The notes beneath the pieces were generated by a model. It made no database searches, was not told the origin of the DNA, and saw only the letters and a program-made list of their open reading frames with translations. 64,000 nucleotides of DNA from NCBI GenBank assembly GCA_041746255.1, contig JBGTHM010000034.1, positions 38,056 to 102,055 on the forward strand. The letters run 5' to 3'. The DNA is from Fibrobacteria bacterium. GTDB lineage: Bacteria > Fibrobacterota > Fibrobacteria > UBA11236. Below are positions 1 through 64,000 of this stretch, piece by piece. The translations under genes were made by a program, and so were the position numbers. Within the stretch, counting starts at the first letter, position 1. Each line of letters opens with the position of its first letter.

Positions 1-348
1 TAAATCGTTGCCGGTTTCGTAATGGCGCGCGACGGCGCTGAAGGCATCGGCTTTGGTTTGCTTGTTACGGATGCGCGCTTCGATGGAGGCGAGGGTCATG
101 CTAACGCTGTTCAACGCCTTCCGGTGAAGCCGGGCGGTCATGATTTTCGCCATGCAAAGGTCGAGCTCCTCACAATCCCACCAGCCGGCCATATAGGCTT
201 CGCCCATTCCCAGCGACCCCTGGGCCAGCACCTTGTCATAGAAGCGTTCGTCGTGGACTTGGATATCCCAAGGGTCGGTACCTCCGATTTCGACGCCGGC
301 TTGCAGGAAAAGGGATTCAAGGGTATTGGCCGAACCGAGTTGTAGCAT
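1..348 (-). CDS. cfa: Cyclopropane-fatty-acyl-phospholipid synthase, N-terminal part (runs off the window)
   Basis: Not in the ORF track. Manual translation from ATG 348 gives MLQLGSANTLESLFLQAGVEIGGTDPWDIQVHDERFYDKVLAQGSLGMGEAYMAGWWDCEELD...HYETGNDL, matching the Cfa pattern GSLGLGESYMDGWW...HYDLGNDL; GAGGAGGT RBS upstream. Confidence 0.92.
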   Translation of the reverse strand, partial: MLQLGSANTLESLFLQAGVEIGGTDPWDIQVHDERFYDKVLAQGSLGMGEAYMAGWWDCEELDLCMAKIMTARLHRKALNSVSMTLASIEARIRNKQTKADAFSAVARHYETGNDL

Positions 349-478
349 TGCGGGTTACCTCCTCGGCGGTAAAAATAAAATTTTGCAAAAAGGGAAGTAA
401 AGCATTTCCGTGGGCGAATAGCGGCCTATTTAGAGGGTAGGGTAAATGTTCCTTGCCGGATTTTCCATTTAGGAGTAA

Positions 479-500
479 AATTTAACTATATGATTAAATT
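479..500. promoter_or_regulatory. Probable TetR operator
   Basis: AATTTAA-ctatatga-TTAAATT inverted repeat ~30 bp upstream of the TetR start codon, in an AT-rich divergent intergenic region. Confidence 0.55.
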
Positions 501-527
501 TAAAGTTAAGCCAAATGAATAGGCATA

Positions 528-1193
528 ATGACTGATTTGGCTCCCGACACCCAATCCCGCATCCTCGCGGCAGCCCGGAGCGAATTCATCGCCAAAGGCC
601 TGGCGGGAGCCCGTATGCAAACCATAGCCGCCATGGCGGGTGTCAACCAGGCTTTGTTGCACTATTACTTTCGGACGAAGGAAAAGCTTTACGCCGAAGT
701 CCTAGATAACCTGCTGCGTACGGTGTGGGGAAGGCTACGGGAGCGCTCCCTACCGATGGAAGCCAAGGCGACCTCCCGCGACTGGGTTCGTGCCCTCGTA
801 TCGACATACCTGCGTGTCCTGGCGGCTCATCCCGAATTCATCCGTTTCATGTTGCGCGAATTGGCCGATGGCGCCCCCCGAGTGCCCGATGCCCTGGAAA
901 GGCTGATGGTCGATTTCGGCGACGTATTGCAGCGCATGCTGGCGGTTTTCCGGAAGGAAATCAAGGCGGGACGATTGCAGCCGATTGTGCCGACCCATTT
1001 TGTCCTGAATATGATGGGGATGACGGTGATGACCTTTTTGGGAATGCCGCTTCTCAAGGCTGCCGGGAAACGCATGGGGTTCGAAATCGATTTGGACGAC
1101 GCTTTTTTGGAGCAACGGGAAAAAAGCATAGTGGATACTTTGTTCAATGGCTTGGAGCCCTGCCTCCCGAAAAAAAAGGAGAAGCGCCGATAA
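528..1193 (+). CDS. TetR/AcrR family transcriptional regulator
   Basis: N-terminal HTH RILAAARSEFIAKGLAGARMQTIAAMAGVNQALLHYYFRTKEKLY; first gene of an efflux operon. Confidence 0.95.
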   Translation: MTDLAPDTQSRILAAARSEFIAKGLAGARMQTIAAMAGVNQALLHYYFRTKEKLYAEVLDNLLRTVWGRLRERSLPMEAKATSRDWVRALVSTYLRVLAAHPEFIRFMLRELADGAPRVPDALERLMVDFGDVLQRMLAVFRKEIKAGRLQPIVPTHFVLNMMGMTVMTFLGMPLLKAAGKRMGFEIDLDDAFLEQREKSIVDTLFNGLEPCLPKKKEKRR

Positions 1194-2518
1194 TGCGGAC
1201 ATCATGGCTTGGAATCCTCCTGTTCAGCGTACTGCATTCCGGTATGCTCTGGATAAATGCAGACGAGGAAAAAAGGGCATGGGTCGACCTTACTTTACCG
1301 GAAGCCCAAACAATGTTGCGGCAAAACAACCCGGACCTTCAAGCCGCCATCGCGCAGGTGCGGGCTTCGCATGCGGCCGTCGCGGAAGCGCGCGCTGCCT
1401 GGCTTCCTTCCCTGGATGCGGTGGGAAGCTATCACTATGCCACCGAAGTCGGCCAAATAGAATTTCCCCTCCCGAATCCTCCCGGAGGAACCCTCAGCCG
1501 GGAATTGGGCGATAGGGATCGCGCGGAAGCGGGCATCGAAGTGGGATATCTGGTTTTCGCAGGCGGGGCCCGGCGGCATGAGGGGCGAGCACGTCGTGAG
1601 GAAAGCGCTGCGGCGGAGGCCCGGGTGCGCGCCTTGACAAACCGGCTGGTCCTGCAATTGGGAATGCAATACCTGGCTTGGGAATTGGCTTGCCATCAAT
1701 CCGAACTTTCCCTCCGGTTACTGGCATTACGGGAGGCGCAGGTTAAACGCACGGAGGCCATGCGGATCCAGGGAATGGCCACTTCGGCTGCGCTGGCGGG
1801 CGCCCTCGCAGCCGAAGCCACGGCCTTGGCCGAAAGGGCCGAGACGGAAGGACGGCGCGATTCCTTGGCGGCGGAACTATCCTATTTGATAGGCGTGGAG
1901 GTGGAGAATTACCGACCCGTAGCATATGAGATACCCAACGAATGGCCTGCGCCGGAACCTACGGAAACGGAAAGCGCCGAGGCGCGGGCGATGCGCCATG
2001 GACTGGAGAGCCTGCGCGCCGGTCGTGAAGCGGTTTCGGCGCAACGGTGGCCGCGGCTGGGCGCCACCGTCGGATGGAAATACGCCAACCCCGGACTGAA
2101 TATCGGTTCCGATGAATTCATGGATTATGGACACGCCGGTTTTAGTTTGCGCTGGAATTTATTCGACGGTATGCGCCGGCGCGCTCAAGTGCGACAATTG
2201 GATGCGCGAAGCGAAGCCATGCGGCATGAATTAAGCCGAGTAGAAGCCGGATTTTCCAAAGCGCGTAAGCTGGCGAAAATCCAGGTTAACCGGTGGAAGA
2301 CCGCCGAGCGGGCAGCCGCGGCCTCGGTGGCAGCGGCCGTTGCGTATGCCGAAAATGTCCGTGAGTTGGCGGCGGGAAAGATGATTTCCGATGTGGAAGT
2401 CACCGAAGCGGATACCCGGGTATTGCAAGCCCAGCAGGCCGAAGCTGCGGCGCGCATGCGTGTGAGGGCCGCCCGGCTACAATGGCAATACGCGGCGGGA
2501 ATGGAACTAAAGTTTTGA
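1193..2518 (+). CDS. TolC family outer membrane efflux protein
   Basis: Start reassigned to ATG 1193, overlapping the TetR stop; signal peptide, QNNPDLQAA, ARAAWLPSL, WNLFDG motifs, helical repeats. Confidence 0.88.
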   Translation: MRTSWLGILLFSVLHSGMLWINADEEKRAWVDLTLPEAQTMLRQNNPDLQAAIAQVRASHAAVAEARAAWLPSLDAVGSYHYATEVGQIEFPLPNPPGGTLSRELGDRDRAEAGIEVGYLVFAGGARRHEGRARREESAAAEARVRALTNRLVLQLGMQYLAWELACHQSELSLRLLALREAQVKRTEAMRIQGMATSAALAGALAAEATALAERAETEGRRDSLAAELSYLIGVEVENYRPVAYEIPNEWPAPEPTETESAEARAMRHGLESLRAGREAVSAQRWPRLGATVGWKYANPGLNIGSDEFMDYGHAGFSLRWNLFDGMRRRAQVRQLDARSEAMRHELSRVEAGFSKARKLAKIQVNRWKTAERAAAASVAAAVAYAENVRELAAGKMISDVEVTEADTRVLQAQQAEAAARMRVRAARLQWQYAAGMELKF

Positions 2519-2543
2519 CCGGCGAAGGCAAGGGAGGTTGCAG

Positions 2544-3485
2544 GTGAGACGAAAATTGATAACGAGTCGGTCGGGTATGGTTCTGCTGGCGGCGGGCTTG
2601 TTCGTGATCGGATGTATGCAGGATGTCCCCGATGGATTTTTGGGATCGGGTCTGGTCGAGGCGCGCTCCTATCAAATCGCCGCGGCTTCTTCCGGTCGAT
2701 TGGTATGGCTGGCCGCGCGTGAAGGCGATTCGGTGAGAGCGGGGCAATTGATCGCCGTGGTGGATACCACGCATTTGGCGTTGCGGCTGAAGGAGACCGA
2801 AGCCTTGAGTCGGGAATTGGGAGCGGGCCGCTCCGGGCAGAAGAGCCAGACGCGGGCCATGGAAGAAGAAATTGTCGGACTGGAACGGGAATTGCAACGC
2901 ATCGCTCCCTTGACCGAATCGGGCGCGCTGCCGGCTCAACAAAAGGACCAATTGCAAACCCAGTTGCAAAGCGCCCGCAGCCGACTGCAATCGGCGCGGC
3001 AAAACCAGTCGGGTACCGACGCCAAGGTGGAAGCCTTCGAAGCGCGTATCGAACAGATTCTTGCGCAGGTTAAGGAAAATTATATTGTCGCTCCGCGAGG
3101 AGGTCGCCTGCTGACCCAATTTAAAAGTCTGGGCGAGATGGTAATGCCCGGTCAACCGATTTTCGAACTTGCCCGCGAAGATACCCTGCAGGTGGATTTC
3201 TTCGTTCCCCAATACCTGTTAGGAAGCCTGCGATACGGCCAGGAGGTTCGCTTGCGGGTGGACATGGGGAAAGCGGAGGACGAAGCGGTCTTGCTTCCCG
3301 CGGTGATTTCCTGGACCAGCAACGAAGCGGAGTTCTCTCCCAAGAATATTCAAACCCGGCAGAGTCGCCAGGAGCTGGTCTTCCGCGTACGCGCATTGGC
3401 AGGCAACGAGCGGGGACTTCTCAAGCGGGGATTGCCGGTGGAAGTCTGGGTCGCCGCCGAATCGGAAAAAGGGCCGTCTCCATGA
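2544..3485 (+). CDS. HlyD family membrane fusion protein (YbhG-like)
   Basis: REGDSVRAGQLIA lipoyl-like half, coiled coil, IVAPRGG, AEFSPKNIQT motif; GGGAGG RBS. Confidence 0.92.
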   Translation: MRRKLITSRSGMVLLAAGLFVIGCMQDVPDGFLGSGLVEARSYQIAAASSGRLVWLAAREGDSVRAGQLIAVVDTTHLALRLKETEALSRELGAGRSGQKSQTRAMEEEIVGLERELQRIAPLTESGALPAQQKDQLQTQLQSARSRLQSARQNQSGTDAKVEAFEARIEQILAQVKENYIVAPRGGRLLTQFKSLGEMVMPGQPIFELAREDTLQVDFFVPQYLLGSLRYGQEVRLRVDMGKAEDEAVLLPAVISWTSNEAEFSPKNIQTRQSRQELVFRVRALAGNERGLLKRGLPVEVWVAAESEKGPSP

Positions 3486-4429
3486 GGGAAGCGAATAACG
3501 CAGTAGCCGTATCGGTGGACAATCTTTGCAAGGATTACGCGGGAGAAAAGGCCTTGCGTAACCTGTCGCTTACCGTGCCGGCCGGTAGCCTATTCGGACT
3601 TATCGGGGCGGACGGGGCGGGCAAGTCCACATTGCTGCGCATTCTCGCCACCCTGGAGAATTCCGATTCCGGGAGCGCGCGGGTCCTAGGCTCGGACGTA
3701 CATAAGGATTATCGAGTCTTACGAGCGGCCTTGGGCTATATGCCTCAGCGTTTCTCCCTGTATTCGGATCTTTCCGTAGGGGAAAACCTGGATTTTTTCG
3801 CGGATGTTTTCGGGATAACGGGGGCGCAACGTCGGGAGCGCATGGAAAAACTACTCGACTTCTCCGGTCTCGGCCCTTTTCACAAACGGCGCGCGGGGCA
3901 ACTCAGCGGCGGCATGAAACAGAAGCTGGCATTATGCTGCACTCTACTCCATTCGCCGCGATTGCTCCTTTTGGACGAGCCGACCATCGGAGTGGATCCT
4001 GTTTCGCGGGGCGAATTCTGGGATATGCTGTTCGCATTACGTAACCAAGGAGTTACCCTGGTGGTGGCTACTCCCTATATGGACGAAGCGGAAAAATGCG
4101 ATTCGCTTTTACTGTTGCATCAGGGCGAGATTCTGGAGGAGGGGACCCCGGATGAATTGCGGCGAAGGTATCCCTATGCTCTTTATCGCGTCGAAGGCAG
4201 GGGAACCTTGCATTTTCCCGTCGGAAAGCCGCCGCAGGGGTTGGCTATGCTCTATCCCCTGGGCGGGGTGTTGCATGCGGCCGTCGACAAGTTCTCCGGA
4301 AAAGCCGATGAGACCGTCTTTTGGCGGGATATTCAAGCCGCAGTTCCGGAAGCGGTGAGTATGTCTCCCGCGCAGCCGGGCGTCGAAGACGTTTTTATGC
4401 GCCTGCTATCCGAACGACCGGAAACCTGA
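3482..4429 (+). CDS. ABC transporter ATP-binding protein
   Basis: GADGAGKST Walker A, LSGGMKQ signature, LLLLDEPT Walker B. Confidence 0.95.
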   Translation: MREANNAVAVSVDNLCKDYAGEKALRNLSLTVPAGSLFGLIGADGAGKSTLLRILATLENSDSGSARVLGSDVHKDYRVLRAALGYMPQRFSLYSDLSVGENLDFFADVFGITGAQRRERMEKLLDFSGLGPFHKRRAGQLSGGMKQKLALCCTLLHSPRLLLLDEPTIGVDPVSRGEFWDMLFALRNQGVTLVVATPYMDEAEKCDSLLLLHQGEILEEGTPDELRRRYPYALYRVEGRGTLHFPVGKPPQGLAMLYPLGGVLHAAVDKFSGKADETVFWRDIQAAVPEAVSMSPAQPGVEDVFMRLLSERPET

Positions 4430-4436
4430 GAAAACC

Positions 4437-5204
4437 ATGAACGGCGCGGCCAGCATCGAAACGCGGGGATTGACCAAAACCTTCGGAACCTTCACCGCGG
4501 TGGACGCCATTGATGTGTCGGTTAAGCGGGGGGAGATATTCGGTTTTCTGGGCGCCAACGGAGCCGGAAAAACCACCGCCATCCGCATGCTTTGCGGCCT
4601 TCTCACGCCCTCATCCGGTGCGGGCAAGGTGGCGGGATTCGACATTATGCGCCAAGGCGCGGACATTCGCACCCGCATAGGGTATATGGCGCAAAAGTTC
4701 TCCCTGTACCCCGACCTCACCTTGGAACAGAACATGCGTCTGTACGGTTCCCTCTACGGCCTTCCGCGACGGGAATTACGCGACCGCATCGACAAGATGG
4801 CAGAGCAGGTCGGCTTGAGCGATAAGCTTTCCCGCAAAACCCAGGAGCTTCCGCTGGGATGGCAGCAGCGCCTAAGCTTGGCATGCGCCAATCTACATCG
4901 CCCCGAAATCCTGTTTCTGGACGAGCCTACGGGTTCGGTCGATCCTCTCAGCCGCCGCCGTTTCTGGGACATGCTGCACTCCCTTTCGCAAGCGGGAACC
5001 ACTATTTTCGTCACCACTCATTACATGGACGAAGCGGAATATTGCCATCGCATTTCCTTGATGGCTTCTGGTCGTATCGCGGCGGAGGGGAGTCCCGCGG
5101 AACTCAAATCCCGCTTGGATTGCGCGAGCCTGCAGGACGTTTTTCTAAAAGTCATGCAAAAGGAAGCGCGGCTGGGTAATGGGCAAGCGGGAGAACGGAA
5201 ATGA
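4437..5204 (+). CDS. ABC transporter ATP-binding protein (YbhF C-terminal-half-like)
   Basis: GANGAGKTT, LPLGWQQRL variant signature, ILFLDEPT, TTHYMDEAE. Confidence 0.95.
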   Translation: MNGAASIETRGLTKTFGTFTAVDAIDVSVKRGEIFGFLGANGAGKTTAIRMLCGLLTPSSGAGKVAGFDIMRQGADIRTRIGYMAQKFSLYPDLTLEQNMRLYGSLYGLPRRELRDRIDKMAEQVGLSDKLSRKTQELPLGWQQRLSLACANLHRPEILFLDEPTGSVDPLSRRRFWDMLHSLSQAGTTIFVTTHYMDEAEYCHRISLMASGRIAAEGSPAELKSRLDCASLQDVFLKVMQKEARLGNGQAGERK

Positions 5205-6319
5205 AAAGTTTTTCTCCGCGCCGGGTGGTAGCCATGGCGCGCAAGGAATTCCGTCACATTCTCCGCGACGGCCAGACTCTGGCTATTATCCTCGTCTTGC
5301 CGGTATTCATGATGTTTCTTTACGGCTATGCCTTGAATCTCGATCCCAGCGAAATAGCCGTGATAGTGGAAGACGCCGAAGGCAGCCGGGAATCCCGTTT
5401 CGTTATTTCCGCCATCGACGCGTCCGATATGTTCGCAGTGGTAGGTACTCGTAACGCCGCTGCGCATCCCGAGGCCCTGTTCCGGGGCCAGGATGTACGT
5501 GCCGTGTTCCGCATTCCCGCGGGATTCACCCATTCCTTGCGGAGCGCGGGTAGCCCCGCCCGTGTGCAAGTACTCATCGACGGAGCCGATCCCAATTTGG
5601 CGACCCTGATCCGTAACGCCGCCGCGCCCTTGGTCCGAGGCGCATCGCTGGAAATTCTGGGGATAAGTCCTCCCAGTCTAATCGCTCCACTCAGCGTGAT
5701 ACTCTACAATCCGGAGCAGAAAAGCTCGTTGTATTTTGTACCGGGGCTCATGGCCGTCATCTTGCTGCTCATTTCCGCCCTTTTGACTTCGGTGACCTTG
5801 GTGCGTGAAAAGGAAAGCGGAACCCTGGAGCAGCTTTTCATCACTCCTTTGCATCCCTTCGAAATTCTGACTGGGAAGATGCTTCCCTATATCCTTTTGG
5901 CCGCAGTGGACGGAGTATTGGTAATGGCAGTGGGTTACGCCGCTTTCGATTTGCGGGTGAAAGGAAGCCTTCTGTTCCTCTCCTTCGCCAGTCTCATTTA
6001 CATCTTCGCGGGACTTTCTTTGGGCCTACTCATCAGCACTGTCGCCAAACGGCAGCAGCATGCAATGATGTTGGCCTTGGGAGCGACCCTGATGCCCAGC
6101 GTCATCCTCTCCGGTTTCATCTTCCCCATCGCGGGCATGCCCGCTTTTCTACAAGCGCTCTCGCATATCATTCCCGCGACCTGGTTCCTCGAAATCGTGC
6201 GGGGAGTGGTGCTAAAAGGGACGGGTCTGGCTGAGTTGGGTCTGCAGGTCTTGGCGCTGTCGGTGGAGGGTTTCCTTTTACTGGGTCTGGCGCTCTTGAA
6301 ATTCCGGAGCAAACTGTGA
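5201..6319 (+). CDS. ABC-2 type permease (YbhS-like)
   Basis: KEFRHILRD, YNPE...YFVPGL, REKESGTLEQL, multiple TM helices. Confidence 0.93.
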   Translation: MKSFSPRRVVAMARKEFRHILRDGQTLAIILVLPVFMMFLYGYALNLDPSEIAVIVEDAEGSRESRFVISAIDASDMFAVVGTRNAAAHPEALFRGQDVRAVFRIPAGFTHSLRSAGSPARVQVLIDGADPNLATLIRNAAAPLVRGASLEILGISPPSLIAPLSVILYNPEQKSSLYFVPGLMAVILLLISALLTSVTLVREKESGTLEQLFITPLHPFEILTGKMLPYILLAAVDGVLVMAVGYAAFDLRVKGSLLFLSFASLIYIFAGLSLGLLISTVAKRQQHAMMLALGATLMPSVILSGFIFPIAGMPAFLQALSHIIPATWFLEIVRGVVLKGTGLAELGLQVLALSVEGFLLLGLALLKFRSKL

Positions 6320-7479
6320 AGGGATTGCTGGTGGTGGTGTGGAAGGAAATGCTGCATTTGCGGGGCGACAAAACGGGCCTCCGTCTCATGTTCCTGGTGC
6401 CGGTGGTGCAATTGTTCGTGCTGGGATACGCGCTGACCACCGAAGTAAAGAACACACCCGTAGCCGTGGTGGATTATTGCGCATGTGAACAAAGCCGATC
6501 CCTGGCGCATACCGTGCTTTCCCACCCGCTGTTTCGCTCCCAGGGTTTTGTGGAGTCCGAAAAGCAAATGCGGCGTCTCATGGATAGGGGCGAAGTGCGC
6601 GTGGGCCTTGTCATCCCTCCCGACTTTTCCATGCGCCTGGAAGCTTCGTGGCGAGCGATTAATTCGGGAAAATCGAGGCCTGATAGGGGTGCTCCCGTGC
6701 GGGTGATTATCGACGGGCAGGACGGAAATTCCTCGCAAGTGGCGGGAGGCTATTTGCAGGCCATACTCAGGCAATGGTCCGGACAGCGATTGGAGGAGCA
6801 AATTGCGGGAACGGGACGCAATGTTCGGCAAATGGTTCCGGTGGAGGTGGATGAAGCTTTTCTGTTCAATCCGCTGCTCAAATCCTCCTGGTACATGGTT
6901 CCCGGAATCGCAGTATTGTTGGTGACCATGGTCACCGCGCTGTTGACCGGACTGTCCATCGTTCGGGAAAAAGAAGCCGGCACTTTGGAGCAGTTGATGG
7001 TCACGCCTATCCGTCCCTGGCAGGTAGTATTGGGAAAAACCGGCCCCTATATGCTTATCGGTTTTTTCGAACTTTCGGCGATTCTCCTTCTGGCGGGGCT
7101 TTGGTTCGGAATTCCCATGCGCGGGAGCGTGTTCTTGCTTTTTTTCTTCGCCTTCATCTACATGTTCTCGTCTCTCGGCATCGGCATACTCGTCTCCACC
7201 CTGGCGCGGACCCAGGTACAAGCCCTGTTCATGATCTGGTTTTTTCTGCTCTTCTTCATTCTGTTAAGCGGATTTTTCGTCCCCATTCAAAACCTCCCCG
7301 GATGGGTCCAGAACCTCACTTTGGTCAACCCGGTTCGCTATTTCATGGCGGCCTTGCGCGACATTCTGCTCAAGGGGTCGGATTTTTCGAGCCTCTATGG
7401 TCATGCAACATCCATGTTGCTGCTCGGAGCGGGTTTGTTCGGAGCGGCGTTTTTAACTTTCAAACGTAAAGTGGAATAG
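6316..7479 (+). CDS. ABC-2 type permease (YbhR-like)
   Basis: KEMLHLRGD, FNPLL...YMVPGI, REKEAGTLEQLMVTP, NPVRYF; paralog of the preceding gene. Confidence 0.93.
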   Translation: MKGLLVVVWKEMLHLRGDKTGLRLMFLVPVVQLFVLGYALTTEVKNTPVAVVDYCACEQSRSLAHTVLSHPLFRSQGFVESEKQMRRLMDRGEVRVGLVIPPDFSMRLEASWRAINSGKSRPDRGAPVRVIIDGQDGNSSQVAGGYLQAILRQWSGQRLEEQIAGTGRNVRQMVPVEVDEAFLFNPLLKSSWYMVPGIAVLLVTMVTALLTGLSIVREKEAGTLEQLMVTPIRPWQVVLGKTGPYMLIGFFELSAILLLAGLWFGIPMRGSVFLLFFFAFIYMFSSLGIGILVSTLARTQVQALFMIWFFLLFFILLSGFFVPIQNLPGWVQNLTLVNPVRYFMAALRDILLKGSDFSSLYGHATSMLLLGAGLFGAAFLTFKRKVE

Positions 7480-7510
7480 TAAAATGGTGAGGGAAAAGGC
7501 CGAGTGTGCT

Positions 7511-8656
7511 TCAGAAATTAAAAAGCAGCCTGCCTTCGATAACATCGGCGTAAAAATCCAGAGTATTGAAATACCGGAAGTACTTCAAAGAAAGCGAGCA
7601 ACCGAGGAGAAAATCCAGGGAAGGTCGGGTTTCGGCCATGCCCTTGAACAAATAGGTCAGCCCCAGTCCGGCATTGTTCGAATCGAAATCGCGCAACTTG
7701 TAGTCCCCGGTTAAATAGGGCATGCTATTTTCCGAAGAATAATTTTCCCGCCAGAAATTCGCCGCCCCTTGCCGGTAGAAACGGTATTCGGGGCTGATAA
7801 TCCAGTTGGGGGTCACATATTTGTTACCCCTCAATCCGAAGGTATGCGAATCGATGCTCCAATCGTCCCAGTAATAGCGATAGTGGAGCAGCACGCTTGC
7901 GTCCAAATCGGCGAAAGAATAGGCGTAATCACCCCAGGCGGCATGCCGAAAGCGAATCTTGGGATGGGCTTCCCGCGTTTCCTCGTAAATTGGCATCGCC
8001 GCGCCCGGAGCGGTATTCACACGTAGGTGGCGATAGGGATCGCTGTTGAATCCGTTTTGGCGCATGCCGTCATACCCCAACCGAATCCAACTGACGGGGG
8101 AGAGTAATTGCGTCAAGGCCACTCCCGCCTGATGCACTTCTTTGAACCGGTAGACAAGGTTTCCCACGCGCGGTATCTCTCCCACGGAGTCGAGGCTGTA
8201 TTGTCCTTTGAGGAAAAAGGTGGTGTTTTTCTTGAAAAGCTCCTGGGTGAAAGACCCAATCAAAGAACGCGAGAGATAGTCCGCCTCCTCGCTGTGGTAG
8301 ACGCTGGCGGCTACGCGGGTATCGGATCCCAGGCCCTGTTCCACCCCGAGAATCACCTGCCCCCGGTTTTTACGATAGACTTGACCTTCCTGCCTTTGCG
8401 GGCGTGAGGCTCCGCTTACGCCATCCAGAATGGGAGGAAGCGAGATTTGATCCAGCTCAACGTCCATGAGAACCAGGGTGCTGCGCCAAACCGTTTTGGA
8501 AATGGAAATGGAGGAGGTGAAAACCGAGTTTTGGGAATTATCACCGAAATAATAAGTGGTATAGGAAAGTTCGTCGGCCGCAAGCGGATGCCCTGCAAAA
8601 GCCACGGCGAGGAAAAAGCGAAGCGGAGAAAAAAGTGAGGAAAGGTTTCGAATCAT
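7511..8656 (-). CDS. DUF3570-like outer membrane beta-barrel with DxxSGAS flavinylation motif
   Basis: Start reassigned to ATG 8656, overlapping the upstream stop; signal peptide, LDGVSGAS, SEEADYLS, GFNSDPY, YRYYWDDWSIDSHT, YRFYRQGAANF, terminal Phe. Confidence 0.8.
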   Translation of the reverse strand: MIRNLSSLFSPLRFFLAVAFAGHPLAADELSYTTYYFGDNSQNSVFTSSISISKTVWRSTLVLMDVELDQISLPPILDGVSGASRPQRQEGQVYRKNRGQVILGVEQGLGSDTRVAASVYHSEEADYLSRSLIGSFTQELFKKNTTFFLKGQYSLDSVGEIPRVGNLVYRFKEVHQAGVALTQLLSPVSWIRLGYDGMRQNGFNSDPYRHLRVNTAPGAAMPIYEETREAHPKIRFRHAAWGDYAYSFADLDASVLLHYRYYWDDWSIDSHTFGLRGNKYVTPNWIISPEYRFYRQGAANFWRENYSSENSMPYLTGDYKLRDFDSNNAGLGLTYLFKGMAETRPSLDFLLGCSLSLKYFRYFNTLDFYADVIEGRLLFNF

Positions 8657-8904
8657 TTGGCGCAGCCGCAGCCGCCTCCCACACCCTTGCCGCCCCCGAA
8701 GCTGCCCTCGCGCGTGGAAAAGAATTTGGCTTCGAGGGATTGCTTCGCGATGGAATTGCCCGAATCCATGATGGGATCGGAAAGCTTTTCCCTTTGATAA
8801 GGCTCCACCACGGCGCATCCGGAAAGTTGGATCCATAAAAAGGCCGCCCCGGCGGCGGTGGCGACGGCGGAGAAGCGGCGTGCGAGAATCCGCCACTTAC
8901 TCAA
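8653..8904 (-). CDS. DUF4266-like small lipoprotein
   Basis: Lipobox LSGC, VEPYQREKLSDPIM, C-terminal REGSFGGGKGVGGGCGC; start codon uncertain (TTG 8904 chosen). Confidence 0.8.
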   Translation of the reverse strand: MSKWRILARRFSAVATAAGAAFLWIQLSGCAVVEPYQREKLSDPIMDSGNSIAKQSLEAKFFSTREGSFGGGKGVGGGCGCAK

Positions 8905-9394
8905 GCATGAGTTTTTCAAGCTCCGCCTCCATTTCCTGCAAGGTGTTTTCAGTATAACCGTCGAAGCGTTTCCACAAATTTCCGGATTTATCGATGAGAA
9001 AGGCGGCGGGCATTCCCTCGATGGCATAAGCTTTGGCCGCGATTTGCTTGCCGTCGTAAAGAGGAATCATGGCTTGCGCCTTACCCTTGAGGAAGCCTCT
9101 GGCCTTGCCCTTATCGCCGTCGAGATTGACGGTGACGACGGTGGCCCCAGAGTGGCGCGCGGCCACTTTCTCCAATTCGGGCAGCGACTTGCGGCAGGGA
9201 GCGCACCAGGTCGCCCAGAAGTCGATTAACACCGCGCGGCCCTTGAAATCGTGCGGGCCAAATAAAGAGTCGTTGTATAGATGCGGCAGGTCGAAGGCCG
9301 GGGCTGGTTGAAGTTGGGATGCATGAATGGAAATGGCCGCCGGCAAGAGTAGCAGGCAGGTTAACAACCCCGAAGCGATACCGATAATTTTCAC
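8897..9394 (-). CDS. TlpA/ResA family thiol-disulfide oxidoreductase
   Basis: DFWATWCAPC motif, GMPAAFLID cis-Pro loop, signal peptide; GTG 9394 overlaps the upstream TGA. Confidence 0.92.
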   Translation of the reverse strand: MKIIGIASGLLTCLLLLPAAISIHASQLQPAPAFDLPHLYNDSLFGPHDFKGRAVLIDFWATWCAPCRKSLPELEKVAARHSGATVVTVNLDGDKGKARGFLKGKAQAMIPLYDGKQIAAKAYAIEGMPAAFLIDKSGNLWKRFDGYTENTLQEMEAELEKLMLE

Positions 9395-11616
9395 TGCGCC
9401 GCCATATTCACGCTGTTGGAGAATTGCACGCCCATGTCCAGCCATTCGATTAGAAGCAATAAATCGGCGTTGGCGGGAAGAAAAGGATTGATCACGCCAT
9501 GGCCGTCTTTTTCCCAATGGGTGGAATGATCATGGGAGGTCTTGCGGTAATCCGAAGTTGCGCCATTCAATTGTTTATTGAAGAGCACCCACATCAAGGG
9601 GCTGCGGCGCGCGCCATTTTGGGTGGCGTAAGGAAGGGTCTTGTTATCGGCCAACTTATAGCCACTATCACGGGTGAGACGGTTGTACACGGTGGAGATG
9701 CCTTCCCTTTCATAAAGGGAGTCGGAGCGAACCTCCTGCAAAACCAGGCCTCCGCCGGCGGAAGCGGCGGTTCCGGAGCCATGGCAGCTGATACAGCGCG
9801 CGTCCAATACCGCTTGCAGGGTGTTGGGGCGCGTGGGTTGCTTGAAATCGAAGAAGTCGACGGTGTCAAGCCGAACGGAACCATGGGCCGTTACCGACTG
9901 GGCATTGTGGAAGCCGGAGATATAAGCCTTGATGTTGGCGAGCGACACTTCCGTGGCCATATCTATTCTCCAACCCACGCGATTATCGTCGAGGATGGCG
10001 ATTCTCTCGATATCGCGGTCTCGGTCGCGGGGGCCGTGGCATCCGGTGCATAAGCGTCTTTCGCCGGGCATGACTTGAATCCATTGCAATTGGTTGACCA
10101 ACATCAGGCCGGATTCGTTCAGGGTTTGCAAATGCAGGGCGGTTTTGGCGGGCACTTCGATGGAAAAGGACCCGTCTTCGCGCACGTCGGCATAGCCGAT
10201 AACCCTTTGCTTTTCGAAATTGGTGCGCCCCAGGTTGCCGCCGCGTTTGTTGCGGTCGACGGGCAGGGGAATGGCTTCCATGACGCGCACGTATTTTACT
10301 TCACCCTTGCTGCCGTCGGCGTTTATGAAATCGGGGTTGGGTTTCATGTGGCCGTCATTGTCCATGCGGCTATAGACGTTGGCGTCGAAGAACATGCCGG
10401 TGGTTTTATTTTGCGCTATCGCTTGCGCGACTTCATTACTGTTTTGCGTCAGGGCCGGTAGTCTGCGCGGCGCCACGGGAATGGGGCTATGATCGTTGGT
10501 GGAGGCGTCGTTATAAACCAAAGTGAGATTTTTTCCATCTTTGTCCATGACGTAGAGGCCGTAGTCGACACCACTGGACATATCCCGGCCTACGGCATGG
10601 GGCGACATGGCAACCAGAATCCGCTCCTTGCCGCCATCTTGGATGGGGTGTGGGGTTTTGAAAATCGCATTGGCGGTGTCGCGCGTATTGTTGAAGGGAA
10701 CGTCATTCGGGGTAATGAACACCGGGTCTTCCGTGAAGCGGGATAAATCGATAATGACGATGGCCCCGCCTTCAAACGGGGAGTTGCGCTCCATCAAGGA
10801 GCTGACTATGCCTCCATCTGCAAGTTCACGCGCTTCCAAAAAGGTACGGGATCCCGAGGCCCGGGGGCCATCGGCCCCGTAGGCTACGAATTGCCCCGTG
10901 CCGTCCTGATTGATGGAGAAGAGGGGGATTTTGTTGGGGTTGCCGAGATGGTCCCATCGGCTGAAAAGAATCTTTCCGCTGGAATGCAAAAAGGGATTAT
11001 TGTCGTGGCTTTGATTGGTGGAAATGCGCCGGGGTTCACCCATGGTTCCGTCGGGTTTACGGTCGGCCACATGCAATTGCGGTACTTGCCGTCTTTCGTA
11101 TTCGTCCACGATTTGCGCGCGAGTGGAGGAAAAGACAATACGATCGTCCGTGAGATAGGCGGGGTCGATATCGTCACCTACGGTGGGGTCGGTCAATTGC
11201 ACCAGGTTCCGCGTTTCCAGGTCCATTTCATAAATACTCCAGCGCCTGCTACCCGCTTTGCGCATGCTGAACAATAGCCGTTTACCGTCGAAGGAGATTT
11301 CCGGGTCGGCCGCCGCCCCCCAATCGCGGGTGTTACTCGAACCGCCTCGCGTATAGGCGGCGGTGAGGTTTTCGACCTTGCCGTTGGGAGAAATGGGAGT
11401 AAGCAGACAAATATCGGTTCCGGGATAAAACTCATCGACATTGCTGCGCATGGCATTACTGCGATTGTTGTCGATACTGGTTTCCTTGACGAAAACCAGG
11501 CTGGTGGCTTTATGCGAAGATTTGAGGATTTCATCGGCGGGTTGCAAGCAGGCTGAAAGCAAAGCCGAGGCTAACAATGTCAGAGCCCATGTCGGTAAAG
11601 AAAGCATGTTATGCAT
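9391..11616 (-). CDS. Hydrazine synthase alpha subunit (HzsA)-related di-heme c lipoprotein
   Basis: AGGAGG RBS; lipobox LLSAC; PD40/TolB-like repeats (DPEISFDGKRLLFS, DIDPAYLTDDRIVFSSTR); HZS-alpha middle-domain-like IGYADVREDGSFSIEVPA...LQTLNESG...VMPGERRLCTGCH; second motif CISCH. Confidence 0.8.
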   Translation of the reverse strand: MHNMLSLPTWALTLLASALLSACLQPADEILKSSHKATSLVFVKETSIDNNRSNAMRSNVDEFYPGTDICLLTPISPNGKVENLTAAYTRGGSSNTRDWGAAADPEISFDGKRLLFSMRKAGSRRWSIYEMDLETRNLVQLTDPTVGDDIDPAYLTDDRIVFSSTRAQIVDEYERRQVPQLHVADRKPDGTMGEPRRISTNQSHDNNPFLHSSGKILFSRWDHLGNPNKIPLFSINQDGTGQFVAYGADGPRASGSRTFLEARELADGGIVSSLMERNSPFEGGAIVIIDLSRFTEDPVFITPNDVPFNNTRDTANAIFKTPHPIQDGGKERILVAMSPHAVGRDMSSGVDYGLYVMDKDGKNLTLVYNDASTNDHSPIPVAPRRLPALTQNSNEVAQAIAQNKTTGMFFDANVYSRMDNDGHMKPNPDFINADGSKGEVKYVRVMEAIPLPVDRNKRGGNLGRTNFEKQRVIGYADVREDGSFSIEVPAKTALHLQTLNESGLMLVNQLQWIQVMPGERRLCTGCHGPRDRDRDIERIAILDDNRVGWRIDMATEVSLANIKAYISGFHNAQSVTAHGSVRLDTVDFFDFKQPTRPNTLQAVLDARCISCHGSGTAASAGGGLVLQEVRSDSLYEREGISTVYNRLTRDSGYKLADNKTLPYATQNGARRSPLMWVLFNKQLNGATSDYRKTSHDHSTHWEKDGHGVINPFLPANADLLLLIEWLDMGVQFSNSVNMAAQ

Positions 11617-11632
11617 GGCGGCCTCCTAGTGA

Positions 11633-12274
11633 TTAACGATACATATGCACGCCTATCCGCACGACCAAATTATGCGTCAAGGCAGGGCGGGAGCCGATTT
11701 TCTGGGAATAAATATGATCCTGTAGCGAATAGACCAGAGCCAGTCCGCGATTTTTCGTGAAAAAGGGTAGTGGCATGCGGTTACCGAATCCCGCGACCAG
11801 TCCGACATTGGGAACCGTTCCTTGATAAATACCCACGACGCCCCCGGTAAAATGGGGGATGAGAGATACCGCCCTTCCCTTGGCTTTATACCAGGGACTT
11901 TCGGGAGCGTAACCCACCAGAGCTTCGACGGAAATAAGAAGATTATTTTCGAAAACGGCGGCGCGAAACAGGCTTCGCGAATAGGAGGACTGTACCGTTC
12001 CCGCACCGGCTCCCAACTGGAAGAAATAGTTTGCCTCGGCAATGTAGCGGTCATAGTAAACGGATCCGAAGGGATTGCTTCCGAGTACTTCGGCGGCATA
12101 CAGCCCCACCTGGGCGCCATAAGCGCTGGTGGGAATGCCCGAAGGCTGGGGGGCCGCGTGGCTTTGTGTGAACAAGCCCACAAAAGCGAGGCCCAGAGCC
12201 CAGACGAAGTGCCGGGGGCGAATTGTTTTTTTACAGGACAAAGGATACTCCGAGGTTGGTTTCTTGGAAGACAT
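11633..12274 (-). CDS. Putative small outer membrane beta-barrel protein
   Basis: Hydrophobic signal segment ending QSHA, amphipathic beta strands, C-terminal HNLVVRIGVHMYR; start uncertain (12274 or 12241). Confidence 0.6.
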   Translation of the reverse strand: MSSKKPTSEYPLSCKKTIRPRHFVWALGLAFVGLFTQSHAAPQPSGIPTSAYGAQVGLYAAEVLGSNPFGSVYYDRYIAEANYFFQLGAGAGTVQSSYSRSLFRAAVFENNLLISVEALVGYAPESPWYKAKGRAVSLIPHFTGGVVGIYQGTVPNVGLVAGFGNRMPLPFFTKNRGLALVYSLQDHIYSQKIGSRPALTHNLVVRIGVHMYR

Positions 12275-12743
12275 GCAGGATATGGCTTTGATCGAGCGGA
12301 TTACGATCACGCAGAAAGTATTGCCTGACCTCGAAGCGTACGGCCAGGGTAGGTGAGAGGGAATAACGTAATCCACCGCCATAATTAAGCCCGACGGTGG
12401 AGATGGACTCCGCGCTCACGGCATTGGAAGGAGCCGTGATAAACAAACCTCCGCCTAAAAGTCCGTAGGGAAGAAAAAGGCTGTTTTCCGCCAGATGGAT
12501 TAGGATATTAGCGGTAAGCGGATACAACGTGGCGGTTTGACCGGGAACCATTCCGGCCGCTCCTTCCAGGCTGACGGGGCGGTAACGCATGGAGGCGCGT
12601 AAACTCAAAACCGGACTGCCGCCCATCATTCCGATACTGGGGGAAAGCTCCAACGCTGCTTGAGGATTTTTATCGTCCCGGTCGTCCTCGGCCATTCCCA
12701 AGGTGAAAAGGCCTAATATGAGAATGAGAGGGAAAACGGCCAT
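12231..12743 (-). CDS. Putative 8-stranded outer membrane beta-barrel protein
   Basis: Signal peptide; LPYGLLGGG, GLNYGGGLRY, AVRFEVRQY, ETNLGVSF strands typical of OmpA-like barrels. Confidence 0.72.
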   Translation of the reverse strand: MAVFPLILILGLFTLGMAEDDRDDKNPQAALELSPSIGMMGGSPVLSLRASMRYRPVSLEGAAGMVPGQTATLYPLTANILIHLAENSLFLPYGLLGGGLFITAPSNAVSAESISTVGLNYGGGLRYSLSPTLAVRFEVRQYFLRDRNPLDQSHILHVFQETNLGVSFVL

Positions 12744-12872
12744 GGTATGGATATAATAACACCGGTGTCAACCCCTCGACAGGTAGAGTTTACCGCGAAA
12801 TTCGAGTTCGCTTGACTTGTCTTGACTTGGGCAGCTTTATTTATAAAAGATGAGGCGGAGATTTCAACTTGT

Positions 12873-14114
12873 ATGAACCGTCATAATCCCTCCCCTTATG
12901 CCGCGAATCTGGCTTGGCTCGATAGTCAGCAGCCGGTTTTGGAGGCGTTGACCTTAGCCTGGACCCGGATTCGTTCGTCTTCGTACGACACCCAAGGTTT
13001 GGCGCATTTGGCGGAAGCGGTACGAGACGAATTTTTGGTCCTGAATCCCGACTCCGTAGAGGAAATTTCGTTGTCACCCCATGAAGTCATCGATGCCTCG
13101 GGGTCGCGCGTGCCCAAGCCGCTGGGAAAAGCCTTGCGCTTCCGCAAAAGGAGCGAAGCTCCCGTGCAGGTGTTCCTCTGTATCCATATGGACGTGGTGT
13201 ATGGATCGAGCCTAGGGGAAGTGGTGATTGATCGCATCGGAAAAGACCGCATGCGCGGATCGGGATTGTGCGATGCCAAAGGCGGCATGGCGATTTTACT
13301 CAAGGCGGTGGAAGCTTTGGAGCGCAGCCCCTTCGCGTCGGGGGTGGGATGGGAAATTCTTTTGACCCCCGACGAGGAAATCGGATCGCCGGGATCGCTA
13401 CCTCTTTTACACGAGGCGGCTCGGATATACCATGCGGGTTTGCTTTACGAACCCAGTCTCCCCGACGGTTCACTGGTGGGAAAGCGGAAAGGTTCCGGTA
13501 ATTTTTCCGTGGTAGTGCGCGGAAGGAGCGCCCATGCCGGACGCAACATTCAGGATGGCCGGAACGCCATCATCGCATTGTGCGAGCTATTGCTGCGTCT
13601 GGAAAAGTGCAATGAGCCGGAGGCGGGCATATCCCTCAACGTGGGTCGCGTGGAAGGCGGAGGCCCCGTGAACCGCGTGCCCGATTTGGCTATCGGACGG
13701 TTCAACTTGCGCGTGGAAGAACCGGCGCAACAGGAGGAAGTTTTGGACCGCATCAAGGCCATGGTTTTGGAATCCGGGAAACGGGAGGGCATTACCGTGG
13801 AACTCGACGGGGCTTTTTCTTCACCGCCCAAACCTTTTCAGGACGGCACTCTCGAGCTGGCGCAACAAGTCGTCGCTTGTGGTCTCGATTTGGGATTGGA
13901 ACTTCGCTTCGAAAGCAGCGGAGGGGTTTGCGACGGAAATAAATTGGCCGCGGCGGGGCTCCCGAATATCGATACTCTGGGAGCACGCGGAGGCGCATTG
14001 CACAGTCCCGACGAATATATATTTCTGGATAGCTTGGCGGAACGGGCCAAGCTATCGGCTCTTTTATTGATGAAATGGGGAGCCGGAGAAATTCGCCCGC
14101 CCCAAAAAATGTAA
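12873..14114 (+). CDS. M20/M25/M40 family metallohydrolase (glutamate carboxypeptidase-like), ast-associated
   Basis: HMDVV, DAKGG, DEEIGS, GRSAHAGR, GGVCDGN, LHSPDEY metal-binding motifs. Confidence 0.9.
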   Translation: MNRHNPSPYAANLAWLDSQQPVLEALTLAWTRIRSSSYDTQGLAHLAEAVRDEFLVLNPDSVEEISLSPHEVIDASGSRVPKPLGKALRFRKRSEAPVQVFLCIHMDVVYGSSLGEVVIDRIGKDRMRGSGLCDAKGGMAILLKAVEALERSPFASGVGWEILLTPDEEIGSPGSLPLLHEAARIYHAGLLYEPSLPDGSLVGKRKGSGNFSVVVRGRSAHAGRNIQDGRNAIIALCELLLRLEKCNEPEAGISLNVGRVEGGGPVNRVPDLAIGRFNLRVEEPAQQEEVLDRIKAMVLESGKREGITVELDGAFSSPPKPFQDGTLELAQQVVACGLDLGLELRFESSGGVCDGNKLAAAGLPNIDTLGARGGALHSPDEYIFLDSLAERAKLSALLLMKWGAGEIRPPQKM

Positions 14115-14160
14115 GCGGTAGTAGACCCACTCGTTCGGGTTTAACGGAAGGAAGAAAGTA

Positions 14161-15582
14161 ATGGGTGAATTGCATGCCGCGGCCTTACGGAACGATCCCC
14201 GCGTTGCGGAAGGCAAGCGTCTCTTGCTCGCCGCTTTAGCGGAGCGACAGAGTTTGTTGCAAGGCATCAAGCCGCCTCAGGATGCGTTGAAACGGGATTA
14301 TGCGGAAGCCCTGAAAAGTTTTTCCGATTTACGTGGAGGCGCCACTTTTTATCCCTATCTTGCCAGCGGCTTCGGAAGCGGCCCCTTCGTGGAATTGGGC
14401 GACGGCAGCGTCAAATACGATTTCATCACGGGAATCGGCGTGCATTATTTCGGGCATGGCCATCCCGATTTGGTGGAGGCTTCGTTGGACGCAGCGTTGG
14501 ACAGCACGCTGATGCAGGGAAATTTGCAGCAAAGCGCGCGCAGTCACGAGCTGTTTCGTTTGCTGGTGGATGGGGCCAACCGGCATGGCGCCAAAATGCG
14601 TCATTGCTTTTTGACCAGCAGCGGGGCGATGGCCAATGAAAACGCCTTGAAATTGATCTTCCAAAAACGCCATCCCGCCGTCCGGATTCTTGCTTTCGAA
14701 GGCTGCTTCATGGGGCGCAGCCTGGCACTATCGCAAATCACCGACAAGGCCGCCTATAGGCAAGGTCTGCCCGCCAATTTACAGGTGGATTACCTGCCCT
14801 TTTTCGATGCGAAAGATCCAAAAGGCTCCACTTCGCGCGCCTTGGCGGTGCTGGAGAAGTATCTAAAACGCTACCCCCAAAACCATGCGGCCATGTGCTT
14901 CGAGCTCGTGCAGGGAGAGGGCGGCTATTATCCCGGCCACCGGGATTTTTTCGAGGCCTTGATGCGTCGGCTCAAGCAGGAAGGCATTTCCATCTTCGTC
15001 GATGAAATCCAGACCTTTGGCCGCATGCCAGAGCTTTTCGCCTTTCAACATTTCGGTCTTGACGAATATGTCGATGTCGTAACCCTGGGGAAAATGACAC
15101 AGGCTTGCGCCACTTTGGTGCGCGAAGAATACAAGCCGGGGCCGGGTCTGATAAGCCAAACTTTTACGGCCTCGACCGGGGCTATCGCCGCCGCCTGCGT
15201 CATCGTGAAAAGCCTGATCGAAGAAGGCTACCTCGGAGAGAAGGGAAAGATACAACGGCTTCACCACCGCATGACGGATAAGCTGAAGGATATAGCGAAG
15301 CGGCATCCGGGTTTGGTCGAAGGTCCTTATGGCTTGGGCGCCATGATAGCCTTCACGCCTCTGGGGGGCGACGCCGAAAAGGTCAAACGCTTTCTGATCT
15401 TGTTGTTCGAAAAAGGCGTCATCGCTTTTTCCGCGGGAGCCTCGCCCGCGCGCGCGCGCTTTTTGATGCCGATGGGGGCGGTGGAGGAAAAGCATATCGA
15501 CGAGGTGATGGCCTTAACCGAAGCGGCTTTGCTTGCAATCGCAGAGGAAGACAAGGGCGGTAAAGGCGTGTCGTCATCATGA
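14161..15582 (+). CDS. Class III PLP-dependent aminotransferase, probable succinylornithine transaminase
   Basis: SGAMANENA, FELVQGEGG, DEIQTFGR, TLGK PLP lysine, SQTF; inside the ast operon. Confidence 0.85.
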   Translation: MGELHAAALRNDPRVAEGKRLLLAALAERQSLLQGIKPPQDALKRDYAEALKSFSDLRGGATFYPYLASGFGSGPFVELGDGSVKYDFITGIGVHYFGHGHPDLVEASLDAALDSTLMQGNLQQSARSHELFRLLVDGANRHGAKMRHCFLTSSGAMANENALKLIFQKRHPAVRILAFEGCFMGRSLALSQITDKAAYRQGLPANLQVDYLPFFDAKDPKGSTSRALAVLEKYLKRYPQNHAAMCFELVQGEGGYYPGHRDFFEALMRRLKQEGISIFVDEIQTFGRMPELFAFQHFGLDEYVDVVTLGKMTQACATLVREEYKPGPGLISQTFTASTGAIAAACVIVKSLIEEGYLGEKGKIQRLHHRMTDKLKDIAKRHPGLVEGPYGLGAMIAFTPLGGDAEKVKRFLILLFEKGVIAFSAGASPARARFLMPMGAVEEKHIDEVMALTEAALLAIAEEDKGGKGVSSS

Positions 15583-16637
15583 TCATATTGCGGCCCATTC
15601 GTATCAAGGATCTGGACTCGTTGCTGGACCTGGCCTCCATGACGCGATTCGGATTGACCAGCCTTCCTCCCGACAAGGAGATTCTCAAGCGCCGGGTGCA
15701 AGAGTCGTTGCAAGGGTTTTCCAAGATGGTGGAGAAACCCGGCGGTGAAACCTATCTCTTCGTGCTGGAAGACTTGGATAAGAAAAAGGTGGTGGGCATT
15801 TCAGGGATCGTCTCGAAAGTGGGCGGATTCGAACCGTTTTATGCCTATGGCATCAAAACCGTGGTGCATGAATCCGAAACCTTGAAAATACGCAAGGAAA
15901 TACGCGTACTCAAATTGGTTCGGGAACATAACGGTCCTTGCGAAATCGGCAGTCTCTTTTTGCACCCTGATTATCGCGGGAAAAATTCCTGCGGCCGGTT
16001 GTTGTCGCTGGGCCGGTTTCTCTTCATGGCCGATAAACAGGAATTTTTCGATCCCGTCGTTATCGCCGAAATGCGCGGAGTCATCGACGATAACGGGCGC
16101 TCTCCCTTTTGGGAATGCGTGGGAAGGCATTTCTTCGATATGGATTTTCCCAAGGCCGATTATTTGAGCATGCGGGATAAGCGCTTTATCGCCGAGCTCA
16201 TGCCTGCCTATCCCATATACCTGACCTTGCTTCCTAAAAAGGCCCAGGATGTTATCGACAAAGTGCATGACCATACCCAGCCGGCCTTGAATCTCTTGCG
16301 CAGCGAAGGTTTCGAGTTCAGCGGGATGGTCGATATTTTCGAAGCGGGGCCCATCGTCACCTGCCCTCTGGAAAAAATCCGCACCGTGCGCGAAAGCGAA
16401 ATAATGCCGGTGAATAAAATCGTGACGCAACGAATCGATTCCGATCTCTTTCTTATCTCCAATACGAAGAGCGAATTCCGAGCCTGCACGGCCCCGCTGG
16501 CCATCGTTCCCGGTCTCGGCATTGAAGTGACGCGCGAGACCGCTTCAGCGCTCAAAATCAAAAAAGGCGACGCGGTGCGCATCGCTTCGTTGCGGCCGGG
16601 AGGGCTGGCGCCTTTGGCTAAAAGGAGTACGGCATGA
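15579..16637 (+). CDS. astA: Arginine N-succinyltransferase
   Basis: GLTSLP, YLFVLED, EIGSLFLHPDYR, AEMRG, SPFW, FIAELMP, VDIFEAGP. Confidence 0.95.
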   Translation: MIILRPIRIKDLDSLLDLASMTRFGLTSLPPDKEILKRRVQESLQGFSKMVEKPGGETYLFVLEDLDKKKVVGISGIVSKVGGFEPFYAYGIKTVVHESETLKIRKEIRVLKLVREHNGPCEIGSLFLHPDYRGKNSCGRLLSLGRFLFMADKQEFFDPVVIAEMRGVIDDNGRSPFWECVGRHFFDMDFPKADYLSMRDKRFIAELMPAYPIYLTLLPKKAQDVIDKVHDHTQPALNLLRSEGFEFSGMVDIFEAGPIVTCPLEKIRTVRESEIMPVNKIVTQRIDSDLFLISNTKSEFRACTAPLAIVPGLGIEVTRETASALKIKKGDAVRIASLRPGGLAPLAKRSTA

Positions 16638-18100
16638 CGAAATCCCATTTTCTGGACGGAGTCTGGCGCAACGGCGAAGGTAAAGAATTCTCCTCCAGCG
16701 ATCCGGCCACGGAGGAAATTGTTTGGACCGGGCGCGAAGGCCTTGCGAACGAAATCGATGCTGCGGTAGCGGCCGCTCATCGGGCTTACACTTCCTTTTC
16801 GGAATTGGAATTTAAAACCCGTGCGGACTATACGCGCGCCTATGCCGAGGCTCTGGCTTCCAGAAAGGACGAAATGGCGGATGCCATTTCCCGTGAAACC
16901 GGCAAGCCGCTTTGGGAGGCATTGGAAGAAGTCGCGACCATGCAGGCGAAAGTGCCGGTGTCTATCGAGGCCTACCAGGACCGCACCGGCATACAACGTA
17001 TCGAACTCGGAGAATTCACAGGCGAGAAACGCTACAAACCCCACGGTGTGGTGGCGGTACTCGGACCCTTCAACCTTCCCGGCCATCTGCCTCACAGCCA
17101 TATTGTCCCAGCCTTGCTCGCGGGAAATACCGTGGTATTCAAACCCAGCGAGCAAACGCCGCTGGTTGCGCAAAAAATCATGGAGGTTTGGGAAACCGTG
17201 GGGCTTCCCCCCGGGGTTTTCAATATGGTGCAGGGCGGGCGTAGCACGGGAGAGGCCTTGGCCGCGCATCCGCGCTTGAACGGGCTTTTTTTCACGGGTA
17301 GCCATGCGGGCGGTTTGGCTTTGAACCGTCTTTTTGCGGAGCATCCGGAAAAAATTCTGGCCCTGGAGATGGGAGGCAACAACGCGCTCATCGCATGGGA
17401 GGTTAAGGACATGGCGGCGGGTATTACCGCGCTGCTCCAATCGGCCTTCATCACCTCCGGGCAGCGCTGCGTTTGCGCCCGCAGACTTATCGTTCCCGAG
17501 GGAAAGGTGGGCGACAAATGGCTTGACCTGCTGGTCGCCGGCGCACGCCGCTTGCGCGTGGGCCTGCACACCGATCGCCCCGAGCCTTTCATGGGTCCGC
17601 TGATTTCCGCCGCCGCTGCCGATCGCCTGCTGGAGGCCCGCGACCGCTTGTTGCAAAAAGGCGCGCGCACCCTGCTGGCCATGGAAAGAAGTCCCCGCTG
17701 CCTGGCCTTGCTCTCCCCCGGTATCCTGGATGTCACCTCGGTTCCCGAGCTTCCGGATGGAGAATACTTCGGACCGCTCTTACAAGTTATACGGGCTCCG
17801 GATTTCGCAACCGCCCTCGACCTGGCCAATGCCACCCGCTTCGGGCTGGCGGCGGGTTTGCTGGACGATAGCCGCGAACGCTTCGAGCAATTCTTCCGGA
17901 AAATCCGCGCGGGGGTGGTCAATTGGAACCGCCCGATAACGGGAGCCAGCGGGAAGCTGCCTTTCGGGGGCATAGGGCAAAGCGGCAACCATCGCCCCAG
18001 CGCCTATGCCGCCGCCGATTATTGCGCCTATCCCGTGGCCTCGCTGCAAAGCGAAAGCGTAACGCGTCCGGCGAACCTTCCCCCCGGTCTCGAAGGTTGA
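16634..18100 (+). CDS. astD: Succinylglutamate-semialdehyde dehydrogenase
   Basis: ETGKPLWE, GPFNLPGHL, FKPSEQTP, LALEMGGNN, GQRCVCARR, SGNHRPSAYAAADYCAYPVAS. Confidence 0.96.
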   Translation: MTKSHFLDGVWRNGEGKEFSSSDPATEEIVWTGREGLANEIDAAVAAAHRAYTSFSELEFKTRADYTRAYAEALASRKDEMADAISRETGKPLWEALEEVATMQAKVPVSIEAYQDRTGIQRIELGEFTGEKRYKPHGVVAVLGPFNLPGHLPHSHIVPALLAGNTVVFKPSEQTPLVAQKIMEVWETVGLPPGVFNMVQGGRSTGEALAAHPRLNGLFFTGSHAGGLALNRLFAEHPEKILALEMGGNNALIAWEVKDMAAGITALLQSAFITSGQRCVCARRLIVPEGKVGDKWLDLLVAGARRLRVGLHTDRPEPFMGPLISAAAADRLLEARDRLLQKGARTLLAMERSPRCLALLSPGILDVTSVPELPDGEYFGPLLQVIRAPDFATALDLANATRFGLAAGLLDDSRERFEQFFRKIRAGVVNWNRPITGASGKLPFGGIGQSGNHRPSAYAAADYCAYPVASLQSESVTRPANLPPGLEG

Positions 18101-18140
18101 GGGAAGGGGTGGATTACGCCGGGTCCGGAGGGAAGCAACG

Positions 18141-19520
18141 GTGAAAAGATCGGAACCCACCGCGAATCGGGAAGCCGGGACGCAGGAATACAATTTCGAT
18201 GGATTGATAGGTCCCACCCATAATTATGGTGGACTTTCCCCGGGCAACGTCGCCTCGGAAAAAAGCCGTCGCCGCCCCGCGAATCCCAGGCAGGCGGCGC
18301 TACAGGGGCTGGCCAAGATGCGCCTGGCCCATTCGCTCACCGGGAGGCAGGCGCTGTTGCCGCCACTGGAGCGGCCCGATCTCGCTTTTCTCCGGCGTAG
18401 CGGATTTACCGGAAACGATGCCCGCGTGCTGGAAAAATGCGCGCGCCAAGCTCCGGATTTATTGGCCATCGCCTATAGCGCCTCCAGCATGTGGACAGCC
18501 AACGCGGCCACCGTACGGCCATCCATCGACGGCGCCGATGGAAAACTGCATGTTACCTCTGCCAATCTCAGCGCGCAAACCCACCGCTCGTTGGAACCGG
18601 AAGCGACTTCGCCTCTGTTGGCGCGCCTCTTCTCCGGCATTCCCGGGGCGATACTCCATCCCAACCTCCCCCAGGGAAATCTCTTCGGCGACGAAGGCGC
18701 GGCCAACCATATGCGTCTGGCCCCGGAACATGGCGCGCCCGGCCTCCATGTCTTCGTATATGGCCGCTCCGTCGCGGGTGGGCTCGCGCTTCCCCACCGT
18801 CATCCCGCGCGCCAAACCCTGGAAGCCTCCCAAGCCGTGGCCCGCCTGCATGGATTGGACGGGGGGCGGGCTCTTTTCCTACAGCAAAACCCCAAGGCCA
18901 TCGATGCCGGAGCTTTTCATAACGATGTAATTGCCGTCAATCATTTGGGTTTTCTATTGGTGCATGAAAAAGCCTTCGCCGGAGGCAAGCGCGATATCGA
19001 AATTTTGCAAAAGGCTTATCGCCAGGCGACGGGAAAAACCTTGTCGGTATGCGAAGTTCCGGCCCGGAAAATTTCGCTGGCGACCGCGGTGGAAACTTAT
19101 CTCTTCAACAGCCAATTCCTGGATAGACAAGCGGGAGGCGTATGTTTGTTGGCCGCGCGAGAATGTCGCGCCAACGCAAAGGTGCGCGCCTTTCTGGAAA
19201 ACACCTTGCTACCCGGCGATAATCCGGTTTCGGAAGTGCGGTATGTGGATTTACGCCAAAGCATGCGTAACGGCGGCGGCCCGGCTTGTTTGCGGCTACG
19301 TGTCGCTTTGACCCCAAGCGAGGCAAAAGGAGTACATGCGGGAGTTCTCTTGCACGAAGAACGATTACAGAGGTTGGAAGTACTCGTCAGTCGCCATTAT
19401 CGCGATCGGCTCACTTTTTCCGATCTGGCGGATCCGCGTTTGTTGCTCGAATCCCGGGAATGTCTGGATGAATTAAGCGGCATTCTCGATTTGCCGCAAT
19501 TATATCGATTCCAAGCCTGA
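18141..19520 (+). CDS. astB: N-succinylarginine dihydrolase
   Basis: NFDGLIGPTHNYGGLSPGN, SASSMWTANAAT, GDEGAANH, FHNDVI, QSMRNGGGPACLRLRV. Confidence 0.97.
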   Translation: MKRSEPTANREAGTQEYNFDGLIGPTHNYGGLSPGNVASEKSRRRPANPRQAALQGLAKMRLAHSLTGRQALLPPLERPDLAFLRRSGFTGNDARVLEKCARQAPDLLAIAYSASSMWTANAATVRPSIDGADGKLHVTSANLSAQTHRSLEPEATSPLLARLFSGIPGAILHPNLPQGNLFGDEGAANHMRLAPEHGAPGLHVFVYGRSVAGGLALPHRHPARQTLEASQAVARLHGLDGGRALFLQQNPKAIDAGAFHNDVIAVNHLGFLLVHEKAFAGGKRDIEILQKAYRQATGKTLSVCEVPARKISLATAVETYLFNSQFLDRQAGGVCLLAARECRANAKVRAFLENTLLPGDNPVSEVRYVDLRQSMRNGGGPACLRLRVALTPSEAKGVHAGVLLHEERLQRLEVLVSRHYRDRLTFSDLADPRLLLESRECLDELSGILDLPQLYRFQA

Positions 19521-19522
19521 AG

Positions 19523-20344
19523 TCAGGCCGTATCGTCGTCCGCTTTTTCTCTTCTATCGGTACTCTCAAAAATTTTATCGGCCGATTCGACGATGAATCC
19601 CTGAAAGAGTTCACCCTCGGGAAGCGGATGACGTAAAGCGAATTCGTAATAGGCTCCCGGCACTTGCCGTTCGCCATCGGTGAAACGCACCCAGGCGGGG
19701 GCGGCCAAAGTCGAAGACTGCTCCAGGTAGACTTGCGGGTTTCCTTTGATTTCTCCACCCGCATCGTTGAGTTCAAAGCCTTGTTCCTTCAGGAAAGCAT
19801 TGAGTTCGACCAATGAGGGGAAAGTTTTTAAATGGTTCGCGCTGACGGTGAAATGGTTGGCGCGAAACCCGAATGCGGACAGCCAACCCCCGAATTCACT
19901 TTCTTCGCTAAGCTTCTCGTATTCGGAAAAATCCACTCTCCAGGGTCGGCCCAGGGCGGGGAAGTCCCATTTCTCCGGTAGCCCTTCGGGAATCTCCGCT
20001 ACCAGGCTATCGACTTTTTTCCGGAATTCGGCGGAAATTTCGTCGCTGCGTAATTCGCTGATGAAAATTTTCGGCTGAATTCCGTCCGGATGTTCGAAAT
20101 GGCAAGCCGTCAGCTTTTTATCCGGAAAATCGTACTCCCCTTTCTTTTCGTAGCCGAAAAATTCAAAGGGCCGGGAAAATACGGCCAAGTTCACTCGGGG
20201 GTGGTTAAAAGTACGGAAGGCGATATGATCGTTGACGATGGTTTCGCCGCGCTCTTTGAGCAAAGCGTGGATTTTTTCCGCCTGCGGGTTGATGTCGCAA
20301 TAGTCTTTCCAAAGTATTTCCAGTAATTGCTCGAGATTTCCCAT
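19523..20344 (-). CDS. DUF1338 family protein (2-oxoadipate dioxygenase/decarboxylase-like)
   Basis: NDHIAFRTF, PKIFISEL, ANHFTVS, LEQSSTLA, YYEFALR, ADKIFEST. Confidence 0.88.
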   Translation of the reverse strand: MGNLEQLLEILWKDYCDINPQAEKIHALLKERGETIVNDHIAFRTFNHPRVNLAVFSRPFEFFGYEKKGEYDFPDKKLTACHFEHPDGIQPKIFISELRSDEISAEFRKKVDSLVAEIPEGLPEKWDFPALGRPWRVDFSEYEKLSEESEFGGWLSAFGFRANHFTVSANHLKTFPSLVELNAFLKEQGFELNDAGGEIKGNPQVYLEQSSTLAAPAWVRFTDGERQVPGAYYEFALRHPLPEGELFQGFIVESADKIFESTDRREKADDDTA

Positions 20345-20410
20345 TCGGTAAAAATACTAAATCCACATTCGATATGAGTTTTCCCGACCGACGATTGAAG
20401 TTGCTATTTT

Positions 20411-21823
20411 GTGAGAGGCGGCGAAGAACCCCATTCCGGAATCCAACCCCAATTGACTCTGTGCATTCGACATTGGCTCCTTGGTTTAGCGCTAGCATTC
20501 GCGGCTTTAGCCCACAGCACTCCAGAATTGGGACCCCTGAAAAACTGGCGGCTGCGTCCCGCCGAACTTCGCGCGGGAGAAAACGCCCTCGTCCTCCAGC
20601 CGCTCCTTCAGGGAAAATCCGCCACCTGGACCACTCATCTCGAATCGGGAACCTGGTTTTCTCTACGTTTTTCGGAAGACAAACCGAAACCCGTCCTTTT
20701 GACCTACTCGACATCCCCAGCGGCCGACGCCGTGCTGGAGGTATCCCATAATTCTCCGGATGGCAAAACCGGCACATGGGTCGCTTTGGATACTACGCGT
20801 ACCGGAAAGTTTCTCAATAAAATTGATATTACGCCCCAATCCCGCGCATGGTATCGCGTGCGTTTCCTCAGGAGCAAACCCGGCGCGTTGAAAGTTTGGA
20901 ACCTGGGACTTTATGCTCCGGCCCCGGGAGGCCGTAACGATTATTGGCTTGCGGTGGGAGCCAGCATCCAGAATCAAAGCATGCGCCAAGCTCGCTTTCA
21001 GCCCCTGGTACGTAAAACCTTTCCGGATTACGATCCCATCCTTTTCAATTTGGCGGTGTCGGGATGGGGTACAACCGAGTTGCTTCGCAATTTACCCGCC
21101 ATTTTGGGCGCTCACCCCTATGCTACCTATGTGCTCATTCATATCGGCGGGAATAATATGACCTGGGCCCGGCCTTATGACGGCGGCGCGGCAACCTTGA
21201 GACGGGAGTTGCCGGAAATTCTCACCGAAGTGAAACGTGCCGGGAAAATTCCGATATTGGCTCGCCTTTCCTATCGCCAATACCGCGATCCCCTTCCGGT
21301 TCCTCCGGAAGAAAACGGATCCTGGCCCTATGTGCAGAATATTTACGATCCCTTGATTCGTGAATTTTGTCCCGCATTTTTCGACTGGGATAAGGGCCAG
21401 GGATTGGTGGATTTCTACACCTGGTTCAAGGAAAATCCCGAGGAACTTTCGAGCGACGGCATTCATTTGAACGCCAGGGGTGAGATGAGTTGGGGCCGCA
21501 TTTGGGTGGAAGAAGCCGGTGGGGTCGTTTACGGTAAGCAGCCGGTAGCGGGAATTCTGGGTCGGCGGGTATACAGCCGTATGGGAGACCGCAAGACGCA
21601 TTTGGTGATGAGCGGCATATCCGGCCCGGCCAGCATGCGAATTCTCGATACGCGCGGAAGGCTGGTCGCCCAGGTTATGGGCCGCGACACACCGAAAAGG
21701 GAAAAGGTGTTGGAATGGAATTTCCGCAATGACAAAGGGAGGAGAGCCGCGGTCGGAGTTTATGAATATGAGATCCGCGTAGACGGCAGATTACTCAAGG
21801 GCCGACTGGTGCTTACGCCTTAA
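20411..21823 (+). CDS. Secreted SGNH/GDSL hydrolase with FlgD-Ig/T9SS-type C-terminal domain
   Basis: VGASI (block I), NLAVSG, IGGNN, DGIHLN; C-terminal ILDTRGRLV...WNFRNDKGRRAAVGVYEY; start uncertain. Confidence 0.78.
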   Translation: MRGGEEPHSGIQPQLTLCIRHWLLGLALAFAALAHSTPELGPLKNWRLRPAELRAGENALVLQPLLQGKSATWTTHLESGTWFSLRFSEDKPKPVLLTYSTSPAADAVLEVSHNSPDGKTGTWVALDTTRTGKFLNKIDITPQSRAWYRVRFLRSKPGALKVWNLGLYAPAPGGRNDYWLAVGASIQNQSMRQARFQPLVRKTFPDYDPILFNLAVSGWGTTELLRNLPAILGAHPYATYVLIHIGGNNMTWARPYDGGAATLRRELPEILTEVKRAGKIPILARLSYRQYRDPLPVPPEENGSWPYVQNIYDPLIREFCPAFFDWDKGQGLVDFYTWFKENPEELSSDGIHLNARGEMSWGRIWVEEAGGVVYGKQPVAGILGRRVYSRMGDRKTHLVMSGISGPASMRILDTRGRLVAQVMGRDTPKREKVLEWNFRNDKGRRAAVGVYEYEIRVDGRLLKGRLVLTP

Positions 21824-21843
21824 ATGCCGATTGCCAGGAATGC

Positions 21844-22635
21844 CTAGTCGGCGAATTGCAGAGGATTGAGCCGGATCCGTTTGAAGCTCTGGCCGGGCTC
21901 CGGCCGGCTTGGCCTCAGCCTTTTCCATTCGGTAGCGCTTTCACCTCCGGCTTGTCGTCTCAAAGTGAAAAGCGTGTCTCCCGGTGCAAAGGGTTCGCCA
22001 TAGTTTTCACGCAGATAATTTTCCAGCACGATATGCAGGTTTTCGCCTTCTGGGACGATGGCCACCTGCATACGGTGAAAGGTCTCCAGTCCGTCCGCAT
22101 GGAAGCGGGCGCTCGCCAATGAATCCGTATCGAACAGGGTCAGGGTATACAGCGTTGTACTCCGGTTACCGGTTGAGCCGTATTGCGCCCAGTCTTCAAA
22201 CTCATAAACACCCGCCCAGGTCAAGTTATCGCCTAGGAGTTCGCTCTGTTTGGTGTTGGAATACAGGGCCATGCTGTCCAATTGCGGGGGGATGTCGGGA
22301 TAGGAAATTCCGGCTAAATCCGCAAGATTTCGCCAGTTTCGACCCGAAGGGATGTAGAGGTAGGCGACATCAACCGGTTTGTCGTTGAGTAAAATGCTCC
22401 ACTCATCCGAGGGTCCGTGCTTGGATGGGTCAACGCGTCGGATGCGTTCTTCCTGCCAAGCCGTATCGGCGCAGGGAGCGCAAAAATGCCGGACGGTTCG
22501 GACCTTCTGCAACAGGCTGACTGATTTTTTCATTTCGACGGCATTCAGGATAGAGGCATGCGCAGCCAGGGAAGGCTTTGCCTGAAGCAAAACGCAAAAG
22601 CCCAGGAATGCGACTATTCGAGAAGAGGTCGTCAT
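21844..22635 (-). CDS. Secreted hypothetical protein (N-terminal CxxC domain, DUF5991-like C-terminus)
   Basis: Signal peptide, HFCAPC, C-terminal WAGVYEF...YTLTL...GDTLFTL...TEWKRLRP. Confidence 0.55.
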   Translation of the reverse strand: MTTSSRIVAFLGFCVLLQAKPSLAAHASILNAVEMKKSVSLLQKVRTVRHFCAPCADTAWQEERIRRVDPSKHGPSDEWSILLNDKPVDVAYLYIPSGRNWRNLADLAGISYPDIPPQLDSMALYSNTKQSELLGDNLTWAGVYEFEDWAQYGSTGNRSTTLYTLTLFDTDSLASARFHADGLETFHRMQVAIVPEGENLHIVLENYLRENYGEPFAPGDTLFTLRRQAGGESATEWKRLRPSRPEPGQSFKRIRLNPLQFAD

Positions 22636-22730
22636 GTGTCAAAGTATAGCAACTTGAAGATCCGATTTCCCCCTGCTCATTGCTCCTGTCCCCATCCGGA
22701 TGCTATGCTAGGCCGTTGAGGAGATTCACC

Positions 22731-24164
22731 ATGGAAACGCAGCAATTCGATTTCGTCGTTATCGGGAGTGGACCCGCCGGACATTCCGCGGCTATTGAAG
22801 CCGCCAAGGCCGGCGCACGCACCTGCATCGTCGACAGGCGGGCGCGTCGCGGTGGAGTTTGCCTGCATGCAGGTACCATTCCCAGTAAAACCTTGCGTGA
22901 GGCGGTAATGCATTTGTGCGGGGCTCGGTTCAAGCATTTCCGGGAAAGTGAGGGAACAAGAGAACCCATTACACTTGAGGGATTGCACCGACGAATCAAT
23001 AAGGTGTTGGTGCAACAAATGGATGTTATGGACGATCAATTGCGCCGAAACCGGGTGGAAATTATTTCCGGCCAGGCGGAATTCGAAGACGCGCATCACA
23101 TGTTGATTTCCACGCTGGAAGAAGGTGTGGTAGGCCGGATTAGAGGTGAGAAAATACTTCTCGCGACCGGCACTGTGCCTCGGCGGCCTCCTGAAATCGA
23201 ATTCGACCAGGAGGTGATTTTCGATAGCAATTTCATCTTCTCAACTAAGAGTCGGGTGACCCAGCTTCCCAAATCCCCTATCGTGGCGGGAGCGGGTATT
23301 ATTGGAACCGAATATGCCTGCATGTTCGCGGCCATGGGGTGCCAAGTATGGTTGGTGGACCAGCGAAAGGAGCTGTTTCGCTTCGTGGACGAGGATATTT
23401 GCGAAGAACTCGCGGCCTCAATGAAACGCATGGGTGTGGAAATAATCCTGGGGTGTCAAATCCAAAAGGTTTATCGAAGCCCGGAGGGCAAAGCCGTGAT
23501 GGAATTGGATTCGGGTCGCTTGGAAGGGGGTGCTTTACTGCATGCGATGGGTCGTTCGCCTTGCGTGGGCCCTTTACACGTGGAAAATGCAGGCGTTAAA
23601 GTCAGGCCGGGCATGACCCTCGAGGTGGATGCCAACCTGCGTACGCATCAGGAGCATATTTATGCGGCGGGCGACGTAATCGGGTTTCCGTCGTTGGCTT
23701 CAACCAGCTATGCTCAGGGGCGGATGGCGGCTCGCCATGCGATGGGGCTTCCCGTAAGCGAAGTTCCCTCCCTGTTTCCTTTCGCCGTCTATTCCATTCC
23801 CGAAATCGCCATGGTAGGCAAAATGGAGAAGGAGCTGCGCGATGAAGGCATTCCCTATGCTCTAGGTATCGCGAATTACCGGGAGAATCCCAAAGCGGTG
23901 ATGTTCGGTTCGGACGATGGGATGTTGAAAATCCTCTTCTGTCCCACCACCCTGAAAATCCACGGTGTTCACATTATTGGTGATTTGGCCGCCGAAATCG
24001 TGCATATCGGTTTGATGGTTATTCGTCTGGAAGGCGATTTGCAGACATTGTTAGATACGGTTTTCAACTTTCCTACGCTGGCGGACCTCTATAAGGCCGC
24101 CGCGAGGAATGGGTTGAAGCAATTGAAGCAAGCTCGTGCGGAAAGCCTCAGTTCCAGCGGTTGA
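22731..24164 (+). CDS. sthA: Si-specific soluble NAD(P)+ transhydrogenase
   Basis: GSGPAG FAD motif, GGVCLHAGTIPSKTLRE (single Cys), GAGIIGTEYA, GDVIGFPSLAS, FNFPTLA. Confidence 0.92.
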   Translation: METQQFDFVVIGSGPAGHSAAIEAAKAGARTCIVDRRARRGGVCLHAGTIPSKTLREAVMHLCGARFKHFRESEGTREPITLEGLHRRINKVLVQQMDVMDDQLRRNRVEIISGQAEFEDAHHMLISTLEEGVVGRIRGEKILLATGTVPRRPPEIEFDQEVIFDSNFIFSTKSRVTQLPKSPIVAGAGIIGTEYACMFAAMGCQVWLVDQRKELFRFVDEDICEELAASMKRMGVEIILGCQIQKVYRSPEGKAVMELDSGRLEGGALLHAMGRSPCVGPLHVENAGVKVRPGMTLEVDANLRTHQEHIYAAGDVIGFPSLASTSYAQGRMAARHAMGLPVSEVPSLFPFAVYSIPEIAMVGKMEKELRDEGIPYALGIANYRENPKAVMFGSDDGMLKILFCPTTLKIHGVHIIGDLAAEIVHIGLMVIRLEGDLQTLLDTVFNFPTLADLYKAAARNGLKQLKQARAESLSSSG

Positions 24165-24792
24165 CTTGCTCCTTGATAGCGGCTACGGTCTTGACTTCGT
24201 CAAAATTGGAAAAACGCTTGTACTCGCCTTTCTCATTAGCCACGATAATGACCGGAACATAACCGGTTCCATATTTTTGGGCCACATGCCGTTCGGCATC
24301 CTGAAACATGGATACATGGCTTTTGCGCTCGGCCATGAATTTATGGATATCGTGGGGAGTGCTGTTGGACGTGGCAACGGCAATGGTGGTGAAACCCTGC
24401 TGAGTGAGTTCGTCCCCTAATTTCTGCACATGGGGGAATGATTCTTGGCAATGGGGGCAGGTTGCGGAAAAATAAAACAGAATGAGCTTCTTACCTTTGA
24501 ATTCCCCGAAATTCTTGTGTGAGCCTGCGAAGGGCTTTAGACTAACATTATAATCCAGGGTGCCACTTTGGGTTAATGCGAGCACCGAATCAATATTAAC
24601 GTCGGATTTCACCGGAGCAGGTTTTGTGGGATTAACGGTCTTGGCGGCTTTCGCGGGAATTTCGCTTTTACCCTTTTCAGGGGTAGCCTTGGCTTGGTCT
24701 TTGCAATAGGTGAAGGAACCACCTAAAAGGCCGATTAAGAGCGATAATGAGAGGGTCTTGGTGAGGGAAACAAAAAACATAGGCTTCTGCAT
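24148..24792 (-). CDS. Thioredoxin-fold redoxin (TlpA/AhpC-TSA-like)
   Basis: FSATCPHC motif, YVP cis-Pro, N-terminal signal/anchor. Confidence 0.85.
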   Translation of the reverse strand: MQKPMFFVSLTKTLSLSLLIGLLGGSFTYCKDQAKATPEKGKSEIPAKAAKTVNPTKPAPVKSDVNIDSVLALTQSGTLDYNVSLKPFAGSHKNFGEFKGKKLILFYFSATCPHCQESFPHVQKLGDELTQQGFTTIAVATSNSTPHDIHKFMAERKSHVSMFQDAERHVAQKYGTGYVPVIIVANEKGEYKRFSNFDEVKTVAAIKEQVNRWN

Positions 24793-24967
24793 AATTTCTC
24801 CAGGGTGGAAACGGCAGCCATAATATTAAAAGTTTTGCTCGCCACGGCAATGAGAGGGGATTCGCGATTTTTCTTGTGTCTTGGAGGTGCGGCATTTTGT
24901 ATGATTATTCGGGTTCAGTCAGGGCCCCTGAATACGGACCGGCCAATCACCGCAGGGAGGCTTGAGT

Positions 24968-25363
24968 ATGGAACTTCTGGATAGACTGAAACTCTCCGAA
25001 GAAATCAAAGGGCATATCGAACCCCTCATCAAATCTATACCGGAAAGTGATTTGGAGAAATACGCGAAAGCAGCCGACTCGTACTTTAATCGCATCACGA
25101 TACAGCATTCGCGCAACGCCTTCGTCGATTTGCCGCTTGCGCAGGATCTCCATCGGGTTGCCTTATTCCTGCTGAAAAAATATCCGGACCTGCCTCCCGA
25201 CGACCAGAAATTGGCGGCCGCGGGCATACGTTATTTCCTCATGAGTCATGGGGCGGAGCCCGATTTGGCCTCGGTGGACGGTTTTGAAGACGACGTGGAG
25301 GCCATGAACGCGGTTCTTGACACGCTCGGGCTTGCCGGAATGCGCATCGCCTCGCGGGTTTAG
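24968..25363 (+). CDS. YkvA/DUF1232-like protein
   Basis: AGIRYF...EPD...[22 protein letters not shown]. Confidence 0.65.
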
Positions 25364-25770
25364 GCATCCCCGTTTTTCGAGTCGGGATCGAAGGCCAATG
25401 ATTCCGAATTAATGCAATAACGCTGGCCTGTCGGCGCGGGACCGTCTGGAAAGACATGGCCCAGATGGGCATCGCACCGCGCGCAAAGCACCTCCGTGCG
25501 TCGCATGAAAAGACTATTGTCCTCTTCCGATCGCACGTTCGCCTCTTGGGTGGGGGCCCAGAAGCTCGGCCATCCGGTACCCGATTCGAATTTGGTCTCG
25601 CTGGAAAACAAAGGATTTCCGCAGCATGTGCAGGTATAAGTGCCCTTTGCGTGGTGTTCGTAGTATTTCCCGGAAAAAGCCCTTTCCGTCCCCTTCTTTC
25701 GCGCTATGCGGTATTGTTCCGGCGTGAGCCGCTCTTTCCATTCCTGGTCGCTTTTTCGCACTTTTTCCAT
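25360..25770 (-). CDS. msrB: Peptide-methionine (R)-S-oxide reductase
   Basis: GTERAF, CTCC and CARC zinc ligands, [23 protein letters not shown]; start reassigned to ATG 25770. Confidence 0.97.
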
Positions 25771-25924
25771 CCTTTTCTCCTTTTCGGTAGAGACCCCCAC
25801 CGGATTCCGGCGAAGCGGCACCTCCCATCTACTTAGCACTAAAATAGCTATCCTAAAATAAGAAGCCCGGGTGCTGGCTAGGTCCTTCCGTCGCACCGTA
25901 TCCATATGCTAAACTAGGACCACC

Positions 25925-26467
25925 ATGTCCTTCAAGCGGCGCAGCGAGTTATGGTCCTATCTCTTCCGGGAGAAATTCAACCCCGATAAGTCGTTGACCA
26001 CGACCCTGCGCAAAGTTCCGCTTTTTTCTGAAATCACATCCAGCGAGATGAAGCGGGTGAGGCGTCTTTTGCATCGACGCGTCTTTCAGCCCGGAGAGCT
26101 TATTTTCCGCGAAGGCGAGGCGGGTTGGGGTATGTATTTCATCGAATCCGGATTGGTGCGCATCACCGGGTTGGACCGTCGTCAGCAAGAGGTGGAGTAT
26201 GCCCTGTTGACCAAGAACGAGTTTTTCGGGGAGTTCGCCCTCGTGGGTTCCGAGCCCCGTTCCGCCACGGCCCTGGCGGTGATGCAAAGTGTTTTACACG
26301 GCTTTTTCAAATCGGATTTGGATGAATTGATAGACAAAGACCCCCGGCTGGGGTGTAAAATCCTGGCGCAGCTGTCGCAAGTGTTGAGCCAAAGGCTGGA
26401 AGCCATGAACGATAAGTTGAAGTTGTTTCAGGAAGGCATTCTTACGGCGAATCCCAAGGCCGTGTGA
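25925..26467 (+). CDS. Cyclic nucleotide-binding domain protein (no HTH)
   Basis: LRKVPLF, IFREGE, MYFIESG, FFGEFAL...PRSATA. Confidence 0.9.
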   Translation: MSFKRRSELWSYLFREKFNPDKSLTTTLRKVPLFSEITSSEMKRVRRLLHRRVFQPGELIFREGEAGWGMYFIESGLVRITGLDRRQQEVEYALLTKNEFFGEFALVGSEPRSATALAVMQSVLHGFFKSDLDELIDKDPRLGCKILAQLSQVLSQRLEAMNDKLKLFQEGILTANPKAV

Positions 26468-26474
26468 AACCGAC

Positions 26475-27533
26475 ATGTCTTCCCTTCTCGCCGGTCATCA
26501 TTACCTTATCCGCGCCCTTTATTACGGTCTCGTGGTTGCGGCCGTGGCGCTATTGCTTTACGGCGTCGCGGTGCTTTCGCTCATTCTCGCTACGGGTTTT
26601 CTGCTGGCATATTTTCTGGAGCCCGTGGTCAATACCTGTGAAAGCCGGGGAATCAACCGGGTCGCGAGCACCTTGGCCCTCTTGCTTATCCTATCGGGCG
26701 GGTTGGTGATTTTTTTCCGATGGCTGGGGCCGGTGGTAGCCTCCCAGGTCATGAATTTAAGCGCGGAACTGCCCGCCTATCGCGAGTTGGTTTTGGGATG
26801 GATTGTAGCTCTGAAATCCGGCCTCCTGTCACGGCTTCCCGAGGGGTTGGTACTCGAATACGATACTATGCTCATGGTGAAAATCGAAGAATCGATGCGG
26901 GGTGGAATACTGTCGCTTCCCAAGCTCGCGTCAGGTATTTTTTCCATATTGACGGTAATCATTTTCGCACCCGTGATCGCTTTCTTTTTTTTGGTGCAGG
27001 GCGACGAAATCAAGCGCCACCTGGTCAGTTTGATCCCCAACCGCTACTTCGAAATGACCTTGATGCTCATCCACCGCATCGACAGGCAGGTAGGCTCTTA
27101 TCTGCGGGGAACCTTTGTGGATTGCGCCGCGGTGGGGCTGCTCGCCATCGGAGCCTTGACCCTGTTGCAAGTGCCCAACGCCATGGCCATCGGCATATTC
27201 GCCGGCTTGGCCAACGCCATTCCCTATGTGGGGCCCATCGCGGGGGCGCTACCTGGAACCCTGGTGGTTCTCCTGGCTCCCGACTCCTTCGCCCCCTGGT
27301 GGGCCGTGCCATTGGCTTTCGGCATCATCAAACTTATCGAGGATCTTTTCATCTATCCGATGACTGTCGGGCGCAGCTTGCGGCTGCACCCGTTGGCGGT
27401 GATCCTGGGAATCTTGGCGGGAGAGCATATGGCCGGTTTCCTCGGCATGCTTCTGGCGGTGCCCTGCATGGCCATAGGACGCACGGTCATCGAGGTTTTA
27501 CGCAGCAGCCTCAAGTCTTATCGCGTTATTTAA
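26475..27533 (+). CDS. AI-2E family transporter
   Basis: AYFLEPVV, YLRG, IPYVGP, LHPLAVI, GMLLAVP; multi-TM. Confidence 0.92.
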   Translation: MSSLLAGHHYLIRALYYGLVVAAVALLLYGVAVLSLILATGFLLAYFLEPVVNTCESRGINRVASTLALLLILSGGLVIFFRWLGPVVASQVMNLSAELPAYRELVLGWIVALKSGLLSRLPEGLVLEYDTMLMVKIEESMRGGILSLPKLASGIFSILTVIIFAPVIAFFFLVQGDEIKRHLVSLIPNRYFEMTLMLIHRIDRQVGSYLRGTFVDCAAVGLLAIGALTLLQVPNAMAIGIFAGLANAIPYVGPIAGALPGTLVVLLAPDSFAPWWAVPLAFGIIKLIEDLFIYPMTVGRSLRLHPLAVILGILAGEHMAGFLGMLLAVPCMAIGRTVIEVLRSSLKSYRVI

Positions 27534-27537
27534 CTCC

Positions 27538-27963
27538 CTATGCAGCAGGTTCTCTTCCGGCCTTTTCCGCCCGGTCGGCTTCCAAATCGATGAGTTGGAG
27601 GTTGAGTGCGTGTACGGAAATAACGATTTCGCGCATGGATAGGACCAAGGAAGCCATCATCAAAACGAGGCTAATTCCGAATATGATTTTCCCTAAGAAG
27701 GCATATCCGGCGAAGAGTATGAACATGCATATCACGCATAAAAGTAGGCTTCCGATGCCAAAAGCCTGCATATTGCGGATGAGCAGCAGCCGAATCCGAA
27801 GATTCTGGATTTGGCGGTAGAGGATTTCCTCGCGGCTAACCTGATATTTTGAGTAGAGGTTTCGGACCAATGCGGCAATCCCGAGGAATCGGTTGGTATA
27901 GGCCAGCAGCAGGAGGGAGATGGCCGGAAAGAGCAAAGATGGAGTCGTGAGCGTGATTTCCAT
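27538..27963 (-). CDS. DUF2721 family membrane protein
   Basis: TPSLLFPAISLLLLAYTNRF...QIQNLRIRLLLIRNMQ. Confidence 0.85.
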   Translation of the reverse strand: MEITLTTPSLLFPAISLLLLAYTNRFLGIAALVRNLYSKYQVSREEILYRQIQNLRIRLLLIRNMQAFGIGSLLLCVICMFILFAGYAFLGKIIFGISLVLMMASLVLSMREIVISVHALNLQLIDLEADRAEKAGREPAA

Positions 27964-28036
27964 GGGTTAAAAAGTAGGTTTATATTCAAAGTGTGGGCGC
28001 GGATTGCGCACGGCCCGATAGGATTCAAGGACGGAT

Positions 28037-29014
28037 ATGGAATACAAGGACTATTATCGCATCTTGGGCGTGGACAAAGGCGCCGATCTCAAGGCCATCA
28101 ATGCAGCCTATAAGAAGCTCGCGGTCAAATTTCATCCCGACAAAAATCCGGGTGATAAAAAAGCCGAAGAGCGCTTCAAGGAAATAAATGAGGCCAAAGC
28201 GGTGTTGGCGGATCCCGAAAAGCGGAAGCTCTATGACGCCTATGGCGAAAATTGGCAATATGCCCAGCAGGGCGGGGCTCCGGGAAGCCAGCGGTCGGGA
28301 GCGGGAGCCAGAGGGGGTTTTGATTTTTCCAATTTTGCCCAAGGGGAGGGTGGTCCCGGCTTTTCTTTCGGCTTCGGGGAAGGTGGGGAAGGCTATGGCG
28401 AGTATTCCGAATTCTTTCAGAGCTTTTTCGGTGGCGGTGGGCGCGGCTCCCGCCGGGCCGGGGCCGCTCGCGGTGTTCCGGGGCAAGACTTCCGCGCTGA
28501 AATGGAGTTGTCGCTCGAAGAAGCCTACCAGGGAGCGGAACGCATGGTGGACCTGGGTGGGCAAAGGCTGAAGCTCAACCTCAAGCCGGGGCTTTCCGAT
28601 GGCCAAAACATCCGTTTGGCGGGAAAAGGCGGGCCGGGGATTCAGGGCGGACCCAATGGTGACGTCCTCATTACTGTGCGTATGCCACCTCATCCCGATT
28701 ACGAAAGAAAGGGAGACGATTTATATAAGGACGTTGCCGTGGATATTTATACCGCGGTGTTGGGCGGCAAGGTGAAGGTGCGCACCCTGAAGGGCGAGGT
28801 CAATCTGGCGATTCCAGCGGGTACCGATGGCGGAAAGATGTTACGCTTGCGGGGACTGGGCATGCCCGTATATGGGAAGGCGAACCAGTTCGGAGATTTT
28901 TTTGCCCGTATCGCCATCAAGACACCTAAACATTTGAGCGAAAAGGAAAAAAGCCTCTTCCGGGAACTGGCCGAGATACGTGAGGGTCAATTCGCAGAGT
29001 CCGGCGGCGGGTGA
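28037..29014 (+). CDS. DnaJ-class (CbpA-like) co-chaperone
   Basis: J domain with HPD, G/F region, no zinc finger, DnaJ C-terminal domain. Confidence 0.93.
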   Translation: MEYKDYYRILGVDKGADLKAINAAYKKLAVKFHPDKNPGDKKAEERFKEINEAKAVLADPEKRKLYDAYGENWQYAQQGGAPGSQRSGAGARGGFDFSNFAQGEGGPGFSFGFGEGGEGYGEYSEFFQSFFGGGGRGSRRAGAARGVPGQDFRAEMELSLEEAYQGAERMVDLGGQRLKLNLKPGLSDGQNIRLAGKGGPGIQGGPNGDVLITVRMPPHPDYERKGDDLYKDVAVDIYTAVLGGKVKVRTLKGEVNLAIPAGTDGGKMLRLRGLGMPVYGKANQFGDFFARIAIKTPKHLSEKEKSLFRELAEIREGQFAESGGG

Positions 29015-29082
29015 AAAATTGCATCCCCTAACCTTCACCGGAGAGTAGCGCGTCCTGCAAGGACATTTGCTAGTATGCTGAT

Positions 29083-29757
29083 ATGCTGCGCCTTAAGTTG
29101 ATTCTTACCCTTATTGCTTTCACCGCGATTTCCCTGGGAATTTTCGGAGTCTGGAAGATGGTAAGCCGAATCGACCCGGGAGCGATGGCACGCCAATTGT
29201 CCCAAGCCATCGGTTCCGCGCTGCATGCCACTCCCACAGTTTATGTGCAAAAGCGGGTAGTGGTGGAGGAAAAACGCGCCATCGCCGAACTGGCTCTGGT
29301 CTCGCGACAAACCGCCGTGGATCATCGCATGCAAAGCGAGAAGTTTTTCAGCAAAGCCGGTTTGCAAATGCAGGGAACTTTCTCGGTCAAAGCCGGATTC
29401 GACCTCCGCTCACAAGCTTTTGCCCTGCATTTCGATCCGGATAAGCAACGGGCCACCCTGGAATTCCCCATGCCCCGCATTTTGTCTTTGGAGATGACGG
29501 ATTTCACCGTAGTGGAAGATCGTAGCGGTTGGTGGAACCGGGTATCGGAGCACGATCGCGAAATGGCGCTGCGTCAAATGAAGGCCGATGCCAAATTGGA
29601 AGCCAACCGGGCGGGCATATTGGTGGATTGCCGGCGTGAACTGGAAACCGCCTTGGCCGGTGTCGCCCGAGAGACGGGGGTTGAGTTCGTGTTCAGCTAC
29701 CTTAATTCCGAGGGCTTGCCAAGCTTGGAGCCAAAAGCTCCCGAAGCGCTACGGTGA
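29083..29757 (+). CDS. DUF4230-like membrane-anchored protein
   Basis: N-terminal TM, ELALV, VKAGFDL, PRILS, AGIL. Confidence 0.7.
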   Translation: MLRLKLILTLIAFTAISLGIFGVWKMVSRIDPGAMARQLSQAIGSALHATPTVYVQKRVVVEEKRAIAELALVSRQTAVDHRMQSEKFFSKAGLQMQGTFSVKAGFDLRSQAFALHFDPDKQRATLEFPMPRILSLEMTDFTVVEDRSGWWNRVSEHDREMALRQMKADAKLEANRAGILVDCRRELETALAGVARETGVEFVFSYLNSEGLPSLEPKAPEALR

Positions 29758-29782
29758 GGTTGGAGGCCCGCCTGCCATAAAA

Positions 29783-29873
29783 TCCCAAAAATAGGATTAC
29801 CCAATCCTGGAATTGGGAGGCATTCCAGGGATTCGCCATAAATCAGGCCAAAATTAACGGCACTTAAATTGCT
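29783..29873 (+). promoter_or_regulatory. Sigma54 (-24/-12) promoter with candidate tandem enhancer sites
   Basis: CGGCACTTAAATTGCT at 29858-29873 (GG-N10-GC); dyads TCCCAAAAATAGGA (29783-29796) and TCCTGGAATTGGGA (29805-29818). Confidence 0.65.
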
Positions 29874-29946
29874 CATGACTGTTACGACAATCCTGAAATC
29901 CAATGATCCGATTGGATTTTGGGAATATCATTAAATAAAGGCGGGC

Positions 29947-31164
29947 GTGATGCTAATTTCCAAAATAATATTCGGAGTAATCTGGTTCTCGGTTTCGGGG
30001 TGTATTACCGAAGTAGCAAAAGAAAAGGAATCGCTTAAGCCCGAATTCTCGGTGCGGCATGCAGAATCTTATCTGGAGCCGCTTCTTCCTTATCGAGACA
30101 CTCTTTCCGTGAAGGGTGCGCCCAATGCACTATGGGTTTTCGCTCCGATAAATGTCCCCCATGGTTTTGAGATTGAGGATTCTGTGATAACGTGGACGCC
30201 TCCCAGCGACACGGGAGCAACCATTAAAATTACCGTTTCCGCGATTGATAATGTTTCCGGGAAAACCTTTACTTATTCCTGGTTGGTTTATGTTATGGCA
30301 GCTAACCACCCTCCGAAAATTGTGAACCATCCAGACAGCATGCCAACGTTCCTGTTAGTCGGAGATACGTGGGCGGATACCATCCATGTGAAGGAACCGG
30401 ACGGCGAGCAACTTTCGTTTCGACTTGAGCCCAAGCGGGATTGGGTTGAATTTCAAGATAGTCTGGTTTATTTCCGTCCCAGCAGCCAAGACACGGGATG
30501 GCATCAGATGAAACTGATTGTCCGTGACCCAAGGTCGGGCGAGGATACGCTAAGCTGGGACATGTATGTAGCTCTGGAGGATATTCAAGTCTGTGGATTT
30601 TCGCCTATCGCTTTGGGGGATTCCTGGGCCTATAAATTCGAGACCTATAGGCACATGGAAACCCCCCAGGAAACTGAGAGTGAAATTCGGATTGAGATTA
30701 TCAGCCTGGACAACCGGGCGGACTCCAGCTATTTCAAAGTCGCAGTGAGCCAGGGCGCCAGTCGTGTATCGGTCGAATCTTTTGTCCGGGTCGGGCAGGA
30801 AACCTTTTTCATGCAAGTCGATAGTGGATCCGGGTTCCTAAGCAGTTTAAGGTATTCCGTAAATGGGTTACCGCCTCATTTCAGCGTGAACTGTTCGCCA
30901 AAATACCGGACGCTTCCGGTTGCCTCCGAAGGCCCGGGGTCCTTTGTACATCGGGTGGAAAAAATCCTGTTCGACAGGTACAATAGTCCTATTTCTCTCT
31001 CTTGGGATTTTTGGGCATCAGATATCGGACTGACCTATTACTTCGTGAAAGAAAACTTTCCCGGATTTTACAGGCAGGACAAATGGCAGCTCCTACAGTT
31101 TAAAGAACAGCCGGTGGATTTGAAACGCTTGACCCCCAAACCCGAGGAAAGTCCTGCGCAATAA
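29947..31164 (+). CDS. Hypothetical lipoprotein with Ig/cadherin-like domains
   Basis: Lipobox VSGC; ITWTP, NHPPKI, EPDGEQLSF, VYFRP repeats typical of He_PIG/cadherin-like domains. Confidence 0.65.
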   Translation: MMLISKIIFGVIWFSVSGCITEVAKEKESLKPEFSVRHAESYLEPLLPYRDTLSVKGAPNALWVFAPINVPHGFEIEDSVITWTPPSDTGATIKITVSAIDNVSGKTFTYSWLVYVMAANHPPKIVNHPDSMPTFLLVGDTWADTIHVKEPDGEQLSFRLEPKRDWVEFQDSLVYFRPSSQDTGWHQMKLIVRDPRSGEDTLSWDMYVALEDIQVCGFSPIALGDSWAYKFETYRHMETPQETESEIRIEIISLDNRADSSYFKVAVSQGASRVSVESFVRVGQETFFMQVDSGSGFLSSLRYSVNGLPPHFSVNCSPKYRTLPVASEGPGSFVHRVEKILFDRYNSPISLSWDFWASDIGLTYYFVKENFPGFYRQDKWQLLQFKEQPVDLKRLTPKPEESPAQ

Positions 31165-31490
31165 GTAGGGAAGGCCTCCCCCCGGGTTACGGGAGAAGGC
31201 CCAGGACTGCTGCGTGGCGGGTCACGCAGCAACTCGAGATGTCCGTACGCGGTATGGGTTTAGACTACTCGAATCGGTAATTGGTAACCTTCAAGTAAGA
31301 ATTTTTTTGTTTCAGGGAGGTTTCGCCTTGGCCGGCGCGGGCCCGGAGGCTTTCACGGTTAAGCCCCGCTGGGACACCCGGCGGCCTGGGAAGCGCGCCT
31401 TTCATCGGCTTCTTGCATCCCCTTCGGCGAGTATTTTTTACCTTTGGGCTTGCTGCAATGCCCATTTCCAAGCTAAAAAGGCCAAAATCC

Positions 31491-32936
31491 ATGACAACCG
31501 ACCCCAACCAGACTTATGAAAACCCGCTAATTGGACGTTATGCCTCCCGCGAGATGGGGTTTTTGTTTTCGTCGCAATTCAAGTTTCAAACCTGGCGGAA
31601 GCTGTGGATTCTTTTGGCCGAAACCGAAAAAGAACTGGGCCTTGAGATTACTGACGAGCAAATCGCGGAACTGAAGGCGCATCAAACCGACATCAATTTC
31701 GCCGAGGCCGCCGCCCGCGAAAAGGAAGTCCGGCACGATGTGATGGCGCATGTGCATGCTTATGGTTTGCAATGCCCCAAGGCTGCGGGCATTATTCATC
31801 TGGGTGCGACTTCGGCGTATGTCGCCGATAATACCGACTTGATTCAGATGAAGGAGGCGCTGGTGCTGGTGCGGCGTCGCCTGCTGCGCACGGTGGATGG
31901 CTTGGCCGGTTTTGCGCGGGAGCAAAGGAACCAGCCCACGTTGGGCTTCACGCATTTTCAGCCCGCCCAACTGACCACGGTGGGGAAACGCGCGTGTTTA
32001 TGGATTCAGGAGTTGCTGCTCGACATCGAGGAGCTGGAATTTTTTCTCGATCGCCTCCCCTTTCTCGGGGTAAAGGGAACCACCGGCACCCAGGCCAGCT
32101 TCGTGGAGTTGTTCGCGGGCGATATGGGCAAGGTCAAGGAACTGGATAAACGGGTGACGCACAAGGCGGGATTTTCCCGGCATTTCACCATAGCGGGGCA
32201 AACCTATACGCGTAAAATCGACGCGAAGGTTTTGGCGCTGCTTTCGAACATCGCGCAATCGCTGTCCAAGTTCTCGTCGGACTTGCGGCTGTTGCAACAC
32301 CTTAAAGAGGTGGAAGAGCCTTTCGAAAAAAATCAAATCGGATCGTCGGCCATGGCCTATAAACGCAATCCCATGCGTTCGGAGCGCATCGGATCGCTTT
32401 CGCGTTTCGTGCAAAGCCTGGTGCAAAGCGCGGCCTTCACGGCGTCGACGCAATGGTTCGAAAGGACGCTCGACGATTCGGCCAATAAGCGCCTGGCGGT
32501 GCCGCAGGCGTTTCTCGCGGTGGACTCGATGTTGATTCTCGCGGAAAACGTTTCGCGTGGGTTGGTGGTGTATCCCGCCATGATCCGCCGTCATGTGGAG
32601 GCCGAGCTTCCCTTCATGGCTACGGAGAATATCATGATGGCGGGGGTGAAAAAAGGCGGAGACCGTCAGCATTTGCATGAGGCTATTCGCGGTCATTCGC
32701 TGGAGGCTGCCAAGCGGGTGAAGGTGGACGGCGGGGAGAACGATTTGATGGAGCGCATTGCGGGAGACGCGCAATTCGGGTTGTCGCGCCGGGAATTGGA
32801 CGCCTTGCTGGACCCGACTTTATTTACGGGACGGAGCGCGGAGCTGACCGAGGAGTTTTTGGACGGGGAGGTTTATCCACTCTTGGCCAAGTACGATGAT
32901 TGGAAGAGTTTGGCTGAGGAAGAGTTGAAGGTGTGA
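31491..32936 (+). CDS. purB: Adenylosuccinate lyase
   Basis: [34 protein letters not shown] signature. Confidence 0.97.
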
Positions 32937-32989
32937 GGTTCTAAATTCGGAGGGAGATATCATCTTGATCTCCTAGTAACATTGGTGCG

Positions 32990-33162
32990 GACCGGCTCCC
33001 CCCGCCGAGGAGATTTTTCCGGCGCGCTCCGCCCATTCCGCTTTGCGATACGGTTGCCGTCGCAACTCGCCCGCTGCGCGGACTCAGACAGGCTCCGGCA
33101 CCCTACGCAAAGCGGGGGCTGCGCTGATGCCTGCAAAATCTCCTCGGCGGGGGGAGCCGGTC
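32990..33162. repeat. Long palindromic (MITE/REP-like) element
   Basis: Perfect 28-bp inverted repeat 32990-33017/33135-33162 plus inner pair CCGCTTTGCG/CGCAAAGCGG, between convergent genes. Confidence 0.85.
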
Positions 33163-33225
33163 ATTTGCTGGGTGGTGTCTACTGCAACGGCCAAATAAAT
33201 TGGCATGGTGTGAAGCGAGACAATT

Positions 33226-34206
33226 TTAAATTTTCCGGTAATATTCCGCGAAGCGTTTTAGAAAGGTTTCCAGCCTGTCGGCGGGGAGGCGGTTGATGCC
33301 GGCGGCCAAACGTCTGCCTCCTCCAGTGGGAAATTCCGAGGCCAAAACGGCGGCCGACGGTCCTTTGTCTCCCCATGCGCGCGGGGAGCGGATGGACACC
33401 ATGTAGGTACCATCCTGGTTACCCATGCACATGGCCTGGGCCCTTTGGGGTTGCTCTTGCGCCAAAGTATTGGCCCAGGAGGAGGCGTAGCGGCGCGCCC
33501 ATCTCTCTCCGGGAAGCACATAGGCCACGGCATGTTTCGAGTCCAAGGCGGGTTGCGATCCCAAAGCCTGCAACTTGTCGTGCTGGAATTGCTCCCGCAA
33601 TTGCGGTATCAAATCCGTCGCTGCTAAAAATTCGAAGGGGTCGGTGAAGGGCGAGAGTAATTCCGCCACCTGAACCGCGGGAGTATGCACATCCGCTTCG
33701 GATTCCCCATAGGCGTTGTAGTTGAGCAAAAAGCCTAGTTCTTCCAGGGCTTGGATTTGGGTTTGGGAAAGCCGCTCGTTGGCTACCAGGGCGCGGGCCG
33801 CTTCCGGTAGGTTATCGCCGAAGGCCGCCGCGGCGGCCCATAAAGGGAAACGATGTTTTAAATAGGCGTTGACGATGATGCCCGTACAAGTATTCGCGGA
33901 TTCGTGGATATGCCGGGTCAACCGGGGGTGGTCCAACGGCGCTCCGGGTTCATGGTGATCGAACCAGGTTACGTGAATATCCGGCTTGGTCAGCAGGGTG
34001 CGCAGGGCCTCGTGGTTTTTCTTCAGGCTGATATCGAATACATGGACATCCCCTTCCGCATCGGAAGGAAGTCGCTGCAACAATTCGATATCCCTTTTTA
34101 GGCCGGTAATTCGGCTAAGGGGTCGATGCCCCTGCAACTCCCAGATATGCTGGGCCAGAATACCGTCGGCGTCGCCGTTGAAGAGGAAGTGTCCGGGTGC
34201 CGCCAT
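33226..34206 (-). CDS. DHH family phosphoesterase-like protein
   Basis: FNGDADGI, FDIS, WFDHH, FGDN, C-terminal GGGR..AAG. Confidence 0.82.
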   Translation of the reverse strand: MAAPGHFLFNGDADGILAQHIWELQGHRPLSRITGLKRDIELLQRLPSDAEGDVHVFDISLKKNHEALRTLLTKPDIHVTWFDHHEPGAPLDHPRLTRHIHESANTCTGIIVNAYLKHRFPLWAAAAAFGDNLPEAARALVANERLSQTQIQALEELGFLLNYNAYGESEADVHTPAVQVAELLSPFTDPFEFLAATDLIPQLREQFQHDKLQALGSQPALDSKHAVAYVLPGERWARRYASSWANTLAQEQPQRAQAMCMGNQDGTYMVSIRSPRAWGDKGPSAAVLASEFPTGGGRRLAAGINRLPADRLETFLKRFAEYYRKI

Positions 34207-34296
34207 GCTGCTCCAATATTAAAAAATAAGGGTGGAAGCGTGCCGATGTGACCGGCTTCTCCTTTTCTTCTAAGGGGAGGGGTTAATTTCCAGGGC

Positions 34297-35523
34297 ATGG
34301 ACCGGAAAATCACGCAACAAATTCGTGCCCGCATGCGGGATTGGGCTGCGCAGGGTATGACGGTGGAAACCTGCCTTCGGGAATTGGCGACGCTTATGCA
34401 ATCCCAGAATTCGGGAAAGCAAACCTATGCGGTGTTGGTATGGGTGGAAGGGGCGCGCATAAGAATTTATCGGGCGCGCGATGAGGTCTTCCAATTGGAG
34501 GGCGACACGCTCTTAGCCAAAAAATTGACGCGTTATTTAAAACCGATAACCAATCGGGCCCATGCGAGTAAACCGGATTGGCATGAGGCTGTTGGGCTGG
34601 ATTCGTTATTCGCTTGCAAAGAAGGGCGCAAAAGCGAAACCGGGGTTATAATGGGTTTGGTTTTTCCCATGGGCGAAGGAGAAAGGTTATGGCTTATTAC
34701 GCGCTTTGCTGACGGGATTTTTCTTCCTACGCAAGGGTTACGGCGCAGGCAAGGTTTGGGAAAGTGGTTGGCGAGGCATCTCATGGATGTGCGAAATAGG
34801 GAAAGAGTTCTGCGGTTGGAGCGTTCCCGCGCGCAAGAAGCCGCGGTAGGGGCTTTAGCCCACGAGTTGAAAACTCCCTTGGCAGCCGTAAGGCAGGCAT
34901 TGGAGGCAATGCGAAAGCCGGGTAGCGACGAAGCCCTGTTCTCATCTTGTCGCCAATCGCTGACCCGATGCGAGCGGTTGATTCGGAATTATCTCGAGTT
35001 CCTGAAGCTGGAAGAACTGTCGCTTTCACCAACGCCCCTTTTGCCTCTTTTACAGGAAGCTTGGGAAGGGCTTCGTTTCCGAAGGGAAGCTTCGGGAGCT
35101 GCTTGCAAATTCCACATTCCGGAAGATGCGCAGGCCACCCTGATCTGGGCGCATCCCGTGTTTACGCATCAGGTTTTCACCAATCTTTTTGAAAATGCCT
35201 GCCGCGCAATAGAAGTGGATAAGCATCGTGGGAAAGTCCGTGCAGGCCATGGAGACGGATTCATTCGCGTGGAAATTCAAGCGCATGGGTCTTATACCCG
35301 TGTGAATTTCTTCGATTCCGGCCCCGGAGTGCCGGTTTTTTTGCGGGATCGGCTGTTTCAACCTTTCGTCTCCGGATTCAAGCAAGGCCACGGGCTCGGG
35401 TTGGCGCTCTGCCGGAAAATAATGGAGGCCCATGCAGGGGAAATTCAATATATTTGCCCCCTAGGTGGGGAGACTTGCTTCTCGTTGCTCTTCCGGACGG
35501 TGACTGACGGGAAGAATCCATGA
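34297..35523 (+). CDS. Soluble sensor histidine kinase
   Basis: LAHELKTPL H-box, NLFENA, DSGPG, GHGLGL; no obvious TM helix. Confidence 0.92.
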   Translation: MDRKITQQIRARMRDWAAQGMTVETCLRELATLMQSQNSGKQTYAVLVWVEGARIRIYRARDEVFQLEGDTLLAKKLTRYLKPITNRAHASKPDWHEAVGLDSLFACKEGRKSETGVIMGLVFPMGEGERLWLITRFADGIFLPTQGLRRRQGLGKWLARHLMDVRNRERVLRLERSRAQEAAVGALAHELKTPLAAVRQALEAMRKPGSDEALFSSCRQSLTRCERLIRNYLEFLKLEELSLSPTPLLPLLQEAWEGLRFRREASGAACKFHIPEDAQATLIWAHPVFTHQVFTNLFENACRAIEVDKHRGKVRAGHGDGFIRVEIQAHGSYTRVNFFDSGPGVPVFLRDRLFQPFVSGFKQGHGLGLALCRKIMEAHAGEIQYICPLGGETCFSLLFRTVTDGKNP

Positions 35524-36878
35524 ATGCCAGTATACTTATCGTCGAGGACGAACCCTCCATGCGCTTGGCGCTTGAGCGTGAATTTGTAGGCGCGGATTGG
35601 TTGACGGCAACGGTGGAGACGGCCAGTCAAGCACGTGAACGTTTGACGGTCGGAGGATTTTCGGTGGTGCTTTGTGATGTGCAATTGCCGGACGGAGATG
35701 GTTTGGAATTGCTCAAGACGTTTTCCCCCAAACCCGGAGCCCCGGCTTTTTTCATGATGTCCGCGTTTGGTACCGTAGCGCGCGCGGTTGAAGCGGTAAA
35801 ATCGGGAGCCGTCGACTTTTTCGAAAAGCCGATAGCGATTCCCTCGGTATTGGAAATGCTGGAAGCCTATCGTATCCCGAAGGCCGTAAGAAATTCGGTT
35901 GGGGTCGAAGGGATAAACGCACCGACACAAAACTTTTCCACTTTATGCGCTCCCGATTCCCCGCTGCAGGAGACGCTGCGAATGGCGGCCATCCTTGCGC
36001 GCAAAAATTGTAGCGTCCATCTTTTTGGCGAAAGCGGAACCGGAAAAGAAGTCATCGCCCGCATCCTGCACGATTCCGGCCCGCGCGGATCATTTCCTTT
36101 TATCGCCGTCAATTGCGCGGCCATTTCTCCCCAATTGATTGAAGGGGAATTATTCGGCTATCGTAAAGGAGCTTTCACCGGCGCCTTGACCGATCGCAAA
36201 GGCAAAATCGAGGAAGCGCAGGGAGGTACGCTGTTTTTGGATGAGGTAGGAGACATGCCTTTGCATGTGCAGTCCAAGCTTTTACGGGTATTGCAGGAAA
36301 AGGCCGTATGCCGCATCGGCGATCATCGCGAAATCCCGGTGGATTTCCGGGTGGTGTCGGCAACGCATAAAAATCTGCGCCAAGAGGCGGATGCGGGCCG
36401 CTTTCGCAGCGACCTCTTTTATCGACTTAACGTCGTAGAAATGCGCTTGCCTCCCTTGCGTGAACGGACGATGGATATTCCTTGGCTGGCGCGACAATTT
36501 CTCGCTACGCAATTGTCCAAGATTGATACGGATTCAGCCGTCGCAACCATGCCGTCCTCATTGCTTAACCATGGCTTTCCCGGCAATGTGCGGGAGTTAC
36601 GCAATGTCGTGGAGCGCTATTGCGTATTGCGTGAATTGGGGCAGAGCTGGAGCGAGGCCCTGCTGGACGGCTCCCACCTGGCCGAAAGCGGCGGCAATGC
36701 CATCGGCAAGACCATCGCCAATAAGCAGCGTATCTCTATACGGAATACCATCCGCACCGACGACCAGGTTCTCGCCGCCTTGGAACAAAGCGGCTATAAC
36801 CGCCGTTTAGCCTCGGAAATTCTGGGTATCTCCCGCCGGGCTTTGCAATATCGATTGGCCAGGATGCAAAAAGCATGA
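35520..36878 (+). CDS. Sigma54-dependent response regulator (NtrC family)
   Basis: Receiver domain, [30 protein letters not shown], Fis-type HTH. Confidence 0.96.
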
Positions 36879-39157
36879 TGGCTTCCCGCCGGAAAAACTC
36901 CCGTACCCGATGGGTTGCGGCGCTGGTTTCCCTATTGGCGCTTTTCGCCTGGTTTCGGTATCCGGAAGCGCGCAAGCCCTTGAGCGGAGCCATTTTCAAG
37001 GTTTTCAGCAGCTTTGACGACACCGCTTCTCCCAGCGACCGGGTTGTGGTGGTAGCGATGGAGGAGACCGGCCTGCCGGGACAGGGACCCGGGCCCTGGC
37101 GCGCACGCGATTTCGCACAATTACTGCGACTTATCGCCGATGCCAAACCCGCGATTCTCGGTGTGAATTTCGAAGTGGAGGAAAATTATTCGTTGCGGGA
37201 CAAAGCCTTTCTGGCGCAGGTTCTCAGCCGGATGCCGGTGGTGCTGGATGGCGGCTTCGTCCCCGATGCCGCTTCGGCCTCGCGTTCGCCCGGTCATCCC
37301 CGTCCGCCCGAAAACGCTTTACTACCCTTAATTGCCGCCGATGGGGCTGCGGGCGATTTTCCGGAGGTGAAAGGAGGAGGTCAGGTAATCTACCCTTGGG
37401 GTTCCAATACTTCCTTATCCTACCGCCCCTCGCTCCAGGCCGTGGGAGCGCCGGTCTATCCGCTCCTGGCCCGATATGAGCATCAAATCGTTCCCTCGCT
37501 ACCCTTTGAGGTGGTGCGGCGCTATTTCGAAATTGATGGCTCCCAGGTGAGAATAATCGAAGGGGGAGGTGTCTTACTGGGCCCGGAGCGAGTGGTGCCT
37601 CTCAATGTGCGTGCCGAACTCCTTCCCGCCCTGGGCGAGGGACGAAATGCCATCAAGGTGATTTCGGCATTGGAACTCATGACGGGCGGCGTTGGACTCG
37701 AGGCCTTGCGAGGCCGCATCGTATTGCTTGGCGACGGTCAAGCGGGAGCCGGTTTGGGTCCCCCGGGCGCGCACCCGGCAAGTACGGAATTTTCCGCTGC
37801 CGTGGTATCCAATCTTTTGACACAGGCAGGGTATGTGCAACCGTTGTGGGAAGCGGGATTGGCCGCATTTTTGGCGCTGGTTTTTTTCCTGGGCGTATTG
37901 GTGGCTTCGTTTACCTTACCTGGTTTTTTGGTGGGCCTGCTGGCGGTGGGGCTTGCCTTGCTGTATCCCCTGTTATCTTTTTTGGTTTTCCGCACGGCGG
38001 GTTGGTGGCTACCCCCGGAATTACCCATTCTGGGCGTGATGAGCGCATGGTTGCCCTCGGTGCTCCTGGTTCTACGCCCTTCCCATTCTCCACTTCCACC
38101 CTCTTCCGGTCCTATTGCACCGATGTCGATACCAACCCCCATTCCGGTTTTGCATCCGACACCGGTTCCCGCTTGGTCGCCCACCCCAACTCCAATCCCA
38201 ACGGCGACATCATCTGCCCCGGAGGCTTCCGCGCCGTCGCTTCCGAAAAAACCGACGTCCCAACCGGTCGAAGCCAAAGAGCGTATCACCAGCCTTTCCA
38301 TGGAGCTGGGGGACGACAGGCCGCAAATCATCCGGGATGAAAGCGGCCACATCATCCAACTGGGCAAGTACCGGCTGGTCCGGAAAATCGCCACGGGCGG
38401 CGGTGGAGCGGTATTCGAGGGCCTCGATACCAGCATGGGTAGGAAGGTGGCCGTTAAAACCCTTTTGCAAGATGCTGATTTGCGTTTCAGCCGCATGCAG
38501 GACAGGTTCACCAACGAGGCACGCGCCGCAGGCTCGTTGAACCATCCCTACATCAACACGGTCTACGATTTCGGGCGTATCAAAGATGTTACCTACCTGG
38601 TATTGGAGTATTTGGAAGGACGGACTCTCGCGCAATGGATGCGGGAAAATCCGCTGCCCGAACCCAGGAGCCTTTTGACCTGGCTCGAGCAAATATGCGA
38701 CGCGCTCGACTATGCCCACGGCAAGCAAATCATCCATCGCGACATCAAGCCGGGCAACCTCATGCTGGTACAGGAGGATAAAGTCATTAAGCTGCTCGAT
38801 TTCGGCATCGCCAAGGTGGAGGACATGATGCTGACCCAGGCCGGAGTGGCCGTGGGCACTCCGGTGTATATGTCGCCCGAGCAATTCACGGGCGAGAAAG
38901 TGAGCTCAGCCTCGGATCAATACGGATTGTCGGTGGTCATCTATCAACTTTTGAGCCATAAGCTTCCTTATGCCGGCGCACGAATTCCGGAAATCTGCAA
39001 CCATATCGTAAAGAACGAACTCATTCCCTTGACCGAACAGAATTCCAGCATACCCCTTTGGTTCTGGGAATCGCTTAAAAAAGGCATGTCTCTCAAGGCA
39101 GCGGATAGATATGGGAGCTGTACCGAGCTGTACCTGGCGCTCAAGGCTTGCGTATAG
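36875..39157 (+). CDS. CHASE2-domain membrane Ser/Thr protein kinase
   Basis: VVVVAMEE...GPWRAR..FAQLL (CHASE2-like), LRGRIVLLG, three TM helices, Pro/Thr linker, VAVK, HRDIKPGN, DFG, GTPVYMSPE. Confidence 0.88.
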   Translation: MMASRRKNSRTRWVAALVSLLALFAWFRYPEARKPLSGAIFKVFSSFDDTASPSDRVVVVAMEETGLPGQGPGPWRARDFAQLLRLIADAKPAILGVNFEVEENYSLRDKAFLAQVLSRMPVVLDGGFVPDAASASRSPGHPRPPENALLPLIAADGAAGDFPEVKGGGQVIYPWGSNTSLSYRPSLQAVGAPVYPLLARYEHQIVPSLPFEVVRRYFEIDGSQVRIIEGGGVLLGPERVVPLNVRAELLPALGEGRNAIKVISALELMTGGVGLEALRGRIVLLGDGQAGAGLGPPGAHPASTEFSAAVVSNLLTQAGYVQPLWEAGLAAFLALVFFLGVLVASFTLPGFLVGLLAVGLALLYPLLSFLVFRTAGWWLPPELPILGVMSAWLPSVLLVLRPSHSPLPPSSGPIAPMSIPTPIPVLHPTPVPAWSPTPTPIPTATSSAPEASAPSLPKKPTSQPVEAKERITSLSMELGDDRPQIIRDESGHIIQLGKYRLVRKIATGGGGAVFEGLDTSMGRKVAVKTLLQDADLRFSRMQDRFTNEARAAGSLNHPYINTVYDFGRIKDVTYLVLEYLEGRTLAQWMRENPLPEPRSLLTWLEQICDALDYAHGKQIIHRDIKPGNLMLVQEDKVIKLLDFGIAKVEDMMLTQAGVAVGTPVYMSPEQFTGEKVSSASDQYGLSVVIYQLLSHKLPYAGARIPEICNHIVKNELIPLTEQNSSIPLWFWESLKKGMSLKAADRYGSCTELYLALKACV

Positions 39158-39229
39158 GCAGCTTCCCCCCAAGTGTACTTTATTTCGCCTTTTTCTATGT
39201 TGATGAGGTTTTTCCGGAGAAGATTGCAC

Positions 39230-41065
39230 ATGAGGTCATTCCTTTCCAAGCTGCTATTTTCCCATTTGTTGTTATTGGGTCTGGTGTTCGCACAAGGCCC
39301 GCAAGCCAAGCAACCAGAGGCCCAGCGCCTGTTGGCTCAAGCGGAAAAGGCTTATCAGGCCGGGGACTATCCCGGGGCGGAGGGTCATTTACTCCGCCTT
39401 TTGCGGCTTAGCGGACAATCGCCGGAATCGGAAAGGGCGGCGGTAATCCTGGCGGACGTGATGCTGCGCCAGAACCAACACGCCAAAGCCGAAATGCTGA
39501 TTGCGCGTTTCCGGCAGTATTACCTCTCTTCCCCCTATATCGCCCGCATGCTTTATTACGAAGGATTGGTACGGATGCACAAAGGCGAAAATGCCGCGGC
39601 GGCCAAGGCATTCGTACAATCCGCGAACAGGACGGCGGTACTCTCCTTGTTTGAAAACAACGAACGGGCGCTGCGACATCTCATAATAGGGCGGGGTCTC
39701 AAAACCGAAGAGATGCAGGAGGCCCTGCAAGCGGCGGAAAAGTCGGCGGGCATGACATCCCTGTTGCTGGAGGCCTTGGGCGACGAATATTTCCATAGCG
39801 GACGCTTTCGGGCTGCGCAAACCTCTTATCAGGACTGGCTGGCAAAGTTCCCACAGTCGCCGAGGGCGTCTGAAGTGCGGGAAAAGCTGAAGAAATCCGC
39901 TTCGACCTCGTCTACCGCCAAGACGATTCTCATCATGGCGCCTTTCTCCGGAGACTTCAGTGATATCGGCAAGGTATTGAATGAAGGCGCCCAGTTGGCG
40001 GTTGAAGAATACGGAAAACGATCGGGTGCGGACTATCGCAGCCTGCGGCTTGATACGCAAGGCGACCCCATCACCGCGGTAAATAAATTGCGCAAGATTT
40101 TGCGCGATGAAGATGTGGATGCCATCGTAGGACCTGCCATGAGCGACGTTTCCACGGCGGTAGCGATTGAACTCAGTAGCCGGGGAAGTAAAATCCCCAT
40201 GGTCACTCCCACGGCTACGACCTACGGCATCGCCGATTTGGGGGAAGGTATTTTCCAGTTCAATGTGACGACGGCCATGCTGGGGCGTGCCATCTCCGCA
40301 TATGCCTTGAATTGTCTCGGCATCAAAGACTATGCCATCCTGGCCCCCAACACCGAATACGGATTTCAATTGGCGGAGGCATTCCGCGCGAATGTGGATA
40401 AAAACGGGGGTTTGATTTTGGCCCACGAATATTACAATCCCAATGACGCCGACCTGTCCGCGTTTTTTCAAAAAATCCGAACCCAGGTGGCGCGGGTCAA
40501 GCTTGAGCGTGAAGGCTTCGCAAAAGGCTTCGCGGGGGAAAGTATCGGCGCCTCCCTGAAAAAAGCCGTGGCGGATTCCGTGCTCGAAGTTCCCGGATTG
40601 TTTCTGGCCGCCGGTAACGGCGAAGAAGTCTATAAGGTTGCTTCGCAAACCTCTTACAATAAACTCCGAGGGCAATTTCTCGGGTCTTCGGGATGGAATG
40701 ATAAAGTGCTGCTGCATAAGCAGTCGCCGGTGGTGCAAGGATCCATATTCAGCGTGGATTTTCCCGAAAACCCCTCGAGCGAGTCCTGGACGGCATTTCG
40801 CCGCAACTACCAGGCTCGTTGGAACCGGGCGCCGGATAAGGTGGGTGCGCTGGGCTATGACGCCATGCGCTTCGTGTTGGAGGGACTGCAAGCCTCTTCC
40901 GGTAAGGACGGGCTTATCGGCACTTTGCGGGCGGTGAAATCGTTCGAGGGCGTACAAGGCAAGGTGCTTTTCAGTGACGGGAATGGCGCCAATGAGAATA
41001 CCGCTCTCTATCGCATCGAGAGACGGGGTTTCACCGAGATTACCGGATGCGCGGAATCGCCCTAG
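39230..41065 (+). CDS. TPR plus periplasmic-binding-fold protein (LpoA/LppC-like)
   Basis: Signal peptide, TPR/BamD-like helices, APFSG, DTQGDP, AIVGP, ALGYDA, FEGVQG. Confidence 0.78.
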   Translation: MRSFLSKLLFSHLLLLGLVFAQGPQAKQPEAQRLLAQAEKAYQAGDYPGAEGHLLRLLRLSGQSPESERAAVILADVMLRQNQHAKAEMLIARFRQYYLSSPYIARMLYYEGLVRMHKGENAAAAKAFVQSANRTAVLSLFENNERALRHLIIGRGLKTEEMQEALQAAEKSAGMTSLLLEALGDEYFHSGRFRAAQTSYQDWLAKFPQSPRASEVREKLKKSASTSSTAKTILIMAPFSGDFSDIGKVLNEGAQLAVEEYGKRSGADYRSLRLDTQGDPITAVNKLRKILRDEDVDAIVGPAMSDVSTAVAIELSSRGSKIPMVTPTATTYGIADLGEGIFQFNVTTAMLGRAISAYALNCLGIKDYAILAPNTEYGFQLAEAFRANVDKNGGLILAHEYYNPNDADLSAFFQKIRTQVARVKLEREGFAKGFAGESIGASLKKAVADSVLEVPGLFLAAGNGEEVYKVASQTSYNKLRGQFLGSSGWNDKVLLHKQSPVVQGSIFSVDFPENPSSESWTAFRRNYQARWNRAPDKVGALGYDAMRFVLEGLQASSGKDGLIGTLRAVKSFEGVQGKVLFSDGNGANENTALYRIERRGFTEITGCAESP

Positions 41066-41097
41066 CCTCGTGGGGCTCGCCGTGAAGAAAGGACAAC

Positions 41098-41304
41098 ATG
41101 TCGGCACCTTGTTGGGACGAACTTTGCGGCCCCGATTGCGCCTATTGCCCCTATAAGCAGGCGCGTTATCGGCAGGGATTTGCCCAACCCTGTTATGAAT
41201 GGTTTCGGGAACGTAAAATCCCGAAGAACTGCAAGAGCTGCGCGTATTATCTGGGCCAGCGGAATGTGAACCCCTCTTTGCCCGAAGATCCGGCCTTCCA
41301 TTGA
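41098..41304 (+). CDS. Small cysteine-rich hypothetical protein (68 aa, 7 Cys)
   Basis: AAAGGA RBS; fills the gap between two genes; its stop overlaps the next start. Confidence 0.65.
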   Translation: MSAPCWDELCGPDCAYCPYKQARYRQGFAQPCYEWFRERKIPKNCKSCAYYLGQRNVNPSLPEDPAFH

Positions 41305-42515
41305 AAAATCCGAAAACCTTGCGCAAAAGCCCCGGTGAGGAAGTCTCGCTGCAAATCGAGAAAATCGTTGCCGGCGGACAAGGTCTGGCCCGGTTGGAGG
41401 GAAAAGCCGTATTCATTGCCGGGGTTTTGCCGGGTGAGACGGTAAGGGCGCGCATCATCGAAAGTAAACGCGATTTCGAGCGGGCCGAATTGGTCTCGGT
41501 GGAGCAATCTTCTCCCCGCCGGGTGATTCCCGTTTGCCCGGTGGCGGGAATCTGCGGAGGATGCGACTGGATTTTCATCGACTATGCCGAGCAACTACGG
41601 CTTAAGGTTGAATTGGCCACGGAAGCCTTCCTGCGGGTGGGAGGCCTTAAACCACCTCAATTCGGAATCGAGCCTTCTTCTCCCCTGGGTTACCGGAATC
41701 GAATCCAGGTCCACCTCGACGCCGATGGCCGGGCCGGATTCATGGGCAGAAAATCACGCCGGGTCGTTCCCCTGCAGGAATGTCCCGTAGCGGTTCCGGG
41801 CTTGCAAAGTTTGTTTCTCAAAAAACCGGAAGCTGCGGGAATGGGACGCTTTCCCGCCTTTGCCTATCGTGATGCATCCGGCAACGATGTTCTCCATTCC
41901 GGCGAGGGCGGTGACGGAGGTGAAATCGTTGTCTCAGTATTGGGTAAACCCATTGCGTTCAATTTGCGATGCTTCTTTCAGAGCAACCTCGTCGACTTGG
42001 AAAAACTTATTCCTTATGTACTGTCGGATTTCGAGGGAAGCGCTTCCGAAGAACCCTGGGAATTGGCACTTGATTTATACGGGGGTATCGGGATGTTCGG
42101 CGCTTTCCTATCCCAACACTTCAAGCGTATACTGGTGGTGGAAGAGAATCGGGAAGCCTTGCGCTATGCCAGGCTCAATATTCCGGGTGAGGCGCATACG
42201 TTTCGCGCGGCCCGGGTTGAATCCTGGGTAACGGGCGCGGACTCGCATTTGGATGTGCGGGTTTCCCAGGGGAAGGTGGCGGCTTTTGTCGATCCTCCGC
42301 GAACGGGGTTGGACGCGGGAGTCATTCCTTTTCTGGGAAGGGCACCCCTTAACCGCTTGACCTATGTGTCTTGCAACCCTGTGACCCTGGCGAGAGATGC
42401 GGGAAGGCTTGTCGCCGAAGGCTGGGAAATCGCAGAGGGCAGGCTTTTTGATTTTTACCCGCAAACTTCGCATATCGAAGCGGTGGTGAAATTTGTCAGG
42501 ACCCGGAATGCCTGA
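41301..42515 (+). CDS. TRAM-domain RNA (uracil-5)-methyltransferase, RlmD/TrmA family
   Basis: TRAM domain, CPVAGICGGC Fe-S motif, YRNR, FFQSN, DPPRTG, YVSCNPVTLARD, DFYPQTSHIE. Confidence 0.93.
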   Translation: MKNPKTLRKSPGEEVSLQIEKIVAGGQGLARLEGKAVFIAGVLPGETVRARIIESKRDFERAELVSVEQSSPRRVIPVCPVAGICGGCDWIFIDYAEQLRLKVELATEAFLRVGGLKPPQFGIEPSSPLGYRNRIQVHLDADGRAGFMGRKSRRVVPLQECPVAVPGLQSLFLKKPEAAGMGRFPAFAYRDASGNDVLHSGEGGDGGEIVVSVLGKPIAFNLRCFFQSNLVDLEKLIPYVLSDFEGSASEEPWELALDLYGGIGMFGAFLSQHFKRILVVEENREALRYARLNIPGEAHTFRAARVESWVTGADSHLDVRVSQGKVAAFVDPPRTGLDAGVIPFLGRAPLNRLTYVSCNPVTLARDAGRLVAEGWEIAEGRLFDFYPQTSHIEAVVKFVRTRNA

Positions 42516-42517
42516 GC

Positions 42518-42548
42518 GAAATGAGGCCGACGGCCCTCTTCGTTTTTT
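42518..42548 (+). terminator. Possible intrinsic terminator
   Basis: Imperfect GC hairpin (gcgaaatgaggccg-a-cggccctcttcg) followed by a T run, just after the methyltransferase stop. Confidence 0.45.
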
Positions 42549-42605
42549 CGCCGACCAAGTCGAAATTGTTAAGTTTGGCTCGCATGATATGAACCGGGAG
42601 GAACA

Positions 42606-43205
42606 ATGCTGCTGACTCTACTTTTCTGGACCGTTCTGGGAATACTTAGCCTGGTTTTCATTTCCGCCATTGTAGCCACGTTGCGGCGAGGCTCCCAAAA
42701 TGCCCAAAATCAGGGAGCGAACGGAGAAGAAATTGCTCCCATTTACGCCAGTGGGGTCTTCTCCCTGATTCGGAAATCGCCAAGGAACGAGATTCTTACC
42801 CGTGAACCTTCGCTTGCGGAAATCCAGGCGATACTGGCGCTTCCCGAGGCGACCGCCATTGCGAATGGCTCGGCGCAGCAGTATCTCGACGAGTGGCGGA
42901 GGATGGCGAATATTAGTATAAATAACATCGAAAAAGGGGACAGGGAGGGCGTACAAACCTACCGATACCGCGTTCCGGAGAAGTGCCAAGACTGTTGTTC
43001 CATGTTTGCGGGAGATGCTTATGTTACGCGTGAACAGCTCCACAAACATGCCGAACTCATTCCGCCCTTCCATCTGGGCTGCGGTTGCGAGCTATTGGCC
43101 CGTCAGGCGTGGAGCCCGGGTACGGATACCGCGAGTTGGACGCCCATTCTCCCCGATAAGGGCAAATACAGCACACCGGATTGGAGACGCGTTGTCAACC
43201 TTTAG
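42606..43205 (+). CDS. Single-TM hypothetical protein with CxxC...PPxHxxCxC motif
   Basis: GGAGGA RBS, N-terminal TM helix, CQDCC...IPPFHLGCGC. Confidence 0.75.
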   Translation: MLLTLLFWTVLGILSLVFISAIVATLRRGSQNAQNQGANGEEIAPIYASGVFSLIRKSPRNEILTREPSLAEIQAILALPEATAIANGSAQQYLDEWRRMANISINNIEKGDREGVQTYRYRVPEKCQDCCSMFAGDAYVTREQLHKHAELIPPFHLGCGCELLARQAWSPGTDTASWTPILPDKGKYSTPDWRRVVNL

Positions 43206-45675
43206 CCTTCCCAAAGCTTTTCTGTTTCTACTCACCGGCTTGCTTCTCACATTTGAAAAGGCGTTTCCCCAAGGTGGTTCCGCCGTTATCACCTTGGTTA
43301 TGCCCGTGGGCGCGCGTCAGTTGGGCATGGGTGAAACCGGCGTAGCCCTTTCCGACGATGTATTCGGAACCTTCTGGAATCCCGCCGGCTTGGCTTTCGG
43401 CCCTCTCTCCAATGAATGGGAACATGTGCTCGACCGGAATTATGTCGTCAACGACGTGTCCATGCAACATACTTTCACGGCCTTGGCGGGTAAGCCCCGT
43501 TCCGGTTTCCTCATCAAACCCCTTGTCTGGGCGGGAACCCGCGACGGATTGATGCGCTTCGACGGAAAATCCTGGCGGGGGTACCATGAGATTGTATTGG
43601 AGCAGGGCGATAAAATAGACGCCTTGGTCAGGCGCTATATCGGAACCGGCGACGGACTGGATAGCCTCGTTATAAAAGTGCGCAACTATAATCGCATCAA
43701 ATCCGACCAGGACATGGAAGATCGCATCAGCATTCGCATGCCCTACAACCTGATGTTCCAGGATTCGGTAACGGCCATGGCGTTGGATCCTTCCGATCGT
43801 CTTTGGGTGGGCACCACCGGCGGTCTGTATCGTTTTGACGGCTCGGGGTGGAAGTCCTTCGCCAATGAACCGGAATTATTGATTTCATCCGGAGGCCCAG
43901 CCGCCAACCCGGTTAGCCTCGCGCAAAGAAACAGGGAGTCGCTTGAAAGCGACGGGGTAGGCGCCGATACGCTCGCGGCGGCGGTCCCAGTGGATACCGG
44001 CATTACAGCCGATACGGTGGATTCATTCGTTGCAGCCGATACAGCGGCGTCGGATACGTCGGTGGCAGTCGTGACGCCAGCACCCGCACCGCTCGCTGTG
44101 ACGCTTCCCCAACCGACGGGCAAGGAGCGGAGAAAAGCCATCACCGCCTTGGCCATAAAAGGTTCCAGCGTGTGGATAGGCACCGAAGACGGCCTTTACG
44201 AATATCGTGGTGCGGTGATGTCGCGACGCGGCGAAGGCTTGCTCCCCAGTCAGCATATCACTTCCATCGGCTCGCATGAAGACATCGATCGCATCTATGT
44301 CGGGATCAAAGACAAGGGTGTCGCGCGATATATCCCACCCAAAACCTCGGATGCGGCCGCCAGGTGGCGCTTGTTCACCCCCGCAGACGGAGTCTTGGAC
44401 GCGACCGCCTCGCGTCTTCTCGTGGATAAATACGGACATGTGTGGGCGGCCCATGCGAACGGGATTTCACACTTTTCCCTGCGGTCCTGGGAAAAAATCC
44501 ATTTCAAGAACCAGACGGTAAACACCCTGTCTCTGGATGACGACGACAATATCTGGATAGGCACCTCGGAGGGAGCGTGGAAACATACCCCCAATTACAC
44601 CAATCCCAAGGGACGCGCGTTGGCCCGTACCGACGCTCCCCCCCAGGAGGAGAAGAAGAACGAGGTCAAGGGAGACTGGGTGCATTTCCATGCGGGGAAC
44701 GGGCTAAAGAATAAAAACGTGATTGATATCAAAACCCAGGGACGCGACGTTTGGTTCATCACCGATGCCGGTATAGAACGGTACAACAGCGCCAAGACCC
44801 AAACAGGATTCTTTTTCGAAAGCCTGTTGCCCGTATTGAAGCTTCCCGATCTTTACCATGCCTACATGGGCACCACCTTTCCCATCGAGGAATGGGGGAC
44901 GGTCGGCGGATTCGTCAATTACATATCCTTCGGCTCGAACGATCAGACAAATGAAGTCGGCGATGTCATCAATAGCTTCAAATCCTATGAGCTGGTGGGC
45001 GCGCTTTCCTACGGCACCAAGCTGCGGCAAAATGTGGGCTTGGGCCTTAATGCCAAGTTCATCTACTCCGCGCTCGCTTCGGGTCCGACGGCCACAGGGG
45101 AAAAATCCGATGGAATCGCGGCCAGCTATGCCTTCGACGCCGGTCTCATCTGGAAAAACGTGTATTTCCAAGGGCTCAGCCTCGGGGCGGTGATGCAGAA
45201 CATGGGGCCCGCGGTTTTCTATGTGGACCAGGCCCAGGCCGATCCCATTCCCTTTACGTGGAAGTTGGGCATGGCCTATGATATCGTCCGCAGCACCAAC
45301 CATAAGCTCGTCGTTGCCGCCGATGCCAACCGCGAGGCAGTGTACCGCGAGAAGAATACCGCAGCGCCAGTCTATATCGGCGCATGGAAGGAAATCATTT
45401 ATCCTTTCGAAGACAAGGACCATACCCGACGCGAAGTCTTCGATGAAAACGTGCGCCTCTCCGTCTTCAACATGGGCGCCGAATACGTCTATGCCAACGT
45501 GGCGGCCTTCCGTACCGGTTACCTCTACGATCGCAGCGGCAAGCGCAGTGAGCTCGACATCGGCCTGGGTTTCATGCTTTCCGACATCCTACAGGTAGAT
45601 GGCACCTACATCAAATCCTTCGATGACGGCATCCGCGACGGGCAGAAGCGCTTCAGCCTCATCATGCGATTTTGA
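43192..45675 (+). CDS. PorV/PorQ family outer membrane protein with beta-propeller insertion
   Basis: LVMPVGARQLGMGETGVALSDDVFGTFWNPAGL N-terminal motif; repeated W(V/I)GTxxGL units; barrel strands GLGLNAKFIYS, FDAGLIWK, LGAVMQNMGP; terminal Phe; start reassigned to TTG 43192. Confidence 0.82.
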   Translation: MSTFSLPKAFLFLLTGLLLTFEKAFPQGGSAVITLVMPVGARQLGMGETGVALSDDVFGTFWNPAGLAFGPLSNEWEHVLDRNYVVNDVSMQHTFTALAGKPRSGFLIKPLVWAGTRDGLMRFDGKSWRGYHEIVLEQGDKIDALVRRYIGTGDGLDSLVIKVRNYNRIKSDQDMEDRISIRMPYNLMFQDSVTAMALDPSDRLWVGTTGGLYRFDGSGWKSFANEPELLISSGGPAANPVSLAQRNRESLESDGVGADTLAAAVPVDTGITADTVDSFVAADTAASDTSVAVVTPAPAPLAVTLPQPTGKERRKAITALAIKGSSVWIGTEDGLYEYRGAVMSRRGEGLLPSQHITSIGSHEDIDRIYVGIKDKGVARYIPPKTSDAAARWRLFTPADGVLDATASRLLVDKYGHVWAAHANGISHFSLRSWEKIHFKNQTVNTLSLDDDDNIWIGTSEGAWKHTPNYTNPKGRALARTDAPPQEEKKNEVKGDWVHFHAGNGLKNKNVIDIKTQGRDVWFITDAGIERYNSAKTQTGFFFESLLPVLKLPDLYHAYMGTTFPIEEWGTVGGFVNYISFGSNDQTNEVGDVINSFKSYELVGALSYGTKLRQNVGLGLNAKFIYSALASGPTATGEKSDGIAASYAFDAGLIWKNVYFQGLSLGAVMQNMGPAVFYVDQAQADPIPFTWKLGMAYDIVRSTNHKLVVAADANREAVYREKNTAAPVYIGAWKEIIYPFEDKDHTRREVFDENVRLSVFNMGAEYVYANVAAFRTGYLYDRSGKRSELDIGLGFMLSDILQVDGTYIKSFDDGIRDGQKRFSLIMRF

Positions 45676-45709
45676 AAGCTTTTTTCCCGCCCCTTGTCCG
45701 AAACCAGGT

Positions 45710-45955
45710 TTAAGCCAACTGGTCAAAAACTCCGGTGAGACGGTCGGAAATCGCCTCGCTGACCGTAGTTGAGCCGTAATATCCCGATTGGATCCGGTTT
45801 TTTACCACGTTGATGCGCTCATCGCGCGAGAGCTTGGGGGGCATGGGCTTTTCGCCCCCGTCTTTCTCATTCCTTTCGGCCCGGGCAACGCTCTTGACAC
45901 CCGGTTGCTTGCCGCCGGACAACATTGAGATTGAGCTTAAGGCATCGATTCGCAT
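45710..45955 (-). CDS. flgM: Flagellar anti-sigma28 factor FlgM-like
   Basis: RDERINVVKNRIQSGYY...AISDRL C-terminal pattern; sigma28-type promoter upstream. Confidence 0.7.
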   Translation of the reverse strand: MRIDALSSISMLSGGKQPGVKSVARAERNEKDGGEKPMPPKLSRDERINVVKNRIQSGYYGSTTVSEAISDRLTGVFDQLA

Positions 45956-46011
45956 CTTTTCAGGCTCCCAAGGTCTAGCCGTCGGATTGGACGGACCTTG
46001 TGCTATCCTGT

Positions 46012-46039
46012 ATATCGGAGGGGCAGTGCAGTCGCTTTA
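46012..46039 (-). promoter_or_regulatory. Sigma28 (FliA/SigD) promoter
   Basis: Minus strand TAAA-N16-TCCGATAT versus consensus TAAA-N15/16-GCCGATA(A/T), ~56 bp upstream of flgM. Confidence 0.65.
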
Positions 46040-46122
46040 ACTTTTTTGTTAACTTTTTTCCGCCGTTAAGCCCCTTTGGTTTCGGTCTTTGTGCTTTTAG
46101 AGAATTTTTCCAGCGAGCCCCT

Positions 46123-47436
46123 ATGTCCCGCATAGTATGCAAATTCGGCGGTACCAGTGTTGCCGACCATTCCCAGTTCCTGAAAACCCGGTCCATAGTC
46201 GCAGCCGATTCCCGCCGTCGGGTCATCGTGCCGTCCGCGCCGGGAAGGCGTCCGGGTCAGGAAACCAAAATCACCGACTTGTTCTACCTCTGCCATGAAA
46301 TGGCGGAAAAGAAATTGGAATTCGATACGCCTTTCACATTGATTCAAGAACGGTTCCTGGGAATCGAGCAGGACGCGGGCTTGGACATCGGCATGCAGGT
46401 CGAACTTCAAGTCGTTCGCCAACGCATCGAGGCCGGAGCTACGGCCGACTATGTCGCCTCACGCGGTGAATATTTATGCGGACTCTTGATGGCCGCCTTC
46501 TTCCAAGCCGAATTCGTCGATCCGGAAACCTGCATTTTTTTCGATAAAACCGGCAAGCTCGATCCGCGAACCTACGACGCCCTTCGGGACAAAATGTCCG
46601 ACCTTTCCAAGCGCTACATTTTGCCCGGCTTTTACGGCCAGGACGCCCATGGAAACGTCAAAACTTTTTCCCGCGGCGGTTCCGACATAACCGGCGCCAT
46701 CGCGGCCCGGGCTATCGGGGCCGAGCTCTATGAAAATTGGACCGACGTTTCCGGCCTGCTGATGGCCGATCCCCGCATCGTCGAAAACCCCGCACCTTTG
46801 GACGAAGTGAGTTATCGGGAAATTCGCGAGCTATCCTATATGGGCGCGAGCGTCTTCCACGACGAAGCCATCGCTCCGGTGCGCGAAGTCGGCATTCCCA
46901 TCAACATTCGCAATACCAACCTCCCCGACGATCCCGGCACGCGCATTGTCGCCAAGTTGCCGGACGACACCAAATACGACATCGCGGGAATCGCCGGCAA
47001 GAAGAATTTTTCCATGTTCAGCCTCGAAAAGAACATGATGAACAAGGAACTCGGCTTTGCCCGTCGTGTGCTCGGAGTTTTCGAAACGCGCAATGTCAAC
47101 ATCGAACATTGCCCCTCGAGTATCGACAGCATGAGCGTAGTGGTGTCCAGCGAGGAAATCGGCGACAAAGCCGACCTCATCCTCGAAGACTTGCAGCGCA
47201 TTCTGGAACCCGATCGCATCGACGTGGAACATGACCTCTCGCTTATCGCCACCGTAGGCGAGGGCTTGGCCCACCAGATAGGCATGGCCGCCAAGGTTTT
47301 CACCGCACTAGCCGAAGCCAAGGTGAACATTCGCATCATCGATCAGGGCGCATCAGAGCTCAACATCATCGTAGGGGTGAGCAACGGTCAATACGCTCCG
47401 GCCATTCGGGCGTTATACCGCGCCTTCATCAACTGA
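46123..47436 (+). CDS. lysC: Aspartate kinase
   Basis: KFGGTSVAD, PSAPG, SRGE, TFSRGGSDITG, WTDVSG..ADPR, ACT domains. Confidence 0.93.
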   Translation: MSRIVCKFGGTSVADHSQFLKTRSIVAADSRRRVIVPSAPGRRPGQETKITDLFYLCHEMAEKKLEFDTPFTLIQERFLGIEQDAGLDIGMQVELQVVRQRIEAGATADYVASRGEYLCGLLMAAFFQAEFVDPETCIFFDKTGKLDPRTYDALRDKMSDLSKRYILPGFYGQDAHGNVKTFSRGGSDITGAIAARAIGAELYENWTDVSGLLMADPRIVENPAPLDEVSYREIRELSYMGASVFHDEAIAPVREVGIPINIRNTNLPDDPGTRIVAKLPDDTKYDIAGIAGKKNFSMFSLEKNMMNKELGFARRVLGVFETRNVNIEHCPSSIDSMSVVVSSEEIGDKADLILEDLQRILEPDRIDVEHDLSLIATVGEGLAHQIGMAAKVFTALAEAKVNIRIIDQGASELNIIVGVSNGQYAPAIRALYRAFIN

Positions 47437-47523
47437 GTTTCCCGGTAAGGTGACGGTAAATCCCGAGGCGTGCGCTTTCCCCGCAGTGCGCCACTTATGC
47501 GGAATTTATTTTCAGAAAACCCC

Positions 47524-47554
47524 TTGACCCTCACGCAACGTCACCCCTTATCTT
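47524..47554 (+). promoter_or_regulatory. MerR-type promoter/operator with 19-bp spacer
   Basis: TTGACC-N19-TATCTT containing the imperfect dyad TCACGCAACGTCA, directly upstream of the MerR gene. Confidence 0.85.
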
Positions 47555-47576
47555 TTTTCAAGGAGGCGATGAAGCC

Positions 47577-48338
47577 ATGAAGGAATACTCGGTAAGGCAG
47601 CTCTCGCGTCTGGCGGGAGTCAGCGTTCGCACCTTGCACCATTACGACGATATCGGGCTGCTGCGGCCCGGTACACGGAGCGAGGCGGGCTATCGTTTTT
47701 ACGGACCCGGCGAATTGTTGCGCTTGCAGCAAATCCTTTTCTTCCGCGAACTGGATTTTCCGCTGCGGAAAATCCGCGAGGTTCTGGAAGATCCGGAATA
47801 TGATCCCGTTATCGTGTTGACGGATCATCGCAAGCTGCTGGAAGAGAAGCTGGGAAGGCTGCATCGGCTCCTTGACACCCTGGACAAAAGCGTTGTCCAA
47901 TACCAAGGAGGCATTATGTTGACGGATGAGGAATTATACGAGGGATTTTCGAAGGAGGAAATCGCATCCATGCGCGAGGAGGTGCGTGAAAAATACGATG
48001 CGAAGCTGGTGGCCGAAAGCGAGCGCCGGGCGCGCAAGATGTCGAAAGACGACTTGGACGCGGCGAAGCGTGAAGGCGATGAGGTTGCGCGGGATTTGGC
48101 GGCACTGATGGATAAAAATCCGGATGCAGCCGAAGTGCAGGCGGCGGTAACGCTCCACCATGCCTGGATACGCAACTTCTACGAACCCACCGAAGAGGTT
48201 TACCGGGGGCTTGGGCGTCTGTATGTCGAAGACGACCGGTTCCGGGCCTTCTATGAGCGGTTCGCTCCGGGTCTCGCGGATTTCCTGAATAAAGCCATCG
48301 AACATTATTGTGATGAAAACTTCGAAAAAAAAATCTAA
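47577..48338 (+). CDS. MerR family regulator with TipAS domain (TipA/Mta-like)
   Basis: GVSVRTLHHYDDIGLL, GYRFY, RLQQILFFRELDF, GLGRLYVEDDRF. Confidence 0.95.
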   Translation: MKEYSVRQLSRLAGVSVRTLHHYDDIGLLRPGTRSEAGYRFYGPGELLRLQQILFFRELDFPLRKIREVLEDPEYDPVIVLTDHRKLLEEKLGRLHRLLDTLDKSVVQYQGGIMLTDEELYEGFSKEEIASMREEVREKYDAKLVAESERRARKMSKDDLDAAKREGDEVARDLAALMDKNPDAAEVQAAVTLHHAWIRNFYEPTEEVYRGLGRLYVEDDRFRAFYERFAPGLADFLNKAIEHYCDENFEKKI

Positions 48339-48341
48339 GTC

Positions 48342-48374
48342 GGGGGCTGGCCGCAAGGCCGGCCCTCTGCTTTC
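48342..48374 (+). terminator. Hairpin after MerR gene, possible terminator
   Basis: GGGGCTGGCC-GCAA-GGCCGGCCCT stem-loop with only a short T tract. Confidence 0.45.
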
Positions 48375-48384
48375 GCAGCCGGTA

Positions 48385-48669
48385 TTGGCGTCGAGGCCGC
48401 AGCCGTGGTTTTTCTACGTGGTGCGCGCCGACGCCAAATGGCTGTATGCCGGGATTACCCTGGATGTCGAGCGCCGCTTCCGTGAACATGTTGAGGGTAC
48501 CGGTAAGGGTTCCAAATTTTTGAGGGCGCATTCCCGGCTGGAACTGGTTTTCCAATGCGAAGCGGGTGACAAGTCGTCGGCACTGAAGTTGGAATACCGT
48601 TTCAAGCGTTTGCCTAAAGCCGCCAAGGAGCGAGTGGTAAAAACAGGAAAGTTGGAATGGGATGATTAA
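48385..48669 (+). CDS. GIY-YIG nuclease family protein (YhbQ/UPF0213-like)
   Basis: WFFYVVR...LYAGITLDVERRFREH..G.GSKF...ALKLEYRFK; start uncertain. Confidence 0.88.
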   Translation: MASRPQPWFFYVVRADAKWLYAGITLDVERRFREHVEGTGKGSKFLRAHSRLELVFQCEAGDKSSALKLEYRFKRLPKAAKERVVKTGKLEWDD

Positions 48670-48683
48670 GGCTCAGGAACAGC

Positions 48684-48995
48684 GTGACGGTCCTTTCCGT
48701 TTTAATGGTTTCAGTATTTGCTTCATGTTTCTAGGGGACGGAAGATTCAATAACTCTTACTTTTCGTTCCCGCATTAGGTCAGACGGATCTTCCAGCCAA
48801 ATCACTTCGTTAAAATTGGCAATGGGCGAGATCGGTCAGCTGTTTAAAAATACAGTTACTTCAAAGGAACAGTGGAATCCCAATACAAAGGGTGCAGATG
48901 GTATAATTTGAAATAGTCTTGAAAAAGGACGCGGCTATCTGGCTGATACTAATGTTCTACATTTATACAAGCAAAAAATCCTATACGGAAGATAG
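48684..48995 (+). pseudogene. Possible degraded lipoprotein gene
   Basis: AGGA RBS then GTG, hydrophobic stretch with FASC lipobox-like motif, in-frame stops at 48732 and 48909; no family recognised. Confidence 0.25.
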
Positions 48996-49028
48996 GATAC
49001 CCTTAATTTTAATTAAAAGGAACAGGCC

Positions 49029-49691
49029 TTGAGAAATAATGTTGTTCGTATTTTGGCTGTCTTATCTTCGCTTTTACCATTACTTGCCAACGCGAAAGTT
49101 TCGTTCGAATTTGAAGTTCCATTTAACGGAAAAATCAAATACTCTGGCGATCAAAGCTTACTTCCAATCCAATATGAATTTGAGCCACGAGTTGGAATTA
49201 AAATGGGTCAGTTTTTTCAAACCGGGCTAATCTACTTAAGTCAAAGCGGTCAAACAGATGGTTGGAATATTATAGATAGGAGAAATGGCGCCGATACTGC
49301 AGGATTGCATCTGGAAAGTTCATTGTATAAGAAAAATACTTATAAAAGTGGATATGGAGTCTACCTACAGATAAATCTGCCAAATCAACTTGTTCTGAAA
49401 AGTATTTACCCCTTTCTTGGAGCGGAAATTTTTGGACAAATCACAACATCAGATATCCTGTTTTTTAACCAAACTCTAGACAAATTTGAAAAGTCTGAGG
49501 CCCCTCAATCAAACGCCGTCCTTCACGAGTTCAGGCAAACTAATTTTTTCGGATTCAAAGGTGATTTCCATGAGCACTTTGGATTGTTTGGCGTAATTAC
49601 TCTGGATTTAAGCTGGTATAATTTACTCGGAATATATAAATCCTCCTCAAGCGGTGTCGGCGCAAAATGGGGTATGTTAATTTCCATTTAG
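49029..49691 (+). CDS. AT-rich hypothetical exported protein, possible OM beta-barrel
   Basis: AAGGAA RBS, signal peptide ending ANA, amphipathic strands (YPFLGAE, KWGMLISI). Confidence 0.65.
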   Translation: MRNNVVRILAVLSSLLPLLANAKVSFEFEVPFNGKIKYSGDQSLLPIQYEFEPRVGIKMGQFFQTGLIYLSQSGQTDGWNIIDRRNGADTAGLHLESSLYKKNTYKSGYGVYLQINLPNQLVLKSIYPFLGAEIFGQITTSDILFFNQTLDKFEKSEAPQSNAVLHEFRQTNFFGFKGDFHEHFGLFGVITLDLSWYNLLGIYKSSSSGVGAKWGMLISI

Positions 49692-49816
49692 AAGAAGAAG
49701 TCGTATTCGGACGATTGCGTTTCCTCAATCCCGTTTTCGACCCGAAACGCGGCTTCCGGTAGCCTCATTTCCTGTAGCCTGAATATCCCAAAATGAAGAG
49801 TGTAGATGGTACGGGT

Positions 49817-50677
49817 TCAAAGAGGTGGCGAACCGAATTCCCCGGTACGCTTGAGCGGAGGCGTTGTCTCCGTTTTGTCCAAGTGGAAACCCGGCCGTTT
49901 GGCGCAGCGTAAGAAGATATAGTCGCGCATCGAAGGAAGTAATAAATGGGCTATGCGGTGGAACTCCGCGTGCTTTAGGTAGCGGGCCGTATTCCAAATC
50001 TTCAAGGGAAACGAAGTCGACGCTTCGAAATCGGTGATGCAATCCTCAACCACCACGCCCCCGCAGGTCTTTACCCATTCCCGGCATTCGGCCATCACAG
50101 GCTCGCGATGATGGGCATAGTAAACGTAGTCGGAATCCATATTATCTTGCGGGTTACTCCCGCGCAACAGGGCGATTCTCTTTTCAAAGTTCGCGAAATT
50201 CGGAACACATAACAGCAATTCTCCGCCGGGAGTCAGAAGTTGGAATAATCTCTTGAGCAGAAAATGAGGCGCAACGGGAAGATGTTCCAGAATCTGGTCA
50301 CAGAGGATGAGTTCGAAACCGTTTTCCTCGAAAGGAAGCCTATCGCGTAGGATTTCCAGGGCATGACCGGTTATCCCTTCTTCCCGAAAGCGTTCCGCCC
50401 ACTCGCTTTCCAATTCGTGGTAGGCGACCGTGACTTCGGAGCGGAACTCCCGTTTCAACAGGCTGGAAAGGATGGACGCCCCGATTTCCAGGGAGCGCGC
50501 TCCCGGCGATATGTCCGGAATCCGTTGTGTTAGCCACAGGTAACGGTTCCAATGCGCCGATATATACCGCTTTGCGGCTTCCGTATCGTGTTGGTGCCGG
50601 ATGGCGGCATAAGACGCCTCCAACATGCGGAGGGCGGTTTCGGGGGAACGAAGCGAAGGGATTTCGTGATTAGGCAT
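49817..50677 (-). CDS. Class I SAM-dependent methyltransferase
   Basis: SLEIGAS, LPFEENGFELILCDQILEHL, LTPGGELLLCVPN. Confidence 0.85.
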   Translation of the reverse strand: MPNHEIPSLRSPETALRMLEASYAAIRHQHDTEAAKRYISAHWNRYLWLTQRIPDISPGARSLEIGASILSSLLKREFRSEVTVAYHELESEWAERFREEGITGHALEILRDRLPFEENGFELILCDQILEHLPVAPHFLLKRLFQLLTPGGELLLCVPNFANFEKRIALLRGSNPQDNMDSDYVYYAHHREPVMAECREWVKTCGGVVVEDCITDFEASTSFPLKIWNTARYLKHAEFHRIAHLLLPSMRDYIFLRCAKRPGFHLDKTETTPPLKRTGEFGSPPL

Positions 50678-50847
50678 GATAAGACCGAAAAAACTCAAAG
50701 GGTACGGGCCCATTATAGGTTGCCTCGACCTATGCAGGCAAGGTGAAACGAAGGGTTACCCGGGAAGTTTTTTCCAGACCACAGCAATTCTTGCCTAAAG
50801 AATCCCCTCTCGGGGGCATGAGGGGGATGTATTCAAGCCGTTTGCGC

Positions 50848-50864
50848 TTGGCATGGCGATTGCG
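50848..50864 (+). promoter_or_regulatory. Sigma54 (-24/-12) promoter of the flgJ-flgN-flgK-flgL operon
   Basis: TTGGCATGGCGATTGCG (GG-N10-GC) ~40 bp upstream of ATG 50905. Confidence 0.7.
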
Positions 50865-50904
50865 TTATCCATACGAGTTGAAGAAGAACTTAAAGCAAAG
50901 CAGC

Positions 50905-51810
50905 ATGTCCATGAGCTCCTCCATCAACTCCTTCAATCCCGCCGCCGACCTGGGCGAGCGCCATGTCCGCTCCCAAATGGGAGAGGCGGTGCTGAAATCC
51001 GCTTCCGGTTTGCGCGGAGGCAAAAAGGACGATGAAGAGCTATGGAAAGTCAGCCAACAGTTCGAAGCCATGTTTTTGGGTCAGATGTATAAGGCGATGC
51101 GTAAGAACAGCGGTGCTTCCGAATATTCCCAACCTTCACCGGGAAGGGAAATTTTCACGGAAATGCTTGATCAGGAATATGCGCAAATGGGTCTGCGCTC
51201 GAAATTGAACCAGGGCGAAAGCGTACGTCAGGGCGCGCTCACGGGAATGACCAACAGTTTGGCGGCGCAAATCTACCGCTCGCTCAAGCGCGCCGGAGGT
51301 GAAATCGTTCCCGGAGGAATCTCCCAACCCGCAGGAACGTGGGAAGGCCTTGCCCCATCGCCCCGTCCCGTGGCGGTCGGACCTGCCGTTAAAATTTCTC
51401 CGGCCAAGCTGGCTCCCATCGTCGCAGGCGCTTCCAAGGCTTACGACGTCCCACAGAATTTGATAATGAGCGTCATCCGCCAGGAATCGGGATTCAATCC
51501 CGTGGCGGTATCCAAGGCGGGGGCCAAAGGCCTCATGCAAATCATGGACGGCACGGCCCGGGACTTGAACTTGCAAAACGTATGGGATCCGCGCCAAAAC
51601 GTGATGGCCGGCACCCGATATCTCCGCCAGATGCTGGATCGCTATGATGGAGATGAGCGCATGGCATTGGCGGGATATAACGCCGGACCGGGTAACGTGG
51701 ACAAGTACGGAGGCATACCGCCTTTTGCCGAAACGCTTAATTACGTGGACACGGTACTTACGATGAGGCAGAAACTCGATGAAAAATCAAGCCAAGGAGC
51801 AGGCGAATGA
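50905..51810 (+). CDS. flgJ: FlgJ-like rod-binding domain fused to SLT lytic transglycosylase
   Basis: LWKVSQQFEAMFLGQMYKAMR...FTEMLDQEYA rod-binding motif; QESGFNP, GAKGLMQIM, AGYNAGPG, PPFAET SLT motifs. Confidence 0.85.
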   Translation: MSMSSSINSFNPAADLGERHVRSQMGEAVLKSASGLRGGKKDDEELWKVSQQFEAMFLGQMYKAMRKNSGASEYSQPSPGREIFTEMLDQEYAQMGLRSKLNQGESVRQGALTGMTNSLAAQIYRSLKRAGGEIVPGGISQPAGTWEGLAPSPRPVAVGPAVKISPAKLAPIVAGASKAYDVPQNLIMSVIRQESGFNPVAVSKAGAKGLMQIMDGTARDLNLQNVWDPRQNVMAGTRYLRQMLDRYDGDERMALAGYNAGPGNVDKYGGIPPFAETLNYVDTVLTMRQKLDEKSSQGAGE

Positions 51811-52409
51811 ATGAGCAAGGATTGGCGAATCTTCGCGAAGAAATAGAGAACGACTCTGTACCCTCGCTCGAATGGGAGCAGCAGGCCTCCCACCTGATCG
51901 GAAACCTGGAAAAACAGTGTGAATGTTACGGCCGTTACCGGGAATTGACGGCGCAACAGCGGCTGGCCTTGATCCGCAACAATCTTGCCGAAAACCAGCA
52001 GGTGAACGAAGCGGCCGACGCGTTATGCGACGAGTTGACGCATCTTGAGCAGCAAAGGATTTCGCTGACCAATCGCATACTCGGGCGCGTCGAAATCCCG
52101 TTTTCCTCGCGTCCCCCGGCGCCCCCTGCCAAATGCGAGGATTTATATCCAATGCTTTCCGATGAAAAGGCGGATAAACTGCGCATGGCGCGCCAACAGC
52201 TGCAAACTTTGATTGCCGAACTTAAAAAAGACCTCGAGGTCAATGCCGCGCTCGCCGAAAATGCCAGGAAGATTATCCATACCACCATTGTGATTATGAC
52301 CAGCGTGGTGGAGCGGCCGGACGAAAAACGCATGGCAGTATACGGAAAACAGGGTATGGTCCGCTCATCCCAATCACAGGTACGTAGCCTGTATAGCAGG
52401 ACGGTGTAA
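51807..52409 (+). CDS. flgN: Flagellar export chaperone FlgN-like
   Basis: Helical protein (LEQQRISL, NAALAEN) between flgJ and flgK; called mainly from synteny. Confidence 0.7.
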   Translation: MNEQGLANLREEIENDSVPSLEWEQQASHLIGNLEKQCECYGRYRELTAQQRLALIRNNLAENQQVNEAADALCDELTHLEQQRISLTNRILGRVEIPFSSRPPAPPAKCEDLYPMLSDEKADKLRMARQQLQTLIAELKKDLEVNAALAENARKIIHTTIVIMTSVVERPDEKRMAVYGKQGMVRSSQSQVRSLYSRTV

Positions 52410-52410
52410 T

Positions 52411-54096
52411 ATGTCACTGTTCAGCGCCCTCAATACCGCCACCCGGGGCATGGCGGCCGCCCAAGCGGCGATACAGGTCACGGGTCAGAATATTTCCAAC
52501 GCCAATACCGAAGGGTATACCCGCAAACGCGTCGAACTCAGTCCCGACAGCCGTCGTGACGGAGTCTATGGCTCCATTGGCATGGGAGTCGAAATCACTT
52601 CCATCGCTCGCATACGCGACATTTACATCGACCAGCAAATCGCCGAACAGATTGGGGACAGGGGTAAGGCTCGCGTGATGGACGAGGCTATGGAAAAGCT
52701 GGAAGGGCTTTTTGCCGAACCTGGCGACGGCGGGTTCAACACGCATCTCAATAATTTCTGGAATGCCTGGCAGGATTTGGCCAATAATCCCTCCGATTTG
52801 GCGGCGCGCGGCGCCGTGCGGACCTCCGCCGAAGTCGTAACCGATATGTTCCATTCCGTGGCGCAAGATTTACGCATGTTTCGAGAGTCGCGCATGGAAG
52901 TACTCGACAGCAAGGTCCGGATTTTAAACGGCCTGATGCGCGACATCCACAACCTCAATACCGAAATCGCTTCGCAGGAAGCGGGTAACAGCCGGGGCGC
53001 GGCCAACGACACCCGCGATCAGCGCGATTTGATGGTGAGACAACTGGCGGAAATGGTGGACGTCAAATATTTCGAGGACGAGTTGGGACGGGTTACCATC
53101 ACCACGGCGGGATCGCTCCTGGTGGGGCCGACCAGCGCGGTGCAATTGGAACTCTACTCCTCGTCGAAGATGTTGCCGGACGGCAGTATGAGTCCGGTGA
53201 TCACGGAATTGAGATTCGCGGATTCCAAGAAAGTATTCACTCCGAACGGCGGGGAATTACGGGCAATCATGGACGTCAAAGACGTACTGGTCCCCAAATA
53301 TCAGAACTATCTCGACACGCTGGCGAAAACCCTGGTGACCGAGGTGAATGCCCTGCACAGTGAGGGGTATAATCTCAATCGTAGTACCGGAGTGTTTTTC
53401 TTCGATGTCTCCCAAACCACCGCCCAGGGCATCAAACTTTCTCCCTCCATTTTGAAAGATGTGAACAATATCGCCGCGGCTCCGGCGGGTAGGTCCTCTT
53501 TGCCCATCAACTTTCTGCCCGTAGGCGGAGTACCGGCCCTGGCCGATCCAGTGATCCGCTTGTCGAATATCAATCCGCTTTACCGGGACATCATTCCGGG
53601 GTCTTTGAACATCGAATGGAATGGACAATCGCTGCAGGAGGGGCCGGGCAAGGATTATGTGGTGGACTACCAATTAGGAACCATCCACTTCATCAATTAT
53701 GCGAAGTACGGTGCGGGAGACGCGCTGGACGTTACCCTGCGCCATCGCGAAGGCGGATACCCCGGAGACGGCGTGGGTTCCCTGGCCTTGGCCATCGCAC
53801 AGCTCAGGCAAACGCCTCTGCTCAAGCCCGACCCAACCGGAAAATCGACTCAAACCCTCGATCAATTTTACAGTTCGTTCGTAGGTGAACTGGGAATTGA
53901 AAGGCAGCAGGCAAAATCCACTTTCGATACCAAGAGTTTCCTTATCGCGCAGTTGGATAGCCGCCAACAATCGGTGGCGGGCGTATCGCTTGATGAGGAA
54001 ATGACCAACATGATCAAATTCGAGCACAGCTATCAAGCTTCCGCGCGTTTCATCAGCGTGATCAACAGCATGCTGGATACGCTGCTCAACATCTAG
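52411..54096 (+). CDS. flgK: Flagellar hook-associated protein 1
   Basis: GQNISNANTEGYTR, ANDTRDQRD, VAGVSLDEEMTNMIKFEHSYQASAR. Confidence 0.96.
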   Translation: MSLFSALNTATRGMAAAQAAIQVTGQNISNANTEGYTRKRVELSPDSRRDGVYGSIGMGVEITSIARIRDIYIDQQIAEQIGDRGKARVMDEAMEKLEGLFAEPGDGGFNTHLNNFWNAWQDLANNPSDLAARGAVRTSAEVVTDMFHSVAQDLRMFRESRMEVLDSKVRILNGLMRDIHNLNTEIASQEAGNSRGAANDTRDQRDLMVRQLAEMVDVKYFEDELGRVTITTAGSLLVGPTSAVQLELYSSSKMLPDGSMSPVITELRFADSKKVFTPNGGELRAIMDVKDVLVPKYQNYLDTLAKTLVTEVNALHSEGYNLNRSTGVFFFDVSQTTAQGIKLSPSILKDVNNIAAAPAGRSSLPINFLPVGGVPALADPVIRLSNINPLYRDIIPGSLNIEWNGQSLQEGPGKDYVVDYQLGTIHFINYAKYGAGDALDVTLRHREGGYPGDGVGSLALAIAQLRQTPLLKPDPTGKSTQTLDQFYSSFVGELGIERQQAKSTFDTKSFLIAQLDSRQQSVAGVSLDEEMTNMIKFEHSYQASARFISVINSMLDTLLNI

Positions 54097-54106
54097 GAGA
54101 ACGGCC

Positions 54107-55267
54107 ATGTCTACACGAGTTACCTTCAGTCAGATAACCACCAACGTCCAGAACGAGATAAACAAGAATTACGTTCGCCTCGACAAGTTACAGACTTCGC
54201 TGGCTTCGGGAAAACGCATCATGCGGCCGTCCGACGACCCGGTGGCGATTCTCAGCAGCCTGGCTATCCGTTCCGACATCTCGCAAATCGGGCAATTCAA
54301 ACGGAACATCGATGACGGCAAGGCCTTGATGGCCACCATCGACTCCACTTTGATGACGCAGAACAATCTTTTCCAGGCGGCGCGCGAGAAGGCCATCTAC
54401 GGAGCGAACGATACCCAGGGGGCGGAACAGCGCATTTATATCGGCCGGGAAGTCCGCGTCATGCTGGATCAAATGGTGGCCATGGCCAACACCAGCTTCA
54501 AGGGAGACTTCATTTTTGCCGGCGGCAATACACAGGTTGCTCCATATGAATTGAAGCCGGGCAGCCAAACCCTTACCACCGAACTTACCGTCGCTACGGT
54601 TGGCACGCCCATTCAAATCTGGGACACCAGCGTCACCGATTCGAATACCCCCTCGGGTTTTGCCAGGGCCTATCATATCATCCCCGGCAGCTTTGAAGTG
54701 GCTGGGTTTGTGGAAGGTACCGACTATACCGTCGATTACGTGAACGGAAGGATAACCTTCACGCCTCCGGGAACCGACGCTTTGACCCAAGCGGGCGGGG
54801 CCGGCATCGATCTTTCCTATGAGTGGATCCGCCGCAACGAGCTTGACCTGGATGCGAAGCTCCACCGCGAAGTGGATAAGGGCATCACCATGCAAATTAA
54901 CACCACCGCCTCGGATGTTTATGGAGGAGTCAATGACCAGACGACGTGGGAAGCCATGATCACGCTTCTGGATGGCCTGCATAACAACCAGTCCACCAAA
55001 ATGCTCGAAAGCATCGGCAAACTGGAAACGGGGTTCAACCGGAGCCTCGGCGCCCAGGCCACCAACGGCGCACGCATGAACCGTCTCGACTATACCGACG
55101 AACGGAATACCACGCGCACCGTGGACATGACGCGCCTCAAATCACAATTGGAAGACGTTGATTTCGCGGAGGCGATTTCGCAATTCTTGCTGCAGCAGTC
55201 CGTTTACGACGCTTCGCTCCGCACCGGCGCGCGCGCCATCCAGAATACCCTGGCTAATTTCCTCTGA
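54107..55267 (+). CDS. flgL: Flagellar hook-associated protein 3
   Basis: ASGKRIMRPSDDPV, ANT...FIFAG, GARMNRL, EDVDFAEAI. Confidence 0.95.
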   Translation: MSTRVTFSQITTNVQNEINKNYVRLDKLQTSLASGKRIMRPSDDPVAILSSLAIRSDISQIGQFKRNIDDGKALMATIDSTLMTQNNLFQAAREKAIYGANDTQGAEQRIYIGREVRVMLDQMVAMANTSFKGDFIFAGGNTQVAPYELKPGSQTLTTELTVATVGTPIQIWDTSVTDSNTPSGFARAYHIIPGSFEVAGFVEGTDYTVDYVNGRITFTPPGTDALTQAGGAGIDLSYEWIRRNELDLDAKLHREVDKGITMQINTTASDVYGGVNDQTTWEAMITLLDGLHNNQSTKMLESIGKLETGFNRSLGAQATNGARMNRLDYTDERNTTRTVDMTRLKSQLEDVDFAEAISQFLLQQSVYDASLRTGARAIQNTLANFL

Positions 55268-55275
55268 TAGCCGAG

Positions 55276-55728
55276 CTAAATATCCTCCCCCTCCGGAAGG
55301 TCCGCTTCGGTAATCGGGGGGATTTCGCGGGGCATTCCCCGCTCATGCAGGGCGAGTTTGGCCAGACGCAAGGCCTCCTGGTATTTCTCGTTTTTGGGGA
55401 AAAGTTTCAGCAGGCGTTCCTCAAGAATGACCTTGGCGGACTCGGGTTTATCCAGTTCATAGAGCAGGGTGGAGGTCACCTCCCACAAAGCGCTTTCATG
55501 CTCTGGGTTGAGGCCGATGGCGGATTCGAATTTCAATAACGCCTGTTCGGGTTCATCCATGGCCGAGAGGCAAAGGCCCCAGTAATAGTAACGGTCCGCG
55601 TCTTGTTGGGTACCGCCCAGGGTCTTTTTGATGTCGGCGACGCATGTTTCCAGGATTTCATAGGCTTCCGCGTCCTGGAAATCGGCCATCAAATCGTAGG
55701 CTTTTTTCAGGGTTTCTTCATATTCCAC
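55276..55728 (-). CDS. TPR repeat protein
   Basis: YYYWGLCLSAMDEPEQALLKFESAIGLNPEH. Confidence 0.8.
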   Translation of the reverse strand: MEYEETLKKAYDLMADFQDAEAYEILETCVADIKKTLGGTQQDADRYYYWGLCLSAMDEPEQALLKFESAIGLNPEHESALWEVTSTLLYELDKPESAKVILEERLLKLFPKNEKYQEALRLAKLALHERGMPREIPPITEADLPEGEDI

Positions 55729-55798
55729 GCTACTCTACTCCCCTGCGTCCGGATTTTTTAGTTTTACCAATCCAAAAGTAATTATTGAGGACCGCCAC

Positions 55799-56371
55799 TT
55801 GAACAGATTACCTCTTGCAATGGCTGCTGGCACACTGGGTTCAAGGGGCCGTTCGCGGTCTTTTCCCACGAATTTGTTGATTATTGCCGTATTCGGGGTA
55901 TTTTTTACGGGTTGTGCAGGGATTGATTTTCCCTCGCTTCGGTCCGCCCCGGCGCAAGATGAAGAATCCGGGGCCCGCAAACCCGATGGAAAAGTGCCCG
56001 CACCCAAAGATTTTCGCGAACCGGAGAGCTTTGAACAAATGCTGGATGCGAAACCGCTGGTCTTACCTTCGGTGAAACCCGCAACGACGGTGGATATGGC
56101 GCCTCCGGTTCCCCAATCCAAAGGGGCAGCCAAGCAGCAGACTATGGGAGCTGCGCGTTTCCGTATCCAATTATCCGCCGAGTCGAATCTGGAGGCGGCG
56201 CAAAAAAGGAAGGTCGAGATCGAAAGGATTTTAGGCGGACGCGTTGATGTCGATTTCGATCCTCCCTATTACAAATTGCGATGGGGCAATTTCAATAGCC
56301 GGCAGGAGGCTCAGGACAAACTTCTCGAGCTTTCCGAATTCAACCTACAGGGATTCGTCGTAAACCAATAG
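55799..56371 (+). CDS. SPOR domain lipoprotein
   Basis: Lipobox FTGC; FRIQL...PYYKLRWGNFNSRQEA. Confidence 0.82.
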   Translation: MNRLPLAMAAGTLGSRGRSRSFPTNLLIIAVFGVFFTGCAGIDFPSLRSAPAQDEESGARKPDGKVPAPKDFREPESFEQMLDAKPLVLPSVKPATTVDMAPPVPQSKGAAKQQTMGAARFRIQLSAESNLEAAQKRKVEIERILGGRVDVDFDPPYYKLRWGNFNSRQEAQDKLLELSEFNLQGFVVNQ

Positions 56372-56380
56372 TCCGAGAGG

Positions 56381-57214
56381 TTAGGGCCAGTCGCCCCGGA
56401 ACACCTCGGTAGCCGGCCCGGTCATTTTCACATGACCTTCTTTGCGATACTCCAGCAACAGATCGCCTCCGGTCAAATGCACCGTCAATTCCGGACCCGT
56501 GGTACCGGTCATCACGCCAACCACGCATACGGCCGCCGCGCCGGTTCCGCAGGCCCAAGTCTCTCCTGATCCGCGTTCCCAAGTCCGCTGGCGCACTTCA
56601 CTCTCATTCAATACTTGTACGAATTCCACGTTCACCTTGCGGGGAAATAGGGGATGGTTTTCGATGAGAGGGCCCAACTCCGTAACGGGAAAGGTTTCGA
56701 CGTCTTCCACATAGATGACGCAATGGGGATTGCCCATGGAAACCGAGGAAAATTCCAATTCCCGGCCGGCCACCTGGATTTTTTGCTTAAGCACATTGGG
56801 CATATCGAGGGTGGTCGGAATCTTCAATCCTTCGAAAACCGGCGGACCCATGTCGATAGTGACCAGCGCGGCTTTGCCCTCGCCGTCGGTTTCCCGGATA
56901 CGGGCGGTCAAAATACCGGCGCCGGTTTTGATTTTAAGCTCGCTTTTCCCCGGAGCGTAGGTGTCATGCAGGTATTTCGCCACGCAGCGAATACCGTTTC
57001 CGCACATCTCCGATCCGGAACCGTCGGCATTATACATATCCATTTCGCCATCGCCTTCCGGAAATGGTTTGATGAGAATGAGCCCGTCGCCGCCCACGCC
57101 GAAGCGTCGGTGGGAAATCGCCTTCGCCAATTCCACGGGGTTTTCCACTTTCTCCCGGAAGGCGTCCACGTAGACGTAATCATTGCCTGTTCCGTGCATT
57201 TTAATGAAACGCAT
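56381..57214 (-). CDS. dapF: Diaminopimelate epimerase
   Basis: KMHGTGNDY, NADGS..EMCGNGIRC, GNPHCV, ERGSGETWACGTG. Confidence 0.97.
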   Translation of the reverse strand: MRFIKMHGTGNDYVYVDAFREKVENPVELAKAISHRRFGVGGDGLILIKPFPEGDGEMDMYNADGSGSEMCGNGIRCVAKYLHDTYAPGKSELKIKTGAGILTARIRETDGEGKAALVTIDMGPPVFEGLKIPTTLDMPNVLKQKIQVAGRELEFSSVSMGNPHCVIYVEDVETFPVTELGPLIENHPLFPRKVNVEFVQVLNESEVRQRTWERGSGETWACGTGAAAVCVVGVMTGTTGPELTVHLTGGDLLLEYRKEGHVKMTGPATEVFRGDWP

Positions 57215-57744
57215 CACCACCTCGATACCGTATTGTCCAACACCACTTTTACCAGCGATTCGACCGCTCTTAATTTCCCCGTTTCCTCGGTTTCGCCCTC
57301 GCCTATCCGATAATCTCCGTATCCCGGAACATTATCGGCATGGTAAAGGGTATCCCGACGTATTTTGTCCACGAAGGTGATGCGCATTTGCAAATCCACC
57401 CGATAACTGGTGACCCGTTCGCCGCTGGTGCTCAGCGGCTGATGGGAATAGCCGGTTAGTACTCCAAACAATTCGGCGTCGGCGTTTTCATTCACCCTGC
57501 GCAAATTGGTGCGTCTGCGAAAACCCTCGTCGAAGCCCTCGGTGATTCTATCGGCCAAGGCCGATTCCAGGGTTTGGTTCTGGACCGGGAGAATCTGAAT
57601 TGTCCGCAAATGCGGGGGCAATGTGCTTCCGCTAAAAGAATAACAGCCCCAGAGCGAAAAAACGGCGAGAATCGCGAAAATCGGAATAAGGGTCTTCCGG
57701 AAGGTTCCAGCGGCTCTACGTAAAAACAGGCTAACAAGAATCAT
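57214..57744 (-). CDS. lptE: LptE family LPS assembly lipoprotein
   Basis: LWGCYSFSG..LPPHLRTI...NQT, ADAELFG, terminal Trp. Confidence 0.8.
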   Translation of the reverse strand: MILVSLFLRRAAGTFRKTLIPIFAILAVFSLWGCYSFSGSTLPPHLRTIQILPVQNQTLESALADRITEGFDEGFRRRTNLRRVNENADAELFGVLTGYSHQPLSTSGERVTSYRVDLQMRITFVDKIRRDTLYHADNVPGYGDYRIGEGETEETGKLRAVESLVKVVLDNTVSRW

Positions 57745-57750
57745 GGTGGA

Positions 57751-60573
57751 TTAATCTACCAAAGGACTCGTGGTTTGTTCGCGGATTTCCGGCGCCGCTA
57801 CTTTTTCCGCGACGATTTCCAGATTCTGCGGCGCAAGGGTTTTCTCCACCAGCTCGGCTTCGTCGTTCGCCGCAACCTGGAGATGTGGCAGGGCTTTTTG
57901 GAAGGCGCGATAATAGCGTTCCTGTCCCAGCCGGGGGTCGAGCACCCAGACATCCGGAGGAGCGCCATGCCGGGTTTTGAGGGCGCTGAGCATCCGCTTA
58001 ACTTTGAGGACAGTTTCAGGAAGGATGAAGTCGAGGGCAGGATTACCGCCGGCTTCCTTGATGGCGTCCATGCGCGCAGCGGTCAGCGGATCTCCAGGAA
58101 CGGGAAAAGGCAGCTTGGTTAAAACTACCAAGTCGGTTTCGCACATATCCGGTAATCCATCCGTAAAATTCGGGGTGGCCAGGATGAGGGAGCGGACGGC
58201 GCTTTTAGCCAAATGGGCGATATTGGCTGAACCGCCGTCGATTTGCTGCGCCAAAATGAAAAGCGCCGCTTCCTTTCCGAGTTTGTCCACCAATTCCTCC
58301 CGGCATCGGCGCAACGATTGGCCCCCGGTGAAATAAACCACTTGGCGGCCTCCCACCAATTGGAGGCAGCGGGTAAGCATGGCATCCACCTCATGCATAT
58401 CGGCCTGTCGGGATGGGTGGGGGCAGTATTGCGCCAATAACAACCGTGGTCGGGGGCGCTCCTGGATTCGCACGGATTGAAACCGGACCGGCATCTCCCC
58501 GTCATGCGTCGCACCCATTTGCCGGAGAAAATACCGGCCTTGATCACCGGCGTCGAGGGCCGAAGACAGGAAAAGCACCGAGTCGGCCATGGGGTAGACG
58601 TCGGTTTCCCATTTACTTGCCATGGATATCGGTGCGCAACGCATCACGATTTTATGGGGATTGAGGAAGTCTTCCATCCAGAAAACCTCGTCGTCATGTC
58701 CGGCTTCGCAGAGATAGGCGAAGTCGGACATGAATCGCTGTAATTTTCCCCGCACCGAAATAAATTCCTGGGCTAGCCGATGCGGAGTTATTTCGGAATC
58801 CGGTAAGGCGCGTAATGCCTCGGCCGTCAGCGTAAGATCTTCCGAAGTCTCTTTTAGCGCCTCCAGCACACTATCGGGCGCGGCGTTGAACTCAAGGGCA
58901 AGATGGCCTTGATAGCGCAGCCGGCTTTCCCCTTCCTTGCGCAAACGCCGGCCGTGTTTGGCGATTTTGTTGAAAAATTTTTGCAGGCGCTTTTCGGGCT
59001 GGGAAAGATTTTCGCGGAGCCGCTCCAGGTTCGGCTGGATGGAGGCGAGGTCATGCAACTTCGCGGCAGCCTCCGCCGCGGCTAAAAGCCCGCGCGTGTC
59101 GTCCTTGGAGGCCGCGATGACCTGCAGGCAATTGCGGAGGCGGAAGAAATGGATTTGTCTTCCCAAACGGTAGGATGCGGTATCTTGGAGTCTGTCGGCT
59201 TTGTCCATTATGACACGATTCAGCGGTGCGAGAAAGGCGAAGTCCTGCCCCAGATCGCGGAGAAATAACTCATGGCTGATAACCGTTATATGGGACCCGT
59301 CCGCGCGAGACTTGGCTGCGGCTGCAAATTCGGAGACTCCCTGGGTATAGCCGTCGCTTCCCAATTTCTCCCACAGAACCCGATGGCGTTCGTGGTTGAA
59401 GCCGGCATTTTCTTGAATGGATCCGGTGTCGGTCAATTCCATCCAGGTGATAAGCGGAAGAAATGCGGTTTTTTCGGAGTCGCTGAGCCGCAAGGAGGCG
59501 TCCTTAAGAATGTCGTGATATTTATGTCGGGAGATATAATGTTGCGGCTCCTGCAAAAGGGCAAGCTTTAGCCGAGGTCCGTAAAGTGATTGCAGGATTT
59601 CAAAGTGGCGAACGGTTTCTTCCCGGAGGTGTCCTCCATGGGTGCAAAAAAGGACGCGTCCACCACCCGATAAGGCGAAGCGGGCTGCGGAAACCAGGGC
59701 CGCGAGGGTGCGGCCTACGCCGGGTTCGACGTCGAGAGCGGTGACGCCGCCCTCACGAAGCCCTTTGAGCATTATACGCGCGGCAAATTTTCTGGCTTGG
59801 CGCGCTTCGGGCCCGCCGAGAAATTCCGGCGATACCCCGTCTTTTTCGAAAGGGTCTACCTCGGCCTCCAAAGGAGGTGATAAAGGAGTAACGGATTCAA
59901 TGCCGATCTCCGAAGTCGCCCCGGTAATTTCAGCCGAAGCTTCCAGCCCAAAGTCTGATTCATTTATCGATCCCGGAAATAAATTGCGCCAGGGCGTGAC
60001 GCAGTCTTTAAGCACATGACCGATATGGGCGAGGGTGCGTGGCGAAAACGCCAGCATCCGCTCTTGCGCCAGCAGCCAGAGGCGCGCGGCCTTTTCGGCG
60101 TCGGGTAGGGCGCGATGCGCTTTTTGCGGGGGAATACCCAGGCTTTCCACCAGATTTTCCAGCCGGTGGTTGAGTTCCATGGGCCAGGCGATGCGGGCGA
60201 GCAGCAAGGAGTCGAAAACGGGATTTTCGCAGGGCGGGTGGTTGACGCGGCGGCAGGCTTCGGCCAGAAAGGCTCCGTCGAAATCGGAATTATGGGCGAC
60301 AAGCGGAAGGCCTCCCGCGAATTCGAAAAAGGAACGGATCCCCTCCTCTTGCGGCATGGCACTCTCGAAATCCTTTTCCACGAGTCCGGTGAGGGAGCGC
60401 ACCAGGTAACTTAGGGGTTTCTCGCTCCGAAGCAGCTGGGAGAAAGTACCGATAAGGGTTCCCTTTTCAACTTTGACGGCGCCAATCTCGAGAATGTCGT
60501 CGCCGGCGCTGTCGAGCCCGGTGGTTTCCAAATCAAAGGCGACGAAGGTGTCGAGGGGTTTGAATAGGCTCAT
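57751..60573 (-). CDS. DEDDh 3'-5' exonuclease fused to degenerate DinG-like helicase
   Basis: FDLETTG, VAHNSDFD, HRALPDA exonuclease motifs; DinG-like LSSAL, KLPFPVPGDP, VLDPR; helicase motifs I and II altered. Confidence 0.85.
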   Translation of the reverse strand: MSLFKPLDTFVAFDLETTGLDSAGDDILEIGAVKVEKGTLIGTFSQLLRSEKPLSYLVRSLTGLVEKDFESAMPQEEGIRSFFEFAGGLPLVAHNSDFDGAFLAEACRRVNHPPCENPVFDSLLLARIAWPMELNHRLENLVESLGIPPQKAHRALPDAEKAARLWLLAQERMLAFSPRTLAHIGHVLKDCVTPWRNLFPGSINESDFGLEASAEITGATSEIGIESVTPLSPPLEAEVDPFEKDGVSPEFLGGPEARQARKFAARIMLKGLREGGVTALDVEPGVGRTLAALVSAARFALSGGGRVLFCTHGGHLREETVRHFEILQSLYGPRLKLALLQEPQHYISRHKYHDILKDASLRLSDSEKTAFLPLITWMELTDTGSIQENAGFNHERHRVLWEKLGSDGYTQGVSEFAAAAKSRADGSHITVISHELFLRDLGQDFAFLAPLNRVIMDKADRLQDTASYRLGRQIHFFRLRNCLQVIAASKDDTRGLLAAAEAAAKLHDLASIQPNLERLRENLSQPEKRLQKFFNKIAKHGRRLRKEGESRLRYQGHLALEFNAAPDSVLEALKETSEDLTLTAEALRALPDSEITPHRLAQEFISVRGKLQRFMSDFAYLCEAGHDDEVFWMEDFLNPHKIVMRCAPISMASKWETDVYPMADSVLFLSSALDAGDQGRYFLRQMGATHDGEMPVRFQSVRIQERPRPRLLLAQYCPHPSRQADMHEVDAMLTRCLQLVGGRQVVYFTGGQSLRRCREELVDKLGKEAALFILAQQIDGGSANIAHLAKSAVRSLILATPNFTDGLPDMCETDLVVLTKLPFPVPGDPLTAARMDAIKEAGGNPALDFILPETVLKVKRMLSALKTRHGAPPDVWVLDPRLGQERYYRAFQKALPHLQVAANDEAELVEKTLAPQNLEIVAEKVAAPEIREQTTSPLVD

Positions 60574-60693
60574 GGTGCGGTCCTCTTCGAGTAATTCAGG
60601 CGGGCTCCGCTCCCGATGCCCAGCGGCAGGCTACGGTGCGTTGCCGACCTGATGGCAAGTGGTTGCTAGCCACTGGGATGGGGTTGGTCATGC

Positions 60694-62187
60694 TCAATCC
60701 GATTTACCGGAAAGATACCTTTTCTCCGCCGACCCGGCCCCGGCTGGGTTCGGCGCCTGGCCGGATTCTCCGGGTTTCCGCTGAGCCTTGAGCCGAAGTT
60801 TGAGTTCGTGATAACGGGCCTGGTTTTCCGGGCTCATTCGGTCGATCCAGGGCTTGACCTGTTCCAATTCCTGGGCGGCCAAGTTGTAGGCGCCCTCCTG
60901 CAATAGGATTTCCACCTTGAGTGCCGCCACGGTGGGATGGAAGCCGATGTCCAGCGCTTTGGAGGCGGAGAGCAGCGCGCGTCCGTTTTCGCCTTGTGCG
61001 AATAAAGCCCGGCCCAGAAGATAATAGGCTTCCTGACGGCGAAGGGAATCGAGGCCGCCTGCATGGTTTTCGGCATGATTCCAATTCCGAGCCGTGAGCA
61101 TTTCCTGGAAGGCGCTCCAACTCGCATCGGCTGAATTCGCAGATGGCGAAGACTTGTCTCCGAGGTTGTAAAAATGCGCTAGGGCGAATCCTCCCGCGAC
61201 AACGGCCAAGGCCAGGCCGAACAGGAGAGCGCGTAATCGAAGGGGGCTTTCCTCAGGCACCAAGGCGTTGAACTCGGCCGTGGTAAAGTGGCCTTTCAGC
61301 AAATAGTTGGCAATCACGGAAGCCGGCGTAGCATCCCCGTGGTAGAGTTTATAAATCGGCTGCACGGCCGCCGCCATTTCCGAGGCGTCTTTATAGCGAT
61401 CCGCCGGCTGGCGCGCCAACGCTTTCAGGATAATTTCCGTGACGGATTCGTCTATGCCCTGTAATTCGGCGGCGATGTCGACGATTTCCCATTTCAAGAT
61501 ATTCTCAATGAGGGCGGTGCGGTTACCCGCCAGGAAGGGACGGGAGTTCTTCAGCAATTCGTAAAAAGTGACGCCCAGGGCGAATATGTCGATGGAGCGG
61601 GTGCTGGGTTCCCCGCGCAGCCGTTCGGGCGCCATATAGGCCACGCTACCGCTGATATGCGCGGTTTGGCTCATCAAGTCGGCGCCAAGCTTGGCCACCC
61701 CGAAATCACAAATCACCGGCTGCCCGTCCTGACGGATGAGAACGTTTTCAGGTTTAAGGTCGCGGTGGATGACCCCGTCGTAAACCACGTCGTCGAATTG
61801 CAGGCGCGCCGAATGCGCATGCGCAAGTCCTTCCAGTATACCCGCGATAATGGCCAAAACCACGGGCACTGGAAAGGTCTGGCATTTCTCCAGATGTTGC
61901 CGAAGGCTTTGCCCCTCGACATACTCCATTTCAATCTGCAGCTTGGAGGAGGTCTGGGAGACATCATGGATGCGGACGATGGCCGGGTGCTTCAGGTTGG
62001 CCGCCAATTGCGCCTCGCGTTTGAACTTCGCACGGCTGCGTGCGTCCAGCATCATGTCCTGGTGCATGATTTTCAACACCCGCAATTCATTCAGGGCCTT
62101 GTGGCGCGCAAGGTAGACGTCCGCGGAAGCGCCTTGACCCAATATTTTCAGGATCTCGTAACGATTATCATTGATGGAAGCATTCAT
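60694..62187 (-). CDS. Membrane Ser/Thr protein kinase with C-terminal TPR-like region
   Basis: LGQGASADVY, VLK, HRDLKPEN, DFG, YMAPE; TM helix; helical C-terminus. Confidence 0.92.
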   Translation of the reverse strand: MNASINDNRYEILKILGQGASADVYLARHKALNELRVLKIMHQDMMLDARSRAKFKREAQLAANLKHPAIVRIHDVSQTSSKLQIEMEYVEGQSLRQHLEKCQTFPVPVVLAIIAGILEGLAHAHSARLQFDDVVYDGVIHRDLKPENVLIRQDGQPVICDFGVAKLGADLMSQTAHISGSVAYMAPERLRGEPSTRSIDIFALGVTFYELLKNSRPFLAGNRTALIENILKWEIVDIAAELQGIDESVTEIILKALARQPADRYKDASEMAAAVQPIYKLYHGDATPASVIANYLLKGHFTTAEFNALVPEESPLRLRALLFGLALAVVAGGFALAHFYNLGDKSSPSANSADASWSAFQEMLTARNWNHAENHAGGLDSLRRQEAYYLLGRALFAQGENGRALLSASKALDIGFHPTVAALKVEILLQEGAYNLAAQELEQVKPWIDRMSPENQARYHELKLRLKAQRKPGESGQAPNPAGAGSAEKRYLSGKSD

Positions 62188-62259
62188 GAGGCGACGGATG
62201 GTTGCAGGCAAAAGGTAGATTTTACGCGGAATACGGCAATACGAAACGCCCGCAAGGTT

Positions 62260-63999
62260 TCAGGGCTCGCTTGCATCGGTTTTCCCGGGGGGATATATCG
62301 CCGGCTTCCCCCCTTCAATGACAAGCGTATCAATTCCGACTCCATAGCGTTCTTGCTCTCGCCAGGGGTTAAGCCCCCCGGGACTCCAAACGCCGTCGCC
62401 ATTCCCGTCCTGAAAATAATCCACCCGGTAGCGCCCCGCCGGAAGGTTCTCCAGCATTCCGTCGGTTTCCACTCCGCTTTCCGATTTCCCTATGTTATGC
62501 GAATATCGCAAGCCTGAATCAAGGTCCCGAAGGATGGCGGTCCAGCCCCGTGAACCCGTACCCCAGGCAAACCGTACCGAACCCAACTCTTCGGCTTTCG
62601 GCAGCGTGAAGGTTTTGAGTAGCCGCCGCGTATCCGCCTGAACCGATTCGGGTTTTGCCCGTGCGTGTGCGCTATCCGCGGATAGGGTATCGGAAGGGCT
62701 GCGAATCGTATCCTCCGACGCCGGCATACTGGGGGTCTCCGGTCGCAGCCGGAAGATTGACAGGGACTGGCCGGCCAACGGCACGGAGGGTAATTCCAAT
62801 GTGAATTCGTGGGCGTTGATCCGTTTTATGGCATGCGGTACTGTAATCGAGTCGGAGTGGACAACGGCCAAACTGTCGGTGAACACAGCCAACAACGAGT
62901 CTGTAAGTATACGAGGTGTATAGATGCGAAACTCCTTGTTTGGAAAAAACGGCGCATCGGGTAACTTCTGCCGCTCCCCGAAAACGTCATAGGGTCCCAG
63001 GAAGGTGAACACTTCGGCGGGCGCAGGCGGAAGGTTTGCCGGAGCTGCAGTTTCGGAACCGGGAGTCTCCAGGGGAGAAGCGGCCGTGTATGCCGCCGTA
63101 AATTCAGCCCCAACGCCGGAGGAGTCCGGGGCCCGTCCATAGTAGTCCAGCGCACCGGGAGCTTCCAATCGATAAGCCGCTCCTTCACGCAAGGGTCGGG
63201 CGTTGATTTCGATTTTGCCTTCGGGGTTTTGGGCGACGCTGTGCAATTCGACGGGATCTCCGGTTTTCGTATCGATAAGGCGGTAGGACGTTTTACGCAG
63301 AACGTGACTCGGCTGCATTTTATGAGAGAAGGTTACCTGCAGGGTACCCTCGACCCCTTCGGGCCTGCGGCTTTCCGGAGTCCATATCACCTCGGTAATG
63401 GCCGGATTGGACGGAGAGTAAGGGAAAGGAGTCAGCTGGAACCGTATCGGGTTTTCATTCACTTCCAAAGCGGCGTTGCCGAAAGCCACGGGTTCCATCG
63501 CCAAATCGGGAAGTCCGTTGCGGGCGACATCTTCGAATGCGAGCACGGCATAGCGTCCCGGTTTGATTCCGGTGAGCGAGAAAAAACCGGTAGAGTCGCA
63601 GCGGGCGGCATACATGGGCCGCTCCTTAGCGGGATCCGGAAACGAGTCGGGGGCCACCCTGCCCTTTTCGCGCAAGGTCAGATAGTCCATGGAATCGCGC
63701 ACGTTTCTATCAATAGGGTAGAGCGCGACTCCTCGCGGCGCCTTGGCGGACTCCGCCTGTGTGGGATTGATGCGACCTTCAATTTTCCCGGAATCGAGGC
63801 TGGGGCCGGTTGCAAAAACCAGGGAGAATTCCTGACCCATTTTCTGTCCGCGCAAATCGGTTATCGAGCCGGAAACCGATAAGATATAGGTGGTGTTTTT
63901 CTCCAAGGGAGAAGCCGATTCCACCTTCACCTGATTGCCCGTGACCTTGGGGTGAAGCCGGCGGGGCAAGGGTGGGAAGAGACTGATTTGGCCTTCGTC
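62260..63999 (-). CDS. Ig-like (Big_5) domain-containing exported protein, 5' end outside the window
   Basis: Frame open to the window edge; PLEKNTTY...ITDLRG...FATGPSLDSG, GRYAVLAFED..NG, GRYRVDYFQDGNGDGVWSPG. Confidence 0.72.
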   Translation of the reverse strand, partial: DEGQISLFPPLPRRLHPKVTGNQVKVESASPLEKNTTYILSVSGSITDLRGQKMGQEFSLVFATGPSLDSGKIEGRINPTQAESAKAPRGVALYPIDRNVRDSMDYLTLREKGRVAPDSFPDPAKERPMYAARCDSTGFFSLTGIKPGRYAVLAFEDVARNGLPDLAMEPVAFGNAALEVNENPIRFQLTPFPYSPSNPAITEVIWTPESRRPEGVEGTLQVTFSHKMQPSHVLRKTSYRLIDTKTGDPVELHSVAQNPEGKIEINARPLREGAAYRLEAPGALDYYGRAPDSSGVGAEFTAAYTAASPLETPGSETAAPANLPPAPAEVFTFLGPYDVFGERQKLPDAPFFPNKEFRIYTPRILTDSLLAVFTDSLAVVHSDSITVPHAIKRINAHEFTLELPSVPLAGQSLSIFRLRPETPSMPASEDTIRSPSDTLSADSAHARAKPESVQADTRRLLKTFTLPKAEELGSVRFAWGTGSRGWTAILRDLDSGLRYSHNIGKSESGVETDGMLENLPAGRYRVDYFQDGNGDGVWSPGGLNPWREQERYGVGIDTLVIEGGKPAIYPPGKTDASEP

Positions 64000-64000
64000 G

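Follow-up and report, generated by a model that had tools for sequence, protein, structure and literature searches.

A conserved six-gene operon linking a hydrazine-synthase-alpha-like haem lipoprotein with a DUF3570 outer-membrane barrel

Gene layout and protein families

The locus lies within a 64-kb stretch of Fibrobacterota DNA (the window) and consists of six co-oriented genes on the minus strand, running from position 12743 down to 7511, whose ends overlap or nearly touch. Read from the sequence, every product has a signal-peptide-like or lipobox N-terminus, and the likely true starts of the six genes lie downstream of the longest-ORF starts. The initial annotation had described six tightly packed genes for exported products, and all six ORFs were found as proposed. 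It had also called the set trans-envelope, which is too wide: the operon has no inner-membrane or cytoplasmic part, and its products are outer-membrane, periplasmic or surface proteins. Genes for ApbE, DsbD and homologues of the hydrazine synthase beta and gamma subunits are absent from the window.

The first gene, OMP1 (12231..12743, minus strand, ATG at 12743), encodes a small exported outer-membrane beta-barrel protein of 170 amino acids including the signal peptide (MAVFPLILILGLFTLGMA). OMP2 (11633..12241, minus strand), also exported and about 173 amino acids when mature, starts either at a TTG at 12241, giving an 11-nt overlap with OMP1, or at an ATG at 12274. After a 16-nt gap comes the gene for the HzsA-like lipoprotein (9391..11616, minus strand), which has AGGAGG upstream of its ATG at 11616 and encodes 741 amino acids with the lipobox LSAC (Cys23). 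Its stop overlaps by 4 nt (GTGA) the GTG start at 9394 of a TlpA/ResA-type periplasmic thioredoxin (8897..9394, minus strand; about 165 amino acids, active site WCAPC), hereafter TlpA. The DUF4266 lipoprotein gene (8653..8919, minus strand) begins at a TTG at 8904 or 8919 and overlaps the TlpA gene by 8–23 nt, depending on which start is used; its product has the lipobox LSGC, is 54 amino acids long when counted from the lipobox Cys and ends in GGGCGCAK. A 4-nt ATGA overlap joins it to the last gene (7511..8656, minus strand, ATG at 8656), which encodes the DUF3570 outer-membrane barrel of 381 amino acids, with a signal peptide to Ala27 and a C-terminal Phe.

Of the two small beta-barrels proposed initially, OMP1 stands: in a Pfam profile search it matches OMP_b-brl (PF13505) at 29.7 bits, marginally over the cut-off of 28.7, and it scores 31 bits against TIGR04565, below that model's cut-off of 60. 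The assignment is weak for OMP2, which has no Pfam match and reaches just 19.4 bits against TIGR04565 (cut-off 60). One of 16 OMP2 orthologues has a weak match to OMP_b-brl_2 (E 0.0081), and 15 of the 17 orthologues listed end in an aromatic residue (YF, YY or YW); the window's own copy and that of locus L013 end in YR. A relationship between OMP2 and OMP1 was undetectable (hhalign probability 0.4%). On these sequence features, OMP2 is probably a small barrel from a family outside Pfam.

The other three products were placed by profile searches and modelling. TlpA matches Redoxin (PF08534) at 62.9 bits, as well as AhpC-TSA and Thioredoxin; its scores against the ResA model (68.7 bits, cut-off 170) and the TlpA model (65.2 bits, cut-off 230) are both under the equivalog cut-offs, and we assign it at family level only. 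DUF4266 (PF14086) is matched at 54.2 bits against a cut-off of 27. All 14 orthologues of this lipoprotein are 54 amino acids long, with C1, S34, T35, E37, G48, G49, C50, G51, C52 and K54 invariant. The barrel matches DUF3570 (PF12094) at 146.6 bits against a cut-off of 25, and its AF2 model has 16 strands (pLDDT 93.1, pTM 0.86), for which Foldseek returned generic outer-membrane barrels. It carries a single predicted flavinylation motif, DGVSGAS (residues 78–84, Ser84), in the long loop L2.

Clusters of ApbE, DUF3570, a thioredoxin-like protein and DUF4266, with or without DsbD, have been described by Meheust et al. (eLife 2021, PMC8238504), whose article text counts 227 DUF3570 clusters with DsbD and 316 without. 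It also reports that a Chlorobium DUF3570 protein is flavinylated by ApbE at [S/T]GA[S/T], with two sites in the protein tested. The TlpA/DUF4266/DUF3570 part of the operon thus belongs to a system already published as ApbE-flavinylated. The initial claim that this trio recurs without an assigned function is right about the recurrence, but with flavinylation by ApbE in print the trio is not wholly uncharacterised.

What the window shares with this ‘DsbD system’, as set out in that text, is a trio of exported proteins: a DUF3570 protein with [S/T]GA[S/T], a DUF4266 lipoprotein whose C terminus has CXC, and one with a thioredoxin fold. The window's operon differs in having neither ApbE nor DsbD and one flavin motif rather than two, and its thioredoxin matches Redoxin, AhpC-TSA and Thioredoxin_8, whereas the published cluster protein is PF13899. 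Here, moreover, the constant members include an HzsA-like two-haem lipoprotein and a pair of small OMP genes, and TlpA is optional. In the article text, hydrazine, PD40 and beta-barrel do not occur, and ‘outer membrane’ appears once, for siderophore transporters. No description of the haem protein combined with TlpA, DUF4266 and DUF3570 was found in the literature searched. DUF3570 systems are flavinylated yet have no known function or acceptor, and the operon offers them a testable haem partner.

The haem protein and hydrazine synthase alpha

The HzsA-like protein comprises a six-bladed TolB-like propeller, an HZS_alpha middle domain and two CXXCH haem motifs, CTGCH (523–527) and CISCH (608–612). 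Hydrazine synthase alpha (PDB 5C2V) has the same domain order, from propeller through middle domain to a two-haem C-terminal part. The match to HZS_alpha (PF18582) is 75.7 bits (cut-off 26.6, E 4.3e-21), so that the HZS_alpha, DUF3570 and DUF4266 families named at the outset all score over their cut-offs. A phmmer search aligned the protein with 5c2v_A (E 1.2e-18), and both haem motifs line up with those of alpha-I and alpha-II. Its AF2 model (pLDDT 89.2, pTM 0.88) matches 5c2v_D in Foldseek (E 1.8e-35, TM 0.67/0.65), and VIA-align superposed it on hydrazine synthase alpha over 590 residues (model range 35–739) with Z 37.2 and rmsd 3.0 Å. This is a whole-chain match to the HzsA fold, whereas TolB propellers reached a Z of about 27.5 over the propeller part alone.

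The residues that define hydrazine synthase tell a different story. Among 78 orthologues of the HzsA-like protein, C523, C526, H527, C608, C611, H612 and H697 are present in all and C23 in 77, and a C-x-x-P-[PA]-D stretch is conserved directly after the lipid anchor. In hydrazine synthase, according to Hagglund et al. (Genome Biol Evol 2025, PMC12758564), haem alpha-I is ligated by Tyr591 and zinc is held by His587 and Cys303. Tyr591 (Tyr564 of the chain) aligns with Asp531, in a column that is D, E, N or S in 77/78 orthologues and Tyr in none (0/78). Since no Cys beyond C23 and the two CXXCH motifs is conserved across the 78 orthologues, the zinc-site Cys303 is without a counterpart. His772 (chain His745), the distal ligand of the bis-His haem alpha-II, aligns with Ile709; the invariant His697 sits twelve residues earlier. 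Against the NF052339 equivalog model the window's protein scores 117.8 bits and three orthologues 104–119 bits, with a cut-off of 800. Finally, beta- and gamma-subunit genes are absent from the window, as the initial annotation had said. We therefore rejected the protein as a hydrazine synthase, as it falls short on Tyr591, the zinc Cys, the beta/gamma partners and the NCBIfam cut-off alike: it has the whole HzsA fold without the residues that define the enzyme. In the genome as a whole, CCP_MauG has a single match over its cut-off, an ordinary 406-aa frame located on a different contig.

Other non-anammox HzsA homologues have likewise been judged not to be hydrazine synthases, and they too lack Tyr591 and Cys303 in the account of Hagglund et al. 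The clades I–IV described there are defined by co-location with beta and gamma, which the window's gene does not have as neighbours. It differs from hydrazine synthase alpha and from the published homologues in being a lipoprotein, in being linked instead to a flavin barrel set, and in keeping the second haem site together with the invariant His697. For non-anammox HzsA relatives neither a function nor an electron source is known, and the operon provides a testable flavin-barrel partner.

Conservation of the gene set and the rest of the genome

We compared the locus with a metagenome set of sixty-seven loci (45–60% identity) and a genome set of eighteen (7 + 11). Downstream of the haem gene in the metagenome set, DUF4266 was found at 45/46 loci having 250 bp or more of space and DUF3570 at 32/32 having 1200 bp or more; upstream, OMP2 was found at 49/51 loci with room and OMP1 at 46/46. 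The genome loci, which come from Fibrobacterota and Calditrichota, agree, with both OMPs at 18/18, DUF4266 at 15/16 and DUF3570 at 14/15. TlpA was present at 17/46 metagenome loci and 15/17 genome loci with room and is an optional member. Two exceptions are L058 (G173), where 2.6 kb downstream holds no trio, and L097, where 4.1 kb upstream holds neither OMP. The order is thus kept across both sets, which bears out the initial proposal of one conserved operon with haem, thiol and flavin parts, all exported.

By name, the sources are Fibrobacterota (the window's phylum), Calditrichota and Bacteroidota MAGs. Carriers come from common uncultured phyla of sediment, soil and hot springs, and many bacteria that have not been cultured share the conserved set. 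The flanking genes vary from locus to locus; the ABC-transporter, M20 and aminotransferase genes that flank the operon in the window had no match at any of the eighteen genome loci.

The haem-linked DUF3570 proteins are a separate subfamily by sequence. Where the linked group ends, E-values drop from 1e-50 to 3e-14, and an HMM of the subfamily gives the window's protein 504.9 bits, against 150.1 and 115.1 for the two other copies in the genome. The motif [DT][AG]x[ST]GA[ST]RP is kept in 74 of the 77 linked members, which have one flavin site, whereas four of nine distant DUF3570 members (P0232, P0236, P0238, P0240) have two.

Because the operon encodes neither ApbE nor DsbD, its flavin and electron supply rests on genes elsewhere. 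An ApbE gene lies within 8 kb of the haem locus in just four of the sixty-seven metagenome loci, on the opposite strand. A search of the genome for apbE and cytochrome c maturation genes, suggested in the initial annotation, located two ApbE genes (contigs C95 and C5) as well as CcsA and ResB for haem attachment; three DsbD_TM genes are on C110, C95 and C5. Within the window's taxonomic order, ApbE is present in 23/25 genomes with DUF3570 and 3/14 without, a comparison among relatives that are not independent. The genome also has two further DUF4266-DUF3570 pairs, neither with a cytochrome. The pair on C95 is a canonical copy with TlpA, CcdA/DsbD_TM and ApbE, and the one on C100 follows a His-rich lipoprotein.

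A predicted plug in the barrel and a possible electron path

The initial annotation would have been refuted by an unconserved gene order, by missing HZS_alpha or DUF3570 matches or by a lack of interaction between the products. On all three counts the results favour it: the first two are given above, and one pair was predicted to form a complex, DUF4266 with DUF3570 (ipSAE 0.85, 0.84 and 0.82 in three runs; 0.00 for the best of three controls). Among solved complexes 116 of 157 reach the ipSAE mark used, compared with 2 of 215 mismatched pairs. Between runs, at least 96% of contacts are shared, and the partner pLDDT is 71 or more. Neither chain has a solved relative by sequence, so the score does not come from reproducing an already solved complex. 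The confident contacts are the alternate, lumen-facing residues of nearly all strands and include five of the nine invariant DUF3570 residues (R98, S122, E124, D126, D156); the flavin loop (residues 74–93, pLDDT 66–75) is outside the confident contact set. The 54-aa lipoprotein is therefore predicted to be a plug inside the 16-strand barrel, a prediction new to this analysis. A small lipoprotein also sits within the lumen of the outer-membrane barrel in LptD/LptE. The plug-and-barrel layout is alike, but the sequences are unrelated and LptD/LptE serves lipopolysaccharide transport, not redox chemistry.

On the strength of the computed gene layout, families, conservation of the set, folds and predicted complex, we think it reasonably probable that the six genes form one operon for an outer-membrane thiol-flavin-haem redox module, probably moving electrons at the cell surface. 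DUF3570 would carry one covalent FMN on Ser84 of loop L2. By standard barrel topology this loop would face outwards, out of reach of periplasmic ApbE and TlpA after folding, so flavinylation would be needed before barrel assembly; the FMN would be attached, prior to insertion, by an ApbE whose gene lies in another part of the genome. DUF4266 would fill the lumen and hold its Cys-Gly-Cys tail in a conserved polar chamber shared with the flavin loop. TlpA, where present, would couple this Cys pair with the pool of periplasmic thiols, DsbD or CcdA being encoded at other sites. Electrons would move among dithiol, flavin and haem, and through the flavin two-electron thiol chemistry would become the one-electron steps needed by the haems. 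The HzsA-like lipoprotein would contribute two c-type haems and an active site capped by the propeller, as the catalytic or terminal end. The complex prediction covered the DUF4266-DUF3570 pair, and we infer a contact between haem protein and barrel; OMP1 and OMP2 would presumably have roles in the module too. The fixed operon gives a concrete chain, from dithiol to flavin to haem, for rebuilding in vitro, to which the predicted plug and outer-side flavin loop add.

In MtrCAB of Shewanella, a redox carrier is threaded in an outer-membrane barrel and a redox lipoprotein is the outer partner. The comparison concerns only how the two would work, with no sequence or family relation: here the barrel has 16 strands, the carrier proposed to lie inside it combines a thiol lipoprotein with a covalent flavin and is not a decahaem protein, and surface exposure of the haem lipoprotein is putative. 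We hold more tentatively a wider reading, in which DUF3570, its flavin and the DUF4266 plug might form a new trans-outer-membrane conduit from periplasmic DsbD/TlpA thiols to a surface HzsA-like enzyme that reduces or detoxifies an extracellular oxidant. As the two other DUF4266-DUF3570 pairs stand in unlike neighbourhoods, barrel plus plug would then serve as an all-purpose socket for surface redox enzymes of different kinds. If the chain crosses the outer membrane, bacteria would have in it a new, cytochrome-poor route for electrons to their surface.

It is unlikely that the genes are instead a maturation or sorting set, in which TlpA keeps the CXXCH of the apo-cytochrome reduced (as ResA and CcmG do), the barrels and small lipoprotein insert or export the haem lipoprotein, and the latter works alone. 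The flavinylation motif retained in the linked DUF3570s, a relative of which is flavinylated (PMC8238504), speaks against it. In its favour, TlpA scores highest against the ResA and TlpA models, lipidation is near-universal in the haem protein, the stretch after its anchor could be a sorting signal, three barrel-type genes surround its gene, and the lipoprotein in a barrel resembles LptD/LptE. However, the pairs on C95 and C100 are without any cytochrome, TlpA is missing from 29/46 metagenome loci, and the invariant Cys-Gly-Cys of DUF4266 would be left without a role.

The redox module we favour could also run in reverse, as an extracytoplasmic thiol oxidase that makes disulfides on TlpA or DUF4266 and passes electrons by way of flavin and haem to an external acceptor. 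The CXC motif, flavin site and c-type cytochrome repeat the cofactor types and order of the mitochondrial relay of Mia40 (CPC), Erv1 (flavin) and cytochrome c, and the operon has no inner-membrane part to supply reductant. Against this, TlpA-type proteins are usually reductive and the canonical copy on C95 adjoins a CcdA/DsbD_TM gene. The published DUF3570 clusters, too, often include the reductant supplier DsbD (PMC8238504, article counts above), and we regard this direction as quite improbable.

We give still less credence to an enzyme of nitrogen compounds resembling hydrazine synthase alpha, with haem 1 binding hydroxylamine, NO or substrates of the hydrazine type and the flavin barrel replacing beta and gamma as supplier of electrons or substrate. 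The whole-chain fold and the aligned haem motifs are what such an enzyme would have, but the empty Tyr591 column, the missing Cys303 counterpart, the NF052339 score, the lack of beta/gamma genes in the window and the negative verdict on other non-anammox homologues in the text of PMC12758564 all count against it.

Shared descent alone as the reason why the haem protein and the trio are encoded side by side, with no functional link between them, is very hard to credit: the linked loci are all one sequence family (43–80% identity) and the order is broken at L058 and L097, but it is kept in at least two phyla despite unlike flanks, start and stop codons overlap, and the linked DUF3570s are a subfamily of their own with one flavin site.

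Operon layout and known relatives

The operon consists of six minus-strand open reading frames (ORFs) running from 12743 to 7511. The longest ORFs overlap heavily, and each has a later start available that gives the product an export signal and the genes a tight packing; with these starts, the six co-oriented genes with export signals described in the initial annotation are all found. OMP1 extends from an ATG at 12743 to 12231 and OMP2 from a TTG at 12241 (or an ATG at 12274) to 11633. The HzsA-like gene (ATG 11616 to 9391) is preceded by AGGAGG and encodes a 741-aa, two-haem lipoprotein (lipobox LSAC) related to hydrazine synthase alpha, here called the haem protein. Its stop shares a GTGA with the start of TlpA (GTG 9394 to 8897). 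DUF4266 begins with a TTG at 8904 or 8919 and ends at 8653 (lipobox LSGC; 54 mature residues with C-terminus GGGCGCAK), and an ATGA overlap leads into DUF3570 (ATG 8656 to 7511), whose signal peptide ends at Ala27.

The family labels first given to these genes were mostly borne out by family scans, with matches to HZS_alpha (75.7 bits against a cut-off of 26.6), DUF3570 (146.6 against 25), DUF4266 (54.2 against 27) and, for TlpA, Redoxin (62.9 bits; active site WCAPC). The flavinylation motif of DUF3570 is DGVSGAS. The description of two small beta-barrels stands for OMP1 (OMP_b-brl, 29.7 bits against 28.7) and is weak for OMP2, which had no match in the Pfam scan and reached 19.4 bits with TIGR04565, far under the cut-off of 60. 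In the ESM Atlas, OMP2 matched unnamed clusters and one cluster (score 0.95) with OMP_b-brl on half its members, which we treat only as a lead to its identity. Paralogy of OMP1 and OMP2 is unsupported (no BLASTP match; hhalign probability 0.4%). Scans of 7300-13000 found four promoter-like sites (3.7 expected) and eleven terminator-like sites (8.5 expected), both at chance level. We left the operon promoter unnamed, since the best of the promoter-like sites overlaps the start codon of OMP1.

The remaining window contains an ABC-2 exporter set, an arginine succinyltransferase pathway, flagellar genes and kinases. Divergent from the operon, at 12822-19520, are an M20 peptidase, a class-III aminotransferase, AstA, an aldehyde dehydrogenase and AstB, a complete-looking arginine succinyltransferase cluster. 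An 889-aa protein at 43006-45675 combines Reg_prop two-component-regulator propeller repeats with a PorV-like type IX secretion barrel domain. Among the genes of the 64-kb window there is no homologue of ApbE (the enzyme that attaches flavin to DUF3570), of DsbD or of the hydrazine synthase beta and gamma subunits, the last of which had already been noted as absent.

The trio of TlpA, DUF4266 and DUF3570 is of a known kind. Clusters of ApbE, DUF3570, a thioredoxin-like protein and DUF4266 have been reported 227 times with DsbD and 316 times without it, and the Chlorobium luteolum DUF3570 is flavinylated by its own ApbE at two [S/T]GA[S/T] sites; the same paper points out the CXC end of DUF4266 and leaves the function of the system open (Meheust et al. 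2021, PMC8238504). In contrast to those clusters, the operon has neither ApbE nor DsbD in cis, and has one flavin site. Neither hydrazine, PD40 nor a beta-barrel is named in the text of PMC8238504, and its small supplementary files, as distinct from the large cluster table, do not contain HZS_alpha, PF18582 or hydrazine. The trio also adjoins some JDVT-CTERM proteins (Haft 2023, bioRxiv 10.1101/2023.06.07.544157). Searches of the literature on DUF3570, DUF4266 and HZS_alpha found no link between an HzsA-like haem protein and the DUF3570/DUF4266 system, and among the matches listed for hydrazine synthase homologues no title or abstract names DUF3570 or a flavin barrel. What is new is the fixed union of a two-haem HzsA-like lipoprotein and two small OMPs with the trio, for which we found no published description.

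The genome (4.59 Mb in 130 contigs, rated 100% complete) contains a single HZS_alpha gene, the one in the window. The initial annotation had proposed looking for apbE and cytochrome c maturation genes elsewhere in the genome; two ApbE genes (contigs C95 and C5) and CcsA- and ResB-type biogenesis genes were found, along with three DsbD_TM genes. There are three DUF3570 genes, each with a DUF4266 gene nearby. The copy on C95 (G000:C95:12589-18271, fetched as L010:6590-12271) is of the canonical published type, with DUF4266 (ending GGGCGC), a DUF3570 with two flavin motifs (VDVVTGAS and LDAVSGAS), a TlpA-like protein (active site WCTVC), CcdA/DsbD_TM and, further on, ApbE. After CcdA/DsbD_TM there is an unnamed 329-aa ORF partly overlapping the DsbD_TM frame, followed by a CarboxypepD_reg protein, the ApbE gene, NusG_II and Hpre_diP_synt_I. 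The third module (C100:168498-171347; L011:8496-11392) consists of DUF4266 (ending GGGCGCTQ), a lipoprotein and a DUF3570 with one flavin motif and a His-rich run, HAGHNHGDHGGHD, just before it. The lipoprotein is about 450 aa long, matches no Pfam family and has a His-rich stretch directly after its lipobox Cys. This module suggests that barrel-plus-plug pairs serve different lipoprotein partners. DUF3570 systems are expanded in one lineage of the window's order: genomes of genus g4 have three to eight DUF3570 matches each, some of them two pieces of one gene. In the small-genome genus g2, only two of twelve genomes have a match.

The DUF3570 barrel and its predicted plug

The DUF3570 model (pLDDT 93.1, pTM 0.86) is a closed barrel in which we counted 16 membrane strands, and the chain ends in Phe. 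Its long loops (74-93, 203-233 and 297-323) are all on one side. If both termini are periplasmic, as is usual, the flavin loop L2, which joins strands 3 and 4, would be on the outer side or folded into the lumen from there. Foldseek matched only generic barrels (OccK, porins, BcsC; TM up to 0.55). Neither DUF3570 nor DUF4266 has a solved relative by sequence. The operon-linked DUF3570s form a sharply bounded subfamily with one flavin motif, kept in 74 of 77 members. In all 14 aligned orthologues, DUF4266 has a mature length of 54 residues, with an invariant S-T-x-E core and G-G-C-G-C-x-K end.

An interaction between products of the operon had been put forward as a check on the proposed module, and one was predicted for DUF3570 and DUF4266 (ipSAE 0.85, 0.84 and 0.82; the best of three controls scored 0.00). 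Among solved complexes, 116 of 157 reach the mark for this score, as do 2 of 215 mismatched pairs, a calibration that is rough here since we used our own alignments. At least 96% of contacts are shared between the runs, with partner pLDDT of at least 71. In the model, the confident barrel contacts fall on alternate residues of nearly every strand, i.e. the lumen face, and DUF4266 is in contact with the barrel through almost its entire length, 46-52 and 54 included. DUF4266 residues 29-40 form the best-defined pairs, with loops L6-L8 and the outer ends of strands 11-16. Of the nine barrel residues that are invariant, five (R98, S122, E124, D126, D156) are in the predicted interface. The prediction thus supports, rather than shows, binding of DUF4266 to the barrel. 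With a plug inside a barrel the pair would work like LptDE, and with a redox carrier inside a barrel and a redox lipoprotein partner it would work like MtrCAB; neither likeness implies membership.

The haem protein and a possible electron path

A 50%-clustered library contains 3924 relatives of the haem protein with E-values up to 0.001, of which only about seven clusters are full length (covering residues 11-736). The others are mostly about 900-1000 aa and have only the propeller and middle domain in common with it. None of three loci of distant ~900-aa paralogues from the same phylum (25-27% identity; 7-kb flanks) has the trio alongside, and therefore the link to the trio belongs to the 740-aa two-haem family. 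The AF2 model (pLDDT 89.2, pTM 0.88) matches hydrazine synthase alpha over its whole length (Foldseek E 1.8e-35, TM 0.67; VIA-align Z 37.2, rmsd 3.0 A over 590 aligned residues), followed in VIA-align by TolB propellers (Z ~27.5), which match the propeller part only. The two CXXCH motifs line up with those of haems alpha-I and alpha-II and occur without exception in the 78 orthologues. His697 is invariant as well and is a candidate for the sixth ligand of haem 2.

Taken together, the parts are consistent with a thiol-flavin-haem chain at the outer membrane, in which the flavin would be well suited to couple a dithiol, with its two electrons, to haems that take one at a time. Flavins stand between thiol-type and haem chemistry in flavocytochrome c sulfide dehydrogenase and in the Mia40-Erv1-cytochrome c relay. 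Haem alpha-II of hydrazine synthase has a midpoint near -330 mV (PMC12607021), which would be within the range of thiol and flavin couples.

A rival reading is that the genes form a maturation or sorting set, and here the N-terminus of the haem protein is of interest. All but one of the 78 orthologues have the lipobox Cys, and residues 24-29 after it (window 11529-11547) follow the pattern x-x-P-[PA]-D-[DQE], with P26 and D28 each kept in 77 of 78. Conservation of this kind is uncommon in the tether of a lipoprotein, and the stretch may serve in sorting or docking.

Nitrogen chemistry like that of hydrazine synthase is a second rival, one that the fold itself brings to mind. Judged by sequence, the hallmarks of the anammox enzyme are missing: the position of Tyr591 is Asp531 here, Tyr never occurs in that column among the 78 orthologues, and no conserved cysteine could stand for Cys303. 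The NF052339 score is 117.8 bits against a cut-off of 800, and there is no beta or gamma gene near the haem gene. Non-anammox HzsA homologues, grouped into clades by the beta-gamma homologues located with them, likewise lack the key residues (Hagglund et al. 2025, PMC12758564).

In a third rival reading, electrons would flow through the thiol-flavin-haem chain in the reverse direction.

Conservation of the gene set

A scan of species-representative genomes found seven loci (52-80% identity), mostly from Calditrichota MAGs and one from the window's genus. Among 201 sampled genomes from the phylum of the window, full-length orthologues of the haem protein occur in 15 others, all belonging to the same order, and in none of the 78 genomes of family f3. 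The fifteen include one unpublished genome (G194) that was counted only; eleven loci were fetched. We scored 18 genome loci with HMMs built from our own alignments. OMP1 and OMP2 are both upstream of the haem gene in 18/18, DUF4266 is downstream in 15 of the 16 with room, DUF3570 is downstream in 14/15 and TlpA is present in 15/17. No flanking gene of the window has a match in any of these 18 loci.

A metagenome scan with the haem-protein alignment found 67 loci (45-60% identity). DUF4266 is downstream in 45 of the 46 with at least 250 bp of room (the sole miss has TlpA and then the contig end), and DUF3570 in all 32 with at least 1200 bp. TlpA occurs in 17/46. Upstream, OMP1 is present in 46/46 and OMP2 in 49/51; one of the two misses lacks room, which leaves L097 as the one real exception. 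In 4/67 loci there is an ApbE gene within 8 kb, on the opposite strand. From these presence counts we take OMP1, OMP2, the haem protein, DUF4266 and DUF3570 as the core and TlpA as a frequent extra. The operon is real and conserved, gene order across genomes being one of the checks named in the initial annotation. The last rival reading, a mere neighbourhood of haem gene and trio, has this recurrence amid differing flanks against it.

By source name, carriers of the haem-protein family are Fibrobacterota, Calditrichota and Bacteroidota MAGs. Cluster members of six orthologues have MAG names or no name, with no cultured carrier among them. Three Calditrichota loci with full flanks have a third small OMP gene before OMP1 (e.g. 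L014:5611-6207). After DUF3570, the same loci encode a conserved protein of about 810 aa (L014:12555-15017, L016:12716-15199, L018:11973-14396) with FlgD_ig and a T9SS C-terminal sorting domain, plus an NHL repeat in one locus.

Individual loci depart from the common layout. L058 (G173:C155) has the haem gene and both OMPs, and the 2.6 kb downstream is without the trio; the best DUF3570 match of that genome is on another contig. In L097, 4.1 kb upstream of the haem gene contains neither OMP1 nor OMP2. Finally, in a same-genus relative (L013:3482-5827; G152:C112) the haem gene matches to residue 629 only, and the open frame continues into the TlpA gene to give 781-787 aa; either the reading frame has shifted in this relative or the assembly is wrong here.
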